From positions 208,750 to 272,749 of the forward strand of contig BPJG01000001.1 in the NCBI GenBank assembly GCA_026004495.1: a DNA stretch of 64,000 nt, in the 5' to 3' direction. A program made the position numbers and the translations under genes. This DNA is from Candidatus Parcubacteria bacterium (GTDB taxonomy: Bacteria > Patescibacteriota > Minisyncoccia > UBA6257 > HR35). The notes under the pieces are model-generated. The model did no database searches and was not told the DNA's origin. It was given only the letters and a program-made list of their open reading frames with translations. Below, in pieces: positions 1 through 64,000 of the stretch. How positions within the stretch are numbered: position 1 is the first letter of the stretch; every line of letters starts with the position of its first letter.

Positions 1-141
1 CTAAATTGCCAAAATATTGATGTGAAATTTCAAATCTACCAATACCGCCTAAATAATTAATACAATTATTATCAGCATTAACAAAAGAAAGGTTTGGATG
101 AACAATAATTAGAAAAAATAAAATTAAAAAATATCTCATGG

Positions 142-564
142 TTATTCAATTTTTATCCCCATGCTTTTAGCCGTACCCTCAATTATTTTAATAGCTTGAT
201 CTAAATTATCAGTATTTAAATCAGGTAATTTTTCTTCAGCTATCTTTCTAACATCATCTGAGGTTAATCTACCTATAGTTTTTTTCCCTGGCAGCGAACT
301 TCCCTTTTCAATTTTTAGATATTTTTTGATTAAAGAGCTAACTGGAGGTTTTTTAAAAATTAATTCGAAAGATCTATCTTCATAAATTTTAATAATTACA
401 GGTATTTGCATTCCCCTAAAATCTTTTGTCATTTCATTAAACTTAGAACAAAATTCACCAATATTAATACCATGAGGAGCTAATGAGGGCCCAATAGGAG
501 GCGCTGGGGTTGCTTCACCTGCATTAATAATTAATTTAACCTCTGATTTTAATTTTTTAGCCAT
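142..564 (-). CDS. rplK: 50S ribosomal protein L11
   Basis: 140 aa; conserved L11 N-terminus (AGEATPAPPIGP...) and length; start-stop coupled with nusG upstream. Confidence 0.92.
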   Translation of the reverse strand: MAKKLKSEVKLIINAGEATPAPPIGPSLAPHGINIGEFCSKFNEMTKDFRGMQIPVIIKIYEDRSFELIFKKPPVSSLIKKYLKIEKGSSLPGKKTIGRLTSDDVRKIAEEKLPDLNTDNLDQAIKIIEGTAKSMGIKIE

Positions 565-1113
565 TTAAGAAATTTTTTTAACTTGTAAAATATCGACCTC
601 AACAGGTGTTTCTCGATTAAAAATAGAAACAATAATTTTTAATTTACCTTTCTCTTTATCTATATCTGCTACCTTGCCTTGCATACCCTTGAAAACTCCT
701 TGAGTTATTTGAACAAGATCATTAATATTAATATTCGTTTCATAAGTTAATTCTTCCTTATTAATTTTCTTTAATAATTCTTCAATTTCTTCTTTATTAA
801 CAGGAACTGGAGTTGTGCCAGTACCAATAAATCCTAAAACTTTTGGAGTATTTCTTACTAAATACCAAGAGTCATCAGTTACAATCATATCAATAAAAAC
901 ATAACCTGGATAAATTTTCTTTTCAATTAATTCTCTTTTGCCACCTCTAATCTCCCATATCTTTTCTTTAGGCACTAAAACATTAAAAATTTTATCTTTC
1001 ATATCAAAAGCTTCTGTTCGTTTCATAATAGATTCAGCAACTATATCTTCAAATCCTATAACTGTATGGATAGCATACCAAGATCTACCTAAAAATAATT
1101 TTTGCTTTGGCAT
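565..1113 (-). CDS. nusG: Transcription termination/antitermination factor NusG
   Basis: 182 aa; NGN domain plus C-terminal KOW motif (GxVxI, KGKxxV); classic nusG-rplK adjacency. Confidence 0.88.
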   Translation of the reverse strand: MPKQKLFLGRSWYAIHTVIGFEDIVAESIMKRTEAFDMKDKIFNVLVPKEKIWEIRGGKRELIEKKIYPGYVFIDMIVTDDSWYLVRNTPKVLGFIGTGTTPVPVNKEEIEELLKKINKEELTYETNININDLVQITQGVFKGMQGKVADIDKEKGKLKIIVSIFNRETPVEVDILQVKKIS

Positions 1114-1224
1114 TGTTTTACCAATTAAATTATAAATAAATATAAATTTAAATAAAAAATAATTTATTTAAAAATTATAAAATAAAAATTATTTTTAGGC
1201 AATAATTTGATTTTAAATAAAACC

Positions 1225-3660
1225 TTAAGCAAAACTAGAAATATATTTATAACGAGCCTCTATTTCTTTTTCTATTTCTTCCTTGGATTTTCCATATTTT
1301 AACAATGAATATTCAATCATTTTTCGAGTTAGTTCAAAATTAGGTGATGATGGTTTAATTGTTTTTATGCTAAAAGCATCAGAAACATAACCATCTATTA
1401 ATAATTTAATATAAAGATGGTAATTAGGAATATTTACAAGGTCAATTTTAGAAAAAATTGGATAAAATTGTTTTTCTAAAAATTCAGCATCTTCACTACC
1501 AACCCTAAAGACAGTAATTGTACCAACATTACCAAATACAGCCGATGATATTTCTTCTGGTAATTGTTTGATATATTGATGAGCTAAAGTTAAAGATAGC
1601 CTATATTTTCGAGCTTCAGATAAAATAGAGGCTATACCCTTAAAGGCAAAATTTTGAAACTCATCAAGAAAAAGGTAAAAATCTTTTCTTTGTTCTTCGG
1701 GTAAATCAACCCTTGAAAAAGCAGCTGATAAAATTTTAGCTACTAAAATCATACCTAAAAGATAAGCACTGGTATCGCCAATTTTACCCTTCGAAAGATT
1801 AACTATCAAAATTTTTCTATTATCCATAAGATCACGAAAGTTAATTACTGACTTAGATTGAGCAATTATAGGTCTTACAAAATCATTAGTTATAAAAGGA
1901 TTTAACTTAGAGGTTATCCAAGTAATCATATTTTCTAAAGATAATTCACCACCGACAACTACAGCTTGCTTAGTCCAAAATTCAACTACAGGATAATTAG
2001 TACATTTAAGCAAAAGTTCACGTCTAAATTTTTCATCAACAAAAACTCTAGAAACTTCCATTAAGGTAAAACCCCAATCAGGGTTATCCATTATCAATAA
2101 AAGTGCGTTTCTTAAATATTGTTCAAACATTGGACCACCAGTTAAACTTAAGTTATATAACTTATCGATAATTTCAATTAAAGTATTAATGATAAAGGTT
2201 TTTTGCTCAGGAAAATTTTTATCATACTCTAAAATATTTAAACCTAAAGGACGAGAGATATCTCCAGGACTAAAATAAATTACATCATCTATTCTTTCTT
2301 TAGGTATTAAACCCATAATTTCTTGAGCAACATCACCATGAGGATCAATAAAGCAAATACCATCACCATTTTTTATATCTTGTTCAGCAATATTTTTTAA
2401 AAGAGTAGTTTTACCTGTTCCTGTTTGCCCAATCAGATAAATATGCCTTCGACGATCATTCTTTTTGATTCTTACTAACGCTCTAGCACCTTGGTAAATA
2501 CTTTCTCCTAAAATTGTTCCCTCAGAGGGTAAATTTGGTGGTGGGGGTGCGGTTCGAGCCAAAAGCCAATGGATAATAGGCGATTTGGTATAAGAGGTTG
2601 GCAAATGAATAATTGAGGCAATTTCTTCTGAATTTAAAATAATTTTTTGACTTCTATTAAAAATTCGAAACGAAAATTCATAAATAAATCTTAACATCTT
2701 TCCTCTTTTTACACGATGAATAATAAATTCATTTAATTGAGGATTTATATACTGATGAAAGGCTGATTCAGCTGTTGTTAATAATTCTTCAGCATCAAAA
2801 ATTGTATTCGAAGAAACACATAGTCTAATATTTACATCAAAAAATGGTTTCGTCATTTTATTTTCTAATTTTTTAATTAAATAATCATCAATAGGTTTTT
2901 GTCTTTCTTCTATTTCTTTTTTTTCTTTAGCCTCTTTCGAAGAAAATATATCGTGCAAAGAACTAAAGGGATTCTCCTTAAAATCTTTACCTTGTTTTAA
3001 TTTATCAATAATTTTTTTTATTTTCTTTGAATATTTAGTTCCTTTAGGGTAAATAATTACTTGATAAGACATACCCTCACCAACTTTTTTAAGTTTATTA
3101 AAAGAAGCCAAAAAACTATCTAGGGGATCATTAGTTCCTTGAGCAATTTCTTGATATGTTTTTATTGGCTTAAAATTATTATCCTTTAAATTAATATAAG
3201 AACCTAATGTTATTCCTTGAGGATTAAAAATATTATAATCTTCTTCTACCAATCTTGCTTCAGAACCAGGCCAAAAAGCTTTAATTGCCTTCTGAATAGG
3301 ATCAAAATACTTTTTAGGAATAGATATATAAAAAAATATTTCTTCGCCGTAGTGTGGCGTGGCAATTTCAAAAACAATAGGATATTTAAGCCTTGATAGG
3401 GTATTAAGGAAATTTTCAAAATTATTTATTTCATCAATTAATCTTGAAGTATGAGATTCAGTTTTAGGCAAGTAATGATATTTAGGTAGTTCAATTAAAA
3501 TCAGAGAGTAATTTAATGATAGCCTTACTCTTTTTAATTCTGAAAATTTTTTAAGATAAAGGACCGTTAAATAAATCACAAATAAACCAAGAATACCAAC
3601 AATTATAGCTGAAAAATAAACCACCGATAAAGAAAAGCTATAATTTTCTAAAAAACTCAT
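1225..3660 (-). CDS. Membrane-anchored P-loop ATPase, type IV coupling protein-like (VirD4/TraD/TraG family)
   Basis: 811 aa. N-terminal TM helix. Walker A 'LIGQTGTGKTT' followed by 'IDPHGD'. Walker B 'LFLDEFQNF' (DEFxN is characteristic of T4CPs). Family assignment from motif recall only. Confidence 0.5.
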   Translation of the reverse strand: MSFLENYSFSLSVVYFSAIIVGILGLFVIYLTVLYLKKFSELKRVRLSLNYSLILIELPKYHYLPKTESHTSRLIDEINNFENFLNTLSRLKYPIVFEIATPHYGEEIFFYISIPKKYFDPIQKAIKAFWPGSEARLVEEDYNIFNPQGITLGSYINLKDNNFKPIKTYQEIAQGTNDPLDSFLASFNKLKKVGEGMSYQVIIYPKGTKYSKKIKKIIDKLKQGKDFKENPFSSLHDIFSSKEAKEKKEIEERQKPIDDYLIKKLENKMTKPFFDVNIRLCVSSNTIFDAEELLTTAESAFHQYINPQLNEFIIHRVKRGKMLRFIYEFSFRIFNRSQKIILNSEEIASIIHLPTSYTKSPIIHWLLARTAPPPPNLPSEGTILGESIYQGARALVRIKKNDRRRHIYLIGQTGTGKTTLLKNIAEQDIKNGDGICFIDPHGDVAQEIMGLIPKERIDDVIYFSPGDISRPLGLNILEYDKNFPEQKTFIINTLIEIIDKLYNLSLTGGPMFEQYLRNALLLIMDNPDWGFTLMEVSRVFVDEKFRRELLLKCTNYPVVEFWTKQAVVVGGELSLENMITWITSKLNPFITNDFVRPIIAQSKSVINFRDLMDNRKILIVNLSKGKIGDTSAYLLGMILVAKILSAAFSRVDLPEEQRKDFYLFLDEFQNFAFKGIASILSEARKYRLSLTLAHQYIKQLPEEISSAVFGNVGTITVFRVGSEDAEFLEKQFYPIFSKIDLVNIPNYHLYIKLLIDGYVSDAFSIKTIKPSSPNFELTRKMIEYSLLKYGKSKEEIEKEIEARYKYISSFA

Positions 3661-3669
3661 TTTGCTATT

Positions 3670-4050
3670 TTATATTATTTTTATTTTATTTTTTTTAACT
3701 AAAAATTTAAAGAAATGTCCTGCAAGTAAATCATGAAAGGTATCTATTAAATAAGGATTTTTTGTAGCAGCAATATACTGTAAACCATCAAAAATTCCTT
3801 TTTCTAAGACCAATTTTAATCCTGTTGATAAAACATTAGAAATTTCTTCAACTGACTGATGATGAATTTCTGCTTCTTTTTTAATTTCAGGCAATTCCTC
3901 AATTTCTTGATGGAGTTGTTTAATAAATTCCTTAAGTGAAGAATGAGCTTCCTCCTTTGTTAAATATTTCTTTTCTCTTAATTCTGATAATTTATGATGC
4001 TCTTCGAAATGTTTTAAAAATTCCTGTTCGCCTAAAAATTTCTCAACCAT
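3670..4050 (-). CDS. Hypothetical protein (charged, helical)
   Basis: 126 aa ORF in operon orientation between the T4CP-like gene and trmD; no recognisable motif. Confidence 0.45.
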   Translation of the reverse strand: MVEKFLGEQEFLKHFEEHHKLSELREKKYLTKEEAHSSLKEFIKQLHQEIEELPEIKKEAEIHHQSVEEISNVLSTGLKLVLEKGIFDGLQYIAATKNPYLIDTFHDLLAGHFFKFLVKKNKIKII

Positions 4051-4086
4051 TAAAAAATTATAAAGCCAGTTATAAAAATTTGTATT

Positions 4087-4752
4087 CTAAAATATTTTTT
4101 TGGCTTTTTTCATTCTCCAATTATTGATTTCTTTATGATTTCCAGAAAGAAGAATTTTAGGAACTTTTAATATTTTACCTTCTTTAGTTTTAAATATAGC
4201 CGGTCGAGTATAAACTGGCATACTATATAAACCAGGCAATCTTTTATCTTCTAAAGATAATGGATTTTTCAAAAAACCAGGTATATATCTTGAAATAGCA
4301 TCTACGATTATCATTGCTGGCAATTCTCCCCCTGTTAATATATAAGGACCAATATTAATAGACAAATCAACAATTTCTTTAACTCTTTCATCAACCCCTT
4401 CGTAATGACCACAAATTATTATGAAATGTTTATAGAAAATTAGTTTTTTAATTAGAGTATAGTTAAATTTTTTTCCTCTTAAATCTGTTAAGATAATTAT
4501 TTTAGGTTTAAGTTTTGATTTTTTTTTAAGAGATTCAATGGCTTTATATATAGGTTCAATTTTCAAAACCATTCCTGGACCTCCACCATAAGGATAGTCA
4601 TCTGTAATTTTAAATTTATTGTCGACAAAATCTCTCAAATTTACCAAATTTATTTTTATAATTCTATTTTTCTGAGCTTTTTTAAATAGAGAGGAATTAA
4701 AATAAGAAAATGCTTCAGGAAATAAAGTAATAATGTCAAATCTTACCATCAA
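4087..4752 (-). CDS. trmD: tRNA (guanine37-N1)-methyltransferase
   Basis: Motifs DIITLFPE, YPYGGGPGMV, CGHYEGVDERV and GGELPA typical of TrmD (SPOUT). Confidence 0.9.
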   Translation of the reverse strand: MMVRFDIITLFPEAFSYFNSSLFKKAQKNRIIKINLVNLRDFVDNKFKITDDYPYGGGPGMVLKIEPIYKAIESLKKKSKLKPKIIILTDLRGKKFNYTLIKKLIFYKHFIIICGHYEGVDERVKEIVDLSINIGPYILTGGELPAMIIVDAISRYIPGFLKNPLSLEDKRLPGLYSMPVYTRPAIFKTKEGKILKVPKILLSGNHKEINNWRMKKAKKIF

Positions 4753-4764
4753 AATTTATGGCTT

Positions 4765-5070
4765 TTAATTTTTTAGTTCTTCAATAATTTGATCACTTTT
4801 TGTTTTTAATTGCTCAATTTTATCTGGTTCTTCTAATTTTATATTTAATCGAGCATGATTTTTTAAGCCTATGGCTTTCATTATTGTTTTAATGGCTTTT
4901 ATCATTTCTCCCCTACGACCAATAATTAGACCCATATCTTGAGGATGAGTTTTGATTTTTAAAAGAACACCTAGTTCATCGAGATGGCGAGTTATTTTAA
5001 CATAATCTGGGTTATTGACCAATGATTTTATTATAAACTCTAAAACAGTAATGTATTGTTGCTTATCCAT
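4765..5070 (-). CDS. KH-domain RNA-binding protein (YlqC/UPF0109 family)
   Basis: 101 aa; KH GxxG motif (IGRRGEMIKAIK); adjacent to trmD as in the rpsP-KH-rimM-trmD cluster. Confidence 0.7.
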   Translation of the reverse strand: MDKQQYITVLEFIIKSLVNNPDYVKITRHLDELGVLLKIKTHPQDMGLIIGRRGEMIKAIKTIMKAIGLKNHARLNIKLEEPDKIEQLKTKSDQIIEELKN

Positions 5071-5115
5071 TTCTCTCTCTTTCTAATATTTAATATCGAC
5101 ACTATATTTTCTTTT

Positions 5116-6618
5116 TTATTTTATTTTAACATTTATCTTAGAAATATCAAGAGGTAATTTATTTAACCAAGGAGGGAAAATTAATAATTCAGCTTTTTCG
5201 ATTGAACTATATTTATCAAGATAATTTTTAACACCCTTAACATCTTGACCGGCAATTTCAGCAGTTAATTTTTTAACATCTATATCTCCCTTAACCTCAA
5301 CTTCGCCACTCAAGGAAACTGTCATTTCTTTATTTTTTAAGAAATTAAAATTATCATTTATAGTAACTGAATTAATTTTCAAATTAACAATTTTAAAATT
5401 TATATCCTGCCTTAAATTTTGTTTTGAAATAATATCTTTTAAATACTCTTTAAGGTCATTCTCTTTAATCCCAATAGTTTTTAAAGTGCCAATTCCTGTA
5501 AAAATAATTTCATCAGCTTGTTGTCCTACATTATGCGAAACATTAACAATTTTAAAATCAAAAATACCTAAATCTTCAGGAAAAATATAATTAGAATACT
5601 TTATCTTTAGCTCTTGTTTGAGTATTTCACTAATTTGTTTTTCTAAATTTAGCTTACCATCGGTTATATCATCTAAAGAAACAATACGAACGCTTCCTTC
5701 TCCACCGGTAATTGGTTCTAATATCTTAACTTCAATTTTATTTTCCCAACTACTACCCTTAAGCCCAGGAATAGTAAAAGTAGTATTTAAATCTGTTAAA
5801 TAATATTTAGGATCATTTTTTTCAGCAAATATAGTTACTTCTTGATTTCCGCCTTTTTCTAAATTTACTCTTTCTAAGGTACGATAAATATTTCCTTCAC
5901 CTGTTTGAATTCTTGTACCCGGAACTAAAGAAATAGAATTTTCTAAATCTTTATTAATAAATTTGACTTTTCCTCGCAAAGAATTGCTGCCTGATTTTAA
6001 TCCTGAAGCTTTTTGTCTAATAGAATGATTCTTTATTATTTCAATATATTCAGCTGGAAATATTAAATTTTCCAAATCTGGCTTAACAACATTAGCGGAT
6101 AAAGTTATTGTTTCTTCTATAGGTTGTTTTTCTGTTTTAAGAATTATATTTAAATTAAAATAGGCTAAATATTTTACCAAAATAAAATAACCACCCAAAA
6201 TTATTAAAATTATAAAAATTCCCACTAGAGTTAAATTTTTATTATTTTTTTTATTTTTATTAACAGCTTGATCATAATTTTTTATGTTTTTAACAACAGG
6301 CTTAGATTTCTGCGGTGGTAAAATATCAGTAACAATTTTAGTTGCTTCATCGGGCCCGTAATCACTTAAAAATATATCTAAGCCATTAGCCCTAGCTAAA
6401 GAATTTATTCTTTCATCATCGCTATCAATATAAATTTTTTTTCGCAATTTATTTATTTCACTCCTCAATATAGAGATATTAGTAGAGTTTAAAAAACATT
6501 TAGTATTTCGGGGCACAACAATAATAATTTCTTTAGCCTGAATTTCTTTAAGAGCATCAATAACTTCACCCAATTCTTCTGTACCCTTTAAATAGATATA
6601 ATCTCTTTCCTCTGTCAT
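5116..6618 (-). CDS. Hypothetical membrane protein
   Basis: 500 aa; cytoplasmic N-domain, one TM segment (~aa 135-160), large extracytoplasmic region; no motif recognised. Confidence 0.5.
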   Translation of the reverse strand: MTEERDYIYLKGTEELGEVIDALKEIQAKEIIIVVPRNTKCFLNSTNISILRSEINKLRKKIYIDSDDERINSLARANGLDIFLSDYGPDEATKIVTDILPPQKSKPVVKNIKNYDQAVNKNKKNNKNLTLVGIFIILIILGGYFILVKYLAYFNLNIILKTEKQPIEETITLSANVVKPDLENLIFPAEYIEIIKNHSIRQKASGLKSGSNSLRGKVKFINKDLENSISLVPGTRIQTGEGNIYRTLERVNLEKGGNQEVTIFAEKNDPKYYLTDLNTTFTIPGLKGSSWENKIEVKILEPITGGEGSVRIVSLDDITDGKLNLEKQISEILKQELKIKYSNYIFPEDLGIFDFKIVNVSHNVGQQADEIIFTGIGTLKTIGIKENDLKEYLKDIISKQNLRQDINFKIVNLKINSVTINDNFNFLKNKEMTVSLSGEVEVKGDIDVKKLTAEIAGQDVKGVKNYLDKYSSIEKAELLIFPPWLNKLPLDISKINVKIK

Positions 6619-7892
6619 TATAATCCCCTAGAAACTTGTTGATGTTTTTTAAATAATTCTTCAAAAAATAATATGTCTTTTTCGGTTAAAAATATATTTC
6701 TTTCTCTTAAAATTTCTAAAGAAATATCTAACGGCAGACCATAAGAAGTATACATCATAAATAATTTTTCAACTAATTCTTTATTATCGTTATATTTAAC
6801 AATCTTATCAAATTTATCTAATCCTCTTATAAGTGTTTTTTCAAATCCTTTAAATTCAGTAAAGATTACATTAATAATTTTATCATAATTATTAAGATTT
6901 TCATATAAGGAAGAAAATTTATTTTTAATATCTAAAACAAAGCTTTCTATATAGTTAATTAAATTATTTTTTATTAATTTTAGCATTAATCTTCTTAATA
7001 TTCTTCTAAGTATATAACCTCTATCTAAATTACTGGGATAAATACCATCAGCGATTAAAAATACGCTACCTCTTAAATGATCAAGAATAATTCTTAAATC
7101 TCGAATAGAAATATCTGGTTTTTTAGAGATAATATCTGATCTTAGGGGTTCAAAAAGATCGGTTTCAAAAATAGTTTCTGTATTTTGGACAATTTTCATT
7201 AATCTTTCAAATCCCATTCCGGTATCAACTCCTGGCAATTCTAATTTATTTAATTTACCTTCTTGATTTTGATAATATTCATTGAATACCAAATTCCAAA
7301 CCTCAAGATTATTAATATAAATTTCAGTTGTTGGTCCACAGGGTCCTTCTTTACCAGTGGGCCCCCAAAAATTATCTTCACGCCCAAATGCTTTAATATT
7401 TTTATCATCAAAGCCTATCTTTTTCCAAATTTGATAAGAAGTATCATCATAGGGAATTTTATTTTCGCCCTTAAAAATTGTTACATAATCTATTCTTAGC
7501 CCTAATTCTTTATTTAAAAATTCATAGGCCCAAAAAATTGCTGAATTCTTAAAATAACCTGAAAAAGAATAATCACTTGGATCATCGCTACCGAGAGGTC
7601 CAAAAGAAAAATTGCCTAACATTTCAAAAAAAGTTAAATGTCTTTCATCACCAATTTCATCAATATCCGTAGTTCGAAAACATTTTTGAATGCTAATTAA
7701 TCTTCGAGTGCCAAAATCATTAAGGGCATCTTTCTTGCCAATAAAATAATCCTTAAATTGTTGCATTCCAGCAGTAGTTAAAAGAACTGAGGAATCATTT
7801 TCAGGAATTAAAGATGACGAAGGAACCCACCTATGTCCCCTATTTTGAAAAAAATTAATGAATATTTTTCTAATTTCTTCTGAATTTATCAT
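6618..7892 (-). CDS. alaS: Alanyl-tRNA synthetase, aminoacylation plus tRNA-recognition domains only
   Basis: 424 aa. Collinear with E. coli AlaRS residues ~1-455 (TTAGMQQFK, FFEMLGNFSFG, GPCGPTTEIY, VDTGMGFERL, RGYILRRILRR). Ends where the editing domain would begin; no editing/C-Ala coding downstream. Confidence 0.85.
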   Translation of the reverse strand: MINSEEIRKIFINFFQNRGHRWVPSSSLIPENDSSVLLTTAGMQQFKDYFIGKKDALNDFGTRRLISIQKCFRTTDIDEIGDERHLTFFEMLGNFSFGPLGSDDPSDYSFSGYFKNSAIFWAYEFLNKELGLRIDYVTIFKGENKIPYDDTSYQIWKKIGFDDKNIKAFGREDNFWGPTGKEGPCGPTTEIYINNLEVWNLVFNEYYQNQEGKLNKLELPGVDTGMGFERLMKIVQNTETIFETDLFEPLRSDIISKKPDISIRDLRIILDHLRGSVFLIADGIYPSNLDRGYILRRILRRLMLKLIKNNLINYIESFVLDIKNKFSSLYENLNNYDKIINVIFTEFKGFEKTLIRGLDKFDKIVKYNDNKELVEKLFMMYTSYGLPLDISLEILRERNIFLTEKDILFFEELFKKHQQVSRGL

Positions 7893-7899
7893 TATCTAT

Positions 7900-8988
7900 T
7901 TAAAAAAATTTATTTTTTATTATTCCCCCACCTAATAAAATAATGTGATTTTTTAATGAATTATCAACCTGATCGCCATTAATATAAAAAACTGAACTTT
8001 GACCCAGGGCTATACCTTTTATTTTTTTGCTAAAAATAACACTCTTATCTTCTAAATTTAAAATTCCTGAAACAAGTGGTTGACGGTAACGACAACGAAC
8101 AAAAATATTAATTTTATTATTTTTACATATTTTTGAAATAATTTTTTCCCCAATCAATAAGTTTAATGATTTAAGCCTTATTCTGGATGTGAAAAGTATT
8201 TCTTCATTTTCTTTAGCTACTATCAATTTATTATTTTTAATATCCTTTAAGGCAACATAATAAGGACCACCACCTGTTTTAATATCTAATCCATGCCTTT
8301 GCCCCTCAGTAAAGAAATAATAACCCGAATGATAACCTAAGATATTATTCTGACTATCTACTATTGTACCTGAATATATCGGCAAATATTCTTCAAGAAA
8401 ATTTCTTAGTCTTATCTTTCCCAAAAAACATATTCCCTGGCTATCTTTTTTACAAGCATTAGACAAATTATTTTCTATTGCTAGTTGTCTAACTTCTGAT
8501 TTTAAATAATCTCCTAGCGGGAAAATAATATTTTTTAGATAATTTTTATTTATTTGCCACAAAAAATAGGTTTGATCCTTATTGGTATCTTTAGGAATGG
8601 CAATGAAATAATTATTTTCTAATTTAATAATCTTAGCATAATGACCACTGGCAATAAATTTAATATTAATTCTTCTTAAAAAATCTAATACATAACCAAA
8701 TTTTATTTGGCTATTACAAAGAACATCAGGATTAGGAGTAAAACCTCGACTATATTCTTTAATCATCTCTAAGGCAATTGTTTTTTGATAATCTTCACTA
8801 ATATCCAAAGTATAAATTGGAAAATCTAATTTTTCAGCTACCAAACGAGCATCTAATTCATCTTGAGGGTTACAAAACTTAGATATTTTTAAATGAATAC
8901 CAATCACCTCATAGTTTAGACCCTTTAATAGTAAAGCAGAAACTGAGGAATCTACTCCACCTGACATTAAGATGGCAATTTTTTTCAT
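7900..8988 (-). CDS. mnmA: tRNA-specific 2-thiouridylase
   Basis: PP-loop SGGVDSSV; TPNPDVLCNSQIKF motif; 362 aa. Confidence 0.88.
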   Translation of the reverse strand: MKKIAILMSGGVDSSVSALLLKGLNYEVIGIHLKISKFCNPQDELDARLVAEKLDFPIYTLDISEDYQKTIALEMIKEYSRGFTPNPDVLCNSQIKFGYVLDFLRRINIKFIASGHYAKIIKLENNYFIAIPKDTNKDQTYFLWQINKNYLKNIIFPLGDYLKSEVRQLAIENNLSNACKKDSQGICFLGKIRLRNFLEEYLPIYSGTIVDSQNNILGYHSGYYFFTEGQRHGLDIKTGGGPYYVALKDIKNNKLIVAKENEEILFTSRIRLKSLNLLIGEKIISKICKNNKINIFVRCRYRQPLVSGILNLEDKSVIFSKKIKGIALGQSSVFYINGDQVDNSLKNHIILLGGGIIKNKFF

Positions 8989-9093
8989 TTTATCTATTAT
9001 TTAATATTAATATTCTTTTAAGGTTAAAATTTTAATTAAATAATTATAATTAAAAATTGAACAATTTTAAAGTTGTTTAATAACTAAACAAAA

Positions 9094-10671
9094 ATGAATT
9101 TAATGATAGTTGAATCACCTAAAAAAGCAAAAACTATAAAAAAATTTTTAGGCAAAGATTTTACAGTTATAGCTTCCTTTGGTCATATTTTAGATTTACC
9201 TTCAAAAAAATTTGGCCTTTATTTAAAAAATAATAAATTGGAATACACTTACCAAATAATAAATTGGAAATTCATTAAAAAATTAAAATCACTTATAAAT
9301 AAATTTCAGGAAATATATTTAGCTACTGATCCTGATCGTGAAGGTGAATTTATAGCTTGGAGCATTAGTAAATATTTAGGAAATAAAAAATTCTATCGAA
9401 TTCGTTTTTACGAAATTACCTCATCGACAATTTTAAATTCATTAAAAAATAAAGATAAGATAAACAATAATCTTGTGGCTAGCCAAAAAGGTAGAAGATT
9501 TTTAGATAGAATTGTTGGTTATACAATTTCACCTATTTTATGGAAAAATAAAATTGGTAAATCTGCTGGTCGAGTTCAATCATCAGCCTTAAGATTGATA
9601 GTTGAAAGAGAAGAAGAAATTATAAATTTTAAATCTGAAAAATATTATCATTTGGAAATAGTCTTTTCAAATTTTAAAGCTTATCTTTTAAATGAAAAAA
9701 AGTCGTATCAATTTAGAAGCGACAAAAAAGAATATTTAGAACAGCTCAAAGAAAAATTAAAAAATGAAAAATTTATAATTAAAAAAATAATTAAAACTGA
9801 AAAATTAATTTCTAAACCAACAACTATTGATACTGCCCTTCTTCAAAGAATAGCTTTTTTAAAACATCGCTTCTCCTCTTCCCTAAGTATGTTTTTAGCC
9901 CAATCACTTTATGAAAAAGGATTAATCACTTATCATCGAACCGATAGCTTTAATTTAGCCACAGAATTTTTAGTTAAGATTAAAAATTACCTTAAAGAAG
10001 ACTATGAACCACCTAGAAAAATAAAAAAAACATTTAGTCAAGAAGCACACGAAGCAATTAGGCCAGTTTATTTAAAAAAAGATTTAAATTTAGAAAAAAA
10101 AGAAAAATTACTCTATGAACTAATTTTCAATTACACTCTCTCTGCTTGTAGTAAAAATGCTAAAGTCGAAAAAACCAAATATATTTTAACTCCCCCAAAA
10201 TATCCTCACTTAATCTTTGAAGCTGAAGGTGAGAAATTATTAGTTTTAGGTTTTTTAAAATATTATCCCTTTAAACTGTCATTCAAAGAAATTCCTGAAT
10301 TAAATAAAAATGAAATTTTACAACCGTCAGCTATAAATATTATTGAAAAACAAACCAAACCGCCTAATAGATATACCGAATCAACTTTAATCAAAAAATT
10401 AAAAGAATTAAATATTGGCAGACCCTCAACTTATGCTGAAATCATTAAAACTCTATTTCGAAGAAAATATATTGAAAGATATAAAAATACCCTAAAGCCC
10501 ACAGAATTAGGCAAAAAAGTAATCCATTTTCTTAAAAAAAATTATCCTTCAATTATTGATTTAAAATTTACTATTAAGATGGAGACTGATTTAGATAAAA
10601 TTGCTCAAGGCAAATTAGATTACGAAAAATTTATAATTAATTTTTGGCAAGAATTAAAAAATATTTTATAA
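9094..10671 (+). CDS. topA: DNA topoisomerase I (type IA), compact form lacking C-terminal Zn-ribbon domains
   Basis: N-terminal Toprim (VESPKKAKTI...ASFGHILDLP); active-site Tyr context 'ITYHRTDS'; 525 aa. Confidence 0.85.
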   Translation: MNLMIVESPKKAKTIKKFLGKDFTVIASFGHILDLPSKKFGLYLKNNKLEYTYQIINWKFIKKLKSLINKFQEIYLATDPDREGEFIAWSISKYLGNKKFYRIRFYEITSSTILNSLKNKDKINNNLVASQKGRRFLDRIVGYTISPILWKNKIGKSAGRVQSSALRLIVEREEEIINFKSEKYYHLEIVFSNFKAYLLNEKKSYQFRSDKKEYLEQLKEKLKNEKFIIKKIIKTEKLISKPTTIDTALLQRIAFLKHRFSSSLSMFLAQSLYEKGLITYHRTDSFNLATEFLVKIKNYLKEDYEPPRKIKKTFSQEAHEAIRPVYLKKDLNLEKKEKLLYELIFNYTLSACSKNAKVEKTKYILTPPKYPHLIFEAEGEKLLVLGFLKYYPFKLSFKEIPELNKNEILQPSAINIIEKQTKPPNRYTESTLIKKLKELNIGRPSTYAEIIKTLFRRKYIERYKNTLKPTELGKKVIHFLKKNYPSIIDLKFTIKMETDLDKIAQGKLDYEKFIINFWQELKNIL

Positions 10672-10680
10672 TTTAATCTA

Positions 10681-11034
10681 ATGGTTAGAGTCAAAAGGGG
10701 TAAAATAAAAACTAAAAAAAGAAAGAAAATTTTAAAATTAGCCAAGGGTTACAAGTGGAGTAGAAAATCAAAAGAAAAATTTGCCAAAGAAGCAATTTTG
10801 CATGCTGGCGTAAAAGCTTATCGTGGACGCAAAGAAAAAAAGAGGAATTTTAGAAAATTATGGCAAGTTCAACTTAATGCCTTTCTTAGATCTCGTGGCT
10901 TGAAATATAGTACTTTTATTCATCAATTAAAAGAAAATAATATCATCTTAAATAGAAAAATTTTAGCCGAATTGGCTAATAATTATCCTCAAATTTTAGA
11001 TAATATTATCGAAGAATTAAATTTAAAAAGTTAG
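10681..11034 (+). CDS. rplT: 50S ribosomal protein L20
   Basis: MVRVKRG..., basic N-terminus, NRKILAELA motif; 117 aa. No infC/rpmI upstream; topA sits there instead. Confidence 0.9.
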   Translation: MVRVKRGKIKTKKRKKILKLAKGYKWSRKSKEKFAKEAILHAGVKAYRGRKEKKRNFRKLWQVQLNAFLRSRGLKYSTFIHQLKENNIILNRKILAELANNYPQILDNIIEELNLKS

Positions 11035-14000
11035 CTAAATTATTCTTAAAGGAATCAATTATTTTATTACTAAATCCAAGCTGAGAACATCCCAAGCAAT
11101 CACCTTCATAACTAACCTTTAACAGCCAGCCACCCTTAAGAGCACCATTATAACCCCCAATTAAATAACCAGCATTATCTGCCTCAACAATCGATGAGCC
11201 AAAGCTTATTTCATCTCTACTCTGCCCTCCATAATATTTTACCCAAACTAAATTAAAATTTTTATCAACCTTCATTAACGCTAAAGACCAATCAGAGAAA
11301 TTATTTCCATCTTGCGTTAAGGGTAAATAACCGGTTATCAAAAAATTATTATCGTAATCTAAAATAATATCATTTCCGTAAAAATAATCATTACTAATTA
11401 ATTTTTCTTGAATAACTTCGCCATCATCAGGATTAATTTTTCTTAAAATTAATTTATATCTATTATCATCGGGGTCAAACATATTAGTTAAAGCAATAAT
11501 ATTACCATCATCAGCAAAAATAATCTTTTTAATTGTTTCTCGGCTACCAATTTTTAAAATATATTCTTTTTGCCAACGATAACTAAGATCAGCTTTTACT
11601 TTTACCAAGTAAGATTGATTATTTATTTCTCCACCCGCAAATATAAAAACATTAGTTTGATTTAAGACTGAATTAAATTGACTACTTAAGGCAAAATTAA
11701 TTGAAGAAATGTCCTTTAAAGTAGTAGAAGTAATTAACCAAATTTTTCCATAATTATTATTTGTTCTACCAACAACTATATAATTTATACCATCATAAGT
11801 TATATCACTAAAATAAGATGAATCAAAAGAGTTATCCATAATTAATTTAAGCGAACTATCAAATTGAGCCAAATAACCAGAATTAGCAACAGGATCGTTC
11901 TGATAATAATTACCTAAGGTCACAAAATAATTGCCATCATAAATAACTGATCGAAATTGATGACTAATATAACTTGGATCCATTAAACTACTTGAGCTAA
12001 CTATAATATTACCATTAATATCAAATTTGGCTATCCAGAAAGATGAAGTATTAATAAGTAAATCTTCACCAACAGCAACATAACCATCATCTGCTCTAAT
12101 TAACTTATTAATTTTTTTATTTTTGCCAATATTTTTTGAAAAATAATTATCGCATTGATTGACTAAAATCTTTTGATTTGGCTTGATAACCCTTGAAGTT
12201 AAAGATAGAGGTGTACTAGTAAGGTTGTAATTAGATGTACTAAAGCTTGAAATATCTGAAACAGGGGACGAAATTGTACTAAAGCTAAAAATATTAGTGG
12301 TCGTTATGTTATAAAGATTATTTTTAAGATAAAATAAATTTTTATCAGAAACAAATCTAATTAAATTGAAATAATACTTTGTTATAAATCCAAACCAAAA
12401 CTCTTCAGGCTTTAAATCATCTCCGAATGCTTCTATTATTTTAGTTATTTTTTTTAAATAAGCAATAAAAGGACTATCATCGATAAAACTACCAATTAAT
12501 AAATAACTATTATCATCTAATTGTAAAAAATTATTAAATACTAATCGATCATTAGAAGATAAAGCAGTTATTTTATATTCAGTTAATTTATCAAAGTTTT
12601 GATTTAATTTAATTAAATAATTTTCGCTACTACTATTGACTACTAACCAAAAATTATTTTTTTTATCCTGAAATATTCTTCTAATATCTATAGTTGAATA
12701 ATCGCCAGTATATTTTTTTATCCAGGCTAAATTACCCTGATAATCAGTTTTTACAAAAATATAACTGGTAGCATTTAAAGATTTATCATACATTGCATTA
12801 AAAAAATATCCTCCATCATTAGTTTGAAAAAGATAATTATTTCTTGGAGAATCCATGCTGAAATAAGAAGAAAATGCTATATTATCATATTGCTTTATCC
12901 ACTCAATTTTATTTTGATTATCAAATTTAGCCAAAAAAGCAGGTGGTACAGCCATATAGCCATAACTTCCTAACAAAATAAAGCCATCATCTTGTGTTTT
13001 ATTGCCAGCATATATTCTTCCAAATGTAATCTGATAATAATAATCTCCACCGCTTAAAATATCTCCGGTTGAACTTGAAATTTCAACTAATTGAAAGCCA
13101 GAATAATATCCTATGTTTCTGATTAGATTTATATTGCCTGAAAAATTATTATTAATAAATACCAATTTTTGGACAGCACTACAATCACTACCACTACAAT
13201 AAAGTCTTGACCATTGGGGATTAAAATCTTTATCAGTTTTTATTAGAATAGATTTATCGCTTAGATTATAACCTAAAACATAGCTTTCATCAGGTAATTG
13301 ATGAATGTAATTTAAATCGAGAGGAGATGAAGTATTTAAATAAATTGTTTTGATAAATTTAGGATTGCCGAATTTATCTAAAAAAATAGCTAGAAACGAC
13401 GAAGTGTTAGATGATAAATAATTATTACCAATAACTAAATAATCACCAGCTTTATTTCGAAAAACATAATTTCTAGTTGGATAAAAATTAAATAATTTAT
13501 TCCAACAAATATCCTGGCCCATTAGATTACCATAATTTATACCGAAGTTTAATTTCAAAGCTTGACAAGAACTTAGAGTAGTAGTTCCATAAATAATTGA
13601 TCCTGAGGTGCCAAAAGCAATTAAACATTTATTATTGCCAACCTCTAAAATCTCTTCATCACTACCACCATCAGTTAAAGCGGAAAATTGATTTTTTGTT
13701 TCTTTAAATACTCTTGATTCTAAATTAGCATTAACTTCAAATTGTCGAGCATCGCGCCTAAAAACATAAAGATAAAAATAATTTTTAATTGGTTGACTAT
13801 TATTAATAATATTTAAGGGATCAACTGGCAATTGGGGCAAAATTTGATTATTTTCATTAAAATTTATTGGCAACCAACCTTCACCATTGGGATTAAAAAC
13901 ATTAGTTGCTGATGAATTTTGTTTAATTTGCCAAAGATTGCCATAAGCATCAGTAATAGTTGAAAAATTAAAGGTTGATTGATCAACTGGAATTGAAATA

Positions 14001-14248
14001 TAAATTGACGAATTATCTTCATCTAAACCAGTTAAATCATATAAAGGACCATCCAAATCAGGATTTTTTGCCAGGTTTAAATAGTTATTAATAGCTATTT
14101 CTAAAGCTTGTAAATCTCTTATTCTTTGTAAATCTCTATTTCTTTTGGCTACTTCAATAGGATTAACTAAATAAACAAACAAAGAGGTTAAAATAGCAAT
14201 CAAAGTTATAATAACTAAAATTTCAATTAAAGTAAAACCTTTTTTCAT
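11006..14248 (-). CDS. Giant pseudopilin-fusion surface protein (prepilin N-terminus, GspG-like domain, beta-propeller repeats)
   Basis: 1080 aa. N-terminus MKKGFTLIEILVIITLIAIL = class III signal peptide/prepilin motif (G|FTLIE). ~180 aa GspG-like domain shared with the neighbouring gene (NPDLDGP, GWLPINF, LPVDP, KNYFY). Remainder: repeated ~40 aa G/D/Y-rich propeller-like units. Confidence 0.75.
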   Translation of the reverse strand: MKKGFTLIEILVIITLIAILTSLFVYLVNPIEVAKRNRDLQRIRDLQALEIAINNYLNLAKNPDLDGPLYDLTGLDEDNSSIYISIPVDQSTFNFSTITDAYGNLWQIKQNSSATNVFNPNGEGWLPINFNENNQILPQLPVDPLNIINNSQPIKNYFYLYVFRRDARQFEVNANLESRVFKETKNQFSALTDGGSDEEILEVGNNKCLIAFGTSGSIIYGTTTLSSCQALKLNFGINYGNLMGQDICWNKLFNFYPTRNYVFRNKAGDYLVIGNNYLSSNTSSFLAIFLDKFGNPKFIKTIYLNTSSPLDLNYIHQLPDESYVLGYNLSDKSILIKTDKDFNPQWSRLYCSGSDCSAVQKLVFINNNFSGNINLIRNIGYYSGFQLVEISSSTGDILSGGDYYYQITFGRIYAGNKTQDDGFILLGSYGYMAVPPAFLAKFDNQNKIEWIKQYDNIAFSSYFSMDSPRNNYLFQTNDGGYFFNAMYDKSLNATSYIFVKTDYQGNLAWIKKYTGDYSTIDIRRIFQDKKNNFWLVVNSSSENYLIKLNQNFDKLTEYKITALSSNDRLVFNNFLQLDDNSYLLIGSFIDDSPFIAYLKKITKIIEAFGDDLKPEEFWFGFITKYYFNLIRFVSDKNLFYLKNNLYNITTTNIFSFSTISSPVSDISSFSTSNYNLTSTPLSLTSRVIKPNQKILVNQCDNYFSKNIGKNKKINKLIRADDGYVAVGEDLLINTSSFWIAKFDINGNIIVSSSSLMDPSYISHQFRSVIYDGNYFVTLGNYYQNDPVANSGYLAQFDSSLKLIMDNSFDSSYFSDITYDGINYIVVGRTNNNYGKIWLITSTTLKDISSINFALSSQFNSVLNQTNVFIFAGGEINNQSYLVKVKADLSYRWQKEYILKIGSRETIKKIIFADDGNIIALTNMFDPDDNRYKLILRKINPDDGEVIQEKLISNDYFYGNDIILDYDNNFLITGYLPLTQDGNNFSDWSLALMKVDKNFNLVWVKYYGGQSRDEISFGSSIVEADNAGYLIGGYNGALKGGWLLKVSYEGDCLGCSQLGFSNKIIDSFKNNLANFLNLILR

Positions 14249-17200
14249 TGATTAATTGTTATTGAATTAATTGTAATTGTAGGAATTTGAGATTCGTCCA
14301 GTCTAGGATCCCATTTAAGAATTATAAACATTTTAGAGCAAATTAGATTCAAATTATACAAACGATTTGATCCTTTTTGTAAATTATATTCTTTATCATC
14401 GCAAATAAATTTATATTCTTTTATTTTATCTTGATTATTATTCGTACTAGCATTAATATCAACAACATTAATAAACTTGGGAGGATCAATTACTTCAATA
14501 TAAATAGCATAATTTCTTGCTTTTTTACCTGTTTCTTTGCTACCCAAGAGGGTACTAGTAAAAGTTTCTCCTATCTCAAAAATTTGATTATCAGTAGTAA
14601 TTTTATAATACTTAAATTTTGCTTGTTTATTATACTTATCACCAACACCATCAATCGGCGTTGATGTTCCTTCACCTATCTCATTAATTGCTGAAATTGT
14701 ATAAGTTGCAGAGGTTGCTAAACTCATTAAATCAATATAATTTAAATTGTCTGGTGAATTGGTAGCAAGTAAAATATAATTACTTGAAGTTGCTCTATAA
14801 ATTCGGTATTCTTTTATTTTACCAAAACCAGCTTTGGAGGAATAATTTTCAATTTTATCAATTACTAACCAAGCACCAAAAGTTCCGGTTTGTCTAATTG
14901 AAAAACTTGGTTGGGGTAGTGTCAGAGCAGTTGTACAAATTTCATTACTTGGTAAACTTTCTCCATTAGGATAATTAGCTTTAACCACATAACAATAACT
15001 TTCGCCAGCTAAAAGATTATTATCAGTAAAAGAAAGAGTAGATGTATTTGTTGTTGCATATGGTGAATTACCATAACTACTTCCTTTAATTTTTCGATAA
15101 ATTGAATAATTTAACAATACGCTTTCACCAGCTGAAGCCCAATTAAGAGTAATAGAATTATTCCCTAAAGTATACCTTACATTTTGAGGCGGCAATTTAA
15201 AATAAAAACCAATAGAGTTATTACCTGAAGTTATTAAGGTACTTTGATTATTTATTGCTTTTATGAGATAGTTATTATTAGGTTTACTTTCGTAATTGTA
15301 ATCAATATAAGAAGTAGCGGTAGTGGTAACAATCTTGATTCCATTCCGATAGACAACATAATAATTAACACCGCTTACACCATTCCAAATTAGTTGAATT
15401 CCTGAATCGGAAGTATAACTAAGATTAGGAGAAATGGTTGACAATACACCCGAAAACAATGCTTGACACTTAACTAAGCTTTTATCACTTTCGCCAATTG
15501 AATTAAGTGCGGTAACATAATAACAATAATTAATTCCTTCACTTACCGAATTATCAGTATAAGAAGTAGCTGTTGTTGCAGCAATAAGAATAAAATTATT
15601 TATCTCATTAGTTGAGGTTGATCTATAAATTTTATAATACTGAATATTCTCACCACCATTATATTGAGGAAGTTGCCATTCAAGTACAATAGATAATGAA
15701 CCAGTCGAAATGCTTAAATCTACAGGAGGTGTTGGTCGTAATTTATCAGATGTTGTTGCTGAACAAAATTCATTGGAAAAATTACTAACAAAGAAAAATA
15801 AATGCAAACCACTTCGATAACAATTTTTACCAGATAAAGGACTAGTATCAGTTGCATAATTGCCAAAAATATTTGTTATGTAATTATAATTATCAGATGA
15901 AGTAGCCCGGTAAATATATACAAGAAAACTAGAAAGACTTCTTAAATAATCCAAAAAATTATCAATAGAGAGATAGTTATAATTAGCACCCGATCTTGAA
16001 AAAAGAGTATATCTTTTATCTATTAAATTAAATTCTGTAAAAAAAGATTTTTTAAATAAATCATTCACATTACAAACATTAGCTAAATTTTCATAATCAG
16101 GTAAAATTTTGGAAACGAAATTTAAACTATAATTTAAAACTTGAATATCGGGTGAATTGATTTTTAAATTCGATGAATAATGGAAAAAATTAGATGATAA
16201 AGCTGATGGACTGATAATATTAATTAAAAATCTTTGTTGGATATTACCTTTGTTAAATATATTAAAGACTGGATCACTACTTGAACTAATATTTAGTGCT
16301 AATTGTCTATAAGAAGATGGACCCGTTGTAAAATAATGAGAATTACCAACTATGAAATAATAATCATTAGAAGATATTTCTAAACCATAAAAATTATCAT
16401 TATTATACCAACCAATATTTTTAGCAAAAATTATCTCGCCTGTTGTCGAATTAATTTTCATTACCAAACCGTCATAATTTAGATTATTATATGAATTTGA
16501 TTTACCGATAATAATATAATTACCATCGTAATCTTTTTTAACCTTATAAAGATAGTCATCACCACCAGCTGAATATCTTTTTTGCCAAAGAATTTGACCT
16601 TGATTATCAATTGCAATAGCAAAAGGGTCGTAATGGTTAGCATCAAATTGACTATAGCCAAAAATTAAATAACCAGAAGAGGAGGTCGCGATTGCCATAC
16701 CAAAATCATTACCACCACTATCATAAATTTTTTGCCAAATTAATTTTCCTTCTCTATCTACTTTAATTAAAATCACATCATAATCTTTTCGAAAAGAATT
16801 GCTATAACCTACAATAATATATCCATTATCATTAGCTTTAATTAATCCTTGACCAACATCATTCTTTAGACCACCAAATGTTTTAAAAACTTTTATTACA
16901 CCATTATTATTAAAAAGCGAAAAAATAATATCGTTATCACCTTGACCAAAACTCGAAGAATAACCAGTAAGAATAATTTCATCGCCATCTAAAATTCCAG
17001 CAAATATTTTTTCATCTTTTTTACCACCAATTTTCTTTGACCAAACAGTATCAAATGTCGTCGAAGATATTCTTACCAACAGACCATCATAATTATTACC
17101 AGATTTTACTTGACCTCCCAAGATGAAATAACTGGATGAAGCAAGAATAAAATTAAAACTACTCTCATTGGTTGTACTTGAAATTTTAATAGCTTGAGGA

Positions 17201-20067
17201 TTGCCTAAAGAATCTAATTGATACAAAACACCATTGTAATTTTGATTATTCCATTCCCAACCAACAGTTAAATATTGATTATTGTTTTTAACAACATCAT
17301 TGAAATTATTATTTTTATTATTAGGAAGATAGATTTTAGCAAAACATTGCGAATTATAACGACCAACTATATTACTCTTAAAACCAAAACCATTTGCATT
17401 TTTAGCCTTAACATAATAGTAAATAGGTGTAGAAGCTGAATTATCTTGGTCAAGGTAGGTTAGTCCTGTTGTTGTAGCAAGTAATTGATAGGTAGATGTT
17501 GGTGTTGATGTTGCTTTATAAAGATAATATTCAGTGGTGGCTGCTCCTTCATCAGATATCGGTGGTTGCCAGTTAAGTTGAGTGTAGCTTTCTTGGGTTT
17601 CCCGAAAGTCCAAAGATAAAGGAAAAAGTGGTGTTGAATTCGGACTACCCATAACATAATTTGAAGGAATAGATTCTAAATCACAAAAATCGCCTGATAT
17701 TTTAGTAACATAATAATAATAATTCTTTCCATTGATTAAACCAGTTCGAGTAAAACTATTTGCTGGAGTTGTTCCAATAAGTTGATATTCATCGCCAGTT
17801 GACTCATAAATTGCAAAGGAGGGCTTAGTATCTTTAGCATCACCATCTTCCCAACTAAGACTAATTTTATTGACTAAAGATTGGAGACTTAAATTATTAG
17901 GAGATATACATTGGGTTCCAGGAGATGAACAATTTCCATAACAACCACTTTCAATATTACTTCTTTTGCTTTCGCCAATTGAATTAACAGCAGTAATATA
18001 GTAATAATAAGTAGTTTTAGAAGCAGTGGATAAATCATTATAGCTAGTAGCAGTAGTCGAAGCAATAAAAATATATTGAGAAGAAGTTGCTCGATAAATA
18101 TTGTAATAACTAACAGCTGAACCTTCATTAGAAAGAGGTGGTTCCCAAGTAAGACGAATACCATTAGCTAACGCTGAAGTCTGAAGTTTGCCGGGTGGTA
18201 TAGGATAACCTCGGGGAGTCGCAGAAACAGTAGTAGCATAATTAGAAACACCAAATTGATTTTTTGCTTGAATAGTATATTCATAAGTTTGTCCGTTAAT
18301 TAAATCTTGATGAGTGAATTGATAGCTATTTGTTGGAATAGCAGGAAATTCAAAAAGATAACGCCAATTATTTTCTCCGCTTAACCTGTAATAAAGTAAA
18401 TAAGAATCAATAACTGAACCACCATCATTGTTGGGATATTGCCAAGATAGGTTTATAGTTTTATTACCTGAAAAAGCTGAAAAATTAATTGGTGGTGAAG
18501 GATTTGTACCAGGGACAATGCATCGTTGTTGGCTAAAATTACTACTACCTACTTTATTAACAGCTTTAATTTTATAGCAATATTTTTGACCATTATTAAG
18601 ATTGGAATGTTGATAAACTAAAATATTATAACTTGTAGTTGCAATCAAGTTATCATTGTCATTATATATTTCATATCTAATTATTTCGCTACCACCATCA
18701 TCATCTGGTTTTAACCAAGTTATTACAATTTGCCCATCTCCAGGACTTAATTTATCAATAATAGGTGGTGAAGAGGTAGCAGTTATTTTAACATACACAG
18801 GTATAGTTATAGTTGAATCAGATTCAACTAAATAAATATTTTGCTTACAATAAAAATCTTGTTTAAATGATTTTAGCATTAAAGTAAATATTAAAGAAGT
18901 AGAAGAATAAGGATTTACGATAAAACTAGTTGGAGTGGAAATAACATAAGAAGGACAAGTCGTAGTTGTCTCTTTATAAAAAAAATCACGTAATTCAACT
19001 GATAGCTTTGAATCACCATTATTATAAATGATCAATTCATGGCTTACAGAGCTATCGGTTGTTTTTGCTTCTAAAATAGCAGTTGGGGGGTTAATTCTAT
19101 ATATTGGCGCGGCCGAAAAATTACAAGTTATATTTATTGAGTATGGATTGACTTTTTTAGGATCATTGTGCCAAATAAATAATATTGTTTCTGTTGTGGT
19201 TGCTGAAGTCAATGATCTACCATCACAAGTTAAAATAAGGGTTGTAGTATTATTGGGAGCAATAACAAAATTATTTTTATTTATTTTAAGCAATGAATTC
19301 TGGTTTGATTGAGTAATTTGATTAATTAATAAATAAGCTGTACCGGTATTATAAATATAAAGATAAGTAGAGGATGATTGAGAAATAGGGGCAGTTAAGA
19401 CTAAGGAGGTGGTATTAGTATTTAAAGACGGAAATGAAAGTTGATATTTACTATAACCATAAATTACTGGTGGAATAATATTTAAATCTGTTCCAACTTC
19501 AAAGGATTCGCTATCACCTCCATCACTTTTGGCAATTTCAATAAATTTAGGACATTCAAATTTAGCATTTAATTCATAAGATTTAGCTGATTTTTTAAAA
19601 GCATAAGAATAAAAATAATTTTTATTAAAAGAATTAATTGGATCTACTGGTAAAAGATTAATTGCTTTTTTTGATAAAGATAAAAAATTTATTGGTAACC
19701 AACCTTGGCCATTAATAAGCGAAGAAAGGGCAGTCGAAGAAGGTTGAATTATTAACCAATTTTTTCCTTCGAAACTAAATGAAGTTGAGGTTGATTCTTT
19801 ATCTTTAGGAATACTTATAAATATTGAGGAGCTTGATTCATCAAATCCAGAATTAGAAAAATAAGGACCATCTAAATCAGGATTATTTGTTTCCGAGAAG
19901 TAATGAGCAATCGCTGAATTTAATGAATTAAGGTCATTTATTCTCTGGGTATCTCGAGAGCATTTGATAATATCTAAAGGTTTAATTAAATTAATAACAA
20001 AAGTTGAAATTATACCCAAAGCTGATAAAACAGCAATTAATTCAATTAAAGTAAAACCTTTTTTCAT
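14245..20067 (-). CDS. Giant pseudopilin-fusion surface protein (prepilin N-terminus, multiple FN3 domains, beta-propeller repeats)
   Basis: 1940 aa. MKKGFTLIELIAVLSALGII prepilin N-terminus; paralogous GspG-like domain. At least 4-5 FN3-like modules (e.g. PSPPINFSAFSGNKTINLSWQYPNNDGGS...YEYTIQAKN). ~45 aa repeats (GG.NDxG..I...DGYII.GYS.S) typical of SBBP/DUF5122-like propellers. Overlaps the downstream paralog by 4 nt. Confidence 0.75.
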   Translation of the reverse strand: MKKGFTLIELIAVLSALGIISTFVINLIKPLDIIKCSRDTQRINDLNSLNSAIAHYFSETNNPDLDGPYFSNSGFDESSSSIFISIPKDKESTSTSFSFEGKNWLIIQPSSTALSSLINGQGWLPINFLSLSKKAINLLPVDPINSFNKNYFYSYAFKKSAKSYELNAKFECPKFIEIAKSDGGDSESFEVGTDLNIIPPVIYGYSKYQLSFPSLNTNTTSLVLTAPISQSSSTYLYIYNTGTAYLLINQITQSNQNSLLKINKNNFVIAPNNTTTLILTCDGRSLTSATTTETILFIWHNDPKKVNPYSINITCNFSAAPIYRINPPTAILEAKTTDSSVSHELIIYNNGDSKLSVELRDFFYKETTTTCPSYVISTPTSFIVNPYSSTSLIFTLMLKSFKQDFYCKQNIYLVESDSTITIPVYVKITATSSPPIIDKLSPGDGQIVITWLKPDDDGGSEIIRYEIYNDNDNLIATTSYNILVYQHSNLNNGQKYCYKIKAVNKVGSSNFSQQRCIVPGTNPSPPINFSAFSGNKTINLSWQYPNNDGGSVIDSYLLYYRLSGENNWRYLFEFPAIPTNSYQFTHQDLINGQTYEYTIQAKNQFGVSNYATTVSATPRGYPIPPGKLQTSALANGIRLTWEPPLSNEGSAVSYYNIYRATSSQYIFIASTTATSYNDLSTASKTTYYYYITAVNSIGESKRSNIESGCYGNCSSPGTQCISPNNLSLQSLVNKISLSWEDGDAKDTKPSFAIYESTGDEYQLIGTTPANSFTRTGLINGKNYYYYVTKISGDFCDLESIPSNYVMGSPNSTPLFPLSLDFRETQESYTQLNWQPPISDEGAATTEYYLYKATSTPTSTYQLLATTTGLTYLDQDNSASTPIYYYVKAKNANGFGFKSNIVGRYNSQCFAKIYLPNNKNNNFNDVVKNNNQYLTVGWEWNNQNYNGVLYQLDSLGNPQAIKISSTTNESSFNFILASSSYFILGGQVKSGNNYDGLLVRISSTTFDTVWSKKIGGKKDEKIFAGILDGDEIILTGYSSSFGQGDNDIIFSLFNNNGVIKVFKTFGGLKNDVGQGLIKANDNGYIIVGYSNSFRKDYDVILIKVDREGKLIWQKIYDSGGNDFGMAIATSSSGYLIFGYSQFDANHYDPFAIAIDNQGQILWQKRYSAGGDDYLYKVKKDYDGNYIIIGKSNSYNNLNYDGLVMKINSTTGEIIFAKNIGWYNNDNFYGLEISSNDYYFIVGNSHYFTTGPSSYRQLALNISSSSDPVFNIFNKGNIQQRFLINIISPSALSSNFFHYSSNLKINSPDIQVLNYSLNFVSKILPDYENLANVCNVNDLFKKSFFTEFNLIDKRYTLFSRSGANYNYLSIDNFLDYLRSLSSFLVYIYRATSSDNYNYITNIFGNYATDTSPLSGKNCYRSGLHLFFFVSNFSNEFCSATTSDKLRPTPPVDLSISTGSLSIVLEWQLPQYNGGENIQYYKIYRSTSTNEINNFILIAATTATSYTDNSVSEGINYCYYVTALNSIGESDKSLVKCQALFSGVLSTISPNLSYTSDSGIQLIWNGVSGVNYYVVYRNGIKIVTTTATSYIDYNYESKPNNNYLIKAINNQSTLITSGNNSIGFYFKLPPQNVRYTLGNNSITLNWASAGESVLLNYSIYRKIKGSSYGNSPYATTNTSTLSFTDNNLLAGESYCYVVKANYPNGESLPSNEICTTALTLPQPSFSIRQTGTFGAWLVIDKIENYSSKAGFGKIKEYRIYRATSSNYILLATNSPDNLNYIDLMSLATSATYTISAINEIGEGTSTPIDGVGDKYNKQAKFKYYKITTDNQIFEIGETFTSTLLGSKETGKKARNYAIYIEVIDPPKFINVVDINASTNNNQDKIKEYKFICDDKEYNLQKGSNRLYNLNLICSKMFIILKWDPRLDESQIPTITINSITINQ

Positions 20068-20126
20068 TTATTTAGAAATAAAACTTTAATATTTTTATAA
20101 TATAATTTAATTTTATCATAACTTAA

Positions 20127-20198
20127 GCCGCCATCGTCTAATGGCAAGGACACCGCTTTCTCAAGGCGGAAATACGGGTTCGACTCCCGTTGGCGGCA
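20127..20198 (+). tRNA. tRNA-Glu (anticodon CUC)
   Basis: Cloverleaf: acceptor GCCGCCA/TGGCGGC + A, D-arm TCGTCTAATGGCAAGGAC, anticodon stem CCGCT/GGCGG with loop TTCTCAA, T-arm GGGTTCGACTCCC. Collinear with E. coli tRNA-Glu. Confidence 0.8.
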
Positions 20199-21632
20199 AT
20201 GAGATATCTAATTACAACCTCTATACCTTATGTAAATGATAATCCTCATATAGGACATCTTTATGAATATATTTTAGCAGACATTTTTGCCCGTTATTTT
20301 AGAAATAAAAATGATATCTTCTTTTTATCAGGAGTGGACGAAAATGGAATAAAAATAGCAAAATCTGCTATTGAAAATAATAAGAAAATAAAAGATTTTG
20401 TTGATGAAAAATATCTAAGTTTTTATTCTCTGAAGGATAAATTTTATTTATCTTTTGATAATTTTATTAGAACAAGTAGTGAAAATCATAAATGGGGAGT
20501 TTATAAATTTTGGCAATTATGCCAAGATGATATTTATATAGATAAATATTGTGGTTATTATTGTTATAGTTGCGAAGCCTATTATGAAGAGAACGAAGTT
20601 GAAAATTTAATTTGCCCTCTTCACAAAAAGAAATTAGAAAAAATTGAAGAAAAGAATTATTTTTTCAGACTCACAAAATATTTAGATCAAATTAAATTAT
20701 TAATTGAAAAAGAAAAAATAAAAATTTATCCTCAAGAAAAAAAAATAGAAATTTTAAATATTTTGAAAGAAAAAAAGATTAAAGATTTAAGTATTTCTCG
20801 TGATATCAACAGAAGCTATGGTTGGGGTATAACAACTCCTAATGATAATTCTCAGGTAATTTATGTCTGGTTTGATGCTTTAATAAATTATTTGTCTGGC
20901 TTAGGTTTTGGTAGTGATAATGAAACAAATTTTAAAAAATATTGGCACGAAGGAGAAGTTATTCATTTTATAGGTAAAGATATAGTTAAATTTCATGCTA
21001 TTTATTGGCCAGCAATGTTATTATCTGCTAAAATAAAGGTTCCCGATAAAATAGTTGTTCATTATTTTATCAATATACGAGGAGAAAAAATGTCAAAAAC
21101 AATTGGCAATGTAATTGGACCCAACGATTTATTAAATAACAATTTAGAACCAGATGTTATTAGAGCTTATTTCGCTTATCAAAATATATTTAACGATTGG
21201 GACTTTAATTTTCAAAATATAGTTAATTTTCGAGAAGGTATTTTAAAAAAAGAATTGGGTAATCTAATATTAAGAATTTATGGCCTTTTTAGAAAATACA
21301 ATAGGGATATTAAATTACAAAAAAATTTATTAAAAAAGGAAAATCTTACTACCTTAAATAATTATTCAAAATATATGGCTGATTTTGAAATAAATATAGC
21401 TTATCAAAATATATTTAATTTAGTAAAAGAACTAAATCAATTTATTGATAAAGAAAAAATTTGGCAAAATTTAAGTGAAGAAAATATTTCTACCTTGGCT
21501 TACAATCTTATTGATATTCTAAATGTTTATCAATTTTTAATGCCTGAAAAATTAAATCGAGTAAAAAATAATTTAAAAATTCAAGATGATTTTCTTATAA
21601 ATAAAGATTTGGAATTAAAACCTATCTTTTAA
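20199..21632 (+). CDS. metG: Methionyl-tRNA synthetase (compact)
   Basis: HIGH motif (PYVNDNPHIGH), KMSKS (KMSKTIG), Zn-knuckle cysteines; start codon placed immediately after the tRNA-Glu 3' end (track start 20190 overlaps the tRNA). Confidence 0.88.
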   Translation: MRYLITTSIPYVNDNPHIGHLYEYILADIFARYFRNKNDIFFLSGVDENGIKIAKSAIENNKKIKDFVDEKYLSFYSLKDKFYLSFDNFIRTSSENHKWGVYKFWQLCQDDIYIDKYCGYYCYSCEAYYEENEVENLICPLHKKKLEKIEEKNYFFRLTKYLDQIKLLIEKEKIKIYPQEKKIEILNILKEKKIKDLSISRDINRSYGWGITTPNDNSQVIYVWFDALINYLSGLGFGSDNETNFKKYWHEGEVIHFIGKDIVKFHAIYWPAMLLSAKIKVPDKIVVHYFINIRGEKMSKTIGNVIGPNDLLNNNLEPDVIRAYFAYQNIFNDWDFNFQNIVNFREGILKKELGNLILRIYGLFRKYNRDIKLQKNLLKKENLTTLNNYSKYMADFEINIAYQNIFNLVKELNQFIDKEKIWQNLSEENISTLAYNLIDILNVYQFLMPEKLNRVKNNLKIQDDFLINKDLELKPIF

Positions 21633-22952
21633 TAATTCTTGAGTTAATTTATAGGCATCTCCTGCACCCATAATTAAACAAATGTCTCCTCTTTTCAAGT
21701 TATTTTTTAAAAAATCTATAGCCTTAGAAAAAGATTCAAGATAAAAAACATTATACTTATGTTTGCTTATTTCACTAACTAATTTTTTAGAATTTATTAA
21801 ACTCATAATTTTTTTATTTTCTCTACCAGCAACAGTATAAATATCTAAAATACCTACATAATCAGCAAGATCAAAGGCGTGAATGAATTCTGAGAAATGA
21901 TAATAGGTTCGATAATATTGATGAGGCTGAAAAATAATAAATAATCTTCCACCTTTAGATAATATTTCCTTACCCGCCTGAAGAGTAGCTTTTATTTCAG
22001 TTGGATGATGGCCATAATCATCAAAAATTTTAGCACCATTTACTTTACCTTTATATTCAAATCTACGCCAAATTCCTTTAAACCTTTTTAGAGCCTTGAG
22101 AGAAATTTTTTTATTAATATTTAAAATTTCAGCAACCTTTAGGGCAGCTAAAGCATTACTTATATTATGCCTTCCCGCAACACTTAATTCAATTTTTTCT
22201 CTATTATTTTTTAAGCTATAAGTTAATAAATTAATTTTATTTTCTTTAATAATGTTTTTAATTTCTCTAATAAATATTTGGCACCCCTTATCGTCTTTAT
22301 TAATAATTAAATATTTTTTATCGCCAGTCAAATTAAATATAAATTTTTTAAATGTCTTTAAAATGTTTTCGAAATTTTTATAGTAATCCAAATGTTCGGC
22401 TTCAATATTAGTAATTATTAAAATAGAGGGGTGGTGATTTAAAAAGCCAGCTTTATATTCATCAGCTTCAATAATTAAATATTTACTCCTACCATAACGA
22501 AAATTAGATTCTTCACCTTGAGAACCGAAATTTTTTACCTTTGAACCAATAATAACAGTTGGATCCAATTTAGCTTCAATAAAAATTTGCGCTACCATAG
22601 CAGTAGTAGTGCTTTTTCCATGCATACCAGCAATAGCAATCGTAAAATAATTTTTAGTTAATTTGCCTAATGCTTGAGGATAACTTAGGTTTGGAATTTT
22701 TATTTTTTTTGCTTCTAATAATTCTGGGTTGTCTTTTTTAATCGCTAAAGAATAAATTACTAAATCTATATTTTTATTAATATTTTTTTTACTATGATTT
22801 AAGAAAAATTTTATTTTAGTTAATTCATCCTTAGAAAAAACATCTCTTGGATAAACAAAATCGCTACCTGAAATTTTATTGCCTTGATATAAATAATATT
22901 TAGCCAAGGCACTAATTCCTATACCACCTATACCAATAAAGTGAATTTTCAT
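21615..22952 (-). CDS. murC: UDP-N-acetylmuramate--L-alanine ligase
   Basis: N-terminal HFIGIGGIGISALA, Mur ligase P-loop (GMHGKSTTT). Confidence 0.88.
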   Translation of the reverse strand: MKIHFIGIGGIGISALAKYYLYQGNKISGSDFVYPRDVFSKDELTKIKFFLNHSKKNINKNIDLVIYSLAIKKDNPELLEAKKIKIPNLSYPQALGKLTKNYFTIAIAGMHGKSTTTAMVAQIFIEAKLDPTVIIGSKVKNFGSQGEESNFRYGRSKYLIIEADEYKAGFLNHHPSILIITNIEAEHLDYYKNFENILKTFKKFIFNLTGDKKYLIINKDDKGCQIFIREIKNIIKENKINLLTYSLKNNREKIELSVAGRHNISNALAALKVAEILNINKKISLKALKRFKGIWRRFEYKGKVNGAKIFDDYGHHPTEIKATLQAGKEILSKGGRLFIIFQPHQYYRTYYHFSEFIHAFDLADYVGILDIYTVAGRENKKIMSLINSKKLVSEISKHKYNVFYLESFSKAIDFLKNNLKRGDICLIMGAGDAYKLTQELLKDRF

Positions 22953-23016
22953 CTTTAATTTAAAATTTTTTCATTTAATTTTTTAATTATTTACATATAA
23001 TATAATAAATATTATA

Positions 23017-23769
23017 ATGAACAGAAGATTAAAAAAACAAATAATTTATGCAATCATTATTTTGTCCTTAATGACAATCCTTGTTGTTGGCTTATGGTTT
23101 ATTTTTAGACCAGCTCCTTCTTGTTTTGATAATAAAAAAAATGGGCAAGAAGAAGGAATTGACTGTGGTGGACCATGTTTGCCTTGCGAAATAGTTAATT
23201 TAAACTTAAGGGTTGAAAAACCTAGAACTATCATTTATCCTGATAATACCTTAGATATTATAACTATCATCAAAAATCCATCTGATAAGTATGGCTTAAG
23301 AAAATTTAATTATAAGTTTATTTTAAAAGGAGATAATAATATAAAAGCTGAATTAAGTGGAGAAAGCTTTATTATGCCCCTTCAAACAAAATACTTAACA
23401 GCAGTTAATATTAAAAAGCCAGATTTTAATATTATTTCAGCTGATATTGAAATTAATTTTGATAAAAAAGATTGGCTAATAATTGATCAGAATGAAACAA
23501 AAATTGAAATGTTAAATTACGAAATAAAAGATAATAAATTATTAGCAGAAATAATTAATAATGACACAATACCTTATAATGATTTGGAAATAAATTTTTT
23601 AGTTTATGATATTTTAGGAAATATAATTGGAGTTTTAAAAACAAAAATTGATTATTTAGAGCCATTAGAAAGAAGAAATATTAGCTTAACCCTTCCTCCT
23701 ATATCTCAAGAAATTAATAAGATAGATATTTTATCTTATTACAATTTTTTCTATCAAAATGAAAATTAA
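23017..23769 (+). CDS. Hypothetical membrane-anchored protein (possibly division-associated)
   Basis: 250 aa; single N-terminal TM; directly upstream of and 11 nt overlapping ftsW/rodA; no motif recognised. Confidence 0.45.
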   Translation: MNRRLKKQIIYAIIILSLMTILVVGLWFIFRPAPSCFDNKKNGQEEGIDCGGPCLPCEIVNLNLRVEKPRTIIYPDNTLDIITIIKNPSDKYGLRKFNYKFILKGDNNIKAELSGESFIMPLQTKYLTAVNIKKPDFNIISADIEINFDKKDWLIIDQNETKIEMLNYEIKDNKLLAEIINNDTIPYNDLEINFLVYDILGNIIGVLKTKIDYLEPLERRNISLTLPPISQEINKIDILSYYNFFYQNEN

Positions 23770-24799
23770 TATATTTATCTTGATTTCTCTTATATTGTGT
23801 ATGTTTTTTTCTGTTTCAACTCTTATTTCTATAAACAAAAAGGATGAATTTTTTAAATCAATAATATTTTGGTTAATATCTTTCTTAATTCTATTTTCTT
23901 CCCTTTATCTTAGATACAACAATATTTTTTATTATCCCTATTTTCAGGCCTTTTATGCCTTAACTATTATTTCTCTTCTACTTTTATTTATCTTACCATC
24001 AAAACAAAGAATGTGGTTTTCTTTAGGAGGCTTATCTTTACAACCTTCGGAATTTGCCAGGATTATTCTTCTTGTAAGCTTAACTATATTTTTGAGCAAA
24101 TATTATAATTTTCTTAAAAATAATTTATATCTTGGATTTAGTTTTTTAATTATTTTACCTCTAATACTTTTAATCGCTCTCCAACCAGATTTAGGTATGA
24201 CTTTATTATTTTTACTTACTTGGTTTTTTTCAATAATAATATTTCTAAGGAAACAGCAGATTGTTTTTTTGATAATTTTATTTTTAATATTAGGAGCTAT
24301 TGGATGGCAATTTGTTTTAAAGGATTATCAGAAAGAGAGAATTTTGACTTTTATTAATCCAGAAAGAGATCCATTGGGTTCAGGTTATAATATTAAACAA
24401 CTAAAAATAACTATTGGCTCAGCTGGCTTTTGGGGTAAAGGCCTAGGACAGGGAACTCAAGCGAAATTAGGCTTTTTGCCTTCAGCTGAAACAGATTTTA
24501 TTTTAGCTAGTTTTATTGAAGAAAGAGGATTTTTAGGATTTTTGATATATTCATTTTTAATCTTTATTATCTTAAAAACAATTCTATTTGAATCAAGTTT
24601 TATTAAAAACCCAATTGGCAAAGTTTATTCTAATATTTTGGTAATTCATTTAGCTATAAAATTTTTACTAACAACTGCTATAAATTTAGGCTTTTTCCCT
24701 ATTATTGGCTTAGCCGTACCCTTTATGAGTTATGGGGGATCCCATTTATTGTCAGATTTTATACTTATTAGTATTTGGCATAACTTTAGAAATATTTAA
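23759..24799 (+). CDS. ftsW: SEDS-family peptidoglycan glycosyltransferase (FtsW/RodA)
   Basis: Multi-TM; conserved LPSAETDFILASFIEERGFLG motif. Confidence 0.82.
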   Translation: MKINIFILISLILCMFFSVSTLISINKKDEFFKSIIFWLISFLILFSSLYLRYNNIFYYPYFQAFYALTIISLLLLFILPSKQRMWFSLGGLSLQPSEFARIILLVSLTIFLSKYYNFLKNNLYLGFSFLIILPLILLIALQPDLGMTLLFLLTWFFSIIIFLRKQQIVFLIILFLILGAIGWQFVLKDYQKERILTFINPERDPLGSGYNIKQLKITIGSAGFWGKGLGQGTQAKLGFLPSAETDFILASFIEERGFLGFLIYSFLIFIILKTILFESSFIKNPIGKVYSNILVIHLAIKFLLTTAINLGFFPIIGLAVPFMSYGGSHLLSDFILISIWHNFRNI

Positions 24800-24849
24800 A
24801 TTTGTTTTATAATATTATTTGTAATATTCCTAATTTTAATTAAACTACA

Positions 24850-25485
24850 ATGGGCCTTTTGTTTAAATTATCAATAATAATATTTATCTTAGCCTTAATA
24901 ACTTTTGCTTTTAGTTATTATTTTAAAAATTATTATAACTTAAATGAAACATATATTTTAGATTCAAAATTACCTAATAGTAAATCTACTAATACTATTC
25001 AACAAACATCAATAGAAAGTAATAATCAAATAACAAATACAACTGAAACTAATCAGAGTGATTTATTAAATATTCAAAATAATGTAAAAGTATTGGTTCC
25101 AATTGAAGATAAAAACAAAAAAATAAATTCTAATCAAAATAATGATAATTTAAATTCAAGTAATAATTTAACCTCAACAGAAGAAAATATTTCTTATGAA
25201 TATAAAGGTGAAGTTATAATTAAGGCAAGCGAATTTAAGTTTGAACCAAATATTTTTAGAGTTAAGGAAGGTCAAAAAGTAAAATTAATTATAAAAAACG
25301 AAGGTAAAATTCCTCATAACTTAAAAATAGAGAAAGAAAATATTGTTTTTCAAACATCACTAATAGGTCCTAATGAAGAATCGATATTAGAATTTACTAC
25401 TCCTCCTAAGGGTGAATATGATTTTTATTGTACCTTAGATGACCATAAGCTAAGGGGTATGTTTGGTAAAATGATAGTCGAATGA
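24850..25485 (+). CDS. Membrane-anchored cupredoxin (type-1 blue copper protein)
   Basis: 211 aa. N-terminal TM, N/S/T-rich linker, C-terminal ~100 aa cupredoxin with full ligand set in canonical spacing: His (IPHNL), Cys-x2-Asp-x-His (YCTLDDH), Met (GMFG). Confidence 0.65.
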   Translation: MGLLFKLSIIIFILALITFAFSYYFKNYYNLNETYILDSKLPNSKSTNTIQQTSIESNNQITNTTETNQSDLLNIQNNVKVLVPIEDKNKKINSNQNNDNLNSSNNLTSTEENISYEYKGEVIIKASEFKFEPNIFRVKEGQKVKLIIKNEGKIPHNLKIEKENIVFQTSLIGPNEESILEFTTPPKGEYDFYCTLDDHKLRGMFGKMIVE

Positions 25486-25488
25486 ATT

Positions 25489-25561
25489 TGCCTCGGGTGG
25501 GAGTCGAACCCACGACCTAGCGCTTATGAGACGCTCGCTCTAACCACTGAGCTACCGAGGC
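25489..25561 (-). tRNA. tRNA-Met or tRNA-Ile2 (anticodon CAU), elongator-type
   Basis: Reverse complement gives GCCTCGGTAGCTCAGTGGTTAGAGC...loop CTCATAA...GGTTCGACTCCCAC CCGAGGC A. G1:C72 paired and no 3xGC anticodon stem, so not an initiator. Confidence 0.8.
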
Positions 25562-25584
25562 ATAATTTAATTAGCTATTAAATT

Positions 25585-26268
25585 TTAATTTATTTTCATC
25601 TTTTTTAAGGCTTTATTAGCAGCATCAATTTCTGCCTCTTGTTTACTACTTCCCTCTCCCACACTTATTAACCTTTTTTCAAGATATAAACCTACGAAAA
25701 ATTTTTTTTGATGCTCTGGGCCTTCTGTTCTAATTATATCATATTCGGGTAAAAGTTTATATTTCTCTTGACAATATTCTTGTAATTTACTTTTAGGATC
25801 TTTATACAATCTTTTTTTTACAACTTCATCTATATCTTGATTTAATTTTTCGATTAAAAATCTATAAGTGATATCTAAATTATTATCTAAAAAAATAGCA
25901 GCAATTAAAGCTTCTAATCCATCGCTCAAAATAGTTTTTAATCCCTTCTCTCCTATTTTTGGGTTATAAAACATAAATTTATCTAAATCCAAATCAAGAG
26001 AAATCATTGACAGTCTTTCTCTATTTACTAAAGCAGATCTTATAAGGGTCATTTCACCCTCTGATAAATTTGGAAATTTTACAAAAAGGTAATGAGAAAT
26101 AATAAATTCAATAATAGTATCACCTAAAAATTCCAATCTTTCATTATCTTTATAGGGATGTTTAGTATTAATATATAAATAACTCTTATGGGTTAAGGCC
26201 TCGCAAAAAAGAAATTTATTTTTAATTTTTATCTTTATCTTATTTTCTAATTTAGCCAAATCTATCAT
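25585..26268 (-). CDS. rnc: Ribonuclease III
   Basis: RNase III signature ERLEFLGD; C-terminal dsRBD. Confidence 0.9.
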   Translation of the reverse strand: MIDLAKLENKIKIKIKNKFLFCEALTHKSYLYINTKHPYKDNERLEFLGDTIIEFIISHYLFVKFPNLSEGEMTLIRSALVNRERLSMISLDLDLDKFMFYNPKIGEKGLKTILSDGLEALIAAIFLDNNLDITYRFLIEKLNQDIDEVVKKRLYKDPKSKLQEYCQEKYKLLPEYDIIRTEGPEHQKKFFVGLYLEKRLISVGEGSSKQEAEIDAANKALKKMKIN

Positions 26269-26693
26269 TGTTCAATCTTAGCTATATTTTCATAGACTGT
26301 AGCTAAAACTCCATTGATAAATTTAGAAGTAGCTTTAGTGCCAAAATTTTTAGCTAATTCTATTGCTTCATTGATTATTACTTTATATGGTATTTCAGGA
26401 TAATTATATAACAGTTCATAAGTTGCCAGCCTTAAAATACTTTTTTCTAATAATGGAACTTGTTCATAGGGTAAAGATTTAATAGACAAAGATAGAATTC
26501 TATCAATTTTTTCTAAGTTATTAATTACTCCACTAATTAATTTTGTACTAAATTCTGGTTCGTCTATATCTTGACCAAATTCTAATAAATTTCTATTAAA
26601 AATTTCTAAGGCTTTATCTTGAGAATAATTATTAAATTGCCACTCATAAAGAGATTGCATCACAATTATTCTTGAAAGATGCCTTGTAGCCAT
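26265..26693 (-). CDS. nusB: Transcription antitermination factor NusB
   Basis: 142 aa; ARxxAxQxLY N-terminal signature; overlaps rnc by 4 nt. Confidence 0.8.
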   Translation of the reverse strand: MATRHLSRIIVMQSLYEWQFNNYSQDKALEIFNRNLLEFGQDIDEPEFSTKLISGVINNLEKIDRILSLSIKSLPYEQVPLLEKSILRLATYELLYNYPEIPYKVIINEAIELAKNFGTKATSKFINGVLATVYENIAKIEQ

Positions 26694-26715
26694 TTATTTT
26701 AAATTTATTTTAAAA

Positions 26716-26931
26716 TTATTTAGTAGAGCTTTTATTTTTTTTACTTTTAGCTGATTTATCATCAATATATTTTTTACCATTATAAAAACCACATTCGATA
26801 CATACTCTATGTGGTAATGTTAAAGCCTTACAATTTTTGCACCCTACCAGCTTAACTGGCTTTAATATTTCCTTCTGAAATCTTCTTTTTCTTGAGCGAG
26901 AATAAGAAAGTCTTTTAGCTGGAACTACCAT
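26716..26931 (-). CDS. rpmF: 50S ribosomal protein L32
   Basis: MVVPAKRLSYSRSRKRR N-terminus; CxxC...CxxC zinc ribbon. Confidence 0.8.
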   Translation of the reverse strand: MVVPAKRLSYSRSRKRRFQKEILKPVKLVGCKNCKALTLPHRVCIECGFYNGKKYIDDKSAKSKKNKSSTK

Positions 26932-27028
26932 TGGATATTGACATAATCTTATTAATTATATTTACCGATTTAAAAAAAATTAATTTATTTAGAAGATAAT
27001 ATTATAACATAAAAATTAAAAAATAAAT

Positions 27029-27613
27029 TTAATCAATTAATTCATCTTTTCTAAACCAAATTTTAAGTTCATATTGAGCTTCTTTAATATTTCCGGAAGC
27101 ATGAATTAGGTTTTTTATAGCTCTTTTTTCTAAATTAGCCACAATTGGTGAGTCGATAGCAAAATCACCCCTAATTGTCCCTGGTGGAGCTTTATAGGGC
27201 AATGTTGGACCGACAATTTTTCTCACTACTTCAACTGCATGATTTCCCTCGATGGCTATTTTTACTATAGGACCAGAACACATAAAATCTATAAGCCATT
27301 TTCTTACTAATAAGCCTAAATTATAAACATCATTAACTCCGAAATCTTTTTTTAAATCATATTTAATATTATTTTCTTGACAAGTTTTTATGAAATTATT
27401 ACCTAAATTTTCTATCCACTCCCTTGTTTTGGGATAATGTTTGTCAATTAAATTTTTTGTTGCTCTTACTATTCCTAAGCCAACAATTTTTAATCCTGCC
27501 CTTTCAAAACGAGAAATTATTTCACCAATTAAACCTCTTTCAATTCCGTCAGGCTTTATTAATACTAAGGTTCTTTCTTTTTTAAATTTTTTAAGATTAT
27601 TATTAATATCCAT
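27029..27613 (-). CDS. ndk: Nucleoside diphosphate kinase
   Basis: ERTLVLIKPDG, NLIHASG motifs. Start reassigned to internal Met (MDINNN...) because the track's N-terminal extension (to 27694) overlaps the RNase P RNA. Confidence 0.8.
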   Translation of the reverse strand: MDINNNLKKFKKERTLVLIKPDGIERGLIGEIISRFERAGLKIVGLGIVRATKNLIDKHYPKTREWIENLGNNFIKTCQENNIKYDLKKDFGVNDVYNLGLLVRKWLIDFMCSGPIVKIAIEGNHAVEVVRKIVGPTLPYKAPPGTIRGDFAIDSPIVANLEKRAIKNLIHASGNIKEAQYELKIWFRKDELID

Positions 27614-27640
27614 TTTCTTTTTTATCAAAAATGAATAAAT

Positions 27641-28011
27641 AATCTTGGTAAGATTATAAGCCGGATTCTGTATCCTTAAAATTAAGGACAGCAATCATTT
27701 ATCTGGAACTTAGATTACTCAAAGTTTCAAGCGGTACTCCCAAATTAAATTGGGCACGACCTTGCACCCGGAAAAGAAGGAAACAATTTTCTGAATTACT
27801 TCAGAAAATAATGGAGTAGCCTAAAAATGACTTTTTAGACACCTCCATTCTTTTCACCTTTCTCCGATTTGAAAACTAGATAGTATAGTCTCTGTGCTTC
27901 CTTCTTAGGGCTTACGCCCTAGCTCCATTTCGGAGCTTTCCTTTTTAGGGTGTCCGGACTTTCCTCTCTTTAATATAAGAATTAAAGAGTGATTGCTTAT
28001 CCTACCAAGAT
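27641..28011 (-). ncRNA. rnpB: RNase P RNA (bacterial type A-like)
   Basis: Minus-strand sequence carries P4 5' strand AGGAAAGUCCGGAC and P4 3' strand ACAGAAUCCGGCUUA. P3 hairpin CUCUUUAAU...AUUAAAGAG. 5'/3' ends pair as a long P1 (AUCUUGGUAGGAUAAGC / GCUUAUAAUCUUACCAAGAU). ~370 nt, GC-enriched, ORF-free. Confidence 0.85.
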
Positions 28012-28142
28012 TATGATATAATTATAAAATATTTTTATCTAAAATTAAAATTTTATAGAATAAAAATTTTAATTAAATATTAAAAAAATAAAATAGAATT
28101 AAAAAATTATTAAAAATGGTATTAATTTAAAGTTTTAAAAAG

Positions 28143-28517
28143 ATGGAATTTCTAAGAAAAATATTTAAAAAAGAACAATCGCCAACCGAAAAAGATAAAG
28201 AAGATAAAGTCGAGCAACCAAAAAAAGAAATTAACTTAATTTTTTCAGAAATCCAGAAAGACCCAGAACAAATTTATTTTACAATTAGTGGAGATAACCT
28301 CACATCAATTCAATTAATGGAATTAAAAAAAATTTATTTAGAAGTTACACCAAGAATTCGTAAAAATTTTGGCATTCAAATAGAAAATAGTGAAAACGGG
28401 ATTATTCTAAAATTTGTTTTTTATACTCGAGATAATCAAGAGATAGAAAATTTTGAAGAGATAGGGGAAAAATTACTTACTAAAATAAAATCTGACTTAG
28501 AGTCAAAATTTAAATAA
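28143..28517 (+). CDS. Hypothetical acidic protein
   Basis: 124 aa ORF with clean intergenic upstream; no motif recognised. Confidence 0.4.
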   Translation: MEFLRKIFKKEQSPTEKDKEDKVEQPKKEINLIFSEIQKDPEQIYFTISGDNLTSIQLMELKKIYLEVTPRIRKNFGIQIENSENGIILKFVFYTRDNQEIENFEEIGEKLLTKIKSDLESKFK

Positions 28518-28528
28518 AATATAATTTA

Positions 28529-30097
28529 CTATTTTACGATAACTTTCAACTCAGATTTTTTTACATTACTTAAAGGCCAATAAGACTCAATAACAAAACT
28601 TTCATCGGTAGTAAATTCTACTTTTGTACTCTGACCCGGTTTTATGGGTTCAGTTTTAAACTTTTTACTTCTAAAATCTAAGCCACCATAATAAACATTT
28701 TGATTCTTGACAATTAAATAAAGAATAACTTTTGTATTTCGAGGAACTTTAATACTTGCTGGATAAAAACCATAATCATCTGCCTCCACTTTTAATTCTT
28801 TGATATTATTTAAAGAAACTGTTGATTGGGTTGTTGTGGTTAAGCTTATTGAACATTTATTTGTCCTTATCCAGCCCTCAGGAACATCGCAAGGTGTTGG
28901 AAATTCTTTACATTCAGAAGGATTTTGAGGATTATAGGCTGGAGCGATTACTTGAATACAGCTTTCTGGTTTTTCAGGCGCCAAAGAACTTTTAGGAATA
29001 ATTTCAAATGGTTTATCGCTCATATCACTTTCTTTTGATTGATCACCAATAATTTCAATCAGATAATAACCCCAATCTAAAGTTTTGTCTTGTAGGGTAG
29101 TTTGACCTTGCCATTGATATTCACCAGTATTAGGAATATTTTCGGCAATAATTATTAGCATTAGTTCAGGCATTGAACAAGCTGGTTGTGTGTAAAGACA
29201 AGCAATATAGGGTTTTAAATAAATACTTACTGTTTTATCTTTTGGTGCTACCCATTTTATTTTTTGATAAGAATCAATTGGCCAAACTTCTCCACCATTG
29301 GGTGAAATAACTCTTAATTTTGCTTCTTTTGGTGGTTGCGATGTTGAGATAATTTTTCTTACAATCAAAGCCTCAATGCCATAATTATCTTTGTCCATAA
29401 ATCCATAAACATTTATCTTGTCACCAACATTAAAATCATCTAATCCTGATCTTTGTCTATTTCTTTGAAGTAAAATTGTGTCATCTGTAATTTTAATTGT
29501 TAATTCTTTAAATAAAATTTGTCTCCTTAAATCTAAAGCACAAGGAAGGGAGATCTCACTATCTTCTGATTCAAACATTAAACATTTCCAGCTAATATCT
29601 CTAACTGCAAAAAGGATTGCTTTTGTATTTTCAATTCCTGGTTCTTTAATAATTCTTGTTATCCTTAAATTATTTAACTGGACAATAGCATCATCTTCTC
29701 TAATTTCATCAGGCAAAATTTTTTGAAAGATGTTGGGAGTTAGGGGAGTTTGAGTTGCTGGAATAACTGGTTGAATTCCCTTAGGTAAATTTTTTGGTGC
29801 TGGTATTGGAAGAAGCTTTTCTATTTCTGTTATTTGTTTTTCTTGAATTTCTTCTATTTCAATTGGCGGCTGTGTCTGATTAATCGAATATTGCTGAATT
29901 AATTTTTGTAAGATATCCAAAAAATTTATGGAAGCTTGTTTCTCTTGAATAGCTTGTTGATTAATCGAATATTGCTGACTTAATTTTTGTAAGATGTCCC
30001 CAATTTGATTTAAAAGATTTTGATCGACTTGAGTTGTCTGGGCAGAAACAAAACTAATGCCTATAAAAATTATTAGAAATAAAGCATATTTTTTCAT
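28529..30097 (-). CDS. Secreted repeat protein with C-terminal cupredoxin-like (copper-ligand-less) domain
   Basis: 522 aa. Signal peptide MKKYALFLIIFIGISFVSAQT. Duplicated peptide (ILQKL.QQYSINQ) encoded by an 81-bp tandem DNA repeat. C-terminal ~90 aa resembles the 24850..25485 cupredoxin fold (F.P..I.V....V.L..KN...EFTT) but lacks His/Cys/Met ligands. Confidence 0.55.
   Translation of the reverse strand: MKKYALFLIIFIGISFVSAQTTQVDQNLLNQIGDILQKLSQQYSINQQAIQEKQASINFLDILQKLIQQYSINQTQPPIEIEEIQEKQITEIEKLLPIPAPKNLPKGIQPVIPATQTPLTPNIFQKILPDEIREDDAIVQLNNLRITRIIKEPGIENTKAILFAVRDISWKCLMFESEDSEISLPCALDLRRQILFKELTIKITDDTILLQRNRQRSGLDDFNVGDKINVYGFMDKDNYGIEALIVRKIISTSQPPKEAKLRVISPNGGEVWPIDSYQKIKWVAPKDKTVSIYLKPYIACLYTQPACSMPELMLIIIAENIPNTGEYQWQGQTTLQDKTLDWGYYLIEIIGDQSKESDMSDKPFEIIPKSSLAPEKPESCIQVIAPAYNPQNPSECKEFPTPCDVPEGWIRTNKCSISLTTTTQSTVSLNNIKELKVEADDYGFYPASIKVPRNTKVILYLIVKNQNVYYGGLDFRSKKFKTEPIKPGQSTKVEFTTDESFVIESYWPLSNVKKSELKVIVK
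29876..29999. repeat. Intragenic tandem direct repeat, 2 copies of ~43 bp conserved core at 81-bp period
   Basis: ctgattaatcgaatattgctgaattaatttttgtaagatatcc / ttgattaatcgaatattgctgacttaatttttgtaagatgtcc; encodes the duplicated peptide in 28529..30097. Confidence 0.8.
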
Positions 30098-30140
30098 TTT
30101 TTTAAAATTAGATCTAATTTCGACTCTTTATTTTATTATA

Positions 30141-31037
30141 TCAAATATTTTTACAGATTTCTATTCCCTCTTCTAAGCTAATTTTTGGTTTCCACCCTAA
30201 AATTTTTCGTGCCAAGGAATTATCACCCAAAGTATGCCGTGGTTCTCCTTTTCTTTTTGGTAAATAATTTTTTTTGCCACCAATTAATTTAGCAACATAA
30301 TTGATTGAATGATTTTTACCATAACAAATATTAATTACTTCTCCTTTGCCAACCCTTTTACTTTTCATTGCTAAAATATTTGCTTCAATAACATCATCAA
30401 TATAAGTAAAATCTCTTGTTTGTTTGCCATCGCCATAAATTGTTAATGGCTTTCCTTCTTTTTTAAGTTTTAAAAATCTTCCAATAACCAAAGCATAGGG
30501 ACCTTCTGGATCCATTCTTGGACCATAAACATTAAAATATCTTAGAGAAACAGTTTCTAAATCATATAAACTTGAAAATAATTTGCAATAATATTCACCC
30601 ACTAATTTTTGTAAGGCATAAGGAGAAAGCGGATTAGGAACCATCGATTCTCTTAAGGGCAAGTTTTTTTGTTCTCCATAAACCGAAGAACTTGAAGAAT
30701 AAATTACTCTTTTAGCTTTATTTTTATCACTAGCATAAAGAACATTTAAGGTGCCATCAATATTGACTCTATGAGTTTCAATTGGTTTATCAATTGAAAG
30801 ATGTACTCTTGGCAAAGCGGCTGTATGGAAAACATAATCAACTCCTTTAAATAAAGGTAAAATTTTATCCAAATTACAAATATCAACTTTATAAAAAATA
30901 GCTTTAGGATTTAAATTTTCTTTTTTACCACCAGAAAGATTATCAATCACGATAACTTTATATCCTTCTTTAATCAATCTATCAACTAAATGACTGCCAA
31001 TAAATCCTGCTCCACCCGTAACTAAAATCTTTGCCAT
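30141..31037 (-). CDS. NAD-dependent nucleotide-sugar epimerase/dehydratase (GalE/WbpP-like SDR)
   Basis: TGGAGFIGSH Rossmann motif; catalytic YxxxK (YALQK); 298 aa. Confidence 0.8.
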   Translation of the reverse strand: MAKILVTGGAGFIGSHLVDRLIKEGYKVIVIDNLSGGKKENLNPKAIFYKVDICNLDKILPLFKGVDYVFHTAALPRVHLSIDKPIETHRVNIDGTLNVLYASDKNKAKRVIYSSSSSVYGEQKNLPLRESMVPNPLSPYALQKLVGEYYCKLFSSLYDLETVSLRYFNVYGPRMDPEGPYALVIGRFLKLKKEGKPLTIYGDGKQTRDFTYIDDVIEANILAMKSKRVGKGEVINICYGKNHSINYVAKLIGGKKNYLPKRKGEPRHTLGDNSLARKILGWKPKISLEEGIEICKNI

Positions 31038-31080
31038 AATTAAATTATAATATATCTTGCTATTTTGATAAAATTAAATT

Positions 31081-32163
31081 ATGAAAGTTTTAATTGTGAT
31101 CACACAAGGAGTAGTCGGAGGAGCGACAAATTCTGTTTATTTTTTAGCAAAAGGCTTAAAAGAAAAAAACATTGATGTTAAAGTTGGTTTTGGCGAAGGA
31201 GAATATTTGAAAGAAAAATTAGAAAAAGAAAATATTCCTTATATAAATTTTAAATGGCTGAAAAGAACCCATAATCCTTTAGCAAATTTATTTTTTATTT
31301 TTGAAATAAAAAGATTTTTAGATAAAAAAAAATTTGATGTTGTTCATTTTAATTCAACCAATGCTTTATTTGGATCTATTGGAGCAAAATTTTCTAAATC
31401 AAAACCAAAAACAATTTTTACTTTTCGCGGACTTTCAATTTTAGATCCTTATTATCAAAAAAATAAAATTTTAAAAACTATTTATTGGTGTATTTTTAAA
31501 TTTTTGCTTTTATTTATTGATGTTCCTGTCTTTGTCTCAAATCATAATTTAGAAATAACCAAAAAAATGAAATTAACTAATAAGGGAGTCGTAATTTATA
31601 ATGGAATTCCTGAGCCAGAATTTTTGGATAAAGAAACCTCAAAAAAATTTTTTGAAGAAAAATTAAAAATACCACTTGCAAATAAATTTATAATTGGATC
31701 AATTGGAAGGTTAGATTATCAAAAAAATTATGAATTTTTAATCCAAATTTTTCCTGAAATTCTAAAAACAAAAGAAAATGCAATTGCTATTATTATTGGC
31801 GAAGGAGAAGAAAGAAAAAAATATGAAAACTTAATTAAAAAACATAATTTACAAGATAAATTCTTTTTAATTGGCGAAATAAAAGATGCTTCAAGATATT
31901 TAAAAGCTTTTGATTCATTTGTTTTACCTTCTCGCTATGAAGGAATGTCAATAACTTTAATTGAAGCCTTATTTGCCCAAATTCCAATTTTAGCATCAGA
32001 TGTTGGAGGAAATAAAGAAATTATAGGAGAAAAATGTATATATGAATTTAATAATCAAAATGAATTTTTAACTAAATCTAAAAATCCCCAAATTCCACCA
32101 AAAGAAAAAATAAATGATTTTGAGATTAAAAACACAATTGATAATTATTTAAAAATTTACTAA
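31081..32163 (+). CDS. Glycosyltransferase family 1 (GT4-type)
   Basis: C-terminal EGMSITLIEALFAQIPILASDVGGNKEII (EX7E-type motif). Confidence 0.75.
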   Translation: MKVLIVITQGVVGGATNSVYFLAKGLKEKNIDVKVGFGEGEYLKEKLEKENIPYINFKWLKRTHNPLANLFFIFEIKRFLDKKKFDVVHFNSTNALFGSIGAKFSKSKPKTIFTFRGLSILDPYYQKNKILKTIYWCIFKFLLLFIDVPVFVSNHNLEITKKMKLTNKGVVIYNGIPEPEFLDKETSKKFFEEKLKIPLANKFIIGSIGRLDYQKNYEFLIQIFPEILKTKENAIAIIIGEGEERKKYENLIKKHNLQDKFFLIGEIKDASRYLKAFDSFVLPSRYEGMSITLIEALFAQIPILASDVGGNKEIIGEKCIYEFNNQNEFLTKSKNPQIPPKEKINDFEIKNTIDNYLKIY

Positions 32164-34043
32164 AGATAACGATTAGCCCATAATTGGAACATCAATAAAA
32201 ACCAAATTTTATTACTATTTTCCTTCCCTAAATAAAAATTTGTTTTTAGCTTATCAATAAAATCATAATTTAAAACATTATTTTGCTTGATAATATCTCT
32301 AGTTGTTAATTCATCTAATAACTTCTTAAGCTCAATTTTCAACCATTCATCTTGCGGAATTCCAAAGCCATGCTTTGGTCTTTCAAAAAGTTCTCTGGGG
32401 AGATATTTTGCTAAAAGTTTTTTCAATATATATTTGCCTGAATTTTTAGTAAATTTATATTTTAGCGGCAATGGTGCGACAAATTCTAAAATTTTATGAT
32501 CTAATAAGGGTTCTCTTGTCTCTAGAGCAACTGCCATACTCGCTCGATCAACTTTTACTAAAATATCTTCTGATAAGTAATATTTAGCATCAATCAACAT
32601 CCATTGCATTAATTTTGGCAACTTGGTTAATTTATTGTTTTCAATTGAAAAATTTATTTCACTACTTATTCTAAAATCAGGATTAACTAATTGGTTATAA
32701 TCATCTAAAAAATAGCTTGAAATATAAGAAAATCCCTCGTTAATATTTTTATATCTTAATAATTTCGAAGATTTTTCAATTCGATGTTGATTTTCACCTT
32801 TAACTTTCAAAATAAGCCTCCAAAATGGTTCTAAAAATTTATTAAAAACTAATCTATTTTCAAAAACAATTCTAAATATCCAATAACGATCATAACCACC
32901 AAAAAATTCATCTCCGCCATCACCACTTAAAATAACTTTAACTTTCTCACGAGCGATTTTTGAAACTAAATGAGTTGGAATGGCTGAAGAATCACCAAAT
33001 GGTTCATCATAAATTTCAGGTAATTTAGGAATAATTTCTAAAGCTTCATTAATTGAACAAAACATTTCAGTATGATCTGTACCTAAATATTCAGCAATTT
33101 TTTTAGCCCATTTGCTTTCATCATATTTTGTTTCATAAAAGCCAATCGTAAATGTTTTTAATTTTTGGGATATATTTCTTTGAAGTAAAGCAGTAACAGT
33201 TGAAGAATCAATACCTCCACTTAAAAATACACCAACAGGGACATCTGAAACCAATCTTAATTTAAAAGATTCAATTAAGATTTGCTCTAAATTTTCAATT
33301 AATTCATTTTCATCAAAATTTTTATCTTTGATCTCAAAATATTTTTCATAAACTTTACCTAAATCCCAATATTTTTCTTTTTTGAGATTTTTATTTTTAT
33401 CAATAATTAAATAACTGCCTGTTTCTAACTTATAAACATTCTGCCAAATCGAATAAGGATAAAAAATATAACCATATCTAAAAAATAAAAACAAACCCTC
33501 TTTACTAATTTCTTTTTTAAATTTGGGGTGCTTTAAAAATGCCTTAGTTTCAGAAGCGAACATAAAAAGTCCATTCGAAAAATAATAATATAATGGTTTC
33601 ACTCCAATTCTATCTCTAATTAAAATTAGTTCTTCCCTTCTCTTATCCCAAATAGCAATCGCAAACATGCCTCTAAATTTTGAAAGACAATCTAATCTCC
33701 AATGCTTATAAGCATAAATAATTACTTCCGTATCAGAATTAGACTTAAATTTATAACCAAAACCTTCTAATTCTTTTTTTATTTCTTGAAAATTATAAAT
33801 TTCGCCATTAAACACTACAACAATTTCATTTTTATCATCAATCATTGGCTGATGGCCTAAGGGCGACAAATCTAAAATTGAAAGTCTTCTATTTGCCAAT
33901 CCTAAACCTAAATCTTTTTCAAGATAATTTCCAGCATCATCAGGTCCTCCATGTTTTAAAACATCTCTCATTTGAGTCAAAACATTATCTAAATCATATT
34001 CTCCCTTATAATTAAAATCCCAAAATCCTGTTATACGGCACAT
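32160..34043 (-). CDS. asnB: Asparagine synthetase (glutamine-hydrolysing)-family amidotransferase
   Basis: N-terminal Cys nucleophile (MCRITG), PP-loop LSGGIDSSTV; 627 aa; glycan-cluster context suggests sugar/uronate amidation. Confidence 0.8.
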   Translation of the reverse strand: MCRITGFWDFNYKGEYDLDNVLTQMRDVLKHGGPDDAGNYLEKDLGLGLANRRLSILDLSPLGHQPMIDDKNEIVVVFNGEIYNFQEIKKELEGFGYKFKSNSDTEVIIYAYKHWRLDCLSKFRGMFAIAIWDKRREELILIRDRIGVKPLYYYFSNGLFMFASETKAFLKHPKFKKEISKEGLFLFFRYGYIFYPYSIWQNVYKLETGSYLIIDKNKNLKKEKYWDLGKVYEKYFEIKDKNFDENELIENLEQILIESFKLRLVSDVPVGVFLSGGIDSSTVTALLQRNISQKLKTFTIGFYETKYDESKWAKKIAEYLGTDHTEMFCSINEALEIIPKLPEIYDEPFGDSSAIPTHLVSKIAREKVKVILSGDGGDEFFGGYDRYWIFRIVFENRLVFNKFLEPFWRLILKVKGENQHRIEKSSKLLRYKNINEGFSYISSYFLDDYNQLVNPDFRISSEINFSIENNKLTKLPKLMQWMLIDAKYYLSEDILVKVDRASMAVALETREPLLDHKILEFVAPLPLKYKFTKNSGKYILKKLLAKYLPRELFERPKHGFGIPQDEWLKIELKKLLDELTTRDIIKQNNVLNYDFIDKLKTNFYLGKENSNKIWFLLMFQLWANRYL

Positions 34044-34083
34044 GAATACATTATACTTTTTATTTTTTCAAAATACTTTTTCC

Positions 34084-35280
34084 CTATATTATCTCCTTCC
34101 ATTTTAAAATAATATTTTTAATATCAAAATCTTTTGCTCTTTCAATGCTTAAATTTTTATACTTTTCAACTAAATAATTATTATTTAAAACTTTTTTGAG
34201 TGTTTCGATCCACATTTTTTCTTCGATTGTTAAATCATCTTTATGGTTTAAAAATCTATTTTGAAAAATAGGCATTAAAATTCCATACTGAGCAAATTCT
34301 GGTTCTTTAGTTTGAAAATTAAAATCAGTATCAGGAGCCAAAATCTCTCTTGGACCTGTACGACAATCAGAAGAAACTACCGGAACGCCATAAGCCATTG
34401 TTTCTACTAAAGCATTGGGGAAACCCTCAAATAAACTTGGAAAAATAAAAGCTTTAGAGTGAGCAATAAATTTATAAGGATTATTTTGAAAGCCTAAGAA
34501 ATAGACATCATAATCTTTAGTTAAATCATTTCTATCCCAAACAAAAGTTTTTAAATTAAGTCTTTGAGATAACTCAACTAAATAATTTTTTAATTCTCCT
34601 TCGCCTAAAATCACAAGTTTCAAATTAGGGAATTCTTTTTTAACTTCTTTAAAAATCCTTAATAAATACCATTGACCTTTTTGCTTAGTTAATCTACCTA
34701 CATTAATTAAGACTTCTTTTTGAAAAATAATCTCATATTCATCTAAAGGTTCTTTTATTTTTTCTTGAATTTCATTAAAGAAGATTGGATTATATATTAC
34801 CTTAATTTTTTCGGATGAAATGCTGAATGTTTTTATTAATTCATCTTTTATACCTTCTGAAACTGCTACAATTAAATTTGCTTTAGGATATAAAAATTTC
34901 GAAAGCAAATTATAAGGATGCAATTTAAATCTACCAAAAATTTGAGACATCCGAATTGAAACAATAGTTTTGTGCTTAGTAATTAAAGAAGTTAAAATAT
35001 TAACATAATTGCTTCTCTCTAAAAAAGAAATAATTACATCATCTGGATTAAGATATTTTTTAAGTCTTAAAGAATGAATAGGGATAAATAAAGTTTTCAA
35101 AATAGCATTTGTTTTGTAATTGTGTTTTAATAAAAAAACTACTTTTTCCTTAGGCACTTCATATTTTATATCTTTTTCTAAAAGAAATATTTTGTCAAAA
35201 TCTAAAGTTCGGAATAAATTAAAAGCAACTTTTTCTGCCCCACCGCCATAAAGTGAATTTATTAAAATAAATTTTTTCAT
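34084..35280 (-). CDS. Glycosyltransferase family 1 (GT4-type)
   Basis: EGFPNALVETMAYGVPVVSSD motif; 398 aa. Confidence 0.75.
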   Translation of the reverse strand: MKKFILINSLYGGGAEKVAFNLFRTLDFDKIFLLEKDIKYEVPKEKVVFLLKHNYKTNAILKTLFIPIHSLRLKKYLNPDDVIISFLERSNYVNILTSLITKHKTIVSIRMSQIFGRFKLHPYNLLSKFLYPKANLIVAVSEGIKDELIKTFSISSEKIKVIYNPIFFNEIQEKIKEPLDEYEIIFQKEVLINVGRLTKQKGQWYLLRIFKEVKKEFPNLKLVILGEGELKNYLVELSQRLNLKTFVWDRNDLTKDYDVYFLGFQNNPYKFIAHSKAFIFPSLFEGFPNALVETMAYGVPVVSSDCRTGPREILAPDTDFNFQTKEPEFAQYGILMPIFQNRFLNHKDDLTIEEKMWIETLKKVLNNNYLVEKYKNLSIERAKDFDIKNIILKWKEII

Positions 35281-36227
35281 TTAATTTTACCTTGAAAATA
35301 AATATGAGCACCTTGAATAAAAGGATAAATAAAAAGTGAAATCGGGATTAGAAAAAGGGTCCTAAAAAATTTTAAAGTTTTAATAAGATTATTTTTAAAA
35401 AGCTTATTCTTATTGTTTTTGTTTAAATAAATTTTTTCTCTTAATTTCTTTTTTAAATTAAAAGTATATTTACCAAATAACCAAATTTCTATAAGAGTTG
35501 CGATTTCAGTCAAACTTTTAGTATCGCTAATTTCGACAGAAAATCCCTGATGTTCAAAAAAATTTTTCAAAACCTTTTTAGAAAATCTCAAGAAATGATG
35601 AGGTGGTAAATCTGTTTTGTCATATTTACCTTGATATAAATTAATAAAAACTGACTCTCTATTAGGCACTGTTCCAACAATATAACCCTCTGGTTTTAAT
35701 AATATTTTTATTTGTTCTAAAAATTCTTTAGGTTTATCTTGATGTTCTAAAACTTCAAAAAATGTGATAACATCAAATTTCAAATCTTTTTCTTTAGCCA
35801 AATCAACAAATTCTTCTAAGCTCATCGGAAATACATTTTTTAAACCAAATTTATTTTTTGCCACTTCAATACTTTTTTTATCAAAATCAATGCCCCAGAC
35901 TTCAAATCCTAATTTTTGAGCCTCTTTTATAAAAACTCCATCACCACAACCTATATCTAATAACCTACCTTGATTTAAGAAAAATTTTTTGAAAAATGGG
36001 ATATGCCATTCTTGAATGTTTCTAATACCTGCATGATATAAATCATAAGCAATTTCACCTTCCTCTTCATAAAATTCTGGAATAATTTTTAAAGGCTCCC
36101 ACCATTCTCCGTCGCAATTTAGGCAATGATAAAGTTTATATTCTTGATTATTAAAATCAGAAATATATTTTTCTAAATATTTATCTGAATTTATTTCAAA
36201 ATCACATAATGGACATTTGTATTTCAT
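35277..36227 (-). CDS. Class I SAM-dependent methyltransferase with N-terminal Zn-ribbon
   Basis: CPLC...CLNC cysteines; motif I LLDIGCGDGVF; 316 aa. Confidence 0.7.
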   Translation of the reverse strand: MKYKCPLCDFEINSDKYLEKYISDFNNQEYKLYHCLNCDGEWWEPLKIIPEFYEEEGEIAYDLYHAGIRNIQEWHIPFFKKFFLNQGRLLDIGCGDGVFIKEAQKLGFEVWGIDFDKKSIEVAKNKFGLKNVFPMSLEEFVDLAKEKDLKFDVITFFEVLEHQDKPKEFLEQIKILLKPEGYIVGTVPNRESVFINLYQGKYDKTDLPPHHFLRFSKKVLKNFFEHQGFSVEISDTKSLTEIATLIEIWLFGKYTFNLKKKLREKIYLNKNNKNKLFKNNLIKTLKFFRTLFLIPISLFIYPFIQGAHIYFQGKIK

Positions 36228-37000
36228 TTTTGAAAAAAACTTAATGTTTTATAAGTCATAATTTTTATGATTGTCGAAATTAATTTGAAAGGACAATTTT
36301 TAAATAAATCTTTATAAAAATTTTTAAAAAATAAATAATGAACTGTTGCTAATCTTTTATAGTTTTTACTTTTAACCGATAATCTGTCTTCTAATTTATT
36401 ATTGTAAATTCTTGCAATTTTATTAGAAAAATAAGCTCTATATCCTCTTTTTAGAATTTTAATCCAAGTAATAGCTTCTCCTCCTTTTATGTTTTCTATA
36501 AATTTTTCTTCTAAAAAAACTTCTTTTTTAATTATAGGCAGAGCCTCGCCTTTAATTTTACATATAAAATCTTTATAAGTTAAATAGCCTTCATAATTTT
36601 TAATATTTATAGGTATATTACCATCTAAATCTTTGCAAGCAAAAATAAAAAAAGAAACATCAGGCAATTTTTGGATATAACTATAAATAATTTCTAAAGC
36701 ATCGACTGTTAATTCATCATCTGAATCTAAAAAAATTAACCAATCACCAATCGCTTTTTCTGAGCCAAAATTACGGGCAACATTAGGGCTTGAATTCCTT
36801 TCTAATTTAAAATATTTTATTTTTGATGATTGTTGTAAATATTTCTGCACCACATCCTTAGTATTATCTATTGATCCATCGTCAACAATTATCATTTCCC
36901 AATTATCAAAATTTTGTCTTAAGACACTTTCAATCGATTTATTAATTATGTAAACTCGATTATAAGTAGGGGTAATGATACTAAAAAATGCTCTATTCAT
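36224..37000 (-). CDS. Glycosyltransferase family 2
   Basis: FSIITPTYNR...IIVDDGSIDNT...DSDD (DXD) motifs. Confidence 0.8.
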   Translation of the reverse strand: MNRAFFSIITPTYNRVYIINKSIESVLRQNFDNWEMIIVDDGSIDNTKDVVQKYLQQSSKIKYFKLERNSSPNVARNFGSEKAIGDWLIFLDSDDELTVDALEIIYSYIQKLPDVSFFIFACKDLDGNIPINIKNYEGYLTYKDFICKIKGEALPIIKKEVFLEEKFIENIKGGEAITWIKILKRGYRAYFSNKIARIYNNKLEDRLSVKSKNYKRLATVHYLFFKNFYKDLFKNCPFKLISTIIKIMTYKTLSFFQK

Positions 37001-37917
37001 TATTTTAAAAAAATAAAATTATCAAAACCATTGGTGATCAAAGATAAATCCCCATATTTTTCTTCTAATTCTCCATCTTTAGTAATGAAATAAGATTTAT
37101 AGTTCCAATCTCTTAATAAATTCACTGCTCTCATTGATAATTCACCATTATTATCTTTACCCCATACTTCTAAACAAATCATTGGAGAATTGTTTTTAAG
37201 AAATTTTTCTGCTCCTTTTAAAACTTCGTACTCTGCTCCCTCTACATCAATTTTTAAAAAAGTTGGCAGAGTGTGTTTTTCTTCGTAAATATATTTATCT
37301 AATGTGGTTGAAAATACCTCTTTTATGGTCAAATTTTTAAAATGTAAAATATTTGACTTAATAGAACTTAATCCATATAAATCACCAGGTATGTAAAGTT
37401 TTAGTAAGCCCTCTTTGCCTGATAAAGCAACTTCATTTATAAAAACATTATTTTTATCTTTTAAATTTAATCTTAGGCTTTCTATACATTCTTTTATTGG
37501 CTCAAAACTATGAACTTCTTTACAAAATTCTAAAGCTAAATACGTATAATAGCCAAAATTTGCTCCGATATCATAAAATACATCTTCTGATTTAAGATTT
37601 CTAATTAAAAATTTGGTTAATTTCAATTCATTCGAATCTCTTAAAAATCCAAAATACAACATCGAGCTACTCGAATTTCCTCCTTTCAAAATAATATCTT
37701 TTAATTTCAGAATTTTAATTTTCTTTTTAATTGGAAATAGTCTGAAGATTAAAAAAGAGAAAGTAGAAAAAGGAGAATACAAAAATCTTAATAAGTTTCT
37801 TTTAAAACGAGAAAATAAATCTATTCCCTGCCAGCCTTCTTTATTCCATTCCTGAAAAAACTTTTCAAAATTATCAATTTCTTTTAATAAAAATTTTCTT
37901 TTTTGATCCAAATACAT
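37000..37917 (-). CDS. FkbM-family methyltransferase
   Basis: FYDIGANFGYYTYLA motif; paralog of 38939..39919. Confidence 0.7.
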   Translation of the reverse strand: MYLDQKRKFLLKEIDNFEKFFQEWNKEGWQGIDLFSRFKRNLLRFLYSPFSTFSFLIFRLFPIKKKIKILKLKDIILKGGNSSSSMLYFGFLRDSNELKLTKFLIRNLKSEDVFYDIGANFGYYTYLALEFCKEVHSFEPIKECIESLRLNLKDKNNVFINEVALSGKEGLLKLYIPGDLYGLSSIKSNILHFKNLTIKEVFSTTLDKYIYEEKHTLPTFLKIDVEGAEYEVLKGAEKFLKNNSPMICLEVWGKDNNGELSMRAVNLLRDWNYKSYFITKDGELEEKYGDLSLITNGFDNFIFLK

Positions 37918-37929
37918 TTTTTAATTTTA

Positions 37930-38967
37930 TCAAAAAACATACCACTGAACAAAGTATTTATTTTGAAAATAGCCCTTTTTATCCTTGTAATAATCCCAAT
38001 CTATATTTTTAGAAATTAAAATTAATGGAATATCTCCTAGGGCTGAAGCTAAAATACTAAAACTACTTTGACAACCCAAAATTATACTAGTTTTTGATAA
38101 AAGCCATAAATCTTCTACTGGATTTTTAGTCAATGGCTTATAAATATTAAAACCAGAAAACTTTACTAGATCAACATCGCCATTAGAACAAATAACAAAA
38201 CAAACTTTATCAAGATTAAGGTTTATAAATTTACAAATTTCATTAAATGACTTTATTAATGTTTCGTAATCATTTATAGAAAAATAAAACAAAGGGTCAT
38301 TTTCATATTTCCAATCACCATCTAATAAATGTTCTTTTTGTCTTAAATGAACACCAATTAAATAATCATATTGTGTTCCTAATTCATTGATTATTTCATT
38401 TACTTTATTTATATATTTTTCTTTAGGTTTAAAGAATTCTAAAATCTCTTGGCGATATTTTTTTATACCTTCAGGATTACGAAATAGCCAACCAGAAAAA
38501 TAAATAATTTTTACTTTAGGATCATTCTCTAATTCTAATAGTTTGCCTTCCGATGGTTTTGTCGGTGGTAAAAGATATACATCTAATGGTGACCGAGGAA
38601 TAAGCCCAGCATAAATAAAATTTTTTCCCTTTACTATTTCTAAAATGAAATAAAAAATCAAATAAAGAAGTTTAAAAATTTTTCTGATTATATAAAAGCC
38701 TAATCGTCTTTTTCTAAAATTTAATGGTTCTAATATATCAGAAAAAAAATTAAAGCCTTTATAAAATACTAAGTCAATAAAAAAGTTCTTTATCTTAAAA
38801 TCAAAATATTTTGTATACTCATAAAATTTATAACTATCAAATTCATAGCCTTTCTCTAAGGCATAAGCCAGTAATGAAATATGAACCCAAAGCTGATTAG
38901 CTAATTGAGAATCATTATGTTTAACTAAAATAACTTTTTTACAGACGTGGGGTTTTTGTGAAAACAT
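37930..38967 (-). CDS. Hypothetical protein, possible glycosyltransferase
   Basis: 345 aa ORF inside the glycan cluster; no confident family motif. Confidence 0.4.
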   Translation of the reverse strand: MFSQKPHVCKKVILVKHNDSQLANQLWVHISLLAYALEKGYEFDSYKFYEYTKYFDFKIKNFFIDLVFYKGFNFFSDILEPLNFRKRRLGFYIIRKIFKLLYLIFYFILEIVKGKNFIYAGLIPRSPLDVYLLPPTKPSEGKLLELENDPKVKIIYFSGWLFRNPEGIKKYRQEILEFFKPKEKYINKVNEIINELGTQYDYLIGVHLRQKEHLLDGDWKYENDPLFYFSINDYETLIKSFNEICKFINLNLDKVCFVICSNGDVDLVKFSGFNIYKPLTKNPVEDLWLLSKTSIILGCQSSFSILASALGDIPLILISKNIDWDYYKDKKGYFQNKYFVQWYVF

Positions 38968-39919
38968 AGTTTAAATCATTATATTCCTTTAAATAGATTA
39001 TTTTTTTATCAACCTGTTCTAATTCTCCATCTAGATTAATTTTATAAACAAATTTAAATCCTAAATTTTCTAATATTTCCACTGCTTTATATGAAAGATT
39101 TTCTTTATCGCTCCATACTTCCATAATAATCAGCAAAGAAGATTCTGAACTTTCCAGAAAATTTTTAGCTCCTTTTAAAACTATACTTTCTGCACCTTCA
39201 ACATCTAATTTAATAATAGTAGGAGGATGATGATTTTCTAAATATCTATCTAAAGTTATTGTTTTAATTTTAATCGGTTCTTTTCTAAATATAGCCTTAC
39301 AGCTATCATAGACATTATTTACAATTGTAGAAGCTCCAGTGCCATATTTACCAACATAAATATTTGTATAACCTTCATTATCAGACAATGCGAGATTGTT
39401 TAAAAAACAGTTTGAATCATTAGCTAAATTTTCTTTAATATATTCAAAAATAAATGGGAGGGGTTCAAAAATATGCACTTCTTTACAAAAAATAGAGGCT
39501 AAATAGCTATAATAACCAATGTTTGCTCCGATATCATAAAATATATCTTCTGATTGTAGATTTTTTACTAAAAATTTAGTAAGTTTTATATCGGGTAGAG
39601 ATGGAGGGCATCCAAAATGTATAAGTAATAAGCTACTTAAATCGTCTAAAGGTAACTGGATTTCTTTCATATTAAAAATATGAGTATGTAGGCTTTTATT
39701 TCGTAAAATAAATTTAGGTATAATTCTATTCAAAATATTGATAATTAAGGCAGGTAAATAGAATTGAGGACAATTTAGTAGCTTTAATAATCTGTCTTTA
39801 ATCCTATAACTTCTTAAAGTTACTATCTTTTTTAAACAATCTGTATCTACTTTCTTTTGTAAATAATTTAGAATTAATTTTCTCTTATCTTCTATTTCCA
39901 TGATAAATTTCTCCAACAA
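38939..39919 (-). CDS. FkbM-family methyltransferase (second copy)
   Basis: FYDIGANIGYYSYLASIFCKEVHIFEP, near-identical motif block to 37000..37917. Confidence 0.7.
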   Translation of the reverse strand: MLEKFIMEIEDKRKLILNYLQKKVDTDCLKKIVTLRSYRIKDRLLKLLNCPQFYLPALIINILNRIIPKFILRNKSLHTHIFNMKEIQLPLDDLSSLLLIHFGCPPSLPDIKLTKFLVKNLQSEDIFYDIGANIGYYSYLASIFCKEVHIFEPLPFIFEYIKENLANDSNCFLNNLALSDNEGYTNIYVGKYGTGASTIVNNVYDSCKAIFRKEPIKIKTITLDRYLENHHPPTIIKLDVEGAESIVLKGAKNFLESSESSLLIIMEVWSDKENLSYKAVEILENLGFKFVYKINLDGELEQVDKKIIYLKEYNDLNYVFTKTPRL

Positions 39920-41166
39920 TTAATTATTATTTTATTTTGGGGTAATTTTGATTTTATAATTTTATCTGGCAACATTAGAATTATAAGCTTGTTTTTTATA
40001 GCTGATTCTAGGTTATAAGCATAATCTATATCATTACTAAAAATTTTCTTCGTTTCTTCGGTGGCAAGTTCTATTGGATCATAAACTGTGATTTTGAGGT
40101 TTTTATTTTTCTTTAATAAATATTTTATCAAATTTATCGAAGCTGACTCTTCAATAACATAAGTTTTTGGTTTATAAGCTAAACCGATTATGGTTAAAGA
40201 TTTTAATTTATTTTCTTTTAAGATGCTTAAAATTTTGTCTCCTAAAAATTTTGTCTGAAACTCATTGATTTTATGCGCTGCCATAGGAATTAAGGCATCA
40301 ATTTTAGAAAATCTTTTAGCAAAATTATTGAAAGCTTTATTATCTCGAGGAAAGCAAGGACCGCCATAAGCAGTTCCATATCGAAAATAATAAGGGCCAA
40401 TTCTTTTATCTTTCCCCATCGCTTCAGTAATTTTATCAATTTCAGCACCAGGAATTCTTTCACAAATATTACCAAGCATATTAGCAAAACTAATTCTTGT
40501 TGTAATGTATGAATTAATTGCTATTTTTGTAATTTCAGCGCTAACAATTGACATTCGAGCTATAAATGGATTATTTAAACAAACTTTTTTCCATAAACTT
40601 TCAATAATATCACCTGCTTGTTTATTATTTTCTCCGATTAGAACTAAATCAGGTTCTAAAATTCCTTTGATAATATCTCCAATAGCAATAAAAGTCGGGT
40701 TATAAATAACAGTGAAATCTTGATTAAATTTTTTACCCGATAATTTTTCAATAAAAGGAATTATTTCATTTTGAGTTGAAAGTGGGCTTACAGTTGAAGT
40801 GATAGCAAAAATTTTAAATTGTTTAGCTTGTTTTAGATTGTCAGCTAATTGTTTGATTGCTTTTTTTAAATATTCATTAGAAAAACTTCCGTCTTTATTT
40901 GAAGGAGTTGGTACAATAAAAAAATAAATATCTGAAAAATTAAAAACTTCTTTAGGATCAGTCGTAGCCCTTAGTTTATTTTTAGATTTATCAATTAATC
41001 CTTGCAGGTTTGGTTCTAAAAATGGTGCCTGGTGATTATTTATTTTATTTACAATATTCTCATTAATATCACAACCTAAAACATTAAAACCGCGATAAGC
41101 AAAACAAGTGGCAAAACAACTTCCTAATTTTCCTAAACCGAATACTCCGATATTTTTTACTTTCAT
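39892..41166 (-). CDS. Nucleotide-sugar dehydrogenase (UDP-glucose/GDP-mannose dehydrogenase family), full length
   Basis: N-terminal GxGxxG (IGVFGLGKLGS); catalytic Cys motif GGPCFPRD; 424 aa. Confidence 0.8.
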   Translation of the reverse strand: MKVKNIGVFGLGKLGSCFATCFAYRGFNVLGCDINENIVNKINNHQAPFLEPNLQGLIDKSKNKLRATTDPKEVFNFSDIYFFIVPTPSNKDGSFSNEYLKKAIKQLADNLKQAKQFKIFAITSTVSPLSTQNEIIPFIEKLSGKKFNQDFTVIYNPTFIAIGDIIKGILEPDLVLIGENNKQAGDIIESLWKKVCLNNPFIARMSIVSAEITKIAINSYITTRISFANMLGNICERIPGAEIDKITEAMGKDKRIGPYYFRYGTAYGGPCFPRDNKAFNNFAKRFSKIDALIPMAAHKINEFQTKFLGDKILSILKENKLKSLTIIGLAYKPKTYVIEESASINLIKYLLKKNKNLKITVYDPIELATEETKKIFSNDIDYAYNLESAIKNKLIILMLPDKIIKSKLPQNKIIINCWRNLSWK

Positions 41167-42140
41167 ATTCTTCTTTGTTTTTTAAGTTGCTCTGCGATCC
41201 AGTGATAAGTTTTTTCAATGCCTTGTCTTAAAGAAATTTTTGGTTCCCAGTTTATTTTTTGACGAGCCAAAGTTAAATCTGCATTTCGACCGCGAACTCC
41301 AGTTGGGCCAGAAATGTGTTTTAATTTTAAATTCTTACCAGCAATTTCCATTATCATTTTAGCTAAACTATTAATTGAAATCAATTCTTCTGAGCCAATA
41401 TTAATTGGTCCTAAAAAATCTGAATCCATTAATTTTCTTACGCCCTCTAAAGCATCGTCAATATAAAGAAAACTTCTTGTCTGTTCGCCATCACCCCAAA
41501 TTTCAATTTCCTCTCCATCTTTAGCTAAAGCAACCTTACGACAAAGAGCTGCCGGTGCTTTTTCTCTTCCACCTTCATAAGTACCTTCTGGTCCAAAAAT
41601 ATTATGAAAACGAGCAATACGAACATTAATTCGATAATTTCTATTAAATGCTAAATACATTCTTTCTGAAAAAAGTTTTTCCCAACCATATTCAGAATCA
41701 GGTCCGGCTGGATAAGCATCTGATTCTTTTAATCCCGGATTATTTGGATCTGTTTGCTTATATTCCGGATAAATACAAGCTGATGAAGAATAAAAAACTT
41801 TACCCTTGAATTTTATTTCTTTTAGATAATAAAGACAGTTTAAATTAATTAAAGCTGAATTATGCATAATATCAGCATCATTTTCACCAGTAAAGACAAA
41901 TCCAGCTCCGCCCATATCTGCTGCCAATTGATAAACTTCATCAAAATCTCTATCTAAAATTTTTACCCAAACATTTGGGTCTCTTAAATCCCCAATAACA
42001 AAATCATCAACCTCATCTTTTGCAGAATATTCGGGATATTTTAAATCAACAGATCTAACCCAATAACCTTCATTTTTTAATCGACGAGCAAGATGATGCC
42101 CAATAAAACCACCACCTCCACAAACTAATGCTTTTTTCAT
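41163..42140 (-). CDS. GDP-mannose 3,5-epimerase-like SDR
   Basis: Collinear with plant GME: GGGGFIGHH, LAADMGGAGF (GME LAADMGGMGF), SSACIYPEYKQ, RFHNIFGPEGTYEGGREKAPAALCRK (GME RFHNIYGPFGTWKGGREKAPAAFCRK), IWGDGEQTRSF, GPTGVRGRNAD. Confidence 0.75.
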   Translation of the reverse strand: MKKALVCGGGGFIGHHLARRLKNEGYWVRSVDLKYPEYSAKDEVDDFVIGDLRDPNVWVKILDRDFDEVYQLAADMGGAGFVFTGENDADIMHNSALINLNCLYYLKEIKFKGKVFYSSSACIYPEYKQTDPNNPGLKESDAYPAGPDSEYGWEKLFSERMYLAFNRNYRINVRIARFHNIFGPEGTYEGGREKAPAALCRKVALAKDGEEIEIWGDGEQTRSFLYIDDALEGVRKLMDSDFLGPINIGSEELISINSLAKMIMEIAGKNLKLKHISGPTGVRGRNADLTLARQKINWEPKISLRQGIEKTYHWIAEQLKKQRRI

Positions 42141-42186
42141 AATAAATAAAAAATTAATTTCGGCTCTTATGATAATTATATCATAA

Positions 42187-43014
42187 TTAGCTCTTATTAT
42201 TTAACCAGTCTTGTTGTAATTTTTTAATAAGTTTTTGGTTTTTTAGATATTTATAATTCAATTTCCAGACAAATTGGAAAAGTTCAGGGTTTATTTTTAA
42301 TTTTTTATATAAATATATCAGGGCATTTAAATCTTTAGGTAAACATTTACCACCAAAACCTCGATAACCTTCATAAAAAACTTTAAGATGAGTTTTACCC
42401 AGTCTTGGTTCATTTTCCAAGATTTCTCTTAATTCATCGTAGTTTATTTTTAGTTTTTGGCACAAATCATAAACTTGATTAGCAAAGATAACTTTTAAAG
42501 CTAAGAAATCATTAATTGTCAATTTTGCTAATTCAGAAATTTTTGAGTCAACAATTTTTGTATAAGAGGCTTTAGGCAGAAGTTGAAGAATTTTTTCAGC
42601 TAAATTTTTTGATTTTTGAGTATAGCCGACTAACTGGATAACTGGCTTGACGAAATCTTCATACGGATATTTTTCTCTTAAAAATTCAGGATTATGAAGA
42701 AATTGATGAATTTTATACTTTTTTTGAAAATATTCGATTGTGCCAGGAAGGAGTGTTGATTTAACAATGAATACTTTTGGAGTTTTGAAATATTTAATGT
42801 TTTCTTCTAAGGCTGATAAATCATAACCTGTTTTTGGGCTGTAAGGAGTTGGCAAGCAAAGAAAAATAATTTTTGCTTTATTAACTTCTTCTAAGCTACC
42901 AATATTTTTAAATTTATCATAACCATAAACTTCAAATTTTTCCTTTTTCAGCCAATCAAATAAAGTTTGGCCAACAATACCTAAGCCAATTATTCCAATT
43001 TTTTGTTGTTTCAT
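42187..43014 (-). CDS. Truncated nucleotide-sugar dehydrogenase-family protein (NAD-binding + central domain only)
   Basis: IGIIGLGIVG Rossmann; GGKCLPKD catalytic-Cys motif; 275 aa, no C-terminal UDP/GDP-binding domain. Confidence 0.6.
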   Translation of the reverse strand: MKQQKIGIIGLGIVGQTLFDWLKKEKFEVYGYDKFKNIGSLEEVNKAKIIFLCLPTPYSPKTGYDLSALEENIKYFKTPKVFIVKSTLLPGTIEYFQKKYKIHQFLHNPEFLREKYPYEDFVKPVIQLVGYTQKSKNLAEKILQLLPKASYTKIVDSKISELAKLTINDFLALKVIFANQVYDLCQKLKINYDELREILENEPRLGKTHLKVFYEGYRGFGGKCLPKDLNALIYLYKKLKINPELFQFVWKLNYKYLKNQKLIKKLQQDWLNNKS

Positions 43015-43280
43015 TTTAGAAGTTTATAAATCCAGTTATGATGACCGATTAAATGAAAAATGGCTTTTTTATTTCCTGCAAAAGAAAAAATAATCCTGTA
43101 TTTTCTATCTACTCGAAACGACCATAAATTTTTTAGAGAATGCAATTTTTCTACTTTTAAAATCGGATTAAACGGTTGTCTTTCAAATAATCTAATCTTT
43201 TTAAAAGTCTTCTTTTTTATTGAATCTGGCAATATATCAAAAGTTTTCTCAAATTTTCTAGTATAAATAATTTCTATCAT
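43011..43280 (-). CDS. Type II toxin, RelE/ParE (YoeB-like) family
   Basis: 89 aa; KFEKTF...WSFRV..YRIIF...IGHH pattern; start overlaps upstream antitoxin stop (ATGA). Confidence 0.7.
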   Translation of the reverse strand: MIEIIYTRKFEKTFDILPDSIKKKTFKKIRLFERQPFNPILKVEKLHSLKNLWSFRVDRKYRIIFSFAGNKKAIFHLIGHHNWIYKLLK

Positions 43281-43513
43281 TAAATCAAATTCTTATATTT
43301 TCTATAAAGTTCTTTAATATTTTTCACTCTACCCTTTTTATAATCGTTAATTGATTCTTTAAGAGATTCTAAAAAATCTGGATTATAAAAACCAAATAAA
43401 TCTGCCAATTGTTCAAACTTCTCAGCATCAATTTTTATTATATATTTATCCTTAGTTTTTTTAATTTCCACTTGTAATTGAGGCATTATTTGATAAATTT
43501 TTAATTTTGACAA
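43280..43513 (-). CDS. Antitoxin partner of RelE-like toxin
   Basis: 77 aa ORF immediately upstream and translationally coupled to the toxin. Confidence 0.55.
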   Translation of the reverse strand: MSKLKIYQIMPQLQVEIKKTKDKYIIKIDAEKFEQLADLFGFYNPDFLESLKESINDYKKGRVKNIKELYRKYKNLI

Positions 43514-43735
43514 TCTTGAAATAAATTGTTTTTTTCATTTTAAAATTATAACACAGAATGAAATTTTAATTTCCCTGGGTTTATGCCTCTTTTCTCAAAG
43601 CTTTTTCTTATATCTTATAATCTTTGTTTTTATCTTAGTTTTATTTTAACATAAAAATTTATCTAACTAATACTGAGTAGATAAAAATACTATCATATTC
43701 CCGAGAATATAAGAATGTTTTCCCCTGTTTTTATT

Positions 43736-44127
43736 TTAAAAATCGTTTATTTTTAAAAATCTTTTATTTAAAAAATCGAGTAATTGAATTTCTTTAACCT
43801 TTTTAAAATCTGTTATATCTTTAGTAACCAATATTTGTTTGTAATAAATAGCAGTTGCTGCGATTATCGCATCTCCTATTTTTAAATTGTATCTCCTTTT
43901 TAATTCGGCAGCTAATTCGCTAATATCATCGTTGATATAAATTTTGCTAAATTTATTTAAAAAATTTTTGATTACTAAAATATCTCCGTCTTTTAATTTA
44001 GGATAAGATAAAATTTCAATAAAAGATATGAATGAAATAAATAATGGCGTATTTTTATACCATAAATTTTCCAATAATCTTACTATCTATTTTTTTGTTT
44101 TGGAGATAATAAATTAAGATGTTACTA
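43736..44127 (-). pseudogene. PIN-domain (VapC-like) toxin, frameshifted
   Basis: N-terminus MLIDSNILIYYL (PIN D-x-N signature) in one frame starting at an ATG overlapping the antitoxin stop. Remainder (….GDAIIAATAIYYKQILVTKDITDF) in another frame; shift near 44040-44060. Confidence 0.55.
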
Positions 44128-44299
44128 TCAATAAGCATATTCTTTTAGAATTTTTCTTTGATATTTAAAAGGATCAATTTTATCAGGCCAAATGCCCTTA
44201 GCTAAAATCCATTTGTACGGAATTCTCTCTACTTTCAATATTTTTTAATCTTTTTGTTCGTTGAGCTTTTTTAATTTTTTTGCAACCTGATTTCTCATT
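44117..44299 (-). pseudogene. VapB-like antitoxin remnant, two frameshifts in poly-A tracts
   Basis: Three-frame reconstruction MRNQVAKKLKK / KAQRTKRLKNIESRE / VERIPYKWILAKGIWPDKIDPFKYQRKILKEYAY*; breaks at A7 and A5/A6 runs. Confidence 0.4.
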
Positions 44300-44383
44300 A
44301 GACTAATTATAACAAAAAATTTATAACTAAATTAAATTCTTGTTTTTTATAAAGTCCATTAATATTTTTTGTTCTTCCCTCTT

Positions 44384-44517
44384 TATAATCTCTCTATCAC
44401 TTTTACACTTTTAATAAAATCTTCATTATATAAACCTAAGGCGTTCATCAGCCTTTCTCATTTATTTATATCAATAACTATTTTATTTTTATTAATTTTT
44501 ATATCTAAAGTTGCCAT
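44384..44517 (-). pseudogene. AbrB/MazE (SpoVT-AbrB fold)-like antitoxin with in-frame TGA
   Basis: MATLDIKINKNKIVIDINK-TGA-ERLMNALGLYNEDFIKSVKVIERL*; TGA at 44458..44460; other genes in the window use TGA as stop. Confidence 0.35.
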
Positions 44518-44519
44518 TA

Positions 44520-44800
44520 TTTAATTATATCACTTTTTAACTAAAAGAAACATTTGCTCAGGTTCCCAGATAGATTTATAATTTCGATTTTATAATTTTT
44601 TGATTCAAGAAAATTGATTACTTTTTTGAGTTCATCAGCAGCAACACGAGTTAAAAAAATTAACTCCTTCAAAATCTAAATCAATTTTAAAATTTCATCT
44701 CTTAATTTGATTATCAGAACTCATAAAAATATTTGCTGATCTAAAATTTTTTAAAACCCTTATAATCATTTTATAAATTAGAGGAAATTAAATTTTAAGT
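44520..44800 (-). pseudogene. Further short frame-disrupted ORF fragments (TA-module debris)
   Basis: Only 30-40 aa fragments in several frames (e.g. LTRVAADELKKVINFLESKNYKIEIINLSGN); ~800 bp without an intact ORF in an otherwise gene-dense genome. Confidence 0.3.
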
Positions 44801-44869
44801 TTTTTTGTTAAATTTTATCCTTGTATTTTAATTTTAGCAAAATTTGAAAAAATTTTATTTAGAAGAAAT

Positions 44870-45187
44870 ATGAGATATAATATTATTGCTATGAGAAAAT
44901 TCGGGGTATTTTTATTAATTTTAACCTTGTTGGTTAGTTTTTTGTATTTAAATTTTTCTAATTTTTATAACCTTATCTTTGCTCTTGACCAAGATAATTT
45001 TGATGTTTTGGATTATGTTTGGACCGTAAGCGATAGCTCGTTTTTATCTATTCTTATTGGTTTTGTACTTATTAACATTTTTACTTTTCTCTTTTTAACA
45101 AGGCTAAAAATTATCATTGAATCTCTTTTACTAAAAAATAATCATAACTATCCTAAAATAGCTTGTCGATCTCCGCCTTTAAATTAG
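44870..45187 (+). CDS. Hypothetical small membrane protein
   Basis: 105 aa, two hydrophobic segments. Confidence 0.35.
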   Translation: MRYNIIAMRKFGVFLLILTLLVSFLYLNFSNFYNLIFALDQDNFDVLDYVWTVSDSSFLSILIGFVLINIFTFLFLTRLKIIIESLLLKNNHNYPKIACRSPPLN

Positions 45188-45241
45188 TCTCTGGTTTAAT
45201 CTTTATTATCAATAGTCGCTCTTAAAACCTAATTAATTAAA

Positions 45242-45685
45242 ATGAAAAAATTAACCTTTGTCTTATTAACTTTAGTTCTTCTTACATCATTAACATTAGC
45301 TCAAACTACAACAACTTCAACTTCAACAATATCAACTCCTAAACATAAACCTGTTGTACCAGTTAAGAAAGGTGTGGTAAAGAAAGAAAAGGTTAAAAAA
45401 CTCTCATCTTATCAAGGTTGTGTTGGACAGAAAGTGAGAGAATTAACTAAAGAGATGCAAAGTAAGAAAAAAGAGGCTTTGAATAATTATCGAAATGAAA
45501 TTAAAAATGCAACCTCAACTACTGCTAGTCGTGAAGTAAGAAAAAATTATATTCCAGTCATTAGAGATATTAACAAATGGTACAACAGTGAATTAAGAAA
45601 AATCAAACAGGAGTGTAAAATAGCAACCACTACCCCAACATCAACTCCAACTACTTCCAATTCAACTGCAACCTCAACTCAATAA
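45242..45685 (+). CDS. Secreted Thr-rich hypothetical protein
   Basis: Signal peptide MKKLTFVLLTLVLLTSLTLAQT; T/S-rich termini; followed by a strong terminator. Confidence 0.5.
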   Translation: MKKLTFVLLTLVLLTSLTLAQTTTTSTSTISTPKHKPVVPVKKGVVKKEKVKKLSSYQGCVGQKVRELTKEMQSKKKEALNNYRNEIKNATSTTASREVRKNYIPVIRDINKWYNSELRKIKQECKIATTTPTSTPTTSNSTATSTQ

Positions 45686-45710
45686 TTAGGTCGAATTTAA
45701 TCACAACCCA

Positions 45711-45747
45711 AATCACCCCCATTTCGGGGGTGATTTAATTTATTTTA
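45711..45747. terminator. Rho-independent terminator (bidirectional)
   Basis: AATCACCCCC-ATTTC-GGGGGTGATT perfect 10-bp stem followed by TTAATTTATTTT; sits between convergent genes. Confidence 0.75.
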
Positions 45748-46117
45748 ATTTTTCAAAAAGATCTTTTAGATATTTTAAAATTTTTGGAAGTTTTTGATAG
45801 ATTTTGTCAGCTAATTCTTCGCTATAAATATGAGCAGTTTGATTCCTAAAATCTATTATTTTTAACCAATATTCGTCATAATCAATAATGCCTTCTTGAT
45901 AAGCAGAGCGAAAACAACTTTTAGGAGAATGACATTCAATTTTTTGATATTCCAATAGATATGCTTTTAATGTTTCCCAAGCTAAATCAAAGCAAATTTC
46001 AAATCTCTTTATTGCTGAATTGCGAGTTATTTCATTTTTCTCTTTATTAAGAATTTCTTAAAAACGCCTTAGTGATTTTTCAAATTTTTGAAGCAAATCT
46101 TCGAATATTTAATCATT
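45740..46117 (-). pseudogene. HepT-like toxin (nucleotidyltransferase substrate-binding family), disrupted
   Basis: Rx4HxY motif (RNQTAHIY); upstream in-frame segment IFEDLLQKFEKSLRRF-TAA-EILNKEKNEITRNSAIKRFEICFDLAWETLKAYL matches the HepT N-terminus but is interrupted by TAA (46059..46061). The only ATG (46115..46117) is in a different frame. Confidence 0.6.
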
Positions 46118-46422
46118 TAATTTAGATATTCAATCTTCTTTTTAGCAATTTTTTTAAATTCTTCATCAACATTATTAAAATCAACAAAATCTATTTTGTA
46201 AAGAATGGGTAAATTTTCTAATTCTTCTTCAATTTTAAATTTTATCTCTACTGGAATTTCTGGATCTTCTATCCCAACATCAATATCGCCTCGGTCATCA
46301 AAATTTTCATAAACTCTTTAACCAAAGAAAAAAACTTTATATTTACTTAGATCTAAATATCTGTTTAAAATATTCAGGATATCATTTTTCAGCTTGTTAG
46401 CTGGATAATGTCTAAGCTCCAT
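46118..46422 (-). pseudogene. MNT-like nucleotidyltransferase antitoxin with premature stop
   Basis: MELRHYPANKLKNDILNILNRYLDLSKYKVFFFG-TAA-RVYENFDDRGDIDVGIEDPE...; stop (46318..46320) replaces the conserved Ser of the GS motif (TCA->TAA); hG[GS]...D.D signature otherwise intact. Confidence 0.6.
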
Positions 46423-46444
46423 CAATTAAATTATACTAAATTAA

Positions 46445-46955
46445 TTATTTAACCACAATTTCTCCTGTAAATGATGGGTTTAAATGATCATGATAATACC
46501 ATTCACCAACTTCATTAAAAACAAAAAACCAACTTTCTCCTTTATTTAAACCTCGGCAGACATCAAAAATTTTAGCTTGCTCTGGAGTGCCACATTTTTC
46601 AATACCTGAACTGGGATAAACACGATGAGTTGGATGAACAGCCGATGCTGGCCAAGAAGGTTTAGAAGATTCATTAACCCAAGTAACTTTTGTTCCTTTA
46701 GTTATTTCAACTTCTTTTGGCTCAAAGCCATTATTAGTTATTCTGATAATGACTTCAGAAGTAGTTACTTTGGATGAAGGTGTTTCTGTTGATATTGTCG
46801 GCGTTGTTGGTGTAGAAGGTATTTCTAAAGAAGGTGAGGCTGGAGACCGAGACAATTTTGGCGTTAAAGATGGAGTTCTGTATTTATTAAAAAATAATAA
46901 CCGATTCCTAATAAAAAGGCTAAAATAAATACAGTAGTTATTAAATTCTTTCCAT
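46445..46955 (-). CDS. Cupredoxin-like domain protein, N-terminal signal anchor out of frame (possible pseudogene or assembly indel)
   Basis: Mature domain (FEPKEVEITKGTKVTWVNES...HPTH...C...C...YYHDH) in one frame; upstream ATG (46953..46955) and TM helix (NLITTVFILAFLLGIGYYFL) lie in other frames; breaks at A-run and T6 homopolymers. Confidence 0.45.
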
Positions 46956-47048
46956 TGAAAATTAATTATGTAATTAACATAAACAGTTCGGATATATTAT
47001 TTTGTTTTGTTTACTCCGTCCGTGTATAGCCTGTATTCAGCTTTTATA

Positions 47049-47666
47049 TTATATGGCCTTTTTATAATTTTCCTCTATTTTTTCCCAATTAACAACATTC
47101 CACCAACTTTGGATATATTCATTTCTGCGATTTTGATATTTTAAATAATAAGCATGTTCCCAAACATCAAGGCCCATAATTGGTAGATCTCCATTCATTA
47201 AAGGATTATCTTGATTTGGCAAAGAATAAACTTTTAATTTTCTATCTGAACTTACCACTAACCAAGCCCAACCAGAACCAAAATGTTTTAATGCTGTTTC
47301 TGAAAATAAATTTTTAAAATTCTCAAAAGAGCCAAAATTTTCTTCAAGCGCCTTTTTTAATTCTCCGATTGGTTCACTTCCACCATTTGGTTTCATTATT
47401 TCCCAAAAGAGTGAATGATTATAATGTCCACCACCATTATTTCTAACAACTGTTCTTATATCCTCAGGAAGTTGGTCTAAATTTTTCAATATTTCTTCAA
47501 GTTCTACATTTTGCCATTCAGGATATTTTTCTAAGGCTGAATTTAAATTATTAATATAAGTCTGATGATGTTTAGTGTGATGAATTTTCATTGTCATCTC
47601 ATCAATGTAAGGCTCTAGGGCATCATAATAGTAAGGCAATTTTGTTAAATTATAAGGATAATTCAT
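47049..47666 (-). CDS. sodA: Fe/Mn-family superoxide dismutase
   Basis: [18 protein letters not shown] metal-ligand motifs; 205 aa. Confidence 0.9.
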
Positions 47667-47739
47667 TTTATTTTTTATTATTTTAATATTAAAAACGACC
47701 TAAATAAAGATAAAAATTTTTAAAAGTATTTATTATATT

Positions 47740-47830
47740 GTATTATATTATTTATTATTTATTTATATATATTATTTTTATTATATTTTATTATATTATA
47801 TTATATTATATTAATATTTATTTTATTTAT
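47740..47830. repeat. AT-only microsatellite-like low-complexity tract
   Basis: Runs of (TTATA)n/(ATTAT)n in a 430-bp ORF-free spacer upstream of sodA. Confidence 0.6.
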
Positions 47831-48096
47831 TCAAATATATAAAAATGAAAAATTTTTATTTGAGGATTTTTATTAATTTCACTAATATTATCAGAATTTT
47901 TTACTCTAGTCAAAAAAAGAACTTAAGTAATCTGGTTTAGATTATCTAACTAAAAAATCAATAGTAAAATAATAACTTGTAATTTGTAGCAGGAAATAAA
48001 AAATTTAAAAAATTAAAAAGAAGAATACAAAAAGAGTCTGATATAAGTATAGAATAAATTTTGATAGTGAATTAATTTTAATTTTAATTTTAAGCT

Positions 48097-49077
48097 TTAG
48101 GGTGTTGCTAAAGCCTCTTTATCTTTATAAAAAGATGTTCCAATTTTTATTTTTTTATTTGAAATTTTGATATTTTTAATTTTTTCAATTCGAATAAAAG
48201 AAGAAAGGTACCAATTATAATTAGCTTTAGTTTTAATTATTTTACTTATAGGTAATTTTTCTTCAAAAGATTTCCAAGATATTTCATCTTCTACTATTGG
48301 ATAAACACTAAATTTTCTTTTAATATCAGTTATAACAAAACCATTTTTTAAGATAAATTTTTCTATATTAAACCATTTAGCTAAGCTTGACTCGGATGTT
48401 GTTAAGCCGAAATAACCACTACCATTTTTATTTAACGACAAAAATCCTCTTAAAAGAAATAATTTTAATCCTCTCTCGGTTTCAACTGGATCTGTAACAA
48501 ATACATCAAATTTATTAATAAGACTTTTGGGTAATGGTTCTCTAACATCGTATTCTAAAGTTTTAATGTTAAGATTAAGCTTTTTAGATATTTTATTTAT
48601 AAAATCAGTTAATCTTTGATCGATTTCAATTATATATACAGATTGGGGTAATTTTGTTAAAGCTAAGGCAAGACTTAATAGATCGTCATCACCGATAACT
48701 AAAATTTTTGAATTTAATAAATCGCCTCGCTGATAAATAAATTCAACTCTTTTTATAACATCTTCAGCTTTAATAAATGCTTGGTCAAATTTATCTAGTG
48801 CAGGAGGTCTATTTTTTATTATCGTTTTGAATTTAATTAAAATATCATTAAATAAGCCATCTATAATCAATCCTCTGCCCTCGCATATAGAACAATTTAA
48901 ATCATTAATTTTTTTAATAATATTTATTTTATTTTTATTTATCTTTAATTTAGATTTACTTTTATTAATTTCTAAAAATTTTAATAAATGAGCATCGTTT
49001 TCCTCAATAAGATTCCAAATGCTTTTATTTTTATTACTAATTAAACTTTGAATTAATTGTTTTTGAAATCTATTCAT
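48097..49077 (-). CDS. DUF43-family protein (BpsA-like aminopropyltransferase/methyltransferase fold)
   Basis: 326 aa; conserved GDDDL(L/T)S motif (KILVIGDDDLLSLALAL) recalled for BpsA/DUF43; Rossmann-like layout. Confidence 0.4.
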   Translation of the reverse strand: MNRFQKQLIQSLISNKNKSIWNLIEENDAHLLKFLEINKSKSKLKINKNKINIIKKINDLNCSICEGRGLIIDGLFNDILIKFKTIIKNRPPALDKFDQAFIKAEDVIKRVEFIYQRGDLLNSKILVIGDDDLLSLALALTKLPQSVYIIEIDQRLTDFINKISKKLNLNIKTLEYDVREPLPKSLINKFDVFVTDPVETERGLKLFLLRGFLSLNKNGSGYFGLTTSESSLAKWFNIEKFILKNGFVITDIKRKFSVYPIVEDEISWKSFEEKLPISKIIKTKANYNWYLSSFIRIEKIKNIKISNKKIKIGTSFYKDKEALATP

Positions 49078-49169
49078 CTTTAATTAAATTTTTAATTTAA
49101 TTTAATTTAATTTTTAGTTAATACAAAAAAATTTTAAAATAAATATTAAAATATTTTAAAATAAAATTT

Positions 49170-50162
49170 TTAGAAGTAATCTTTTATTATTTTAAAAATT
49201 GTCTTACTAATTTTTTTAGGATCGTGTTTAAGATAAATATCTTTTTCATTGATAAAATTCCCAGAATATATTTTTATGCCTATTTTTTTTATTTTATCTA
49301 CATCAGGTAAAACCATTTTTTTATTTTCATTTTTTAAAATAGAAATTTTATTAGCTGGCAATTTTTTTGTATTAACAATACAAATATCAACTTTAGGTAA
49401 TTTAGAAATTCTTAAAAATTCTGATAAATGATCGAAGGCAGTAAAATTATCTGTTTCTCCAGGTTGGGTTAATAAATTAATCATAAATATTCTTAGGGCT
49501 TTAGAGTTAATTACTGCTCTTCTGATATCATTTATTAATAAATTAGGTAAAATGCTAGTATACAAACTTCCAGGTGAAAAAATAATAATATCTGCAGCCC
49601 TTATTCTTTTAATTACTTGAGGCGGAGATTTAATATTTTGAGGTTTAATTTTTAATTCTTTAATTCTTAATTTTTTACTAATTCCATACTTAACAATATT
49701 TTCTTCACCAACTATAGTTTTACCATTTTCAAATCTAGCAACTAAATCTATTTTTTCTAAACAGGAAGGCATTATTTCACCATTAATTTTCAAAATTTTT
49801 GATGCCTTTTTTATAGCTCTTAAAAAATCACCTTCGTTTTCAATTAAAGAAACTAAAAATAAATTTCCTAATGGATGTCCTTTTAGTCCATTTCCTTTAG
49901 AAAATCTTTTTTGAAAAATTTCCTTAAAATAATTTTCAATATTAGATAAAGCTAATAAACAATTTCTAATATCGCCAATGGCTGGAATGTCAAAAATTTT
50001 TTTAAGATAACCAGAACTGCCACCTGAATCGGCAACAGTGACAATAGCAGTTAATTTTTTAATTATTTTATCGTAATCATCTTTTAAAGCAGTAAGAACA
50101 TTAGATAATCCAGTTCCCCCTCCTAAAATTACTAATTTAATATTTTTATTTTTTAATATCAT
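49170..50162 (-). CDS. YvcK/CofD-family (UPF0052) protein
   Basis: LVILGGGTGLS and VTVADSGGSSG motifs. Confidence 0.75.
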   Translation of the reverse strand: MILKNKNIKLVILGGGTGLSNVLTALKDDYDKIIKKLTAIVTVADSGGSSGYLKKIFDIPAIGDIRNCLLALSNIENYFKEIFQKRFSKGNGLKGHPLGNLFLVSLIENEGDFLRAIKKASKILKINGEIMPSCLEKIDLVARFENGKTIVGEENIVKYGISKKLRIKELKIKPQNIKSPPQVIKRIRAADIIIFSPGSLYTSILPNLLINDIRRAVINSKALRIFMINLLTQPGETDNFTAFDHLSEFLRISKLPKVDICIVNTKKLPANKISILKNENKKMVLPDVDKIKKIGIKIYSGNFINEKDIYLKHDPKKISKTIFKIIKDYF

Positions 50163-50215
50163 TAATTTTAAATTATAATATTAATAATAAAATAAATATT
50201 TTAAAAAAACAAAAA

Positions 50216-51430
50216 ATGAAAAGTAGGAGAGCACAAATTACATCTCAATTAGAAATAATCAAAAAAAATACCGAAAAAATAATTACCGAAAAAGAACTAG
50301 AAGAAAGGATAAAATTATCAATTGAAAAAAATAAACCATTAAGAGTTAAATTAGGAATTGATCCAACTGCCCAAGATATTCACTTGGGCTTTGTTTTGGT
50401 TTTGAAGAAATTAAGAGATTTTCAACAATTGGGCCATAAAGTTATTTTAGTAATTGGTGATTTCACGGCTAAAATTGGTGATCCAACTGGTAGAAATATA
50501 TCTCGGCCACCATTATCAGATAAAGAAATAAAAACAAATATGAAATCTTATTTTAAACAAATATTTAAAGTAATAGATAGTAAAAATTTAGAAGTAAGAT
50601 ATAATTCAGAATGGTTGACTAAATTAAATTTTAAAGATATTATAGAAATTTTTTCAAAAATAACACTACAAAAAATTACTGAACGAGAAGATTTTCAAAA
50701 AAGATTAAGGGAAAATAATCCTATTTTTTTGAATGAAATAATATATCCTATACTTCAGGCCTATGATAGCCTTTACCTCAAATCTGATATTGAAATTGGT
50801 GGAGTTGACCAAGAACTAAATTGCTTAATGGGACGAGAATTACAGCAAAAATTTAATCAGCAACCACAAATTATCATTCTTATGCCACTTTTAATTGGTT
50901 TAGATGGGAAAAATAAAATGAGTAAAAGTTTAAAAAATTATATTGGCATAAGTGAACCACCAGATGAAATATTTGGCAAAGTAATGAGTATTCCCGATTC
51001 TCTTCTTAATCAATGGCTCAATTTAACTACCAACCTAACAGATCAGGAAATAAAAAAATTATTAACTAAACATCCAATGGAAATTAAAAAAGAATTGGGC
51101 CATGAAATTATTAAACAATATTATAATGAAAATAAGGCAAAATTGGCTGCTAAAAAATTTGAAGCTACATTTCAAAGAAAAGATTACTCTTCTTTAGCAA
51201 AGGAGGTAGTGATACCAAAGGAAATAATAGATATGCCATTAGCTGAAGTATTAGTTAATTTAAATTTCGTCAATTCAAAATCAGAGGCAAAGCGATTAAT
51301 TCAGCAAGGTGGTATTGAAATTAATGGTCAAAAAATAATATCTGATGATCCAAAATTTGTGATGAATATAAATGATGGCGATCTTATAAGAATAGGTAAA
51401 AAGAAATTTTTTAAATTAATTAAAGATTAA
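50216..51430 (+). CDS. tyrS: Tyrosyl-tRNA synthetase
   Basis: GIDPTAQDIHLGF (HIGH-like), KMSKS (KMSKSLKN), C-terminal S4 domain; 404 aa. Confidence 0.88.
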   Translation: MKSRRAQITSQLEIIKKNTEKIITEKELEERIKLSIEKNKPLRVKLGIDPTAQDIHLGFVLVLKKLRDFQQLGHKVILVIGDFTAKIGDPTGRNISRPPLSDKEIKTNMKSYFKQIFKVIDSKNLEVRYNSEWLTKLNFKDIIEIFSKITLQKITEREDFQKRLRENNPIFLNEIIYPILQAYDSLYLKSDIEIGGVDQELNCLMGRELQQKFNQQPQIIILMPLLIGLDGKNKMSKSLKNYIGISEPPDEIFGKVMSIPDSLLNQWLNLTTNLTDQEIKKLLTKHPMEIKKELGHEIIKQYYNENKAKLAAKKFEATFQRKDYSSLAKEVVIPKEIIDMPLAEVLVNLNFVNSKSEAKRLIQQGGIEINGQKIISDDPKFVMNINDGDLIRIGKKKFFKLIKD

Positions 51431-51431
51431 A

Positions 51432-52202
51432 TTATTGATCGCCTTTTAGACCAAAATTATTTAAAGCTAAGCTTAGATCTCTATCATCTACAATCCCATC
51501 TAGGTTAAGGTCTGGCCTTTCAGTTGTTGAAGTTGAATAATTCCAATCTTGATTATGATTAAATAATATAGTTAAAACATCAGCATCGTCAACTAAATCA
51601 TTACCATCAACATCACCTGCTTTAAAAGTAATTTCTTGGGGATTATTTTGTGAAGTACTAGTTAAATTAGTTCGTAAATTAAGCCAATGTCTAACTTGTA
51701 ATAACACAGATGGATTATTGCAGTCATTAGAAATTGTTATTTGAGTAATATCATAAGAATAAACATTTCTACCTCTAATTCCACCTCTTAATTGATTATC
51801 ACAGTATAAATTACCATCTAAGTATTGGGGCGGAACTGAGGTGGCTCTTTCTCTTTCAATTCCTTCTAAAATTACCCTTAAATAATAAATAGAGCTAGAT
51901 GAATTTCCTCCAGCCACTTCAAAATCGCCATCGTTATAATCACTTTGATTATTGGAAATATTTTGTTGATTTTCTTCATTAAAGTTTTCACTTATATTTT
52001 CTCTATCTTGGGTGTAAATAAATTCATTACTTTGATTAATTATTTGATTACTAATATTATTATTTTCATTAATTAAATTGTTTAAATTATTATTAAAATT
52101 ATTATTATTAAAATTATTGTGAGTTATATTATTGACTACATTATTATTTGAAACAAGACTCGACAATAAAATAAGCAAGGCTATTATTAGCTGTGAATTC
52201 AT
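51432..52202 (-). CDS. Secreted N/Q-rich protein with C-terminal dockerin-like repeat pair
   Basis: Signal peptide; poly-N low complexity; dockerin type I-like Ca-binding repeats GDVDGNDLVDDADVLTILFN and DLNLDGIVDDRDLSLALNNFG. Confidence 0.6.
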   Translation of the reverse strand: MNSQLIIALLILLSSLVSNNNVVNNITHNNFNNNNFNNNLNNLINENNNISNQIINQSNEFIYTQDRENISENFNEENQQNISNNQSDYNDGDFEVAGGNSSSSIYYLRVILEGIERERATSVPPQYLDGNLYCDNQLRGGIRGRNVYSYDITQITISNDCNNPSVLLQVRHWLNLRTNLTSTSQNNPQEITFKAGDVDGNDLVDDADVLTILFNHNQDWNYSTSTTERPDLNLDGIVDDRDLSLALNNFGLKGDQ

Positions 52203-52419
52203 TTAAGTTGACTTAAATTTTAATCAAACACTTTGTTGATTAAAATTAAAAAATTTTATTTTACTTATTTTAAATATTATTTAATATTATAACATAATTA
52301 ACAATAATTAAAGATATTTAAAATTTAATTTGACTTTATAGAATAAATTATATAAAATTTAATATATTTTAATATATTAAAATTTAGTCGTAATTAAATA
52401 AAAATTTAAAAATAATAAA

Positions 52420-53586
52420 ATGGACTTATCTACCTTTGCAACATTGTTATTACTTTTATTTAACTTTTTACAAGCTACTCAGCAAATTAACATAGAACAA
52501 ACGCAAATTGAACAACCGCAAATTGAACAATCGCAAATTCCTCAGCAAATTAACATAAATCAACAAAATAATCAAGGAGGTAGTATTTTCCCAGCTGGAG
52601 GAGGAAATATATCTTCTACGGGAACAAATTATATTTATGTAATTGAACCATATATATTAGGTCCAACCGAAAATACTGGACTTGATTTGTCTCAGTTAAG
52701 AAATACACCCCTTAATTTAGAAGCAAATTATTACTGTTTAAATGGCTATCAGGGTTATATAAATAAAAATAATATTTATCTCTATAGAACTGAAACCTTA
52801 AGTGTTAATTGTCCTAACCCCTGGGTAGAGTTAAGATTAAATGGTTTTCTTTCTCGATATGTAAGATTAAAAAATTCTTCTACAATTGATCCTCAAGGAA
52901 TTGAATTTGTTTTAGGAGATACTAATAAAGACAATATAATAGATGATGCAGATTTGTTAAAAATATTATTTAGTCTTGATACAAGTATAGATGATTCTAA
53001 GTATGATCCTACAGCAGATTTGGACCAAAATGGAAAAATAACTCAGGATGAGCTATCTTGGCTTCAAAGATTTTTTGGTTATAAGGGAGAAACAAAGCCT
53101 TCCTTCTCTATTGAACCAATTTATTATTTAAGGCTAAATTTAGATGGCGTGGGTAATACAATTAATAGAGATATAAATATTAATTATCGCTGGCAGTGCG
53201 AAAATAGAAGGCTAGAAGGAAATGAAAATGGTTTAATTAACATTAGAACAAATTCTTATGTTTTTAATTTTAATTATTCTTCACTTAATTTATATGATTG
53301 TTATAGGCCAACAATACATTTTAGTGGATCTCCTTTCCTTCTTACCGAGGATAAGATATTATCTTCTATGGATCCCAATAATCCTGATAATATAACTTTA
53401 ATAAATGGCGATATAGATGGTAATAGTATTATCGATGATGCTGATCTTTTAAAGGTTTTATTCAATTATGGGAATAATAATGATGATGCCTTAGAAGCTG
53501 ATATAAATTTTGATGGTATGGTTAATGACGAAGATTTAGAAATAATAAGAAGAAATTTTGGCAAAGGAGTTTTGGGAAGAGGATAA
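52420..53586 (+). CDS. Secreted Q-rich protein with two dockerin-like repeat pairs
   Basis: Signal peptide; QIEQPQIEQSQ repeats; GDTNKDNIIDDADLLKILFS / DLDQNGKITQDELSWLQRFFG and GDIDGNSIIDDADLLKVLFN / DINFDGMVNDEDLEIIRRNFG; shares YYLR..L.G block with the divergent neighbour. Confidence 0.6.
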   Translation: MDLSTFATLLLLLFNFLQATQQINIEQTQIEQPQIEQSQIPQQININQQNNQGGSIFPAGGGNISSTGTNYIYVIEPYILGPTENTGLDLSQLRNTPLNLEANYYCLNGYQGYINKNNIYLYRTETLSVNCPNPWVELRLNGFLSRYVRLKNSSTIDPQGIEFVLGDTNKDNIIDDADLLKILFSLDTSIDDSKYDPTADLDQNGKITQDELSWLQRFFGYKGETKPSFSIEPIYYLRLNLDGVGNTINRDININYRWQCENRRLEGNENGLINIRTNSYVFNFNYSSLNLYDCYRPTIHFSGSPFLLTEDKILSSMDPNNPDNITLINGDIDGNSIIDDADLLKVLFNYGNNNDDALEADINFDGMVNDEDLEIIRRNFGKGVLGRG

Positions 53587-53591
53587 ATTTT

Positions 53592-55367
53592 TTAAACCTT
53601 AATTATCACAGGTATTACCACTGGTCTTCTTTGGGTTTTTCGATATAGAAATTGCGAAATTTCCTCCTTTAATGAATATTTAATTTGTTCTTCTTGAATA
53701 ATAGGTGCTTCATCTCCTAAATGTTTAGTATTTTTAATAACTATATTTTTAGCTAAAGTTCTTACTTCATTTAATAAATCTTTTGATTCCTTAAGAAAAA
53801 CAAAGCCACGAGATATTATATCGGGACTAGTTTTAATTTCTCCAGTTTGAGAATTTAAGGTAATAATAATTACAAACATACCTTCTTCAGCTAATGCTTT
53901 TCTATCTCTTAAAACTAAATCGCCAACACTACCTAAGCCTAAGCCATCAACATAAACTAAATTAGCAGGAATTTTTTCATCTGTTAATTCTATTTTATCA
54001 TTAAACATTTTAACCACTTGACCATTAGAAGCAATGATAATTTTTTCTTTGGGTATACCTAAATCTATGCCAATTTCTTCAATTGCCTTCATCATAAAGT
54101 AATGTCCATGGACGGGCATGATATAATTTGGTTTAGATAAATTAATAAATAGCCTAATATCATCAGCAAAGGCATGACCGGAGGCATGAATATCCATCAT
54201 TTGATAATGAAATATTTTAGCTCCCTGTTTTGTTAAGATATCTTTTAAATTTTGGATAATTCTTTCATTGCCAGGAATAACTGAGGAAGAAAAAATTACT
54301 GAATCATTATTAATTATTTTAAAATAACGATGCTCTTTATTAGCAATTCTCATTAAAGCTGAACCTTCTTCAGCTTGAGAACCAGTACAAATAATTAAAA
54401 CTCTATGAGGTGGTAATTTAAAAGATTCTTCGGGTCTAATAAAAATACCTTTATTATATTTTAAATAACCAAGTCTTTTAGCTACCTCAACATTAATTCT
54501 CATCGTATGTCCATCAATAACAACTCTTCTTCCATATAGACCAGCTAAATAAATTAATTGTTGAATCCTTTCTAAAAGAGAAGCAAAGGTAGAAGCAATA
54601 ATTCTTCCTTTAGCTTTTTTAAATACCTCCTCAAGATTTTCCATTATTTTTCTCTCAGAAATAATGTGTCCCGATTCTGGAGCATTAGTTGAGTCAATCA
54701 TTAATAAATCAACACCTTCATGGGACAATTTAACTATTCTTGATAAATCAGCAGGTTTATCAAAAAAGGGAGTAAAGTCTATTTTGAAATCACCAGTATG
54801 GAGAATATTTCCTATAGGAGTTTTGATAAAAAACCCAATAGAATCTGGTATATTATGATTAACATGGAAATAATCGATCATAAAATCTCCTAACTTAAAT
54901 GGAGTATAGTTTTCTTTTTTTATTTCATAGATTTCTAATTTTTGCAATCTAGGGAAATCTTCCTGTCTTTTTATAATCAATCCCTTGGTTAGAGGAGTAG
55001 TATATATTGGAGGATAATTAAGTTTATCAATAATATAAGGAATAGCTCCGATATGGTCGTAATGACCATGGGTTATTAATATCCCCAAAATTTTATCTTT
55101 TTTTTCCTCCAGATATTCTATATTAGGAATAATATAATCAACCCCTAACATATTTTCCGATTCTGGATAACCTAAACCAGCATCTAAAATTACTATTTGT
55201 TCTCTACCTTTATCAGGACACCATTCAAAAACCGTCATATTTCTTCCTACTTCTTCTAAGCCTCCTAATGGTATTATTTTTAAAGAACCATTAACCGTTT
55301 CTTTTTTTATTTTTTTAGGATTTCTTTTAATTAAAATTTTTTGCTCAACGTTTATTTTGCTATTCAT
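53592..55367 (-). CDS. rnj: Ribonuclease J
   Basis: Metallo-beta-lactamase HxHxDH (THGHYDHIGA), beta-CASP layout, 591 aa. Confidence 0.85.
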   Translation of the reverse strand: MNSKINVEQKILIKRNPKKIKKETVNGSLKIIPLGGLEEVGRNMTVFEWCPDKGREQIVILDAGLGYPESENMLGVDYIIPNIEYLEEKKDKILGILITHGHYDHIGAIPYIIDKLNYPPIYTTPLTKGLIIKRQEDFPRLQKLEIYEIKKENYTPFKLGDFMIDYFHVNHNIPDSIGFFIKTPIGNILHTGDFKIDFTPFFDKPADLSRIVKLSHEGVDLLMIDSTNAPESGHIISERKIMENLEEVFKKAKGRIIASTFASLLERIQQLIYLAGLYGRRVVIDGHTMRINVEVAKRLGYLKYNKGIFIRPEESFKLPPHRVLIICTGSQAEEGSALMRIANKEHRYFKIINNDSVIFSSSVIPGNERIIQNLKDILTKQGAKIFHYQMMDIHASGHAFADDIRLFINLSKPNYIMPVHGHYFMMKAIEEIGIDLGIPKEKIIIASNGQVVKMFNDKIELTDEKIPANLVYVDGLGLGSVGDLVLRDRKALAEEGMFVIIITLNSQTGEIKTSPDIISRGFVFLKESKDLLNEVRTLAKNIVIKNTKHLGDEAPIIQEEQIKYSLKEEISQFLYRKTQRRPVVIPVIIKV

Positions 55368-55406
55368 TTTTTATATTTTGACAATATATACTTAACGACC
55401 TTTATT

Positions 55407-55493
55407 TGCCGAGGGCCGGATTCGAACCGACACGGACTTATAAAATCCATAAGTTTCTGAAACTTATGCGTCTACCAATTTCGCCACCTCGGC
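55407..55493 (-). tRNA. tRNA-Leu (anticodon CAG)
   Basis: Reverse complement GCCGAGGTGGCGAAATTGGTAGACGC...anticodon loop TTCAGAA...long variable arm...GGTTCGAATCCGGCCCTCGGC A; 87 nt class II tRNA. Confidence 0.8.
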
Positions 55494-55512
55494 TAATTAA
55501 AATTATTTAACA

Positions 55513-55917
55513 TTAATCAAGAATAAAAATTCTTAAGTTTTGTAGGTTTTGATTATTTTTCTCTACCTGAAAATTAAATCTTAATTCAAATGGTTGATTT
55601 ATAAACTTGCTAACAATATTACCAGAAATATTTCTGCTTTCAGGATTAATTTCATTTAAGCTAAAAAAAGAGTTTATATCATTAATAATAAAAGATTTAT
55701 TTGTTGGTTGTAAATAATCATTTAAAAAAATTTCTTGAAGTGCCATATTAAGAATTGATAATTGTGAATATAGTAATCGTGCATTACTAACAATAGATTT
55801 AGAAAAATTATTTTCTTTAACTAAAATTATCCCAAATAGAATTAAAATGCTAAAACTTAATAAAAAAATAACAATTATAAAAACGAATGTTGCTTGACCT
55901 TTATTTAAAAACTCCAT
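55513..55917 (-). CDS. Small pilin-like membrane protein
   Basis: 134 aa; N-terminal KGQATFVFIIVIFLL hydrophobic segment after Gly; last of three consecutive small N-terminally hydrophobic genes. Confidence 0.4.
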   Translation of the reverse strand: MEFLNKGQATFVFIIVIFLLSFSILILFGIILVKENNFSKSIVSNARLLYSQLSILNMALQEIFLNDYLQPTNKSFIINDINSFFSLNEINPESRNISGNIVSKFINQPFELRFNFQVEKNNQNLQNLRIFILD

Positions 55918-56366
55918 AAATATAAAGTAGATGTTAAATTTAATGTTTGATTATTATTTGAATTTGATATCTTAATAAAAACATTATAAAAATCTGAATT
56001 AGATGAAACATCAAAATTATTAACTTTAATATTATCAGAGGTAAATTTTGTCGAAGTTACTTCATTTTCTAAATAAATTTTTTCATTTAATAGATATAAT
56101 TTTTCATAACCTTCAGGATAAAAATTAAATTTTATACTACTTGAAGTTATTTCTGTTGAAATGGCTGAAATTGAATTAAAATAAAGTCTATTTATAATTC
56201 TAAAAACATCATTTCTTAAATTTAGTTTATCCAAATATATAGAAGAATAAAATGTTATACCATAAAAAATTATCGTTGTCAAAACACCCAAAATACTAAT
56301 TATTGAAATATAAATAATTAATTCTATTAAAGTAAAAGATTTATTGTGATAATTCAATTTGGCCAT
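55905..56366 (-). CDS. Pseudopilin (type IV pilin-like), start trimmed to internal Met
   Basis: MAKLNYHNKSFTLIELIIYISIISILG: prepilin-type motif (xFTLIEL with Glu at +5). Confidence 0.55.
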   Translation of the reverse strand: MAKLNYHNKSFTLIELIIYISIISILGVLTTIIFYGITFYSSIYLDKLNLRNDVFRIINRLYFNSISAISTEITSSSIKFNFYPEGYEKLYLLNEKIYLENEVTSTKFTSDNIKVNNFDVSSNSDFYNVFIKISNSNNNQTLNLTSTLYLWSF

Positions 56367-56856
56367 TAATTTTAATATTCTCAGATTTATTATTGTATTG
56401 ATTAATAATTCCACTTGAGGCGTCGACAATGCTATCGGTAGCCACCTCCCAACTATCTTGAATAAAAATCAACTCCTTAATATTTGTAATTTTCAAAGGA
56501 AAGCTATAAATATCTTTAGATGTTTGAATATAAACATTTAAGCTATCATCAGTTATTTCAAACCAACGGTAATAACCATTAAGATAATTATCTTTACCGA
56601 CTTTAATTTCATAATTATTATCAAAATAATAGGGTTGATTTTTTAATAAATTTTCAAATTGTGAATAATTTTTCCTTGCTATACCTAAAACAATACTTTG
56701 ATAAGATAAGGCTGAATTATAAATAATAATAGATTTATCAGCATTTTCAATTGATTGGGGAATTATATTAAAAATTAAAAATATTATCAAAGAAAGAAAA
56801 GATAAGATAAGAATACCTGTTAAAACTTCAAGTAATAATTGTCCATTATTTTGCAT
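56341..56856 (-). CDS. Pseudopilin (type IV pilin-like)
   Basis: MQNNGQLLLEVLTGILIL: Gly then hydrophobic helix with Glu at +5. Confidence 0.55.
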   Translation of the reverse strand: MQNNGQLLLEVLTGILILSFLSLIIFLIFNIIPQSIENADKSIIIYNSALSYQSIVLGIARKNYSQFENLLKNQPYYFDNNYEIKVGKDNYLNGYYRWFEITDDSLNVYIQTSKDIYSFPLKITNIKELIFIQDSWEVATDSIVDASSGIINQYNNKSENIKINGQIELSQ

Positions 56857-56860
56857 AAAT

Positions 56861-58990
56861 TTATTTTTTTATTCCCTGTTTATTGCTAATAATATTATCA
56901 AAAAGATATTGAGGTACTTCTTGATAATTGTAAAATTCCATATAACTAAAACCTCTACCTTGGGTAAGAGATCTCAAAATTGTAACGTAGCCAAACATTT
57001 CAGCTAGAGGAACTTTAGCTAAAATTTTCTTAAGTTCACCTACATCTAAAACTTCTTCTATTTTTGCTCTTCGACTTGCTAAATCGCCAGTAATATCACC
57101 TAGAAATTCTTGTGGAGTAAAAACTTCTAATTTCATTATTGGTTCTAAAAAGATAGGATTTGCCTTTTTAACTGCATCTTTAAGAGCTATTTCAGCCGCA
57201 ATTTTAAAAGCTAAATCAGAAGAGTCGACCTCATGAAATGATCCATCAAAAAGAGTAATTTTAATATCTGTTAGGGGATAATTAGCTATAACTCCTTTTT
57301 CTATTGTTTCCCTTAATCCCTTTTCTATAGCTGGTATAAAATTATCTGGAATAATTCCACCCTTAATAGCATTAACAAACTCAAAACCTTTATTTCTTTC
57401 TAATGGATCAACCTTAATAACTACATGGCCATATTGTCCCCTACCTCCACTTTGTCTAATGTATTTTCCTTCTGCTTCTACTGTTTTAGTAATTGTTTCT
57501 CTATAAGCTACCTGAGGCATACCCACATTTGTTTCTACCCTAAATTCTCTTCTTAATCTATCAACCATAATTTCTAAATGTAATTCTCCCATTCCGCCAA
57601 TAAGAGTATCGCCTGTTTCTGGATCAACTTTAATTTTAAAAGTAGGATCTTCATCGGTTAAAGCTTTTAGGTAAATACCCATCTTTTCTTGATCTTGTTT
57701 AGTTTTAGGTTCAATTTTTAACCAAATTACAGGTTCATTGAATTTTATTGATTCGAACATAATAGGTGTTTTGGGATCGCAAATAGTATCACCGGTTTTT
57801 AAATTTTTAACTCCAACTATAGCTCCTATGTCTCCAGCAAATAATTCTTCTATTTCCTCTCGTTGATTAGCATGCATTACAACCAATCTTCCAACCCTAA
57901 ATGATTCATTTGTCCTAGTATTTAAAATTACATCACCTCTTTTTAGAACTCCAGAATAAACCCTAACATATGTTAGGGTTCCTACAAATTGATCAATTGC
58001 CAATTTAAAAATAAGAGCAGAAAATGGTTCATTGTCTGATGGTTTTAGAATTATTTCGCTATTAGTTTTAGGATCAAATCCTCTAACCTCTTCTAAATCT
58101 AGGGGTGAAGGTAAAAAATCAACTACGCCATCTAAAACCAATTGAACTCCTTTATTTTTTAAAGAAGAGCCACAATAAACAGGTATAAATTGATACTTTA
58201 TACAAGATTGCCTGATAGCTGAGCGTATATCAGATTCAGTAAAATTATCTTCTAGGTATTTATTCATAAATTCTTCATCCACTTCAGACAATTTTTCTAA
58301 CATTAATTTTCTATATTTTTCTGCTTCACTAATTAAATTATCTGGAATGGGCTTTCTAATAACAATTTCTCCTTTTTCCCCTTGAAAATCAACAATTTCC
58401 ATTCTGATTAAATCAATTAAACTACTAAAGTTTTCTTCTATGCCAACCGGAATAACTACTGGAATTGCATTTTTAGTTAACCTCTCATTGATAGACTTCA
58501 AAGAATCTTCAAAACTAGCACCCATTCTGTCAAGTTTATTAATAAAACATATTCGAGGAACATTGTATTTATCTGCTTGATGCCAAACAGTTTCTGATTG
58601 AGCTTCAACTCCTTGAACACCATCGAAAACTACAACTGCACCATCAAGAACCCTAAGAGATCTCTCAACTTCAGCTGTAAAATCTACATGTCCTGGTGTA
58701 TCTATAATATTAATCTTATATTCTTTTTGAATATTTTCTTCCTTAGTTTTAGACTTTTCCAAATAGCTTGGCGACCAAAAACAGGTTACCGAAGCTGCAG
58801 TAATTGTAATACCTCTTTCTCTTTCTTGGGGCATCCAGTCTGTTATAGTTGTTCCTTCATGAACTTCTCCAATCTTATGAGAAACTCCAGTATAATATAA
58901 AACTCTCTCAGTTGTCGTAGTTTTACCTGCATCAATATGAGCGATAATTCCAATATTTCTCGTTTTTTCAAGAGGATATAATCTTCCCAT
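56861..58990 (-). CDS. fusA: Elongation factor G
   Basis: G-domain AHIDAGKTTTTER, DTPGHVDF, NKLD; 709 aa; str operon context. Confidence 0.93.
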   Translation of the reverse strand: MGRLYPLEKTRNIGIIAHIDAGKTTTTERVLYYTGVSHKIGEVHEGTTITDWMPQERERGITITAASVTCFWSPSYLEKSKTKEENIQKEYKINIIDTPGHVDFTAEVERSLRVLDGAVVVFDGVQGVEAQSETVWHQADKYNVPRICFINKLDRMGASFEDSLKSINERLTKNAIPVVIPVGIEENFSSLIDLIRMEIVDFQGEKGEIVIRKPIPDNLISEAEKYRKLMLEKLSEVDEEFMNKYLEDNFTESDIRSAIRQSCIKYQFIPVYCGSSLKNKGVQLVLDGVVDFLPSPLDLEEVRGFDPKTNSEIILKPSDNEPFSALIFKLAIDQFVGTLTYVRVYSGVLKRGDVILNTRTNESFRVGRLVVMHANQREEIEELFAGDIGAIVGVKNLKTGDTICDPKTPIMFESIKFNEPVIWLKIEPKTKQDQEKMGIYLKALTDEDPTFKIKVDPETGDTLIGGMGELHLEIMVDRLRREFRVETNVGMPQVAYRETITKTVEAEGKYIRQSGGRGQYGHVVIKVDPLERNKGFEFVNAIKGGIIPDNFIPAIEKGLRETIEKGVIANYPLTDIKITLFDGSFHEVDSSDLAFKIAAEIALKDAVKKANPIFLEPIMKLEVFTPQEFLGDITGDLASRRAKIEEVLDVGELKKILAKVPLAEMFGYVTILRSLTQGRGFSYMEFYNYQEVPQYLFDNIISNKQGIKK

Positions 58991-58999
58991 TTTTATTAT

Positions 59000-59500
59000 T
59001 TAGTTTATTTTTTTCTTAGATTTACGACCCCACCAGGCAAAATGAGCAAAAGCTTTATTGTTTTCAGCTTGTTTTTGAATCTCTATTTTTCTTTTAATGG
59101 CATCGCCTTCATTATTATATGCAGCAATAATTTCTTCACCTAATCTAACATACATAGGTTTGCCCTTTTTATTTCTAGCTGATTCAACAATCCACTTAAC
59201 AGCTTTATAAAAACGCCTATCTGGATTAACAACCCTAGGAACCAAATAGCTAGCACCTGCTATTTTTCTTGGCCAAACTTCTACTACAGGCATAACATTT
59301 TTTAATGCCTGTTGAAAAACCTTAAAGCCATCTGAACCTGTTTTTTCTTGAATATAATTTATGGATGAATAGAAAATCTTCTGAGCTTTTATTTTTTTAC
59401 CATCTTTCATTATATTATTTACAAATCTAGTTGCAGCAATGCTATTATATATAGGATCAGCTTGCCACTTTTTTTTAATAGTTATTCTTCGTCGAGGCAT
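59000..59500 (-). CDS. rpsG: 30S ribosomal protein S7
   Basis: 166 aa; MPRRR N-terminus; str operon order S12-S7-EF-G. Confidence 0.9.
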   Translation of the reverse strand: MPRRRITIKKKWQADPIYNSIAATRFVNNIMKDGKKIKAQKIFYSSINYIQEKTGSDGFKVFQQALKNVMPVVEVWPRKIAGASYLVPRVVNPDRRFYKAVKWIVESARNKKGKPMYVRLGEEIIAAYNNEGDAIKRKIEIQKQAENNKAFAHFAWWGRKSKKKIN

Positions 59501-59910
59501 TATTTTTCTTTTTTAGTGCCATATAATGAGCGTCCCTGTTTTCTTCCTTCTACTCCCTGAGTATCATAAACACCCCTAACAATATGATAACGAACACCTG
59601 GTAAATCTTTTACCCTACCTCCTCTAACTAAAACAATTGAGTGCTCTTGTAAATTATGACCAATTCCGGGAATATAAGCAGTTACTTCTTTGCCATTACT
59701 TAATCTAACTTTAGCAACTTTTCTTAAGGCAGAATTTGGTTTTTTAGGGGTCATTGTGTAAACTCGAACACAAACTCCTCTTTTAAATGAAGAAGGTCTA
59801 TATTTTTCTTTTTTTTTCAAAGAATTAAATATATACAAAAATGCAGTAGCTCTCTTTTTAAAAACTCTTTTTTGTCTTCCTTTTCTGATTAATTGATTAA
59901 TTGTCGGCAT
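59500..59910 (-). CDS. rpsL: 30S ribosomal protein S12
   Basis: [14 protein letters not shown]-terminus; 136 aa; start-stop overlap with rpsG. Confidence 0.92.
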
Positions 59911-60071
59911 ATTTTAAAAAAATTTTTTTATATAACAATAAAAAATTGTCAAATTTTAAAGACATTTTTTTATTTTTAAAATTGAAAGTCTTTAATTTTT
60001 ATAAACTTTCTTAAGTTCTTTAATTTATTTATTATAAATAAAGAAAAATAAAAAATCAAGAATTCTATATT

Positions 60072-61319
60072 TTAAATATTTTTTAATAAATATTTAAAGG
60101 CACTTAAACTAGTTGAGATTATTAAATAATTTTTATATATTGTCCATATTATCTTGTAATCATTATCAAAGTAAAAAATTTTATAATCTACATTTTCAAT
60201 TTTTTCGGTTAAAGAAAAATTCCTGATTAAATTTCCTTGGGGTAAAAATGAAAATATTGTTTTAATTAAATCTTTAGCTAATGTTTCTTTGTCCCATAAT
60301 CTCATAAAGGTAACTATCTGAAAATCATTAGTTATTTTGAATAATAATAAGGGAAATTTTCTAGTATGAGTATAATAAATTAAAATATAACAATCATTAT
60401 CACTTAAACTACTTTTAAAGCTATCAATAAATTTTTCTTCAATAAAAGAAGGTTTTAAAAAGTAATTTTTAATAAAAAAACAGCTTAGTGGTTCATTATT
60501 GAATAAAAAATTAATTTTATAAATCTCACCAGCTCTTTTTTGATAATTAAATAATTGTTTAAAAGATTGAGTTAAGCTTTCGTCATTAAGTTCCTTAAGA
60601 TTTACTTCTAATTCAAGAAAATTTAAATAGATAAAGCCATGGTCCTTATTTTGATTAGTTATTTCTTTTATGCCTACATCTAAAATTTGATTTTTATTAG
60701 GAGAAGCAACTTCGTTAGTTGAAGTATCCTGAGTAGAATTTATTTCGGACGAGGTAACTTGACCAACAACAGAGGATGTATTTTTATTATCATTTTTAAA
60801 AAATACGGTAATTAAATTAAGTTCATTTGAGTTTGTTGTTTTATTTTCTAATAATGTATTGGTATTAGATATTGTATTAGTTGATATCGTGGATGTAACT
60901 AATTGTTGATTTGATAAATTATTTTGTGATTGAGTATTAGTATTAGAAATAGTCAAGTTGGCAGAGGCAGTATTAAAATCTAAGGTTGATGTCTCAATAT
61001 AAGAAACCTTAAGATCTTTGGTAAAAATCTCATAAATATCTTTTCTATCATCTTTATCAGCATTTAATCTATCTGATTTATTATTTTTATAAATTAAAAA
61101 ATAATAAACCGATGATAGGCCACCTATAATGAAAATTAAGCCCAAAATAATAATAAAATAAAACTTAGGATTCTTTATTAATTTACCTTTGGTTTTTTTT
61201 ATATTTTCCTTTTCTATATTTTCCAATAGAATATTAGGGCTTTTTTCTTTATCTTGTTTTGAATCTTTTTTCAAGCCAGAGCTTATGATTTTAAATTTTA
61301 AATTTTCATTATCTTCCAT
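60072..61319 (-). CDS. Hypothetical membrane protein (S/T/N-rich extracytoplasmic region)
   Basis: 415 aa; basic N-terminus, one TM, T/S/N-rich low-complexity middle, C-terminal globular part. Confidence 0.5.
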   Translation of the reverse strand: MEDNENLKFKIISSGLKKDSKQDKEKSPNILLENIEKENIKKTKGKLIKNPKFYFIIILGLIFIIGGLSSVYYFLIYKNNKSDRLNADKDDRKDIYEIFTKDLKVSYIETSTLDFNTASANLTISNTNTQSQNNLSNQQLVTSTISTNTISNTNTLLENKTTNSNELNLITVFFKNDNKNTSSVVGQVTSSEINSTQDTSTNEVASPNKNQILDVGIKEITNQNKDHGFIYLNFLELEVNLKELNDESLTQSFKQLFNYQKRAGEIYKINFLFNNEPLSCFFIKNYFLKPSFIEEKFIDSFKSSLSDNDCYILIYYTHTRKFPLLLFKITNDFQIVTFMRLWDKETLAKDLIKTIFSFLPQGNLIRNFSLTEKIENVDYKIFYFDNDYKIIWTIYKNYLIISTSLSAFKYLLKNI

Positions 61320-61347
61320 TTATATAAATTTTTAAAAGATATTTTTT

Positions 61348-63396
61348 TTATTCATTTACTAAACTAACATATAATCTACCATCTTCATTAATTTTTTTAA
61401 TCCTTACCTTAACTATTTTGTCAATCGTATAATTATTAACTTCATTTTTAGGAATATCAGAAATATGAAGTAGGGCGGTTTTATTTAAACCTAAATCAAT
61501 TATAAAACCAAAATCTAATATTTTAACAATCTTACCCTCAAAAACATCATTGATTTTAGTATTATTAGTTGATAATTTTATTAGATTAATTGTTTTTTCA
61601 AGAGAATTTTGATCAATTGCTGTTATATAGACAGTTCCATCTTGTTTAATTTCAATTTTACTATTAGTTAAAGATATTATTTCATTTATATTCCTTCCAC
61701 CCGGTCCAATTAATAAACCAATATTATCAGGATTAACCTGATAAATCATAGCCCTAGGAACATTATCTTTCAATTCTTTTCTTGGCTCTTTAATTACTTC
61801 ATTAAATTTTTCCAAGATGAATAATCTAGCTAATTTTGCTCTTTCCAAACTTTGTTTAATAATTTCTATATTTAAACCTTCAATCTTAACATCTAGCTGA
61901 ATAGCTGTAATTCCCTTTGAAGTGCCAGCAACCTTAAAATCCATTCCTCCCCAAAAATCTTCAACCCCTTGAATATCAGTTAATAACTCATAATTTTGAT
62001 CATTTTGATAAACAATTCCTATACTAATACCTGCACACTTATTTTTTAGGGGCACTCCAGCATCTAATAAAGCTAAAGTTGAAGAACAAATACTACCCAT
62101 TGAGGTTGAACCATTAGAGGAAAGTATATCAGAAACTACTCTTATAGTATAAGGAAAATCTATTTCACTAGGTATTAAATTTTTAAGAGCCTTCTCAACC
62201 AAATTACCATGACCTATTTCTCTTCGCGATGGTGACCTAAGTGGTCCTATTTCACCAGTTGAATAAGGAGGAAAATTATAATGGTGTAAAAATCTTTTGG
62301 TACCTTCGAATTCTATTTCTCTAATTAATAAATCATCAGATGGAGAACCTAGGGTAACTGTTGATAAAACATGAGTTAGGCCTCTTTTAAAAATTGCTGA
62401 ACCATGAGCCTTGGGTAAAATATTAATATCAAAATCTATTTTTCTAATTTCATCACTTTTTCTACCATCTGGTCTAATTTTTAACTTTAAGATATTATTT
62501 TGAAAAATTAAATTAATTTTCTCTAAAACTCCTTTATAGACATAATCGAAGTTTTCAATGTTATCCCTTTCAGTTTCTAATATTTTAAAGATTTCATCAA
62601 TATTTGGCTTTTCTTTGTTGTTAAATATAAAATCTTCCAAATTAATATTAAATTTTTCTATAAACTTTTCTCCATAAGACAAGTAAGATTCTAAAAATTC
62701 TTCCTCTAAAGTAGGTTGGTATTTATTTTTAAATAAGCTAGATATCCTTTTATAAAGTTGATTTATCTTATCAATTGCTAAACTTAATGATTTAATAACA
62801 TCGTCTTCTAAAATTTCTAAGCCTTCAAATTCTATCATATTAATTTTATTTTCGATACCAGAGACGAAAATATTAAAATCACTAAATTTTTTTTCACTTT
62901 CCCTGGGATAAAAAATAAATCTATCTTCAAGCTTACAAATCTTTACCGGAATAACTGGTCCTAACCATTTATAACCTAAAAGATGAAAACCAATCGAAGA
63001 GCCTAAAAAGGCTAAAATATCAGGATCAAATTCAGGATCAAGAGATAAAACAGTATTAACAATTTGAATTTCATAGGGAAACTTTTTGATTGCCGATCTA
63101 AGACCTCTGTCAATTAATCTTGAATTTAAAATAGCTGTTTCTGAAGGCTTACCTTCTCGCCTAAAAAATCGACTCCCATAAATCTTACCCGCAGCATAAT
63201 ATTTTTCATCATAATCAACTGTTAAGGGAACAAAATCTATATTTTGTTTTTTTTCTCCAATAACAATCGTAGTTAAAACTAAGCTATCAAGACATTTTGT
63301 TAATAATGAAATATTAGCTCTTTGAGCCCAGTCATTAATTTCTAATTCAATATCAATTTTCCTAGATTCATCAAGGGTTATTAAAAATTTTTCCAT
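61348..63396 (-). CDS. pnp: Polyribonucleotide nucleotidyltransferase (PNPase)
   Basis: 682 aa; two RNase PH-like cores, KH (GxxG: IGPGGRNINEI) and C-terminal S1 domain. Confidence 0.88.
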   Translation of the reverse strand: MEKFLITLDESRKIDIELEINDWAQRANISLLTKCLDSLVLTTIVIGEKKQNIDFVPLTVDYDEKYYAAGKIYGSRFFRREGKPSETAILNSRLIDRGLRSAIKKFPYEIQIVNTVLSLDPEFDPDILAFLGSSIGFHLLGYKWLGPVIPVKICKLEDRFIFYPRESEKKFSDFNIFVSGIENKINMIEFEGLEILEDDVIKSLSLAIDKINQLYKRISSLFKNKYQPTLEEEFLESYLSYGEKFIEKFNINLEDFIFNNKEKPNIDEIFKILETERDNIENFDYVYKGVLEKINLIFQNNILKLKIRPDGRKSDEIRKIDFDINILPKAHGSAIFKRGLTHVLSTVTLGSPSDDLLIREIEFEGTKRFLHHYNFPPYSTGEIGPLRSPSRREIGHGNLVEKALKNLIPSEIDFPYTIRVVSDILSSNGSTSMGSICSSTLALLDAGVPLKNKCAGISIGIVYQNDQNYELLTDIQGVEDFWGGMDFKVAGTSKGITAIQLDVKIEGLNIEIIKQSLERAKLARLFILEKFNEVIKEPRKELKDNVPRAMIYQVNPDNIGLLIGPGGRNINEIISLTNSKIEIKQDGTVYITAIDQNSLEKTINLIKLSTNNTKINDVFEGKIVKILDFGFIIDLGLNKTALLHISDIPKNEVNNYTIDKIVKVRIKKINEDGRLYVSLVNE

Positions 63397-63412
63397 GTTA
63401 AATTGATAAAAA

Positions 63413-63919
63413 TTAAGAAATTAAAATATATTTCTTAAATTCTTCTAAATTGTAAAAATAATCAGCTAATTCTTTTAATTTTATTGATGTATTTTTAGAA
63501 AAACCAGCAATCTCAATAATATTACCCTGATTTTTAAGATATTCCACTAAGGGAACAAAATCTCCATCTCCAGTAACTAAAATAATTGTATCTGCAAATC
63601 TAGATATTCTAATGGCATCAACGGTAATACCTACATCCCAGTCAGCCTTTTTTTCGCCATCTGGCAGATGTATCATTTCTTTAATCCTTAATTCAATTCC
63701 TTTTTGAATTAATGTCTCAAAAAAAGAAATTTCTTTAGGGCTAAGATTAGATTTAACAACATAAGCTATAGCTCGAATTAAACTCCTTTCTCCTGTTAAT
63801 AATTTCACAAGGTTGGCGAAATCTATTTTTTTATTATAGAAATTTCTTGCTGAATGATATATGTTTTGAGTGTCAATAAATATAGCCACCCGTTGATTTT
63901 GATAATGAAGAGGGTTCAT
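63413..63919 (-). CDS. NYN-domain (LabA-like, PIN-related) protein
   Basis: VAIFIDTQN...ILVTGDGDF motif pattern of NYN domains; 168 aa. Confidence 0.7.
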   Translation of the reverse strand: MNPLHYQNQRVAIFIDTQNIYHSARNFYNKKIDFANLVKLLTGERSLIRAIAYVVKSNLSPKEISFFETLIQKGIELRIKEMIHLPDGEKKADWDVGITVDAIRISRFADTIILVTGDGDFVPLVEYLKNQGNIIEIAGFSKNTSIKLKELADYFYNLEEFKKYILIS

Positions 63920-64000
63920 ATTTTCAATCTTTTTTTTATTAACCTATAGCTTTCTACAGATTTTTTCTCTAAATACTTCAAAAGCCTTCTTCTTTTAACA

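Follow-up and report, generated by a model that had tools for sequence, protein, structure and literature searches.

Can a bacterial cell rely on an alanyl-tRNA synthetase (AlaRS) that has been reduced to its charging module? AlaRS has been described as the sole synthetase keeping a four-domain prototype throughout biology, and selection on its editing function as exceptionally strong, since serine cannot be kept out of the active site (PMC10036535). The question is raised by a gene, here called mini-alaS, in a 64-kb window of Candidatus Parcubacteria DNA, the whole stretch that was analysed. The gene lies on the (-) strand at positions 6618-7892 and runs from ATG to TAA, as the initial annotation had described, encoding a protein of 424 aa (GenBank GIW65690.1, KatS3mg094_209). 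The deposited name of this protein is 'hypothetical protein' (Candidatus Parcubacteria KatS3mg094).

GIW65690.1 is a complete AlaRS aminoacylation module, comprising the catalytic domain, the tRNA-recognition domain and no further part. The class II catalytic domain (7173-7892, (-) strand; residues 1-240) contains the invariant pocket and motif residues, with secondary structure taken from the structural model, and the helical tRNA-recognition domain (6621-7172, (-) strand; residues 241-424) ends with 'FKKHQQVSRGL'. Residues 6-419 align to profile positions 1-426 of 552 in Pfam PF01411 (tRNA-synt_2c, E 1.7e-99), and the protein aligns to positions 1-427 of 847 in the NCBIfam equivalog TIGR00344 (alaS), scoring 357.6 bits where the cut-off is 457. 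No match to PF07973 (editing) or to C-Ala was found in the 424-aa protein by Pfam and NCBIfam profile searches. Judged by the TIGR00344 cut-off and by editing and C-Ala domains, it is not a full-length bacterial AlaRS. It is also not a CPR small-AlaRS, which consists of catalytic, tRNA-recognition and editing domains in ~590 aa (bioRxiv 10.1101/2023.05.29.542759; NCBIfam NF002436), as it scores 320.7 bits against the NF002436 cut-off of 529 and the editing domain is missing. It corresponds instead to a natural mini-AlaRS, a naturally occurring protein with the aminoacylation domain only. The best sequence matches in the PDB are engineered N-terminal AlaRS fragments, 3hxu from E. coli (441 aa) and 1riq from A. 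aeolicus. The AF2 model (pLDDT 94.2, pTM 0.91) can be overlaid on E. coli AlaRS-N441 at a TM score of 0.87, and residues 250-421 of the helical domain are modelled with high confidence. The collinearity with the N-terminal part of AlaRS, including the tRNA-recognition domain, that had been noticed initially is therefore borne out by PF01411, TIGR00344, the PDB fragment matches and the AF2 superposition.

The active site of mini-AlaRS is well conserved. The alanine-pocket and motif residues M43, R73, W176, N200, V202, D223 and G225 are invariant in all 92 mini-clade sequences, and six of them correspond to E. coli R69, W170, N212, V214, D235 and G237 (from R73 to G225, in that order), so that the AlaRS-specific pocket, consisting of the motif-2 Arg, Trp170, Asn212, Val214, Asp235 and Gly237 in E. 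coli numbering, is complete. The helical recognition domain is present together with its U70-contacting asparagine (E. coli N303, A. fulgidus N359); this residue, N288 in 'PSN' (codon 7029-7031, (-) strand), is unchanged in 92 of 92 sequences. The aspartate through which the G3 2-amino group is read (E. coli D400, A. fulgidus D450) is absent, and its position is taken by T382 in 'MYTSYG' (codon 6747-6749, (-) strand). Across the 92 mini-clade sequences this position is Thr in 62, Ser in 23, Ala in six and Val in one, compared with E21/Q8/S1/A1 in small-AlaRS and D18/E1/G1 in canonical AlaRS. On these alignments, replacement of the D400-equivalent Asp by Thr, Ser or Ala is a second change specific to the mini clade, which the initial annotation had overlooked, and it could alter tRNA specificity. 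Neither the 64-kb window nor the fetched loci showed a tRNA-Ala gene.

Tree analysis points to the origin of this architecture. In a neighbour-joining tree from one alignment, the mini clade is monophyletic in 100 of 100 bootstraps, mini and small-AlaRS separate from canonical AlaRS in 100 of 100, and small-AlaRS groups are found both as sister to the mini clade and basal to it. The small and canonical loci used as outgroups and length controls came from a contig profile search with the mini-clade alignment, which was dominated by the generic FFEMLGNF pattern and returned small and canonical AlaRS only. A metagenome search with the pattern 'QKCFRTTDI', which is shared by many canonical ~870-aa AlaRS and is thus not clade-specific, provided 5 extra true mini loci. 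As judged from these sequences, the direct ancestor is shown to be a ~590-aa Patescibacteria small-AlaRS that was already without C-Ala. Because the mini clade is monophyletic and nested inside small-AlaRS, the same phylogeny shows the editing domain to have been lost once, by one deletion at the domain boundary. In small-AlaRS, the motif at which mini-AlaRS ends ('FKKHQQVSRGL') runs on into an FGGHG linker and then the HxxxH editing domain. The initial annotation placed the end of the protein where the editing domain would start, which is correct relative to Patescibacteria small-AlaRS but not relative to canonical AlaRS, where a beta-barrel linker separates the recognition and editing domains (bioRxiv 10.1101/2023.05.29.542759). 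[quoted passage not shown]

The gene is embedded among translation genes. The mnmA gene (tRNA 2-thiouridylase; 7900-8988, (-) strand) lies immediately upstream, and the order topA, mnmA, mini-alaS, TM protein, khpA and trmD is kept in four genomes, while in the deep branch alaS lies within a ribosomal-protein cluster. The last base of the mini-alaS TAA stop (6618-6620, (-) strand) is the A of the next ATG, and by this TAATG overlap mini-alaS is translationally coupled to the gene of a 500-aa single-TM protein (5116-6618, (-) strand). This neighbour is, as initially described, an unrelated membrane protein, and it belongs to no Pfam or NCBIfam family. It was considered as a substitute for the lost domains and rejected, since it has no assigned family and is missing beside the deep-branch mini-alaS; it follows mini-alaS in the core sub-lineage and not clade-wide. 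Its cytoplasmic N-domain is a generic small alpha/beta fold without a significant PDB match and is unlike AlaX, DTD, YbaK and C-Ala. The 500-aa protein is not an editing factor.

A short gene of this kind could arise as an artefact or a pseudogene, through mis-assembly at ~6618, a frameshift, a premature stop or read-through under an alternative code, but we consider this to be practically excluded. A Logan assembly, made independently, shows no difference over 8,352 bp that span both gene junctions, which rules out the chimeric contig near 6618 that had been named initially as a possible refutation. The truncation is also conserved in sister genomes: at least 92 mini-AlaRS protein clusters, drawn from JGI, ENA, NCBI and Logan, form one clade of proteins that are 54-100% identical, 421-441 aa long and matched by PF01411 only, and 92 of 92 end 1-8 residues past the H..S[KR] motif. 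No editing-domain remnant was found downstream in any frame. Read-through was ruled out, since TAA is the stop in 6 of 6 mini genes examined and TGA and TAG also serve as stops in the window. Selection on mini-alaS is strong and purifying (dN/dS 0.084 for one unsaturated pair), and it is shown throughout the clade of at least 92 protein clusters. We note that one seemingly independent truncation of ~450 aa (L116) was discarded: a junk tail interrupts this canonical AlaRS 9 nt from the end of its contig. A genuine gene might still be a non-canonical paralogue, with a normal alaS elsewhere and the truncated copy having a regulatory or tRNA-dependent transfer role like other truncated aaRS paralogues. 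The scores under the equivalog cut-offs, the name 'alanine--tRNA ligase-related protein' that NCBI gives to the relatives, and the replaced G3-reading Asp would fit this explanation, and the check for a second alaS spans part of the genome only. We regard it as very improbable, as mini-AlaRS is nested in housekeeping small-AlaRS without a long divergent branch, its catalytic residues and U70-contact Asn are all invariant at a dN/dS of 0.08, and its synteny with translation genes is conserved. Genomes of ~0.6 Mb also seldom keep aaRS paralogues. A weak further point is that, among the best 120 homologues listed, there is no second AlaRS from the contigs of 634,165, 680,436, 661,819, 660,692, 556,583 and 258,447 bp. 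We therefore believe that mini-AlaRS is probably the working housekeeping AlaRS of this Parcubacteria (Minisyncoccia) lineage, reduced to the aminoacylation module, and presumably the sole AlaRS of the cell.

An AlaRS without an editing domain implies that another protein proofreads in trans or that errors at alanine codons are tolerated. The initial annotation offered a split gene or AlaX as the two outcomes; this choice is incomplete, and its first half is excluded for an adjacent gene in the window and in 11 mini-clade loci (10 distinct sequences). An editing-domain HMM found nothing in a six-frame search of the 64-kb window of this 634-kb genome (best E 2.6) and nothing in the flanks (up to 10 kb on each side) of these 11 fetched loci. 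The positive control of this HMM gave 3.8e-96, and AlaX-S, AlaX-M and the editing domain of ThrRS are picked up in the PDB by a very similar profile, A2, made with 12 of the HMM's 25 sequences. No DTD, YbaK or AlaX family member was found in 51 of the 58 window ORFs of at least 90 aa. A stand-alone editing-domain family in the lineage was also considered and gained no support: among the best 150 matches of the small-AlaRS editing profile in 1.84 billion representatives, the short proteins are mostly N-truncated AlaRS gene calls with the last part of the recognition domain still attached, with a few others starting at internal positions, and none has, as judged by eye, the Lys/Ile/Asn-rich composition of the Parcubacteria lineage. 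It is possible, though we lean away from it, that a separate deacylase is encoded elsewhere in the genome, so that Ser- and Gly-tRNA-Ala are cleared by a free-standing AlaX-type protein and/or, for Gly-tRNA-Ala, by DTD, in parallel with archaeal ThrRS and ThrRS-ed. A pre-existing trans factor would make loss of the cis domain easier, and the editing searches span about 10% of the genome. Against this, the window and the DNA flanking the 11 loci yielded no tRNA_SAD/AlaX-type sequence, and fresh gene splits usually remain adjacent, while none adjoins mini-alaS. Complete absence of AlaRS-type editing is a third possibility and no less likely than a split gene or AlaX, and we are slightly inclined to believe that these cells do without AlaRS-type editing and tolerate the errors.

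Known systems share parts of this architecture. The Tupanvirus TuAlaRS (461 aa) was shown by experiment to charge tRNA-Ala and a microhelix in a G3:U70-dependent manner (Antika et al. 2023, PMC10036535). In TuAlaRS, as in mini-AlaRS, Thr stands in place of the G3-reading Asp (T416 and T382, respectively), but TuAlaRS has lost the U70-contact Asn (P321), whereas N288 is invariant in the Parcubacteria mini clade. TuAlaRS is encoded by a single gene in a virus; its ancestry is eukaryotic (amoeba host), it groups with amoebal cytoplasmic AlaRS (PMC10036535), and the host of the virus supplies a full AlaRS; the mini clade is bacterial and cellular, with at least 92 clusters. The two do not share common descent, as the mini clade nests in the bacterial Patescibacteria small-AlaRS, and the mini architecture is convergent because these ancestries differ. 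CPR small-AlaRS is 45-53% identical to mini-AlaRS over the N-domain and shares with it the bacterial-type deletions (no 'AGGKHN' loop) as well as the lack of a beta-barrel linker and of C-Ala, but it keeps the HxxxH/CxxxH editing domain, just before which the mini form ends, and its residue at the D400 position is Glu or Gln, where the mini form has Thr, Ser or Ala. The split AlaRS (alpha/beta) of Nanoarchaeum equitans also has its catalytic part on a separate polypeptide, in a symbiont with a tiny genome. Its break, however, is inside the tRNA-recognition domain, with the remainder of that domain and the editing domain forming the beta subunit (PMC10036535), whereas the recognition domain is whole in the mini form; neither the 64-kb window nor the DNA flanking the 11 mini-clade loci yielded a gene like the Nanoarchaeum beta subunit. 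The engineered fragments E. coli N441/N461 and A. aeolicus N453 have the same domain content and fold (TM 0.83-0.87) and are active on acceptor-stem substrates (PMC10036535), but they are laboratory truncations, while mini-AlaRS is natural, conserved and selected. Loss of proofreading in host-dependent organisms with reduced genomes, likely with a 'statistical proteome', is a further parallel: editing-deficient PheRS, LeuRS and ThrRS in Mycoplasma, and such enzymes in microsporidia, are attributed to Melnikov et al. 2018 as cited in PMC11415595 and PMC7373986. We found no statement in the searchable literature of a cellular AlaRS that has lost its editing domain, and the sole published natural exception we could find is one viral gene, TuAlaRS.

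Taken together, the likely mode of action can be sketched by analogy with these enzymes. Mini-AlaRS would be monomeric and would activate alanine in an unchanged pocket, and it may charge tRNA-Ala through acceptor-stem contacts alone, as E. coli N461, A. aeolicus N453 and TuAlaRS do. Reading of G3:U70 is probably modified, because the G3-reading Asp is replaced by Thr or Ser while the U70-contact Asn is kept. The whole pocket, D223/G225 included, agrees with that of enzymes for which misactivation of serine and glycine is known; Ser- and Gly-tRNA-Ala should therefore form, and mini-AlaRS should be unable to clear them in cis. Alanine makes up 3.75% of 18,530 residues, and such low usage would ease tolerance of the errors. 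Tentatively, these cells may have no AlaRS-type proofreading in cis or in trans; if so, they would be the first ones known to live without removal of Ser- and Gly-tRNA-Ala, and with a G3:U70 reader that is also remodelled (Asp to Thr) in convergence with the giant-virus mini-AlaRS.

These observations describe a lineage of ultra-small Parcubacteria with the charging module alone, whereas nearly all other cells keep the AlaRS proofreading domain. The proteins carry the labels 'hypothetical protein' or 'ligase-related protein', and alaS may therefore be counted as missing from such genomes by automated pipelines. As a natural protein from bacteria, mini-AlaRS would provide a compact AlaRS scaffold. 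A monophyletic and environmentally widespread clade relying on it would make it testable how much mistranslation at alanine codons is tolerable in a free-replicating cell, whether low alanine usage or a further factor compensates for it, and how G3:U70 is recognized without the canonical Asp and without C-Ala.

The ORF at 6618..7892 on the minus strand runs from ATG to TAA and encodes a protein of 424 residues. Residues 6-419 match positions 1-426 of the 552-position Pfam model PF01411 (E 1.7e-99), and the protein covers positions 1-427 of the 847 in the NCBIfam alaS model TIGR00344 with 357.6 bits, below the curated cut-off of 457. Neither an editing domain (PF07973) nor a C-Ala domain was found in it by the Pfam and NCBIfam scans. 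The closest solved structures are engineered N-terminal fragments of alanyl-tRNA synthetase (AlaRS), from E. coli (3hxu, 441 aa) and A. aeolicus (1riq). The ORF, the domain matches and these relatives bear out the initial annotation of an AlaRS without editing and C-Ala domains, hereafter mini-AlaRS. An AlphaFold2 model built with 78 relatives (pLDDT 94.2, pTM 0.91) superposes with TM scores of 0.87 on E. coli AlaRS-N441 and 0.88 on the human catalytic fragment, so the fold agrees with that of the engineered fragments. The catalytic domain spans approximately residues 1-240, and the helical tRNA-recognition domain approximately residues 241-424. The domain matches and the fragment-like modelled structure indicate that mini-AlaRS is a complete aminoacylation module. 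An identical GenBank entry, 'hypothetical protein KatS3mg094_209' (GIW65690.1), belongs to a Candidatus Parcubacteria MAG in which one contig measures 634,165 bp.

The short gene is not an assembly artefact. An independent Logan assembly (L081, 8,352 bp, run DRR290133) is identical to positions 2392-10743 with zero mismatches and spans both gene junctions, which dispels the concern about chimerism at ~6618. Read-through under an alternative genetic code is excluded, since TAA ends all six mini genes with DNA in hand and TAA, TGA and TAG are all in use as stops in the window. No frameshifted editing-domain remnant was detected in any frame of the window with a profile HMM of 25 small-AlaRS editing domains (best E 2.6); small-AlaRS are the ~590-aa Patescibacteria (CPR) enzymes that retain the editing domain and lack C-Ala.

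A search of 5.8 billion proteins recovered 92 clusters of the mini architecture from NCBI, JGI, ENA and Logan, which are 54-100% identical to mini-AlaRS, are 421-441 aa long and contain PF01411 as the only domain in every case. Matches below ~53% identity are 577-638 aa long and carry PF01411 and PF07973 instead. All 92 mini clusters end 1-8 residues past a conserved H..S[KR] motif, which in the longer relatives continues into '..EKKFGGHG..RLHTATHLL', containing the HxxxH editing motif; the truncation is therefore kept in sister sequences. Codon comparisons show purifying selection on mini-alaS, with dN/dS of 0.084 for an unsaturated pair (dS 0.082) and 0.13-0.38 for saturated pairs, the latter being upper bounds. 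Among control genes taken from a scan of genome contigs, canonical AlaRS measured ~850-940 aa and Patescibacteria ones ~570-640 aa. An apparent 449-aa 'mini' AlaRS (L116, 1412-2761) on a 2.7-kb ENA contig was rejected: it is a canonical AlaRS, cut off 9 nt before the contig ends by what looks like a junk tail ('...IGRASCRERV*'). Its case shows that a short AlaRS call on a small contig has to be verified before it is taken for a natural mini form.

In a bootstrapped neighbour-joining tree (143 sequences, 416 columns), the mini proteins were monophyletic, and canonical AlaRS were split from mini plus small-AlaRS, each in 100 of 100 replicates. The small-AlaRS sister to the mini clade are P0093 and its relatives and a Ryanbacteria sequence (L002), and those of Kazan, Howlettbacteria and Saccharibacteria are basal to it. 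This topology shows a single origin of the mini form within small-AlaRS. The simplest history would be a single loss of the editing domain by deletion, in a small-AlaRS already without beta-barrel linker and C-Ala; this small-AlaRS architecture has been described for CPR (bioRxiv 10.1101/2023.05.29.542759).

Active-site residues were mapped by HMMER alignment to the E. coli chain, whose numbering omits Met1, as the G237A entry 3hxz confirms. The alanine-pocket and motif residues M43, R73 (R69), W176 (W170), N200 (N212), V202 (V214), D223 (D235) and G225 (G237), with E. coli equivalents in brackets, are invariant in 92/92 mini sequences and unchanged in nearly all small and canonical AlaRS, the one exception being M43 to Val in 2 of 31 small-AlaRS. 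Activation of serine by the AlaRS pocket is unavoidable, via Asp235 (literature summarised in PMC7373986). With this pocket unchanged, nothing in the mini-AlaRS sequence would point to better amino-acid discrimination. The motif QKCFRTTDI without the following 'AGGKHN' loop after motif 2 occurs beyond Patescibacteria, also in many ~870-aa canonical metagenome AlaRS (loci L090-L169).

The G3:U70 base pair is reported to be read in E. coli AlaRS by N303 and D400 (PMC10036535). The equivalent of N303 is N288 in 'PSN', invariant in the mini clade, and that of D400, in the 'YDTYG' position, is T382. The alignment shows that the Asp is replaced throughout the mini clade (Thr 62, Ser 23, Ala 6, Val 1), whereas canonical enzymes have Asp 18, Glu 1 and Gly 1. 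It is already replaced in Patescibacteria small-AlaRS, by Glu in 21/31 and Gln in 8/31 (Ser and Ala once each), so remodelling of the reading head began before the editing domain was lost. The mini-AlaRS of Tupanvirus (TuAlaRS) also has Thr at the G3-reading Asp site (T416, PMC10036535), and the change in the two is convergent. Mini proteins are less acidic than small-AlaRS N-domains (median net charge -5.5 vs -14), which might favour RNA binding, or might be no more than a consequence of the many lysines encoded by a genome of 26% GC. They are also very alanine-poor (median 1.9% vs 4.5%), paralleling the window's proteome sample.

The editing function was sought nearby, as the initial annotation had proposed a split-off editing part or dependence on AlaX. 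The profile of 25 editing domains found no match in the 64-kb window or in the flanks of 11 loci that cover the mini clade to its full depth (L081-L085, L087, L101, L135, L145, L153 and L159; the fetched L088 and L089 were left out), which represent 10 distinct sequences because L081 is identical to part of the window. A small-AlaRS positive control in the same run scored 3.8e-96. A second profile (A2), closely resembling the first and made from 12 of its 25 sequences, picks up AlaX-S (E about 4e-15), AlaX-M (6e-13) and ThrRS editing domains from the PDB, so the negatives extend to AlaX-type genes. Pfam detected no DTD, YbaK or AlaX in 51 of the 58 window ORFs of at least 90 aa. These scans show that a cis or adjacent editing domain is absent, and exclude a split AlaRS with an adjacent editing gene in the window and those loci. 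A HMMER pass over 1.84 billion representatives gave 3,016 proteins at E <= 1e-30 with the editing profile, and among the best 150 the short ones were mostly N-truncated AlaRS gene calls. Two editing-domain-only proteins, P0134 (165 aa) and P0197 (158 aa), start inside the small-AlaRS linker ('MLLDTGELKA...' and 'MFKGGL...') and may be fragments of genes or, in other Patescibacteria, true free-standing editing proteins. A closely related split-off editing gene is unlikely. No tRNA-Ala gene was captured in the window or fetched loci.

The window is ordinary Patescibacteria housekeeping DNA of 26% GC, encoding L11, NusG, TrmD, KhpA, MnmA, TopA, L20, MetRS, a MurC-like ligase, FtsW, RNase III, NusB, RNase P RNA, NDK, TyrRS, RNase J, EF-G, S7, S12 and PNPase. 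The order fn3 giant protein/1080-aa protein/L20/topA/mnmA/mini-alaS/~500-aa TM protein/khpA/trmD is common to the window and the related loci L087, L088 and L089, and alaS/TM protein/khpA is kept in KatS3mg097 (AP024681.1). The TM-protein gene (5116..6618, minus; 500 aa, single TM, without family assignment) overlaps the mini-alaS stop by one base (TAATG), as in L089, with an 8-nt overlap in L082 and a 23-nt gap in L087 (homologues at L082 11280-12884, L087 11290-12825 and L089 11275-12798). Members of this ~500-534-aa family combine an alpha/beta domain of ~90 aa in the cytoplasm with a single TM helix and a large ectodomain rich in beta structure. The gene, which precedes khpA, has been kept by the core sub-lineage alone: the deep-branch alaS (P0096) sits in a ribosomal-protein cluster with L5 and L17 on either side, and the ORF after it encodes an unrelated membrane protein of 105 aa. 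The place of the TM protein beside mini-alaS is thus synteny local to one lineage. The protein was rejected as a stand-in for the lost AlaRS domains, as the fold of its cytoplasmic N-domain is a generic alpha/beta one for which the fold search gave no significant match.

Several other features were observed. The 1940-aa fibronectin-III-repeat protein and adjacent 1080-aa protein (11006-20067, minus; also L087, L088 and L089 1-6960), the latter with a type-IV-pilin/pseudopilin-like N-terminus, form a conserved pair upstream of L20/topA/mnmA/alaS and may make up a surface apparatus by which these episymbionts attach. MetRS (20190-21632, plus; 480 aa) is another pared-down synthetase, with no Pfam domain beyond the class I core; its listed TTG start overlaps the 3' end of tRNA-Glu(CTC) (20127-20198, plus) by 9 nt, and the real start is probably slightly downstream. 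Read as its longest ORF, NDK (27029-27694, minus; 221 aa from a TTG) shares 54 nt with the 3' part of the RNase P RNA gene (27641-28008, minus), and the NDK Pfam match falls in two stretches, the best covering residues 134-218 only; probably the true start is internal or there is an unusual N-terminal extension. Within a glycosyltransferase/methyltransferase island (30.1-43.0 kb) lie a full-length UDP-glucose/GDP-mannose dehydrogenase (39892-41166, minus; 424 aa) and a 275-aa copy two genes from it (42187-43014, minus), which is missing part of the N-domain as well as the UDP-binding domain at the C-terminus and may be a paralogue in decay. Three cupredoxin-domain proteins and an Fe/Mn superoxide dismutase (24850-25485, plus; 28529-30097, 46445-46855 and 47049-47666, minus) suggest that this otherwise minimal genome provides for dealing with copper and oxygen. 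A BpsA_C (branched-chain polyamine synthase) homologue (48097-49077, minus), adjoining a CofD-family protein (49170-50162, minus), is unusual content for a 0.63-Mb Patescibacteria genome; branched-chain polyamines are characteristic of thermophiles.

We propose that mini-AlaRS would be the sole AlaRS of the cell, and presumably monomeric, because C-Ala is the oligomerisation and tRNA-elbow module. By analogy with the engineered fragments N453 (A. aeolicus) and N461 (E. coli) and with TuAlaRS, tRNA-Ala may be charged via the acceptor stem alone. Some Ser- and Gly-tRNA-Ala would then be made that mini-AlaRS could not hydrolyse. We lean slightly towards the cell having no AlaRS-type editing and tolerating the errors, as is the case for other reduced genomes of host-dependent organisms. 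Of the 18,530 residues encoded in the window 3.75% are alanine, against ~6% for the small-AlaRS relatives and 10-12% for bacteria of high GC, and this lowers exposure to Ser/Gly-for-Ala errors roughly two- to three-fold. A trans editing factor encoded elsewhere in the genome is a serious, if somewhat less probable, alternative: the searches around mini-alaS found none, and AlaX or DTD possibly lies in the other ~570 kb. A second alaS is possible there too, although we give very little credence to mini-alaS being a paralogue beside a normal alaS.

Mini-AlaRS is functionally similar, by analogy, to TuAlaRS and the engineered fragments. By descent its parent is the CPR small-AlaRS, and TuAlaRS is not a relative. 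It is also not of the Nanoarchaeum split type, in which the break point is inside the recognition domain (PMC10036535). A full-text literature search, with most subscription journals outside its coverage, turned up no cellular AlaRS described as lacking an editing domain; an earlier mention elsewhere is possible. If complete genomes prove to be without any AlaX-type factor, the significance of mini-AlaRS would rise.

Follow-up and report, generated by a model that had tools for sequence, protein, structure and literature searches.

A conserved tandem pair of giant pilin-like proteins, candidate pilus-displayed adhesins of a hot-spring Parcubacteria bacterium

Bacteria of the CPR (Patescibacteria) live attached to other microbes, and their recognition of the host is known mainly from a few cultivated Saccharibacteria. 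In the tiny genome of a hot-spring member of the Parcubacteria, the MAG KatS3mg094, two adjacent genes, herein designated A and B, raise the question of what is carried, and where, by proteins that begin as type IV pilins and continue to 1940 and 1080 amino acids, respectively. The initial annotation of the 64-kb stretch of DNA analysed here (the window) had described these two open reading frames and had taken them to fit an episymbiotic, CPR-like lifestyle; the frames were recovered on the minus strand with exactly the same coordinates (Table 1), and the source is indeed a CPR/Parcubacteria MAG. The stop codon of A and the start codon of B overlap in the ATGA at 14245-14248, and the pair takes up 9062 nt, or 14% of the window, both as described before. 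The product of B is identical to P0008 (KatS3mg094_213). The hairpin downstream of B is the sole terminator-like site between 10600 and 20400, a weak indication that A and B may form one transcription unit.

Table 1. Features of the A-B locus and of the small pilin-like ORFs in the same window.
Feature	Coordinates	Strand	Basis or remark
Gene A, predicted modular type IV pilin, 1940 aa	14245..20067	(-)	intact ORF; first of pair
A aa 1-205, MKKG/FTLIE signal peptide (class III) and predicted complete pilin module	19453..20067	(-)	TIGR02532; identity to B; family profiles
A aa 206-432, pair of Ig-like domains, one HYDIN/VesB-like and one MSP-like	18772..19452	(-)	Pfam
A aa 433-900, first five-FN3 array	17368..18771	(-)	Pfam fn3 and iterated HMM
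A aa 922-1267, beta-propeller-like region (a ~52-aa repeat in 6-7 copies)	16267..17304	(-)	repeat HMM
A aa 1358-1805, second five-FN3 array	14653..15996	(-)	iterated HMM
A aa 1806-1940, C-terminal domain	14248..14652	(-)	without Pfam match
Gene B, predicted modular type IV pilin, 1080 aa	11006..14248	(-)	ORF; second of pair
B aa 1-205, MKKG/FTLIE signal peptide (class III) and pilin module	13634..14248	(-)	N_methyl, TIGR02532 just below cut-off; AlphaFold
B aa 206-258, conserved Cys-containing linker	13475..13633	(-)	C208, C228, C248
B aa 259-600, beta-propeller 1	12449..13474	(-)	repeat HMM, AlphaFold, fold searches
B aa 601-712, helix and small beta domain between propellers	12113..12448	(-)	AlphaFold
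B aa 713-1068, second beta-propeller, of seven-bladed type	11045..12112	(-)
B aa 1069-1080, C-terminal tail ...LANFLNLILR	11009..11044	(-)	predicted helical
Terminator-like hairpin	10963..10979	(-)	just 3' of B
Three small pilin-like ORFs	55513..56856	(-)	prepilin motifs GQLLLE and KS/FTLIE

Both proteins open with MKKGFTLIE, with Gly at position -1 and Glu at +5, and carry the whole class III signature of a short basic leader, Gly, FTLIE and a hydrophobic stretch of about 20 residues. This prepilin motif, already recognised in the initial annotation, is backed by TIGR02532 (A, 25.5 bits against a cut-off of 16.3; B, 15.9 bits, slightly below it) and by Pfam N_methyl (PF07963; IPR012902), to which A (17.8 bits) and B (20.3 bits) both score slightly below the cut-off of 21.2. 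After BLASTP comparison, the two N-terminal modules were found to be 42% identical from residue 1 to about 205-220 (E 7e-38), and each of the motifs quoted before (RDxQRIxDL, NPDLDGP, GWLPINF, LPVDP and KNYFY) is present in both proteins. The module accounts for 10.6% of A, in agreement with the 10-15% formerly given for both proteins, but for 19% of B. In a 38-sequence family alignment (A6), all 16 family-invariant residues, including Glu5, are retained in A and B. A long N-terminal alpha-1 helix is indicated both by the AlphaFold model of B, with helices at 7-28 and 30-58/59 followed by beta strands, and by matches of the family profiles to solved pilins, at 1.9e-9 to 1e-3: geopilin (1.9e-9), S. 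sanguinis PilE1 (1.6e-6, profile positions 10-112), Thermus PilA (3.3e-6, positions 10-100) and the GspG chain 5wda (1.9e-5, alpha-1 only). The globular head of the module was modelled with pLDDT below 50 and gave no Foldseek match at E<0.3, and thus the pilin fold past alpha-1 and the first strands rests on the sequence profiles. The module is the most constrained and slowest-evolving part of the proteins (about 63% identity, dN/dS 0.15-0.40), and such a constraint appears to exceed the need of a mere signal or anchor.

Downstream of this module, independent domains of the adhesion type (Ig, FN3 and beta-propellers) were identified, of which the FN3 domains and propellers had been anticipated. 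The predicted order in A is the pilin module, two Ig-like domains, five FN3 domains, a propeller-like region of about seven blades, five more FN3 domains and a C-terminal domain. Of the Ig-like domains, one matches PF22544 at residues 227-305 (27.2 bits, cut-off 25.5) and the other gives a weak MSP match at 324-398. The FN3 domains (Pfam fn3, 138.8 bits) were resolved by iterated HMM into 10 copies, 433-514, 524-613, 623-705, 721-801 and 814-900 in the first array, which also matches titin FN3 in the PDB, and 1358-1441, 1446-1532, 1545-1616, 1625-1709 and 1730-1805 in the second. FN3 arrays had been proposed for both proteins, and hold for A; B carries none. The propeller repeats proposed for both were detected in both: a purpose-built repeat HMM found six strong and one weak copy in A, and the same repeat type in B. 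The C-terminal domain of A (aa 1806-1940), to which the Pfam search gave no match, is 47-72% identical among the closer orthologs.

The order in B is the pilin module followed by two beta-propellers. AlphaFold modelling was performed for B; it agrees with the expectation of propellers after an N-terminal helix, and does not extend that agreement to the pilin head, for the reason given above. Propeller 1 was modelled as all-beta with pLDDT of roughly 60-90, and propellers were matched in the fold searches. The preceding linker is of low pLDDT, with 62-79% identity and conserved Cys residues among orthologs; the segment between the propellers consists of a helix (593-607) and strands (624-688) of mixed confidence, and the Pfam search of residues 601-712 gave no match. 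The C-terminal tail is the most conserved segment of B, with a mean identity of 80% among orthologs. An N-terminal pilin module joined to C-terminal domains that are not pilus-specific is the design already described as 'modular pilins' (PMC8179133), here extreme in size.

As judged by sequence searches, the N-modules of A and B belong to a large Patescibacteria-specific pilin family, with 745 cluster representatives at E<=1e-30, in which N_methyl was matched in 89 of 104 members and TIGR02532 in 30 of 38 sequences. Among the 108 nearest representatives, 72 are longer than 270 aa, and the modules added in the long ones include ConA-like lectin (19), FN3, Big_7, Kelch, PQQ and dockerin domains, indicating that the carrying of cargo is the rule in this family, not the exception. 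Stand-alone members of about 200 aa were found inside pilB/pilC/pilT/pilD clusters of other Patescibacteria (L019, L030, L040 and L053). With respect to the source genome, the initial annotation had made its proposal depend on a prepilin peptidase and a pilus assembly ATPase; the latter was identified, a PilB-type ATPase of 554 aa with T2SSE and MshEN domains (P0186, KatS3mg094_311), on the 634,165-bp contig that also carries B, and neither PilD (peptidase A24) nor PilC is encoded inside the 64-kb window. A and B are surrounded by housekeeping genes; pilB is about 98 genes away, and no pilus gene is next to them. The three small pilin-like ORFs elsewhere in the window, one of which (55905-56429) scores 24.5 bits with N_methyl against the cut-off of 21.2, are candidates for partner minor pilins of A and B.

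Taken together, we favour, with modest confidence, the reading of A and B as modular type IV pilins of giant size by which adhesin modules are displayed on pili, and by analogy with known systems they are probably host-binding proteins. Prepilin peptidase would cleave past Gly4, with the hydrophobic alpha-1 helix remaining embedded in the membrane, and PilB-driven machinery would then build A and B, as minor pilins of low abundance, into type IV pili. Their place would most likely be at or near the pilus tip, because such bulky cargo could hardly be packed within the body of the filament, and in a CPR cell there is no outer-membrane secretin through which they would have to pass. The Ig/FN3 arrays, from general domain dimensions, may form a spacer of roughly 50 nm, and the propellers and C-terminal domain may bind a surface ligand, either glycan or protein, on the host or partner cell.

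The pilin module might instead be a device for export and anchoring only, in which case A and B would be peptidase-processed, membrane-held and non-polymerised surface fibrils that reach the host from the cell body, like the sugar-binding class III signal-peptide proteins of the archaeal 'bindosome'. We consider this unlikely but worth serious weight: the 12 Ig/FN3 domains and propeller of A, at the length estimated above, would reach beyond a cell wall or S-layer with no need of a pilus, the pair is not adjacent to pilus machinery, pilB is missing inside 10 kb at 50 of the 55 family loci, and to our knowledge no pilin of 120-215 kDa has ever been demonstrated in a filament. Against it, the whole module of about 200 aa is retained with every invariant residue and evolves the slowest, and the modular pilins that have been studied experimentally occur in pili (PMC8179133, PMC11623550).

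That the propellers are enzymes (e.g. CylK-like or lyase-like) that the pilus delivers to the surface of the host is improbable, since integrin alpha, YncE, Lp49 and WD40 proteins score nearly as high in the fold searches, the sequence match to CylK is insignificant (E 0.03) and no catalytic motif was identified. The seven-bladed propeller is a generic scaffold.

As to its history, the initial annotation took the pair for a duplicated, diversifying cassette, and a recent duplication under fast, host-range diversification would be in keeping with the tandem order with ATGA overlap, the identity between the N-modules, the somewhat faster evolution of the C-terminal modules than of the pilin module, and the shorter versions found at the same locus in relatives (A-type, 1070 aa; B-type, 746-759 aa). 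The comparative data make this very unlikely, and indicate by sequence a tight and anciently conserved pair. In the neighbour-joining tree, the pilin modules of A and B fall into separate old clades, each with its own C-terminal architecture; the order metG-A-B-rplT is found in at least six related genomes; and orthologs keep to 1922-1954 aa for A and 1074-1094 aa for B, both lengths and order being conserved in L001, L002, L004 and L005 and partly in L006-L010. The proposed check of dN/dS, carried out domain by domain, gave domain-averaged values of 0.15-0.49 throughout, at dS of 0.65-1.3, which is near saturation, and no DNA-level tandem repeats exist in the pair. Since relatives hold the shorter versions at the same locus, gain or loss of modules has taken place on a long time scale.

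Scarcely credible is the assignment of A and B, also proposed initially, to the GspG/ComGC-type pseudopilins of type II secretion or the competence pseudopilus: they share the prepilin motif and alpha-1 helix with these, give weak matches to GspG, GspH and ComGC/D/E models (E 1e-3 to 1e-6) and have one ortholog labelled 'pseudopilin PulG' by JGI, but the GspG, GspH and ComG matches are confined to residues ~2-57 (alpha-1) with scores far beneath the cut-offs, the globular parts are unmatched, neither a secretin nor any other Gsp gene was encountered, and the clusters in which the stand-alone relatives sit also encode PilD and PilT, the ATPase of retraction, as is typical of type IV pili and not of T2SS/Com operons. 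GspG identity was rejected for want of a full-length, above-cut-off match including the globular domain (TIGR01710, 18.6-21.2 bits against 88.85, residues 3-56 only), and the T2SSG head domain (PF08334) is absent among the commonest Pfam families of 104 relatives. ComGC identity was likewise rejected (NF040999, 16.2-19.3 bits against 75, residues 2-25 only), with no comG context in the 64-kb window. Because the alpha-1 helix alone matches those models, the shared module is not recognisable as a GspG/ComGC domain.

Among known systems, the closest in design are S. sanguinis PilB (pilin plus vWA) and PilC (pilin plus ConA-like lectin), pilus-borne adhesins for which the term modular pilins was used (Raynaud et al. 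2021, PMC8179133; Shahin et al. 2023, PMC9934059). A monoderm-type envelope is common to both systems, but S. sanguinis PilB is of about 460 aa, compared with 1940 aa and about 18 modules in A and with 1080 aa and two propellers in B, and A and B differ further in their Patescibacteria-specific module and in being a conserved tandem pair far from pilus genes. An InterPro survey listed pilins with FN3 (up to 3 copies), with lectin (PF13385) and with propeller repeats, many from CPR; the most extreme multi-domain modular pilin cited is of 860 aa, and the table holds no combination of 10 FN3 domains and a propeller as in A (PMC8179133). In CofB/TcpB, which initiate assembly and bind partners at the pilus tip (PMC8179133), a pilin module is likewise followed by extra beta-rich domains; compared by description, these proteins of about 420-520 aa belong to diderm type IVb systems, with extra domains unlike those of A and B. 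By architecture, A and B resemble PilX2 (and PilX1) of the saccharibacterium Nanosynbacter lyticus TM7x. PilX2 is a CPR minor pilin with a C-terminal seven-bladed beta-propeller; its deletion halves host binding, and a role as a lectin-like adhesin of the pilus tip has been proposed for it (PMC11623550). PilX2 has one RCC1-type propeller and a non-canonical signal peptide and sits in a pilin locus (PMC11623550), whereas A and B have the canonical G/FTLIE, an orphan location, one or two propellers with a different repeat that has no Pfam match and, in A, the FN3/Ig arrays. The tip adhesins PilY1/PilC of Pseudomonas and Neisseria are also large, pilus-associated and built on a beta-propeller with variable extra modules. 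PilY1, however, is not itself a pilin and docks onto a minor-pilin complex. A PilY1/PilC-type adhesin was rejected, since A and B are themselves pilins and no PilY1-domain Pfam match was obtained in A, B, their segments or the commonest families of the 104 relatives.

More speculatively, and with considerable doubt, the pilin module may serve as a general 'display tag' in this lineage of Parcubacteria, perhaps widely in Patescibacteria, with A and B as a fixed core-genome host-recognition pair of 120 and 215 kDa, either loaded at pilus tips or kept in the membrane as pilin-anchored fibrils. If this is true, no type IV filament machine would be known to handle subunits larger than A and B, and an undescribed mode of assembly or display of bulky cargo would be implied. 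A and B push the size range of the type IV pilin family far past the characterised examples, raise the question of how, or whether, the type IV pilus machine handles subunits of 120-215 kDa, and, for a lineage of Parcubacteria that is uncultivated, supply specific genes as candidates for host recognition.

Both giant reading frames of the initial annotation were recovered exactly where it had placed them, on the minus strand: A, of 1940 residues, and B, of 1080 residues, each opening with the prepilin motif that it had reported and joined at an ATGA overlap, in which the ATG of B lies over the TGA of A. In the AT-rich window (~26% GC), a tRNA-Glu gene lies immediately upstream of A, and a terminator-like hairpin, the sole such site in the region, directly past B; a promoter scan of the region, uninformative in DNA of 26% GC, gave 66 sites against 67 expected. 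For the methionyl-tRNA synthetase ORF, the TTG listed as its start overlaps the tRNA-Glu(CTC) gene, and the true start probably lies further downstream. Over its C-terminal 865 residues, B matches the NCBI protein KatS3mg094_213 at 100% identity; the contig that encodes this protein, of 634 kb, belongs to a Candidatus Parcubacteria MAG. This MAG, mg094, comes from Katase hot spring sediment that was sequenced as a PacBio HiFi metagenome (PMC9671151), a source that makes assembly artefacts an unlikely origin of the giant ORFs, and the same ORF lengths were found in orthologs from independent samples. No pilus annotation for mg094 is given in the hot spring paper or its supplements (PMC9671151); some orthologs carry the pipeline labels 'prepilin-type N-terminal cleavage/methylation domain-containing protein' or 'pseudopilin PulG'.

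Features of the two giant ORFs and of other genes in the window
Feature	Window coordinates (strand)	Residues	Remarks
A	14245-20067 (-)		1940-aa ORF, start MKKGFTLIE
A, pilin module		1-205	
A, two Ig-like domains		206-432	HYDIN/VesB-like Ig, 27.2 bits
A, first FN3 array		433-900	five domains
A, propeller-like region		922-1267	6-7 repeats
A, linker between propeller-like region and second FN3 array			poorly conserved
A, second FN3 array		1358-1805	five domains
A, C-terminal domain			135 aa, without any match
B	11006-14248 (-)		1080-aa ORF, start MKKGFTLIE
B, C-terminal tail	11009-11044 (-)	1069-1080	...LANFLNLILR
Three small pilin-like ORFs together	55513-56856 (-)		directly downstream of fusA
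Small pilin-like ORF	56341-56856 (-)		begins MQNNGQLLLEV
Small pilin-like ORF	55905-56429 (-)		probable start MAKLNYHNKS/FTLIEL, Ser not Gly at -1; N_methyl 24.5 vs cut-off 21.2
Small pilin-like ORF	55513-55917 (-)		begins KGQATFVFII, without Glu5
VirD4/TrwB/TraG-like coupling ATPase	1225-3660 (-)		811 aa
Methionyl-tRNA synthetase ORF	20190-21632 (+)		TTG start as listed
tRNA-Glu(CTC)	20127-20198 (+)		
Secreted cupredoxin-domain proteins	24850-25485 (+), 28529-30097 (-), 46445-46855 (-)		three proteins
Presumed surface-glycan gene run	~30100-43000		judged from translations only
Asn/Gln-rich secreted proteins	51432-52202 (-), 52420-53586 (+)		divergent pair

By BLASTP, A and B share 42% identity across residues 1 to ~220 (E 7e-38), and beyond the N-module, the common first ~205 residues, weak similarity among repeats of ~55 residues. 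The prepilin models match both proteins around their thresholds (TIGR02532, A 25.5 and B 15.9 bits, cut-off 16.3; PF07963, A 17.8 and B 20.3 bits, cut-off 21.2). The proposal that the module is a GspG/ComGC-like domain of 180 residues found no support and was abandoned, because the matches of the GspG, GspH and ComG models are confined to residues ~2-57, the alpha-1 segment, and score far below their cut-offs. A profile of the family alignment A1, searched against 1.84 billion cluster representatives, detected 745 proteins at E<=1e-30, a number that rises to 5886 at E<=1e-10; N_methyl matched 89 of 104 family members, and TIGR02532 30 of 38. Against solved pilins, the profile of a second alignment (A6, 38 sequences) gave 1.9e-9 for geopilin, 1.6e-6 for S. 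sanguinis PilE1 (profile positions 10-112), 3.3e-6 for Thermus PilA (positions 10-100) and 1.9e-5 for GspG, the last in alpha-1 only. AlphaFold modelled the N-module as a kinked N-terminal helix of ~52 residues followed by beta strands; for the module alone, on an alignment of 9 sequences, confidence was low (mean pLDDT 60, head <50), and Foldseek returned no fold match in the PDB for this model.

All 16 family-invariant residues are kept in both A and B. Complete stand-alone members (~180-240 aa), counted only where the ORF has an internal stop within a long locus, lie within canonical type IV pilus clusters of other Patescibacteria: pilin-pilin-PilB-PilC-minor pilins (locus L040), PilB-PilT-PilC-pilin-PilD (L053) and pilin-PilB(-PilC) (L030 and L019), with the gene assignments verified by Pfam T2SSE, MshEN, T2SSF and Peptidase_A24. 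Some 'stand-alone' matches of the first search were fragments, since the end of P0001 is an artefact peptide, and P0002 matches the N-terminus of a giant in locus L010. Judged by the clusters in which its stand-alone relatives sit, the N-module is to be regarded as a genuine type IV pilin, from a family specific to Patescibacteria. The CPR 'Pam' pili were set aside, as their donor-strand exchange marks a different system.

The repeat copies in the cargo, the domains that follow the pilin module, were located by iterated HMMs, self-BLAST having found no internal repeats. In B, a conserved Cys-containing linker follows the pilin module, and the most conserved segment among its orthologs (~80%) is the 12-residue C-terminal tail, preceded by a conserved DCLGC motif and possibly a docking or membrane-association helix. 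Among the nearest family representatives, 72 of 108 exceed 270 aa and 8 of 108 exceed 1000 aa, some short entries being perhaps fragments; the domains fused in the family include Laminin_G_3 (19), fn3, Big_7, Lcl_C, Kelch, PQQ and dockerin. A and B share the modular pilin design defined for PilB (vWA) and PilC (lectin) of S. sanguinis. An InterPro survey listed >1200 modular pilins, spread over 264 architectures and in many cases from CPR phyla, including pilin with FN3 (<=3 copies), with the PF13385 lectin and with propeller repeats, the most extreme multi-domain example cited being of 860 aa (PMC8179133). The design itself is thus already known, and A and B are unusually large new examples of it.

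The order metG-(tRNA)-A-B-rplT-topA is kept in five related loci, those of the sister MAG KatS3mg095 (L001), a JGI metagenome contig (L002), L003, L004 and L005, with orthologs of 1922-1954 aa for A and 1074-1094 aa for B; five further loci (L006-L010) show a looser form, with B-type proteins of 746-759 aa and one A-type protein of 1070 aa. The pilin module is the best-conserved part across orthologs (~63% identity), the cargo domains being 42-59% and the A linker 22% identical. Since the paralogs A and B, at 42% amino-acid identity, are pointless to compare for dN/dS, four orthologs were used (Nei-Gojobori), and gave 0.15-0.49 in every domain, lowest in the pilin module, as rough values, for dS is near saturation (0.65-1.3). 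In a neighbour-joining tree of the N-module, A-type and B-type sequences fall in separate clades, each with its own architecture, and no DNA tandem repeats were found. On these comparisons the pair is best described as an old, stable core-genome feature of the lineage under purifying selection, and not as a recent one or as the duplicated, diversifying cassette once proposed; gain and loss of modules over long times is evident. The initial annotation is thus largely confirmed as an observation, its reading as pilin-fused adhesins being retained and those as GspG pseudopilins and as a diversifying duplicate given up.

No pilB, pilC, pilD or pilT gene was found within the window, and no pil gene beyond its edges on Logan contigs of 3-5 kb. 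Using as query the PilB of a related MAG that also bears an A-type giant (L049 and L010), we recovered KatS3mg094_311 (554 aa, MshEN and T2SSE, 63% identity to that query), which is encoded on the 634,165-bp contig of the pair, together with KatS3mg095_0065 of the sister genome; the assembly ATPase that the pilus reading called for is therefore present. The sister pilB is an orphan beside a class A penicillin-binding protein gene, near dnaA/dnaN (L062, 7879-12094), and the same setting, outside any pilus operon, was found in L061 and L049 (4515-8275), so that pilus genes appear to be scattered around the genomes of this lineage. Many of the Patescibacteria PilB/GspE homologs in the search list (P0185, P0190-P0222 etc.) reach 860-966 aa, almost double the usual length, and bear extra P-loop/AAA-type Pfam matches, which suggests duplicated or fused ATPase domains. 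The three small pilin-like ORFs of the window are a possible minor-pilin priming set.

Elsewhere in the window, the 811-aa coupling ATPase (TrwB_AAD_bind 33.5, T4SS-DNA_transf 29.4, TraG-D_C 24.1 bits) keeps its position in both sister loci, L001 and L002, which list it as DUF8128; it may be part of the type IV secretion system, or conjugation-like system, of Patescibacteria. The two Asn/Gln-rich proteins have calcium-binding repeats of the dockerin type (for the 388-aa member, Dockerin_1 24.9 bits) and are probably another surface or adhesion feature. Genes for glycosyltransferases, methyltransferases, NDP-sugar epimerases/dehydrogenases and asparagine-synthase-like proteins stand in a long run, presumably a surface-glycan cluster. 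Three secreted cupredoxin-domain proteins (Copper-bind 41.5 bits for the 211-aa one) occur within 64 kb of a metabolically minimal genome.

The pilin module and the cargo domains, their conservation and the presence of PilB were observed directly; we propose further that prepilin peptidase would cleave A and B, that alpha-1 would anchor them in the membrane, and that the pilus machinery would load them as low-abundance subunits. Their likely position is the tip, because such bulky cargo could not pack in the filament body and because the CPR envelope, being without a secretin, sets no size limit of that kind. The Ig/FN3 arrays would serve as a ~50-nm spacer, as estimated from typical domain sizes, and the propellers and C-terminal domain are predicted to bind a ligand on the host surface. 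In the main rival reading, A and B stay membrane-anchored via the pilin helix and never polymerise; the sequence data fit loading and anchoring alike and do not separate them, but assembly is favoured by the strong constraint that spans the whole pilin module. Efficient host binding by Saccharibacteria TM7x requires PilX2, a pilin that bears a propeller (PMC11623550). A and B mark an extreme of size among type IV pilin-family proteins and are candidate host-recognition genes in an uncultivated Parcubacteria lineage.

Follow-up and report, generated by a model that had tools for sequence, protein, structure and literature searches.

The locus and its source genome

Immediately downstream of the peptidoglycan-elongation gene RodA, the DNA analysed here, a 64-kb stretch referred to as the window, carries a gene for a small cupredoxin that corresponds at 100% to KatS3mg094_219 of NCBI (P0001), where it is labelled as a hypothetical protein. 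The positions of this gene, of its parts and of the neighbouring genes are compiled in Table 1. The host is a Paceibacteria (CPR) MAG that originates from the Katase hot spring and belongs to the order UBA6257, family HR35; the genome, KatS3mg094, comprises 634,165 bp and 623 CDS, which bears out the description of a reduced, CPR-like genome given in an earlier interpretation made from the letters alone (the sequence-only reading). The CheckM completeness of the MAG is 73.6%, its contig is not circularised, and the window covers about 10% of the genome. CPR bacteria, or Patescibacteria, are usually viewed as fermentative epibionts without electron-transport chains.

Table 1. Features of the window considered in this study, in order of position
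Feature	Position	Strand	Remarks
MurC-like Mur ligase, left edge of the conserved block	21615..22952	-	Divergent; Pfam Mur_ligase, Mur_ligase_M, Mur_ligase_C
p250 (250-aa membrane protein with Cys-rich motif, no Pfam family) and RodA/FtsW (SEDS)	23017..24799	+	Directly upstream of the cupredoxin gene
Membrane-tethered single-domain cupredoxin, 211 aa	24850..25485	+	Complete ORF, ATG to TGA
TM signal-anchor helix, residues 1-28	24850..24933	+	MGLLFKLSIIIFILALITFAFSYYFKNY; AF2 helix 2-28
Disordered low-complexity N/S/T/Q-rich linker ("stalk"), residues 29-118	24934..25203	+	pLDDT about 47-54
Cupredoxin beta-sandwich domain, residues 119-211	25204..25482	+	Pfam PF13473 and PF00127
His156 codon, N-terminal His ligand of the predicted T1Cu site	25315..25317	+	Aligns with plastocyanin His37 and its 4hcf equivalent
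Ligand loop C194-T-L-D-D-H199-K-L-R-G-M204 (Cys, His and Met ligands; C-x4-H-x4-M)	25429..25461	+	Read from the sequence
Cupredoxin-like C-terminal domain without copper ligands, in a 522-aa secreted protein (28529..30097)	28532..28831	-	Cupredoxin_1 sub-threshold
Second membrane-anchored cupredoxin-fold gene, four invariant His, HPxH and HDH motifs	46445..46955	-	Not a T1 site
Fe/Mn superoxide dismutase	47049..47666	-	Sod_Fe_N E 7e-30, Sod_Fe_C E 2e-43

Protein architecture and fold

The protein consists of three parts arranged in the auracyanin manner, namely an N-terminal anchor followed by a linker and a T1Cu domain. The N-terminal helix, 64% hydrophobic in composition, is modelled with high confidence over residues 2-28 (AF2, pLDDT 90-95), and it is strongly conserved, with 73-85% identity between orthologues compared with 35-37% for the linker, and with 13 residues invariant in the orthologue alignment (A1). 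In the linker, N, S, T and Q together account for 53% of the residues, against a background of 22%, and the sequence-only reading was correct in placing a TM anchor and an N/S/T-rich stalk ahead of the domain. Lipoboxes or TM anchors combined with linkers are common among relatives of the cupredoxin, which favours a location outside the cytoplasm.

Assignment of the C-terminal domain to the cupredoxins is based on profile and structure comparisons, both of which had been suggested as checks beforehand. In the Pfam scan, the segment of about residues 119-211 exceeds the gathering thresholds of Cupredoxin_1 (PF13473; 48.6 bits against a cut-off of 27, E 8.9e-13) and Copper-bind (PF00127; 41.5 bits against 21.2, E 1.8e-10), with corresponding scores of 64.8 and 36.8 bits in one orthologue (L013), and a profile search recovers 4,707 relatives of the domain at E<=1e-3. 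The AF2 model displays a confident cupredoxin fold of the Greek-key beta-sandwich type, the core of which contains eight to nine strands at pLDDT 96-98. By superposition of the whole fold, the best Foldseek match is the copper-bound structure 4hcf (TM 0.81-0.88, target-normalised; rmsd 2.1 A over 91 columns), followed by auracyanins and then by CuA domains, amicyanin and plastocyanin; the Foldseek probability is 1.00 for 4hcf, auracyanins, amicyanin and plastocyanin, with TM values up to 0.88.

Membership in the more narrowly defined cupredoxin families was rejected in each case. The scores amount to 35.6 bits for plastocyanin (TIGR02656, cut-off 87.85), 18.3 bits for amicyanin (TIGR02657, cut-off 110.2), 18.6 bits for halocyanin (TIGR03102, cut-off 93.8) and 19.5 bits for rusticyanin (TIGR03095, cut-off 146.7), while the match to CopI (NF051440) reaches 24.9 bits (E 1.4e-5) against a cut-off of 280 and extends over only 39 residues; the CuA domain of NosZ is likewise ruled out on its NCBIfam cut-off. 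A chance open reading frame or a mis-called motif is ruled out by the profile scores, the model confidence, dN/dS and the existence of orthologues. What is established is a genuine gene subject to purifying selection, together with the fold, the ligand set and the three-part architecture of its product.

The copper site

In alignments, His156, Cys194, His199 and Met204 fall on the copper-binding residues of four solved proteins: plastocyanin, 4hcf, 6kol and, in its N-terminal cupredoxin domain, 2dv6. When the ligand loop, CTLDDHKLRGM, is placed beside CSPHQGAGM of plastocyanin, CTYPAHYAGGM of 6kol, CSIAGHRQAGM of 2dv6 and CRYHLLKGM of 4hcf, its spacing proves to be the same as in auracyanin and in the 2dv6 domain. 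The pattern His...Cys-x2-Asp-x-His...Met, on which the sequence-only reading had relied, can therefore be recognised as H156, C194-T-L-D-D-H199 and M204, in register with solved T1Cu proteins. The entire protein contains one Cys and two His, all three of which occupy ligand positions (window background: Cys 0.7%, His 1.1%), along with two internal Met. All sequences in the alignment of 70 relatives (A3) share H156 and M204, and conservation at C194 and H199 is 90% or higher. Judged from its sequence, the window protein carries the complete canonical T1 copper ligand set. The loop itself is unusually charged (D-D-H-K-L-R), which speaks against an electron carrier of the usual type; classical blue-copper carriers possess a hydrophobic docking patch at the corresponding site.

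Orthologues, ligand loss and selection

The full ligand set is not universal in the orthologue family, since four of about 17 distinct orthologous sequences are missing at least one canonical ligand, with the window protein itself intact. The variants comprise H199N (L003/L008/L009/P0005), C194S together with H199Y (L004/P0004), H156Y (L021) and the loss of all ligands (P0181). The H156Y variant differs by one base, is known from one metagenome contig and may be an error; the loop of the H199N orthologue, CTLSDNKMRGM, has one Met more. Most orthologues keep all four ligands, among them a more distant group with the loop C-x2-H-x4-M.

Between orthologues, the cupredoxin domain is 78-81% identical, which equals or exceeds the identity of housekeeping neighbours, and its dN/dS of 0.12-0.14 includes pairs with the ligand-deficient L003 (H199N) and L004 (C194S and H199Y). 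The two ligand-deficient orthologues tested are thus as constrained as the others. Given that orthologues lacking ligands exist and that those tested stay constrained, the T1 site is not indispensable to the role of the family. The scan of GTDB representative genomes returned only two loci, because the derived search patterns were very specific; the more distant orthologues came from a metagenome scan.

Gene neighbourhood and the search for a redox partner

The cupredoxin gene is part of a conserved block, in the order MurC | p250-RodA-(class IV aminotransferase)-cupredoxin, the upstream and downstream flanks of which vary. The p250 and RodA genes overlap by 11 bp, and the cupredoxin gene starts 50 bp past RodA. 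In a promoter and terminator scan of positions 22900-25700, no terminator was found between RodA and the cupredoxin gene, and the 26 promoter-like sites counted are no excess over the 19.8 +/- 5.2 of shuffled sequence, the DNA being AT-rich. Linkage between p250-RodA and the cupredoxin is kept in L001, L003, L004, L008, L009, L011-L017, L020 and L021 (the contig of L018 contains only the 3' end of RodA), and the block holds down to about 60% RodA identity, with the neighbours on both sides replaced. No CopA, CopZ, CsoR or CopY gene lies near the cupredoxin gene or its orthologues. Beside three more distant TM-anchored relatives (P0016, P0025, P0017) there are no redox genes, only T4SS-pilin and toxin genes.

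A donor or acceptor for the cupredoxin was not found in the 64 kb of the window or in about 6 kb of flanks. The Pfam scan covered 56 of the 58 window ORFs of at least 90 aa (the genes for RNase III and NusB were left out) and detected no cytochrome, copper pump or nitrite reductase and no oxidase, whether multicopper or terminal, nor anything resembling alternative complex III, and Logan contigs that continue past the window edges by about 3 kb on each side contain ribosomal, integrase and glycosyltransferase genes. No NirK, multicopper oxidase or haem-copper oxidase gene adjoins any orthologue. For the genome as a whole, the available part of Table S5 of the MAG paper (PMC9671151) enters KatS3mg094 as Absent for nirKS (nirKS||octR), norBC, nosDZ and nap/nar; the first three are likewise marked Absent in its relatives mg093, mg095 and mg096. 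The same paper reports that most biogeochemical-cycling genes are missing from its Patescibacteria MAGs, and mg094 does not appear in its supplementary file 7, taken from its layout to be a list of multi-haem cytochromes.

The absence of a partner thus draws on the window scan and on a published table of nitrogen-cycle enzymes, and a NirK partner in the same genome was not found on the basis of that scan and of third-party annotation of a MAG that is 73.6% complete. The sequence-only reading had argued that a blue copper carrier implies an extracytoplasmic redox partner, of a kind that CPR genomes usually lack. The second half of this argument agrees with the window scan and with the listing of nirKS, norBC and nosDZ as Absent, whereas the step to an electron carrier is weakened by the orthologues that have lost ligands.

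Other cupredoxin-like genes and superoxide dismutase

Two further genes in the window had been counted as cupredoxins, and neither qualifies as a blue-copper protein, one having no ligands and the other a different site of four invariant His. At the C-terminus of the 522-aa secreted protein, Cupredoxin_1 scores 23.2 bits, below its cut-off of 27 (E 7e-5), and hhalign against the profile of the target domain (A2) gives a probability of 82% (E 1.1e-5); G, W and a non-ligand residue stand where the ligands H, C and H would be expected. With a sub-threshold match and these substitutions, the earlier description of this region as a fold without ligands is modestly supported.

The second gene had been noted for its His/Cys candidates. 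It does encode a cupredoxin fold, but its conserved His and Cys form no T1 site, and its clean ORF is confined to 46445..46855 (-), encoding 136 aa from a TTG start. Neither the TM helix nor the ATG at 46955 is in frame with this ORF; they occupy two further reading frames, which indicates assembly indels or a pseudogene. The hhalign probability between the 136-aa protein and the target domain profile is 3%, so that this protein and the T1 cupredoxin are not close paralogues. The four-His family is large and highly conserved in CPR bacteria and often occurs just downstream of SOD, and relatives of the four-His protein sit near CopA-like ATPases. The Fe/Mn SOD named in the sequence-only reading is present, matching both Sod_Fe_N and Sod_Fe_C; the four-His gene follows it directly on that strand, an adjacency that recurs in HR35 and Komeilibacteria. 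The four-His family, a much larger one in CPR bacteria and frequently SOD-linked, may be a better lead than the T1 cupredoxin.

Functional interpretation and alternatives

Taken together, the product of the gene is probably an extracytoplasmic, membrane-tethered, single-domain type-1 ("blue") copper protein that serves redox or copper chemistry at the cell envelope. We infer that the domain faces outward, binds copper and transfers electrons. In the proposed mechanism, the uncleaved N-terminal helix would anchor the protein in the cytoplasmic membrane, the linker, about 90 residues long, flexible and rich in N/S/T/Q, would keep the minimal domain of roughly 90 residues off the membrane, a single copper ion would be bound via His156, Cys194, His199 and Met204, and by cycling between Cu(II) and Cu(I) the domain would exchange electrons, one at a time, with a partner on the cell surface. 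The position of the gene in a conserved peptidoglycan-gene block makes a use in the envelope most likely, rather than in a respiratory chain. By published annotation, the partner is not NirK, Nor or Nos.

It is conceivable, although unlikely, that the protein is instead an accessory of envelope biogenesis, a structural or scaffolding partner of p250-RodA peptidoglycan elongation that acts through its TM helix and the surface of the beta-sandwich and in which the T1 site is ancestral and dispensable. To our knowledge, no cupredoxin is known in peptidoglycan synthesis. The persistence of the block despite neighbour turnover would fit such a role, although linkage within one family- to order-level clade may equally represent inherited gene order; conservation of the TM helix, with its invariant residues, goes beyond what a passive anchor needs. 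Ligand losses that arose independently in L003/L008/L009, L004, L021 and P0181, together with the low dN/dS in pairs including ligand-deficient members, point in the same direction, but the four ligands are kept by most orthologues, even in the distant C-x2-H-x4-M group, and H156Y in L021 is possibly an error.

A role in copper handling rather than electron carriage, that is, in surface buffering, sequestration or hand-over of copper, for which CopI and CupA are precedents, is judged a rather slim prospect. The lack of a detected redox partner and the presence of a second surface cupredoxin-fold protein in the genome, with relatives near CopA-like ATPases, are compatible with it, as is the Cys/His/Met/Met set that the extra loop Met gives the H199N orthologue, which may favour Cu(I). 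The weak and partial match to CopI might be added to these, but it falls far under the cut-off and spans a short segment; copper-homeostasis genes (CopA, CopZ, CsoR, CopY) are not near the gene or its orthologues, the window protein contains no His/Met-rich tract, and its canonical T1 set is unlike the Cu(I) sites of chaperones, which are made of Cys and Met.

That the cupredoxin donates electrons to a standard copper enzyme (NirK, multicopper oxidase or haem-copper oxidase) whose gene lies in another part of the genome or escaped annotation is improbable, given that no such gene adjoins any orthologue, that the nirKS, norBC and nosDZ entries available from Table S5 read Absent in KatS3mg094, mg093, mg095 and mg096, that biogeochemical-cycling genes are mostly missing from the Patescibacteria MAGs of PMC9671151 and that mg094 is not in the presumed cytochrome list, even though single-domain cupredoxins are paired with NirK in PMC5581439 and PMC12931201, the window is a small part of an incomplete, uncircularised genome, and the Table S5 entries concern nitrogen-cycle enzymes, not oxidases.

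A more speculative proposal, to which very little probability is attached, is that the T1 cupredoxin constitutes the electron-entry half of a split surface copper system, acting either with the four-His protein, whose widely conserved family shares an apparent operon with SOD, as a two-polypeptide analogue of NirK or multicopper oxidase composed of a T1 site and a His-ligated catalytic site, or as an envelope redox module with p250-RodA. If the split version were true, O2, superoxide or NO could be detoxified outside the cell; if the envelope-module version were true, the Cys-rich p250 ectodomain, for example, might be oxidised, with electrons from or to the host cell of the epibiont.

For the favoured reading of an envelope-located blue copper protein, the conserved block, the reported absence of NirK and the dispensable copper site in sister lineages constrain the functional hypotheses that can be entertained, and the natural ligand variants of the orthologues are usable for experiments. 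As CPR bacteria are read as lacking electron-transport chains, surface proteins with redox cofactors are informative about their interactions with oxygen, nitrogen oxides, metals and hosts. The present case reveals no new kind of protein and does not unseat the fermentative picture of CPR.

Comparison with known systems

Auracyanins of Chloroflexus and Roseiflexus (6kol, 1qhq, 2aan) share with the window protein an anchor, a flexible linker and a T1 cupredoxin domain with identical C-x4-H-x4-M loop spacing, and the Roseiflexus auracyanin 6kol is both the best PDB sequence match (E 1.2e-7) and third in the Foldseek ranking. The two share about 24% identity; auracyanins have a bigger domain (about 125-140 aa, that of the window protein being about 90), and their loop is hydrophobic where that of the window protein is charged. 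Auracyanins act between alternative complex III and terminal acceptors in hosts with full electron-transport chains, whereas no electron-transport chain is known in KatS3mg094.

The Cupredoxin_1 protein of Bacillus anthracis (4hcf/4hcg/4hci), crystallised with copper, is the structural representative of PF13473. It has the same minimal size as the window domain and aligned His, Cys, His and Met ligands, with an identity of 26% and a loop of the form C-x2-H-x4-M rather than C-x4-H-x4-M. As 4hcf is an uncharacterised structural-genomics entry, no function can be transferred from it to the window protein.

Plastocyanin, amicyanin and halocyanin have the fold and ligand set in common with the window protein, and plastocyanins are among the best PDB sequence matches (E about 1e-6); these proteins are carriers, either soluble or held by a lipid anchor, whose partners are defined, and the window protein is far below their equivalog cut-offs. 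CupA is a copper chaperone anchored in the membrane by an N-terminal helix, and CopI is a cupredoxin-like copper-resistance protein. Both resemble the window protein in fold and in their location outside the cytoplasm, but the window protein has no cop operon context, and its site is a T1 set, whereas that of CupA is a Cys/Met Cu(I) site.

The literature on CPR yielded few or no relevant papers on blue copper, plastocyanin or SOD. Cupredoxins have been proposed as periplasmic carriers in Parcubacteria, and in NirK-bearing Patescibacteria, Parcubacteria among them, a single-domain cupredoxin ("pcy") has been described as the putative NirK donor (Danczak et al. 2017, PMC5581439; Adv Sci 2025, PMC12931201). 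The rarity implied by the sequence-only reading is overstated in view of these reports from 2017 and again from 2025; the linkage to RodA/MurC and the recurrent loss of ligands are not mentioned in the main text of either. The "pcy" proteins belong to the same phylum as the window protein and likewise have a single extracytoplasmic cupredoxin domain and no complex III or obvious upstream donor, a likeness that is by description; their genomes encode NirK as acceptor, whereas KatS3mg094 is reported without it. With a cupredoxin in a genome reported to lack NirK, the equation of cupredoxin with NirK donor is not general in the phylum, and the window protein is a further example of the single-domain cupredoxins already reported in NirK-bearing Patescibacteria.

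A membrane-tethered domain with a predicted blue-copper site

The cupredoxin ORF is 100% identical to NCBI KatS3mg094_219, a 'hypothetical protein' of Candidatus Parcubacteria bacterium on a contig of 634,165 bp. Its residues ~119-211 exceed the Pfam cut-offs of both Cupredoxin_1 (48.6 bits against 27) and Copper-bind (41.5 bits against 21.2), and its PDB sequence matches (phmmer, hmmsearch) include auracyanin 6kol, plastocyanins, the N-terminal cupredoxin domain of nitrite reductase 2dv6 and 4hcf, a Cu-bound Cupredoxin_1 protein of B. anthracis. In every one of these alignments, H156, C194, H199 and M204 coincide with the copper ligands, which agrees with the sequence-only reading of a putative blue-copper-type ligand set with canonical spacing at the C-terminus. 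The ligand loop, C-x4-H-x4-M, has the spacing of 6kol and 2dv6, and the protein's single Cys and its two His all occupy ligand positions. Among 70 aligned relatives, H156 and M204 are invariant, while C194 and H199 are at least 90% conserved.

The AF2 model, built on this 70-sequence alignment, comprises a helix (residues 2-28, pLDDT 90-95), a disordered segment (29-118, pLDDT ~50) and a confident beta-sandwich (121-211, pLDDT 96-98). The proposed transmembrane (TM) anchor and N/S/T-rich stalk are thereby recovered, the linker consisting of 53% N+S+T+Q versus a background of 22%. Foldseek against the PDB placed 4hcf first (TM 0.81-0.88, rmsd 2.1 A), followed by auracyanins, CuA domains, AcoP, amicyanin and plastocyanin.

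Features of the window and of related loci (L numbers)
Feature	Location	Strand	Basis or remark
Cupredoxin ORF, 211 aa	24850..25485	+	ATG to TGA
p250, 250-aa membrane protein	23017..23769	+	without Pfam or NCBIfam family
Second cupredoxin-fold gene, clean ORF of 136 aa from TTG	46445..46855	-	ORF reading
Further members of the second gene's family	L076 5001-5519; L078 5001-5570; L082 4001-4456		
522-aa secreted protein, cupredoxin-like C-terminal domain	28529..30097	-	Pfam 23.2 bits, E 7e-5, sub-threshold
Fe/Mn SOD, standard	47049..47666	-	Pfam
BpsA C-terminal domain	48097..49077	-	E 1.2e-81
CofD-like gene	49170..50162		
Two neighbouring giant ORFs, 1080 aa and 1940 aa	11006..20067	-	fn3 domains in the larger; smaller without Pfam family
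811-aa protein	1225..3660	-	weak matches: TrwB_AAD_bind, T4SS-DNA_transf, DUF87 (T4SS coupling proteins, HerA-like ATPases)
Nucleoside diphosphate kinase (NDK), 221 aa	27029..27694	-	TTG start
RNase P RNA	27641..28008	-	
Two UDP-glucose/GDP-mannose dehydrogenase-family ORFs, glycosyltransferase cluster	42187..43014 and 39892..41166	-	
Reverse-gyrase-like gene, 1171 aa	L013 6756..10271; L017 5122..8637	-	DEAD helicase, Toprim, topoisomerase IA

Relatives, constraint and loss of ligands

A word-index search returned six close orthologues (53-82% identity), all from Parcubacteria/Patescibacteria MAGs or metagenome contigs, and an exhaustive profile search of 1.84 billion representatives yielded 4,707 relatives at E<=1e-3, only 7 of them at E<=1e-30; the protein belongs to a narrow orthologue group within a very large family of small cupredoxins. 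The architecture of TM helix or lipobox, linker and domain recurs in many relatives. Compared with four orthologous loci, the cupredoxin domain is 78-81% identical, equal to or above RodA (72-81%), MurC (70-77%), MetRS (70-75%) and RNase III (72-77%), with the TM helix at 73-85% and the linker at 35-37%; the domain dN/dS is 0.12-0.14 (Nei-Gojobori, comparisons with unsaturated dS). This is a real gene, and the constraint on it extends to the membrane helix.

The ligands are intact in the window protein and most orthologues, among them a more distant group whose loop is plastocyanin-like, C-x2-H-x4-M. Among ~17 distinct orthologous sequences, H199N occurs together with L201M (L003, L008, L009, P0005), C194S with H199Y (L004, P0004) and H156Y alone (L021), while P0181 has lost every ligand. 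Conservation of the L003 and L004 proteins matches that of the ligand-intact ones, and the nearest relative of the window protein in the domain is L004 (81%), despite C194S and H199Y. Such losses complicate the reading as a simple electron carrier, and they would suit an envelope scaffold whose copper site is dispensable; with the ligand set retained in most orthologues, this explanation is regarded as unlikely.

Linkage to peptidoglycan genes

The cupredoxin gene is the third of three same-strand genes, following p250 and RodA/FtsW, with an 11-bp overlap between p250 and RodA, a 50-bp gap between RodA and the cupredoxin gene, and a divergent MurC upstream. The block is also found in six orthologous loci (L001, L003, L004, L008, L009, L011) and in the more distant L012-L017, L020 and L021 (RodA ~60%, cupredoxin domain ~52% identical), where a class IV aminotransferase gene separates RodA from the cupredoxin gene; L018, a 1.6-kb fragment, covers only the 3' end of RodA. 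In the ORFs listed for L013 and L017, a reverse-gyrase-like gene replaces RNase III-NusB-L32-NDK downstream, and in L013 glycosyltransferases replace MetRS upstream; thus the block survives rearrangement on either side. This argues moderately for a functional tie to envelope synthesis or, at the minimum, for a common transcription unit; on this AT-rich DNA the promoter/terminator scan is uninformative. The linkage, too, complicates a simple electron carrier.

p250 carries a Cys-rich motif, C-F-D-N-x5-G-x-E-x-G-I-D-C-G-G-P-C-L-P-C, directly after its TM helix. Every related locus keeps p250 ahead of RodA (40-74% identity), and it is a possible CPR-specific partner of the SEDS protein. Reverse gyrase is a marker of (hyper)thermophily, here in CPR-like genomes, and its gene adjoins the cupredoxin gene in these more distant low-GC relatives.

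Redox partners and competing readings

Pfam annotation of 56 of the 58 window ORFs of 90 aa or more revealed no oxidase, multicopper oxidase, cytochrome, NDH or copper ATPase and no nitrite, nitric-oxide or nitrous-oxide reductase; the same partner classes are absent from the ~3 kb recovered past each window edge, and no redox gene adjoins any of three more distant relatives with a TM anchor. T4SS-pilin genes adjoin a distant cupredoxin relative in L005. In the columns of Table S5 shown (PMC9671151), all nitrogen-cycle functions, including nirKS||octR, norBC and nosDZ, are Absent for KatS3mg094, alpha-amylase being the sole 'Present' entry; these columns include none for oxidases, so a terminal oxidase may still be encoded. 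Most biogeochemical-cycling genes are missing from the Patescibacteria MAGs of that study, according to its text.

On balance, the protein is probably an outward-facing, membrane-tethered type-1 (T1) copper protein, whose tethered domain would perform one-electron or copper chemistry at the cell envelope. Copper handling is improbable and ranks slightly below the scaffold. Donation of electrons to a standard enzyme encoded elsewhere in the genome is very improbable.

Other cupredoxin-fold proteins in the window

The C-terminus of the 522-aa protein had been described as the fold without ligands, and this finds modest support: besides its sub-threshold Pfam match, hhalign relates it to the target's domain with 82% probability, and its ligand columns hold G, W and non-ligand residues.

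For the second gene, the proposed cupredoxin fold was borne out; its proposed extent, 46445..46955, was not. Neither the TM helix GKNLITTVFILAFLLGIGYYFLIN nor the ATG at 46955 shares the frame of the domain or that of the other, and the N-terminus at 46856..46990 (-) runs over three (ATG-GAA-AGA-ATT-TAA, then TM helix, then domain); the proposed span therefore crosses two frameshifts, plausibly (homopolymer) indels of long-read assembly or a (recent) pseudogene.

At E<=1e-5 this domain retrieves at least 367 proteins, 46-91% identical over the 25 aligned. They are spread over many Parcubacteria lineages, with HR35, HR34, Komeilibacteria, Liptonbacteria, Brennerbacteria and one Aenigmatarchaeota (DPANN) MAG as sources, and typically have 145-190 aa, in which a P/T-rich linker joins a TM helix or lipobox to the domain. 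Invariants over 25 sequences include WPAS-xx-H73-P-x-H76, C87, D97, C99, W118, H121 and H123, the last falling to at least 90% over 60; four His thus stand in HPxH and HDH motifs, and the two Cys likely form a disulfide. Aligned with amicyanin, the domain has D, N and F where a T1 site has Cys, His and Met, and the JGI label 'plastocyanin' on many members is unsupported by this pattern, which lacks a T1 site. The AF2 model built on 60 sequences has a confident core (pLDDT 92-97), matched by Foldseek to purple cupredoxin 5fc9, amicyanin and plastocyanin.

The four-His gene lies directly downstream of the Fe/Mn SOD, itself annotated as proposed, in the window, in HR35 (14-bp gap) and in Komeilibacteria (10-bp gap), an adjacency frequent in the family. 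A CopA-like P-type ATPase with an HMA domain occurs within 4 kb in two lineages, in one alongside DsbA, VKOR and glutaredoxin genes; other lineages lack such a context. This seems to be a family of surface metalloproteins associated with oxidative stress. A literature search found no paper joining CPR, SOD and cupredoxin, and this family is a more novel lead than the target, meriting separate study. Also near the SOD and the CofD-like gene is the C-terminal domain of branched-chain polyamine synthase BpsA, an enzyme typical of thermophiles.

Genome setting

KatS3mg094 (Patescibacteria; Paceibacteria; UBA6257; HR35) is a single contig, not circularised, with 623 CDS, 25.6% GC and 73.6% CheckM completeness (PMC9671151); the premise of a reduced CPR genome is therefore correct. 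The window (~26% G+C) encodes ribosomal proteins, aminoacyl-tRNA synthetases, RNases, a glycosyltransferase cluster, giant fn3 surface proteins, a T4SS-coupling-like ATPase, RNase P RNA and three tRNAs. The giant ORFs are probably surface or adhesion proteins of an epibiont, the larger having a 1942-aa counterpart in the related MAG mg095 (L001). The NDK ORF and the 3' part of the RNase P RNA gene share ~50 nt, and NDK orthologues have 193 aa, so the true NDK start probably lies further downstream. In the 275-aa dehydrogenase-family ORF, the NAD-binding domain is without its N-terminal part and the UDP-binding domain at the C-terminus is missing; truncation or a frameshift may have given rise to this copy.

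Comparison with known systems

Overall, the sequence-only observation was confirmed in all parts and its interpretation partly supported; the identification is solid yet unsurprising, though two of its aspects are mildly intriguing. The target scores under the NCBIfam cut-offs for plastocyanin, amicyanin, halocyanin, rusticyanin and CopI, and so belongs to an unnamed subfamily of PF13473/PF00127. The best structural match, 4hcf, is itself uncharacterised; in function and architecture the auracyanins come closest, being T1Cu proteins that are likewise tethered to the membrane and share the loop spacing. Cupredoxins of Parcubacteria were already reported in 2017 (PMC5581439) and again in 2025, when a 'pcy' cupredoxin was proposed as donor to NirK, its own donor being unknown there (PMC12931201). 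Parcubacterial cupredoxins are thus already known and the target adds one more, distinguished by the reported absence of NirK, the conserved linkage to peptidoglycan genes, the conserved TM helix and the recurrent loss of ligands.
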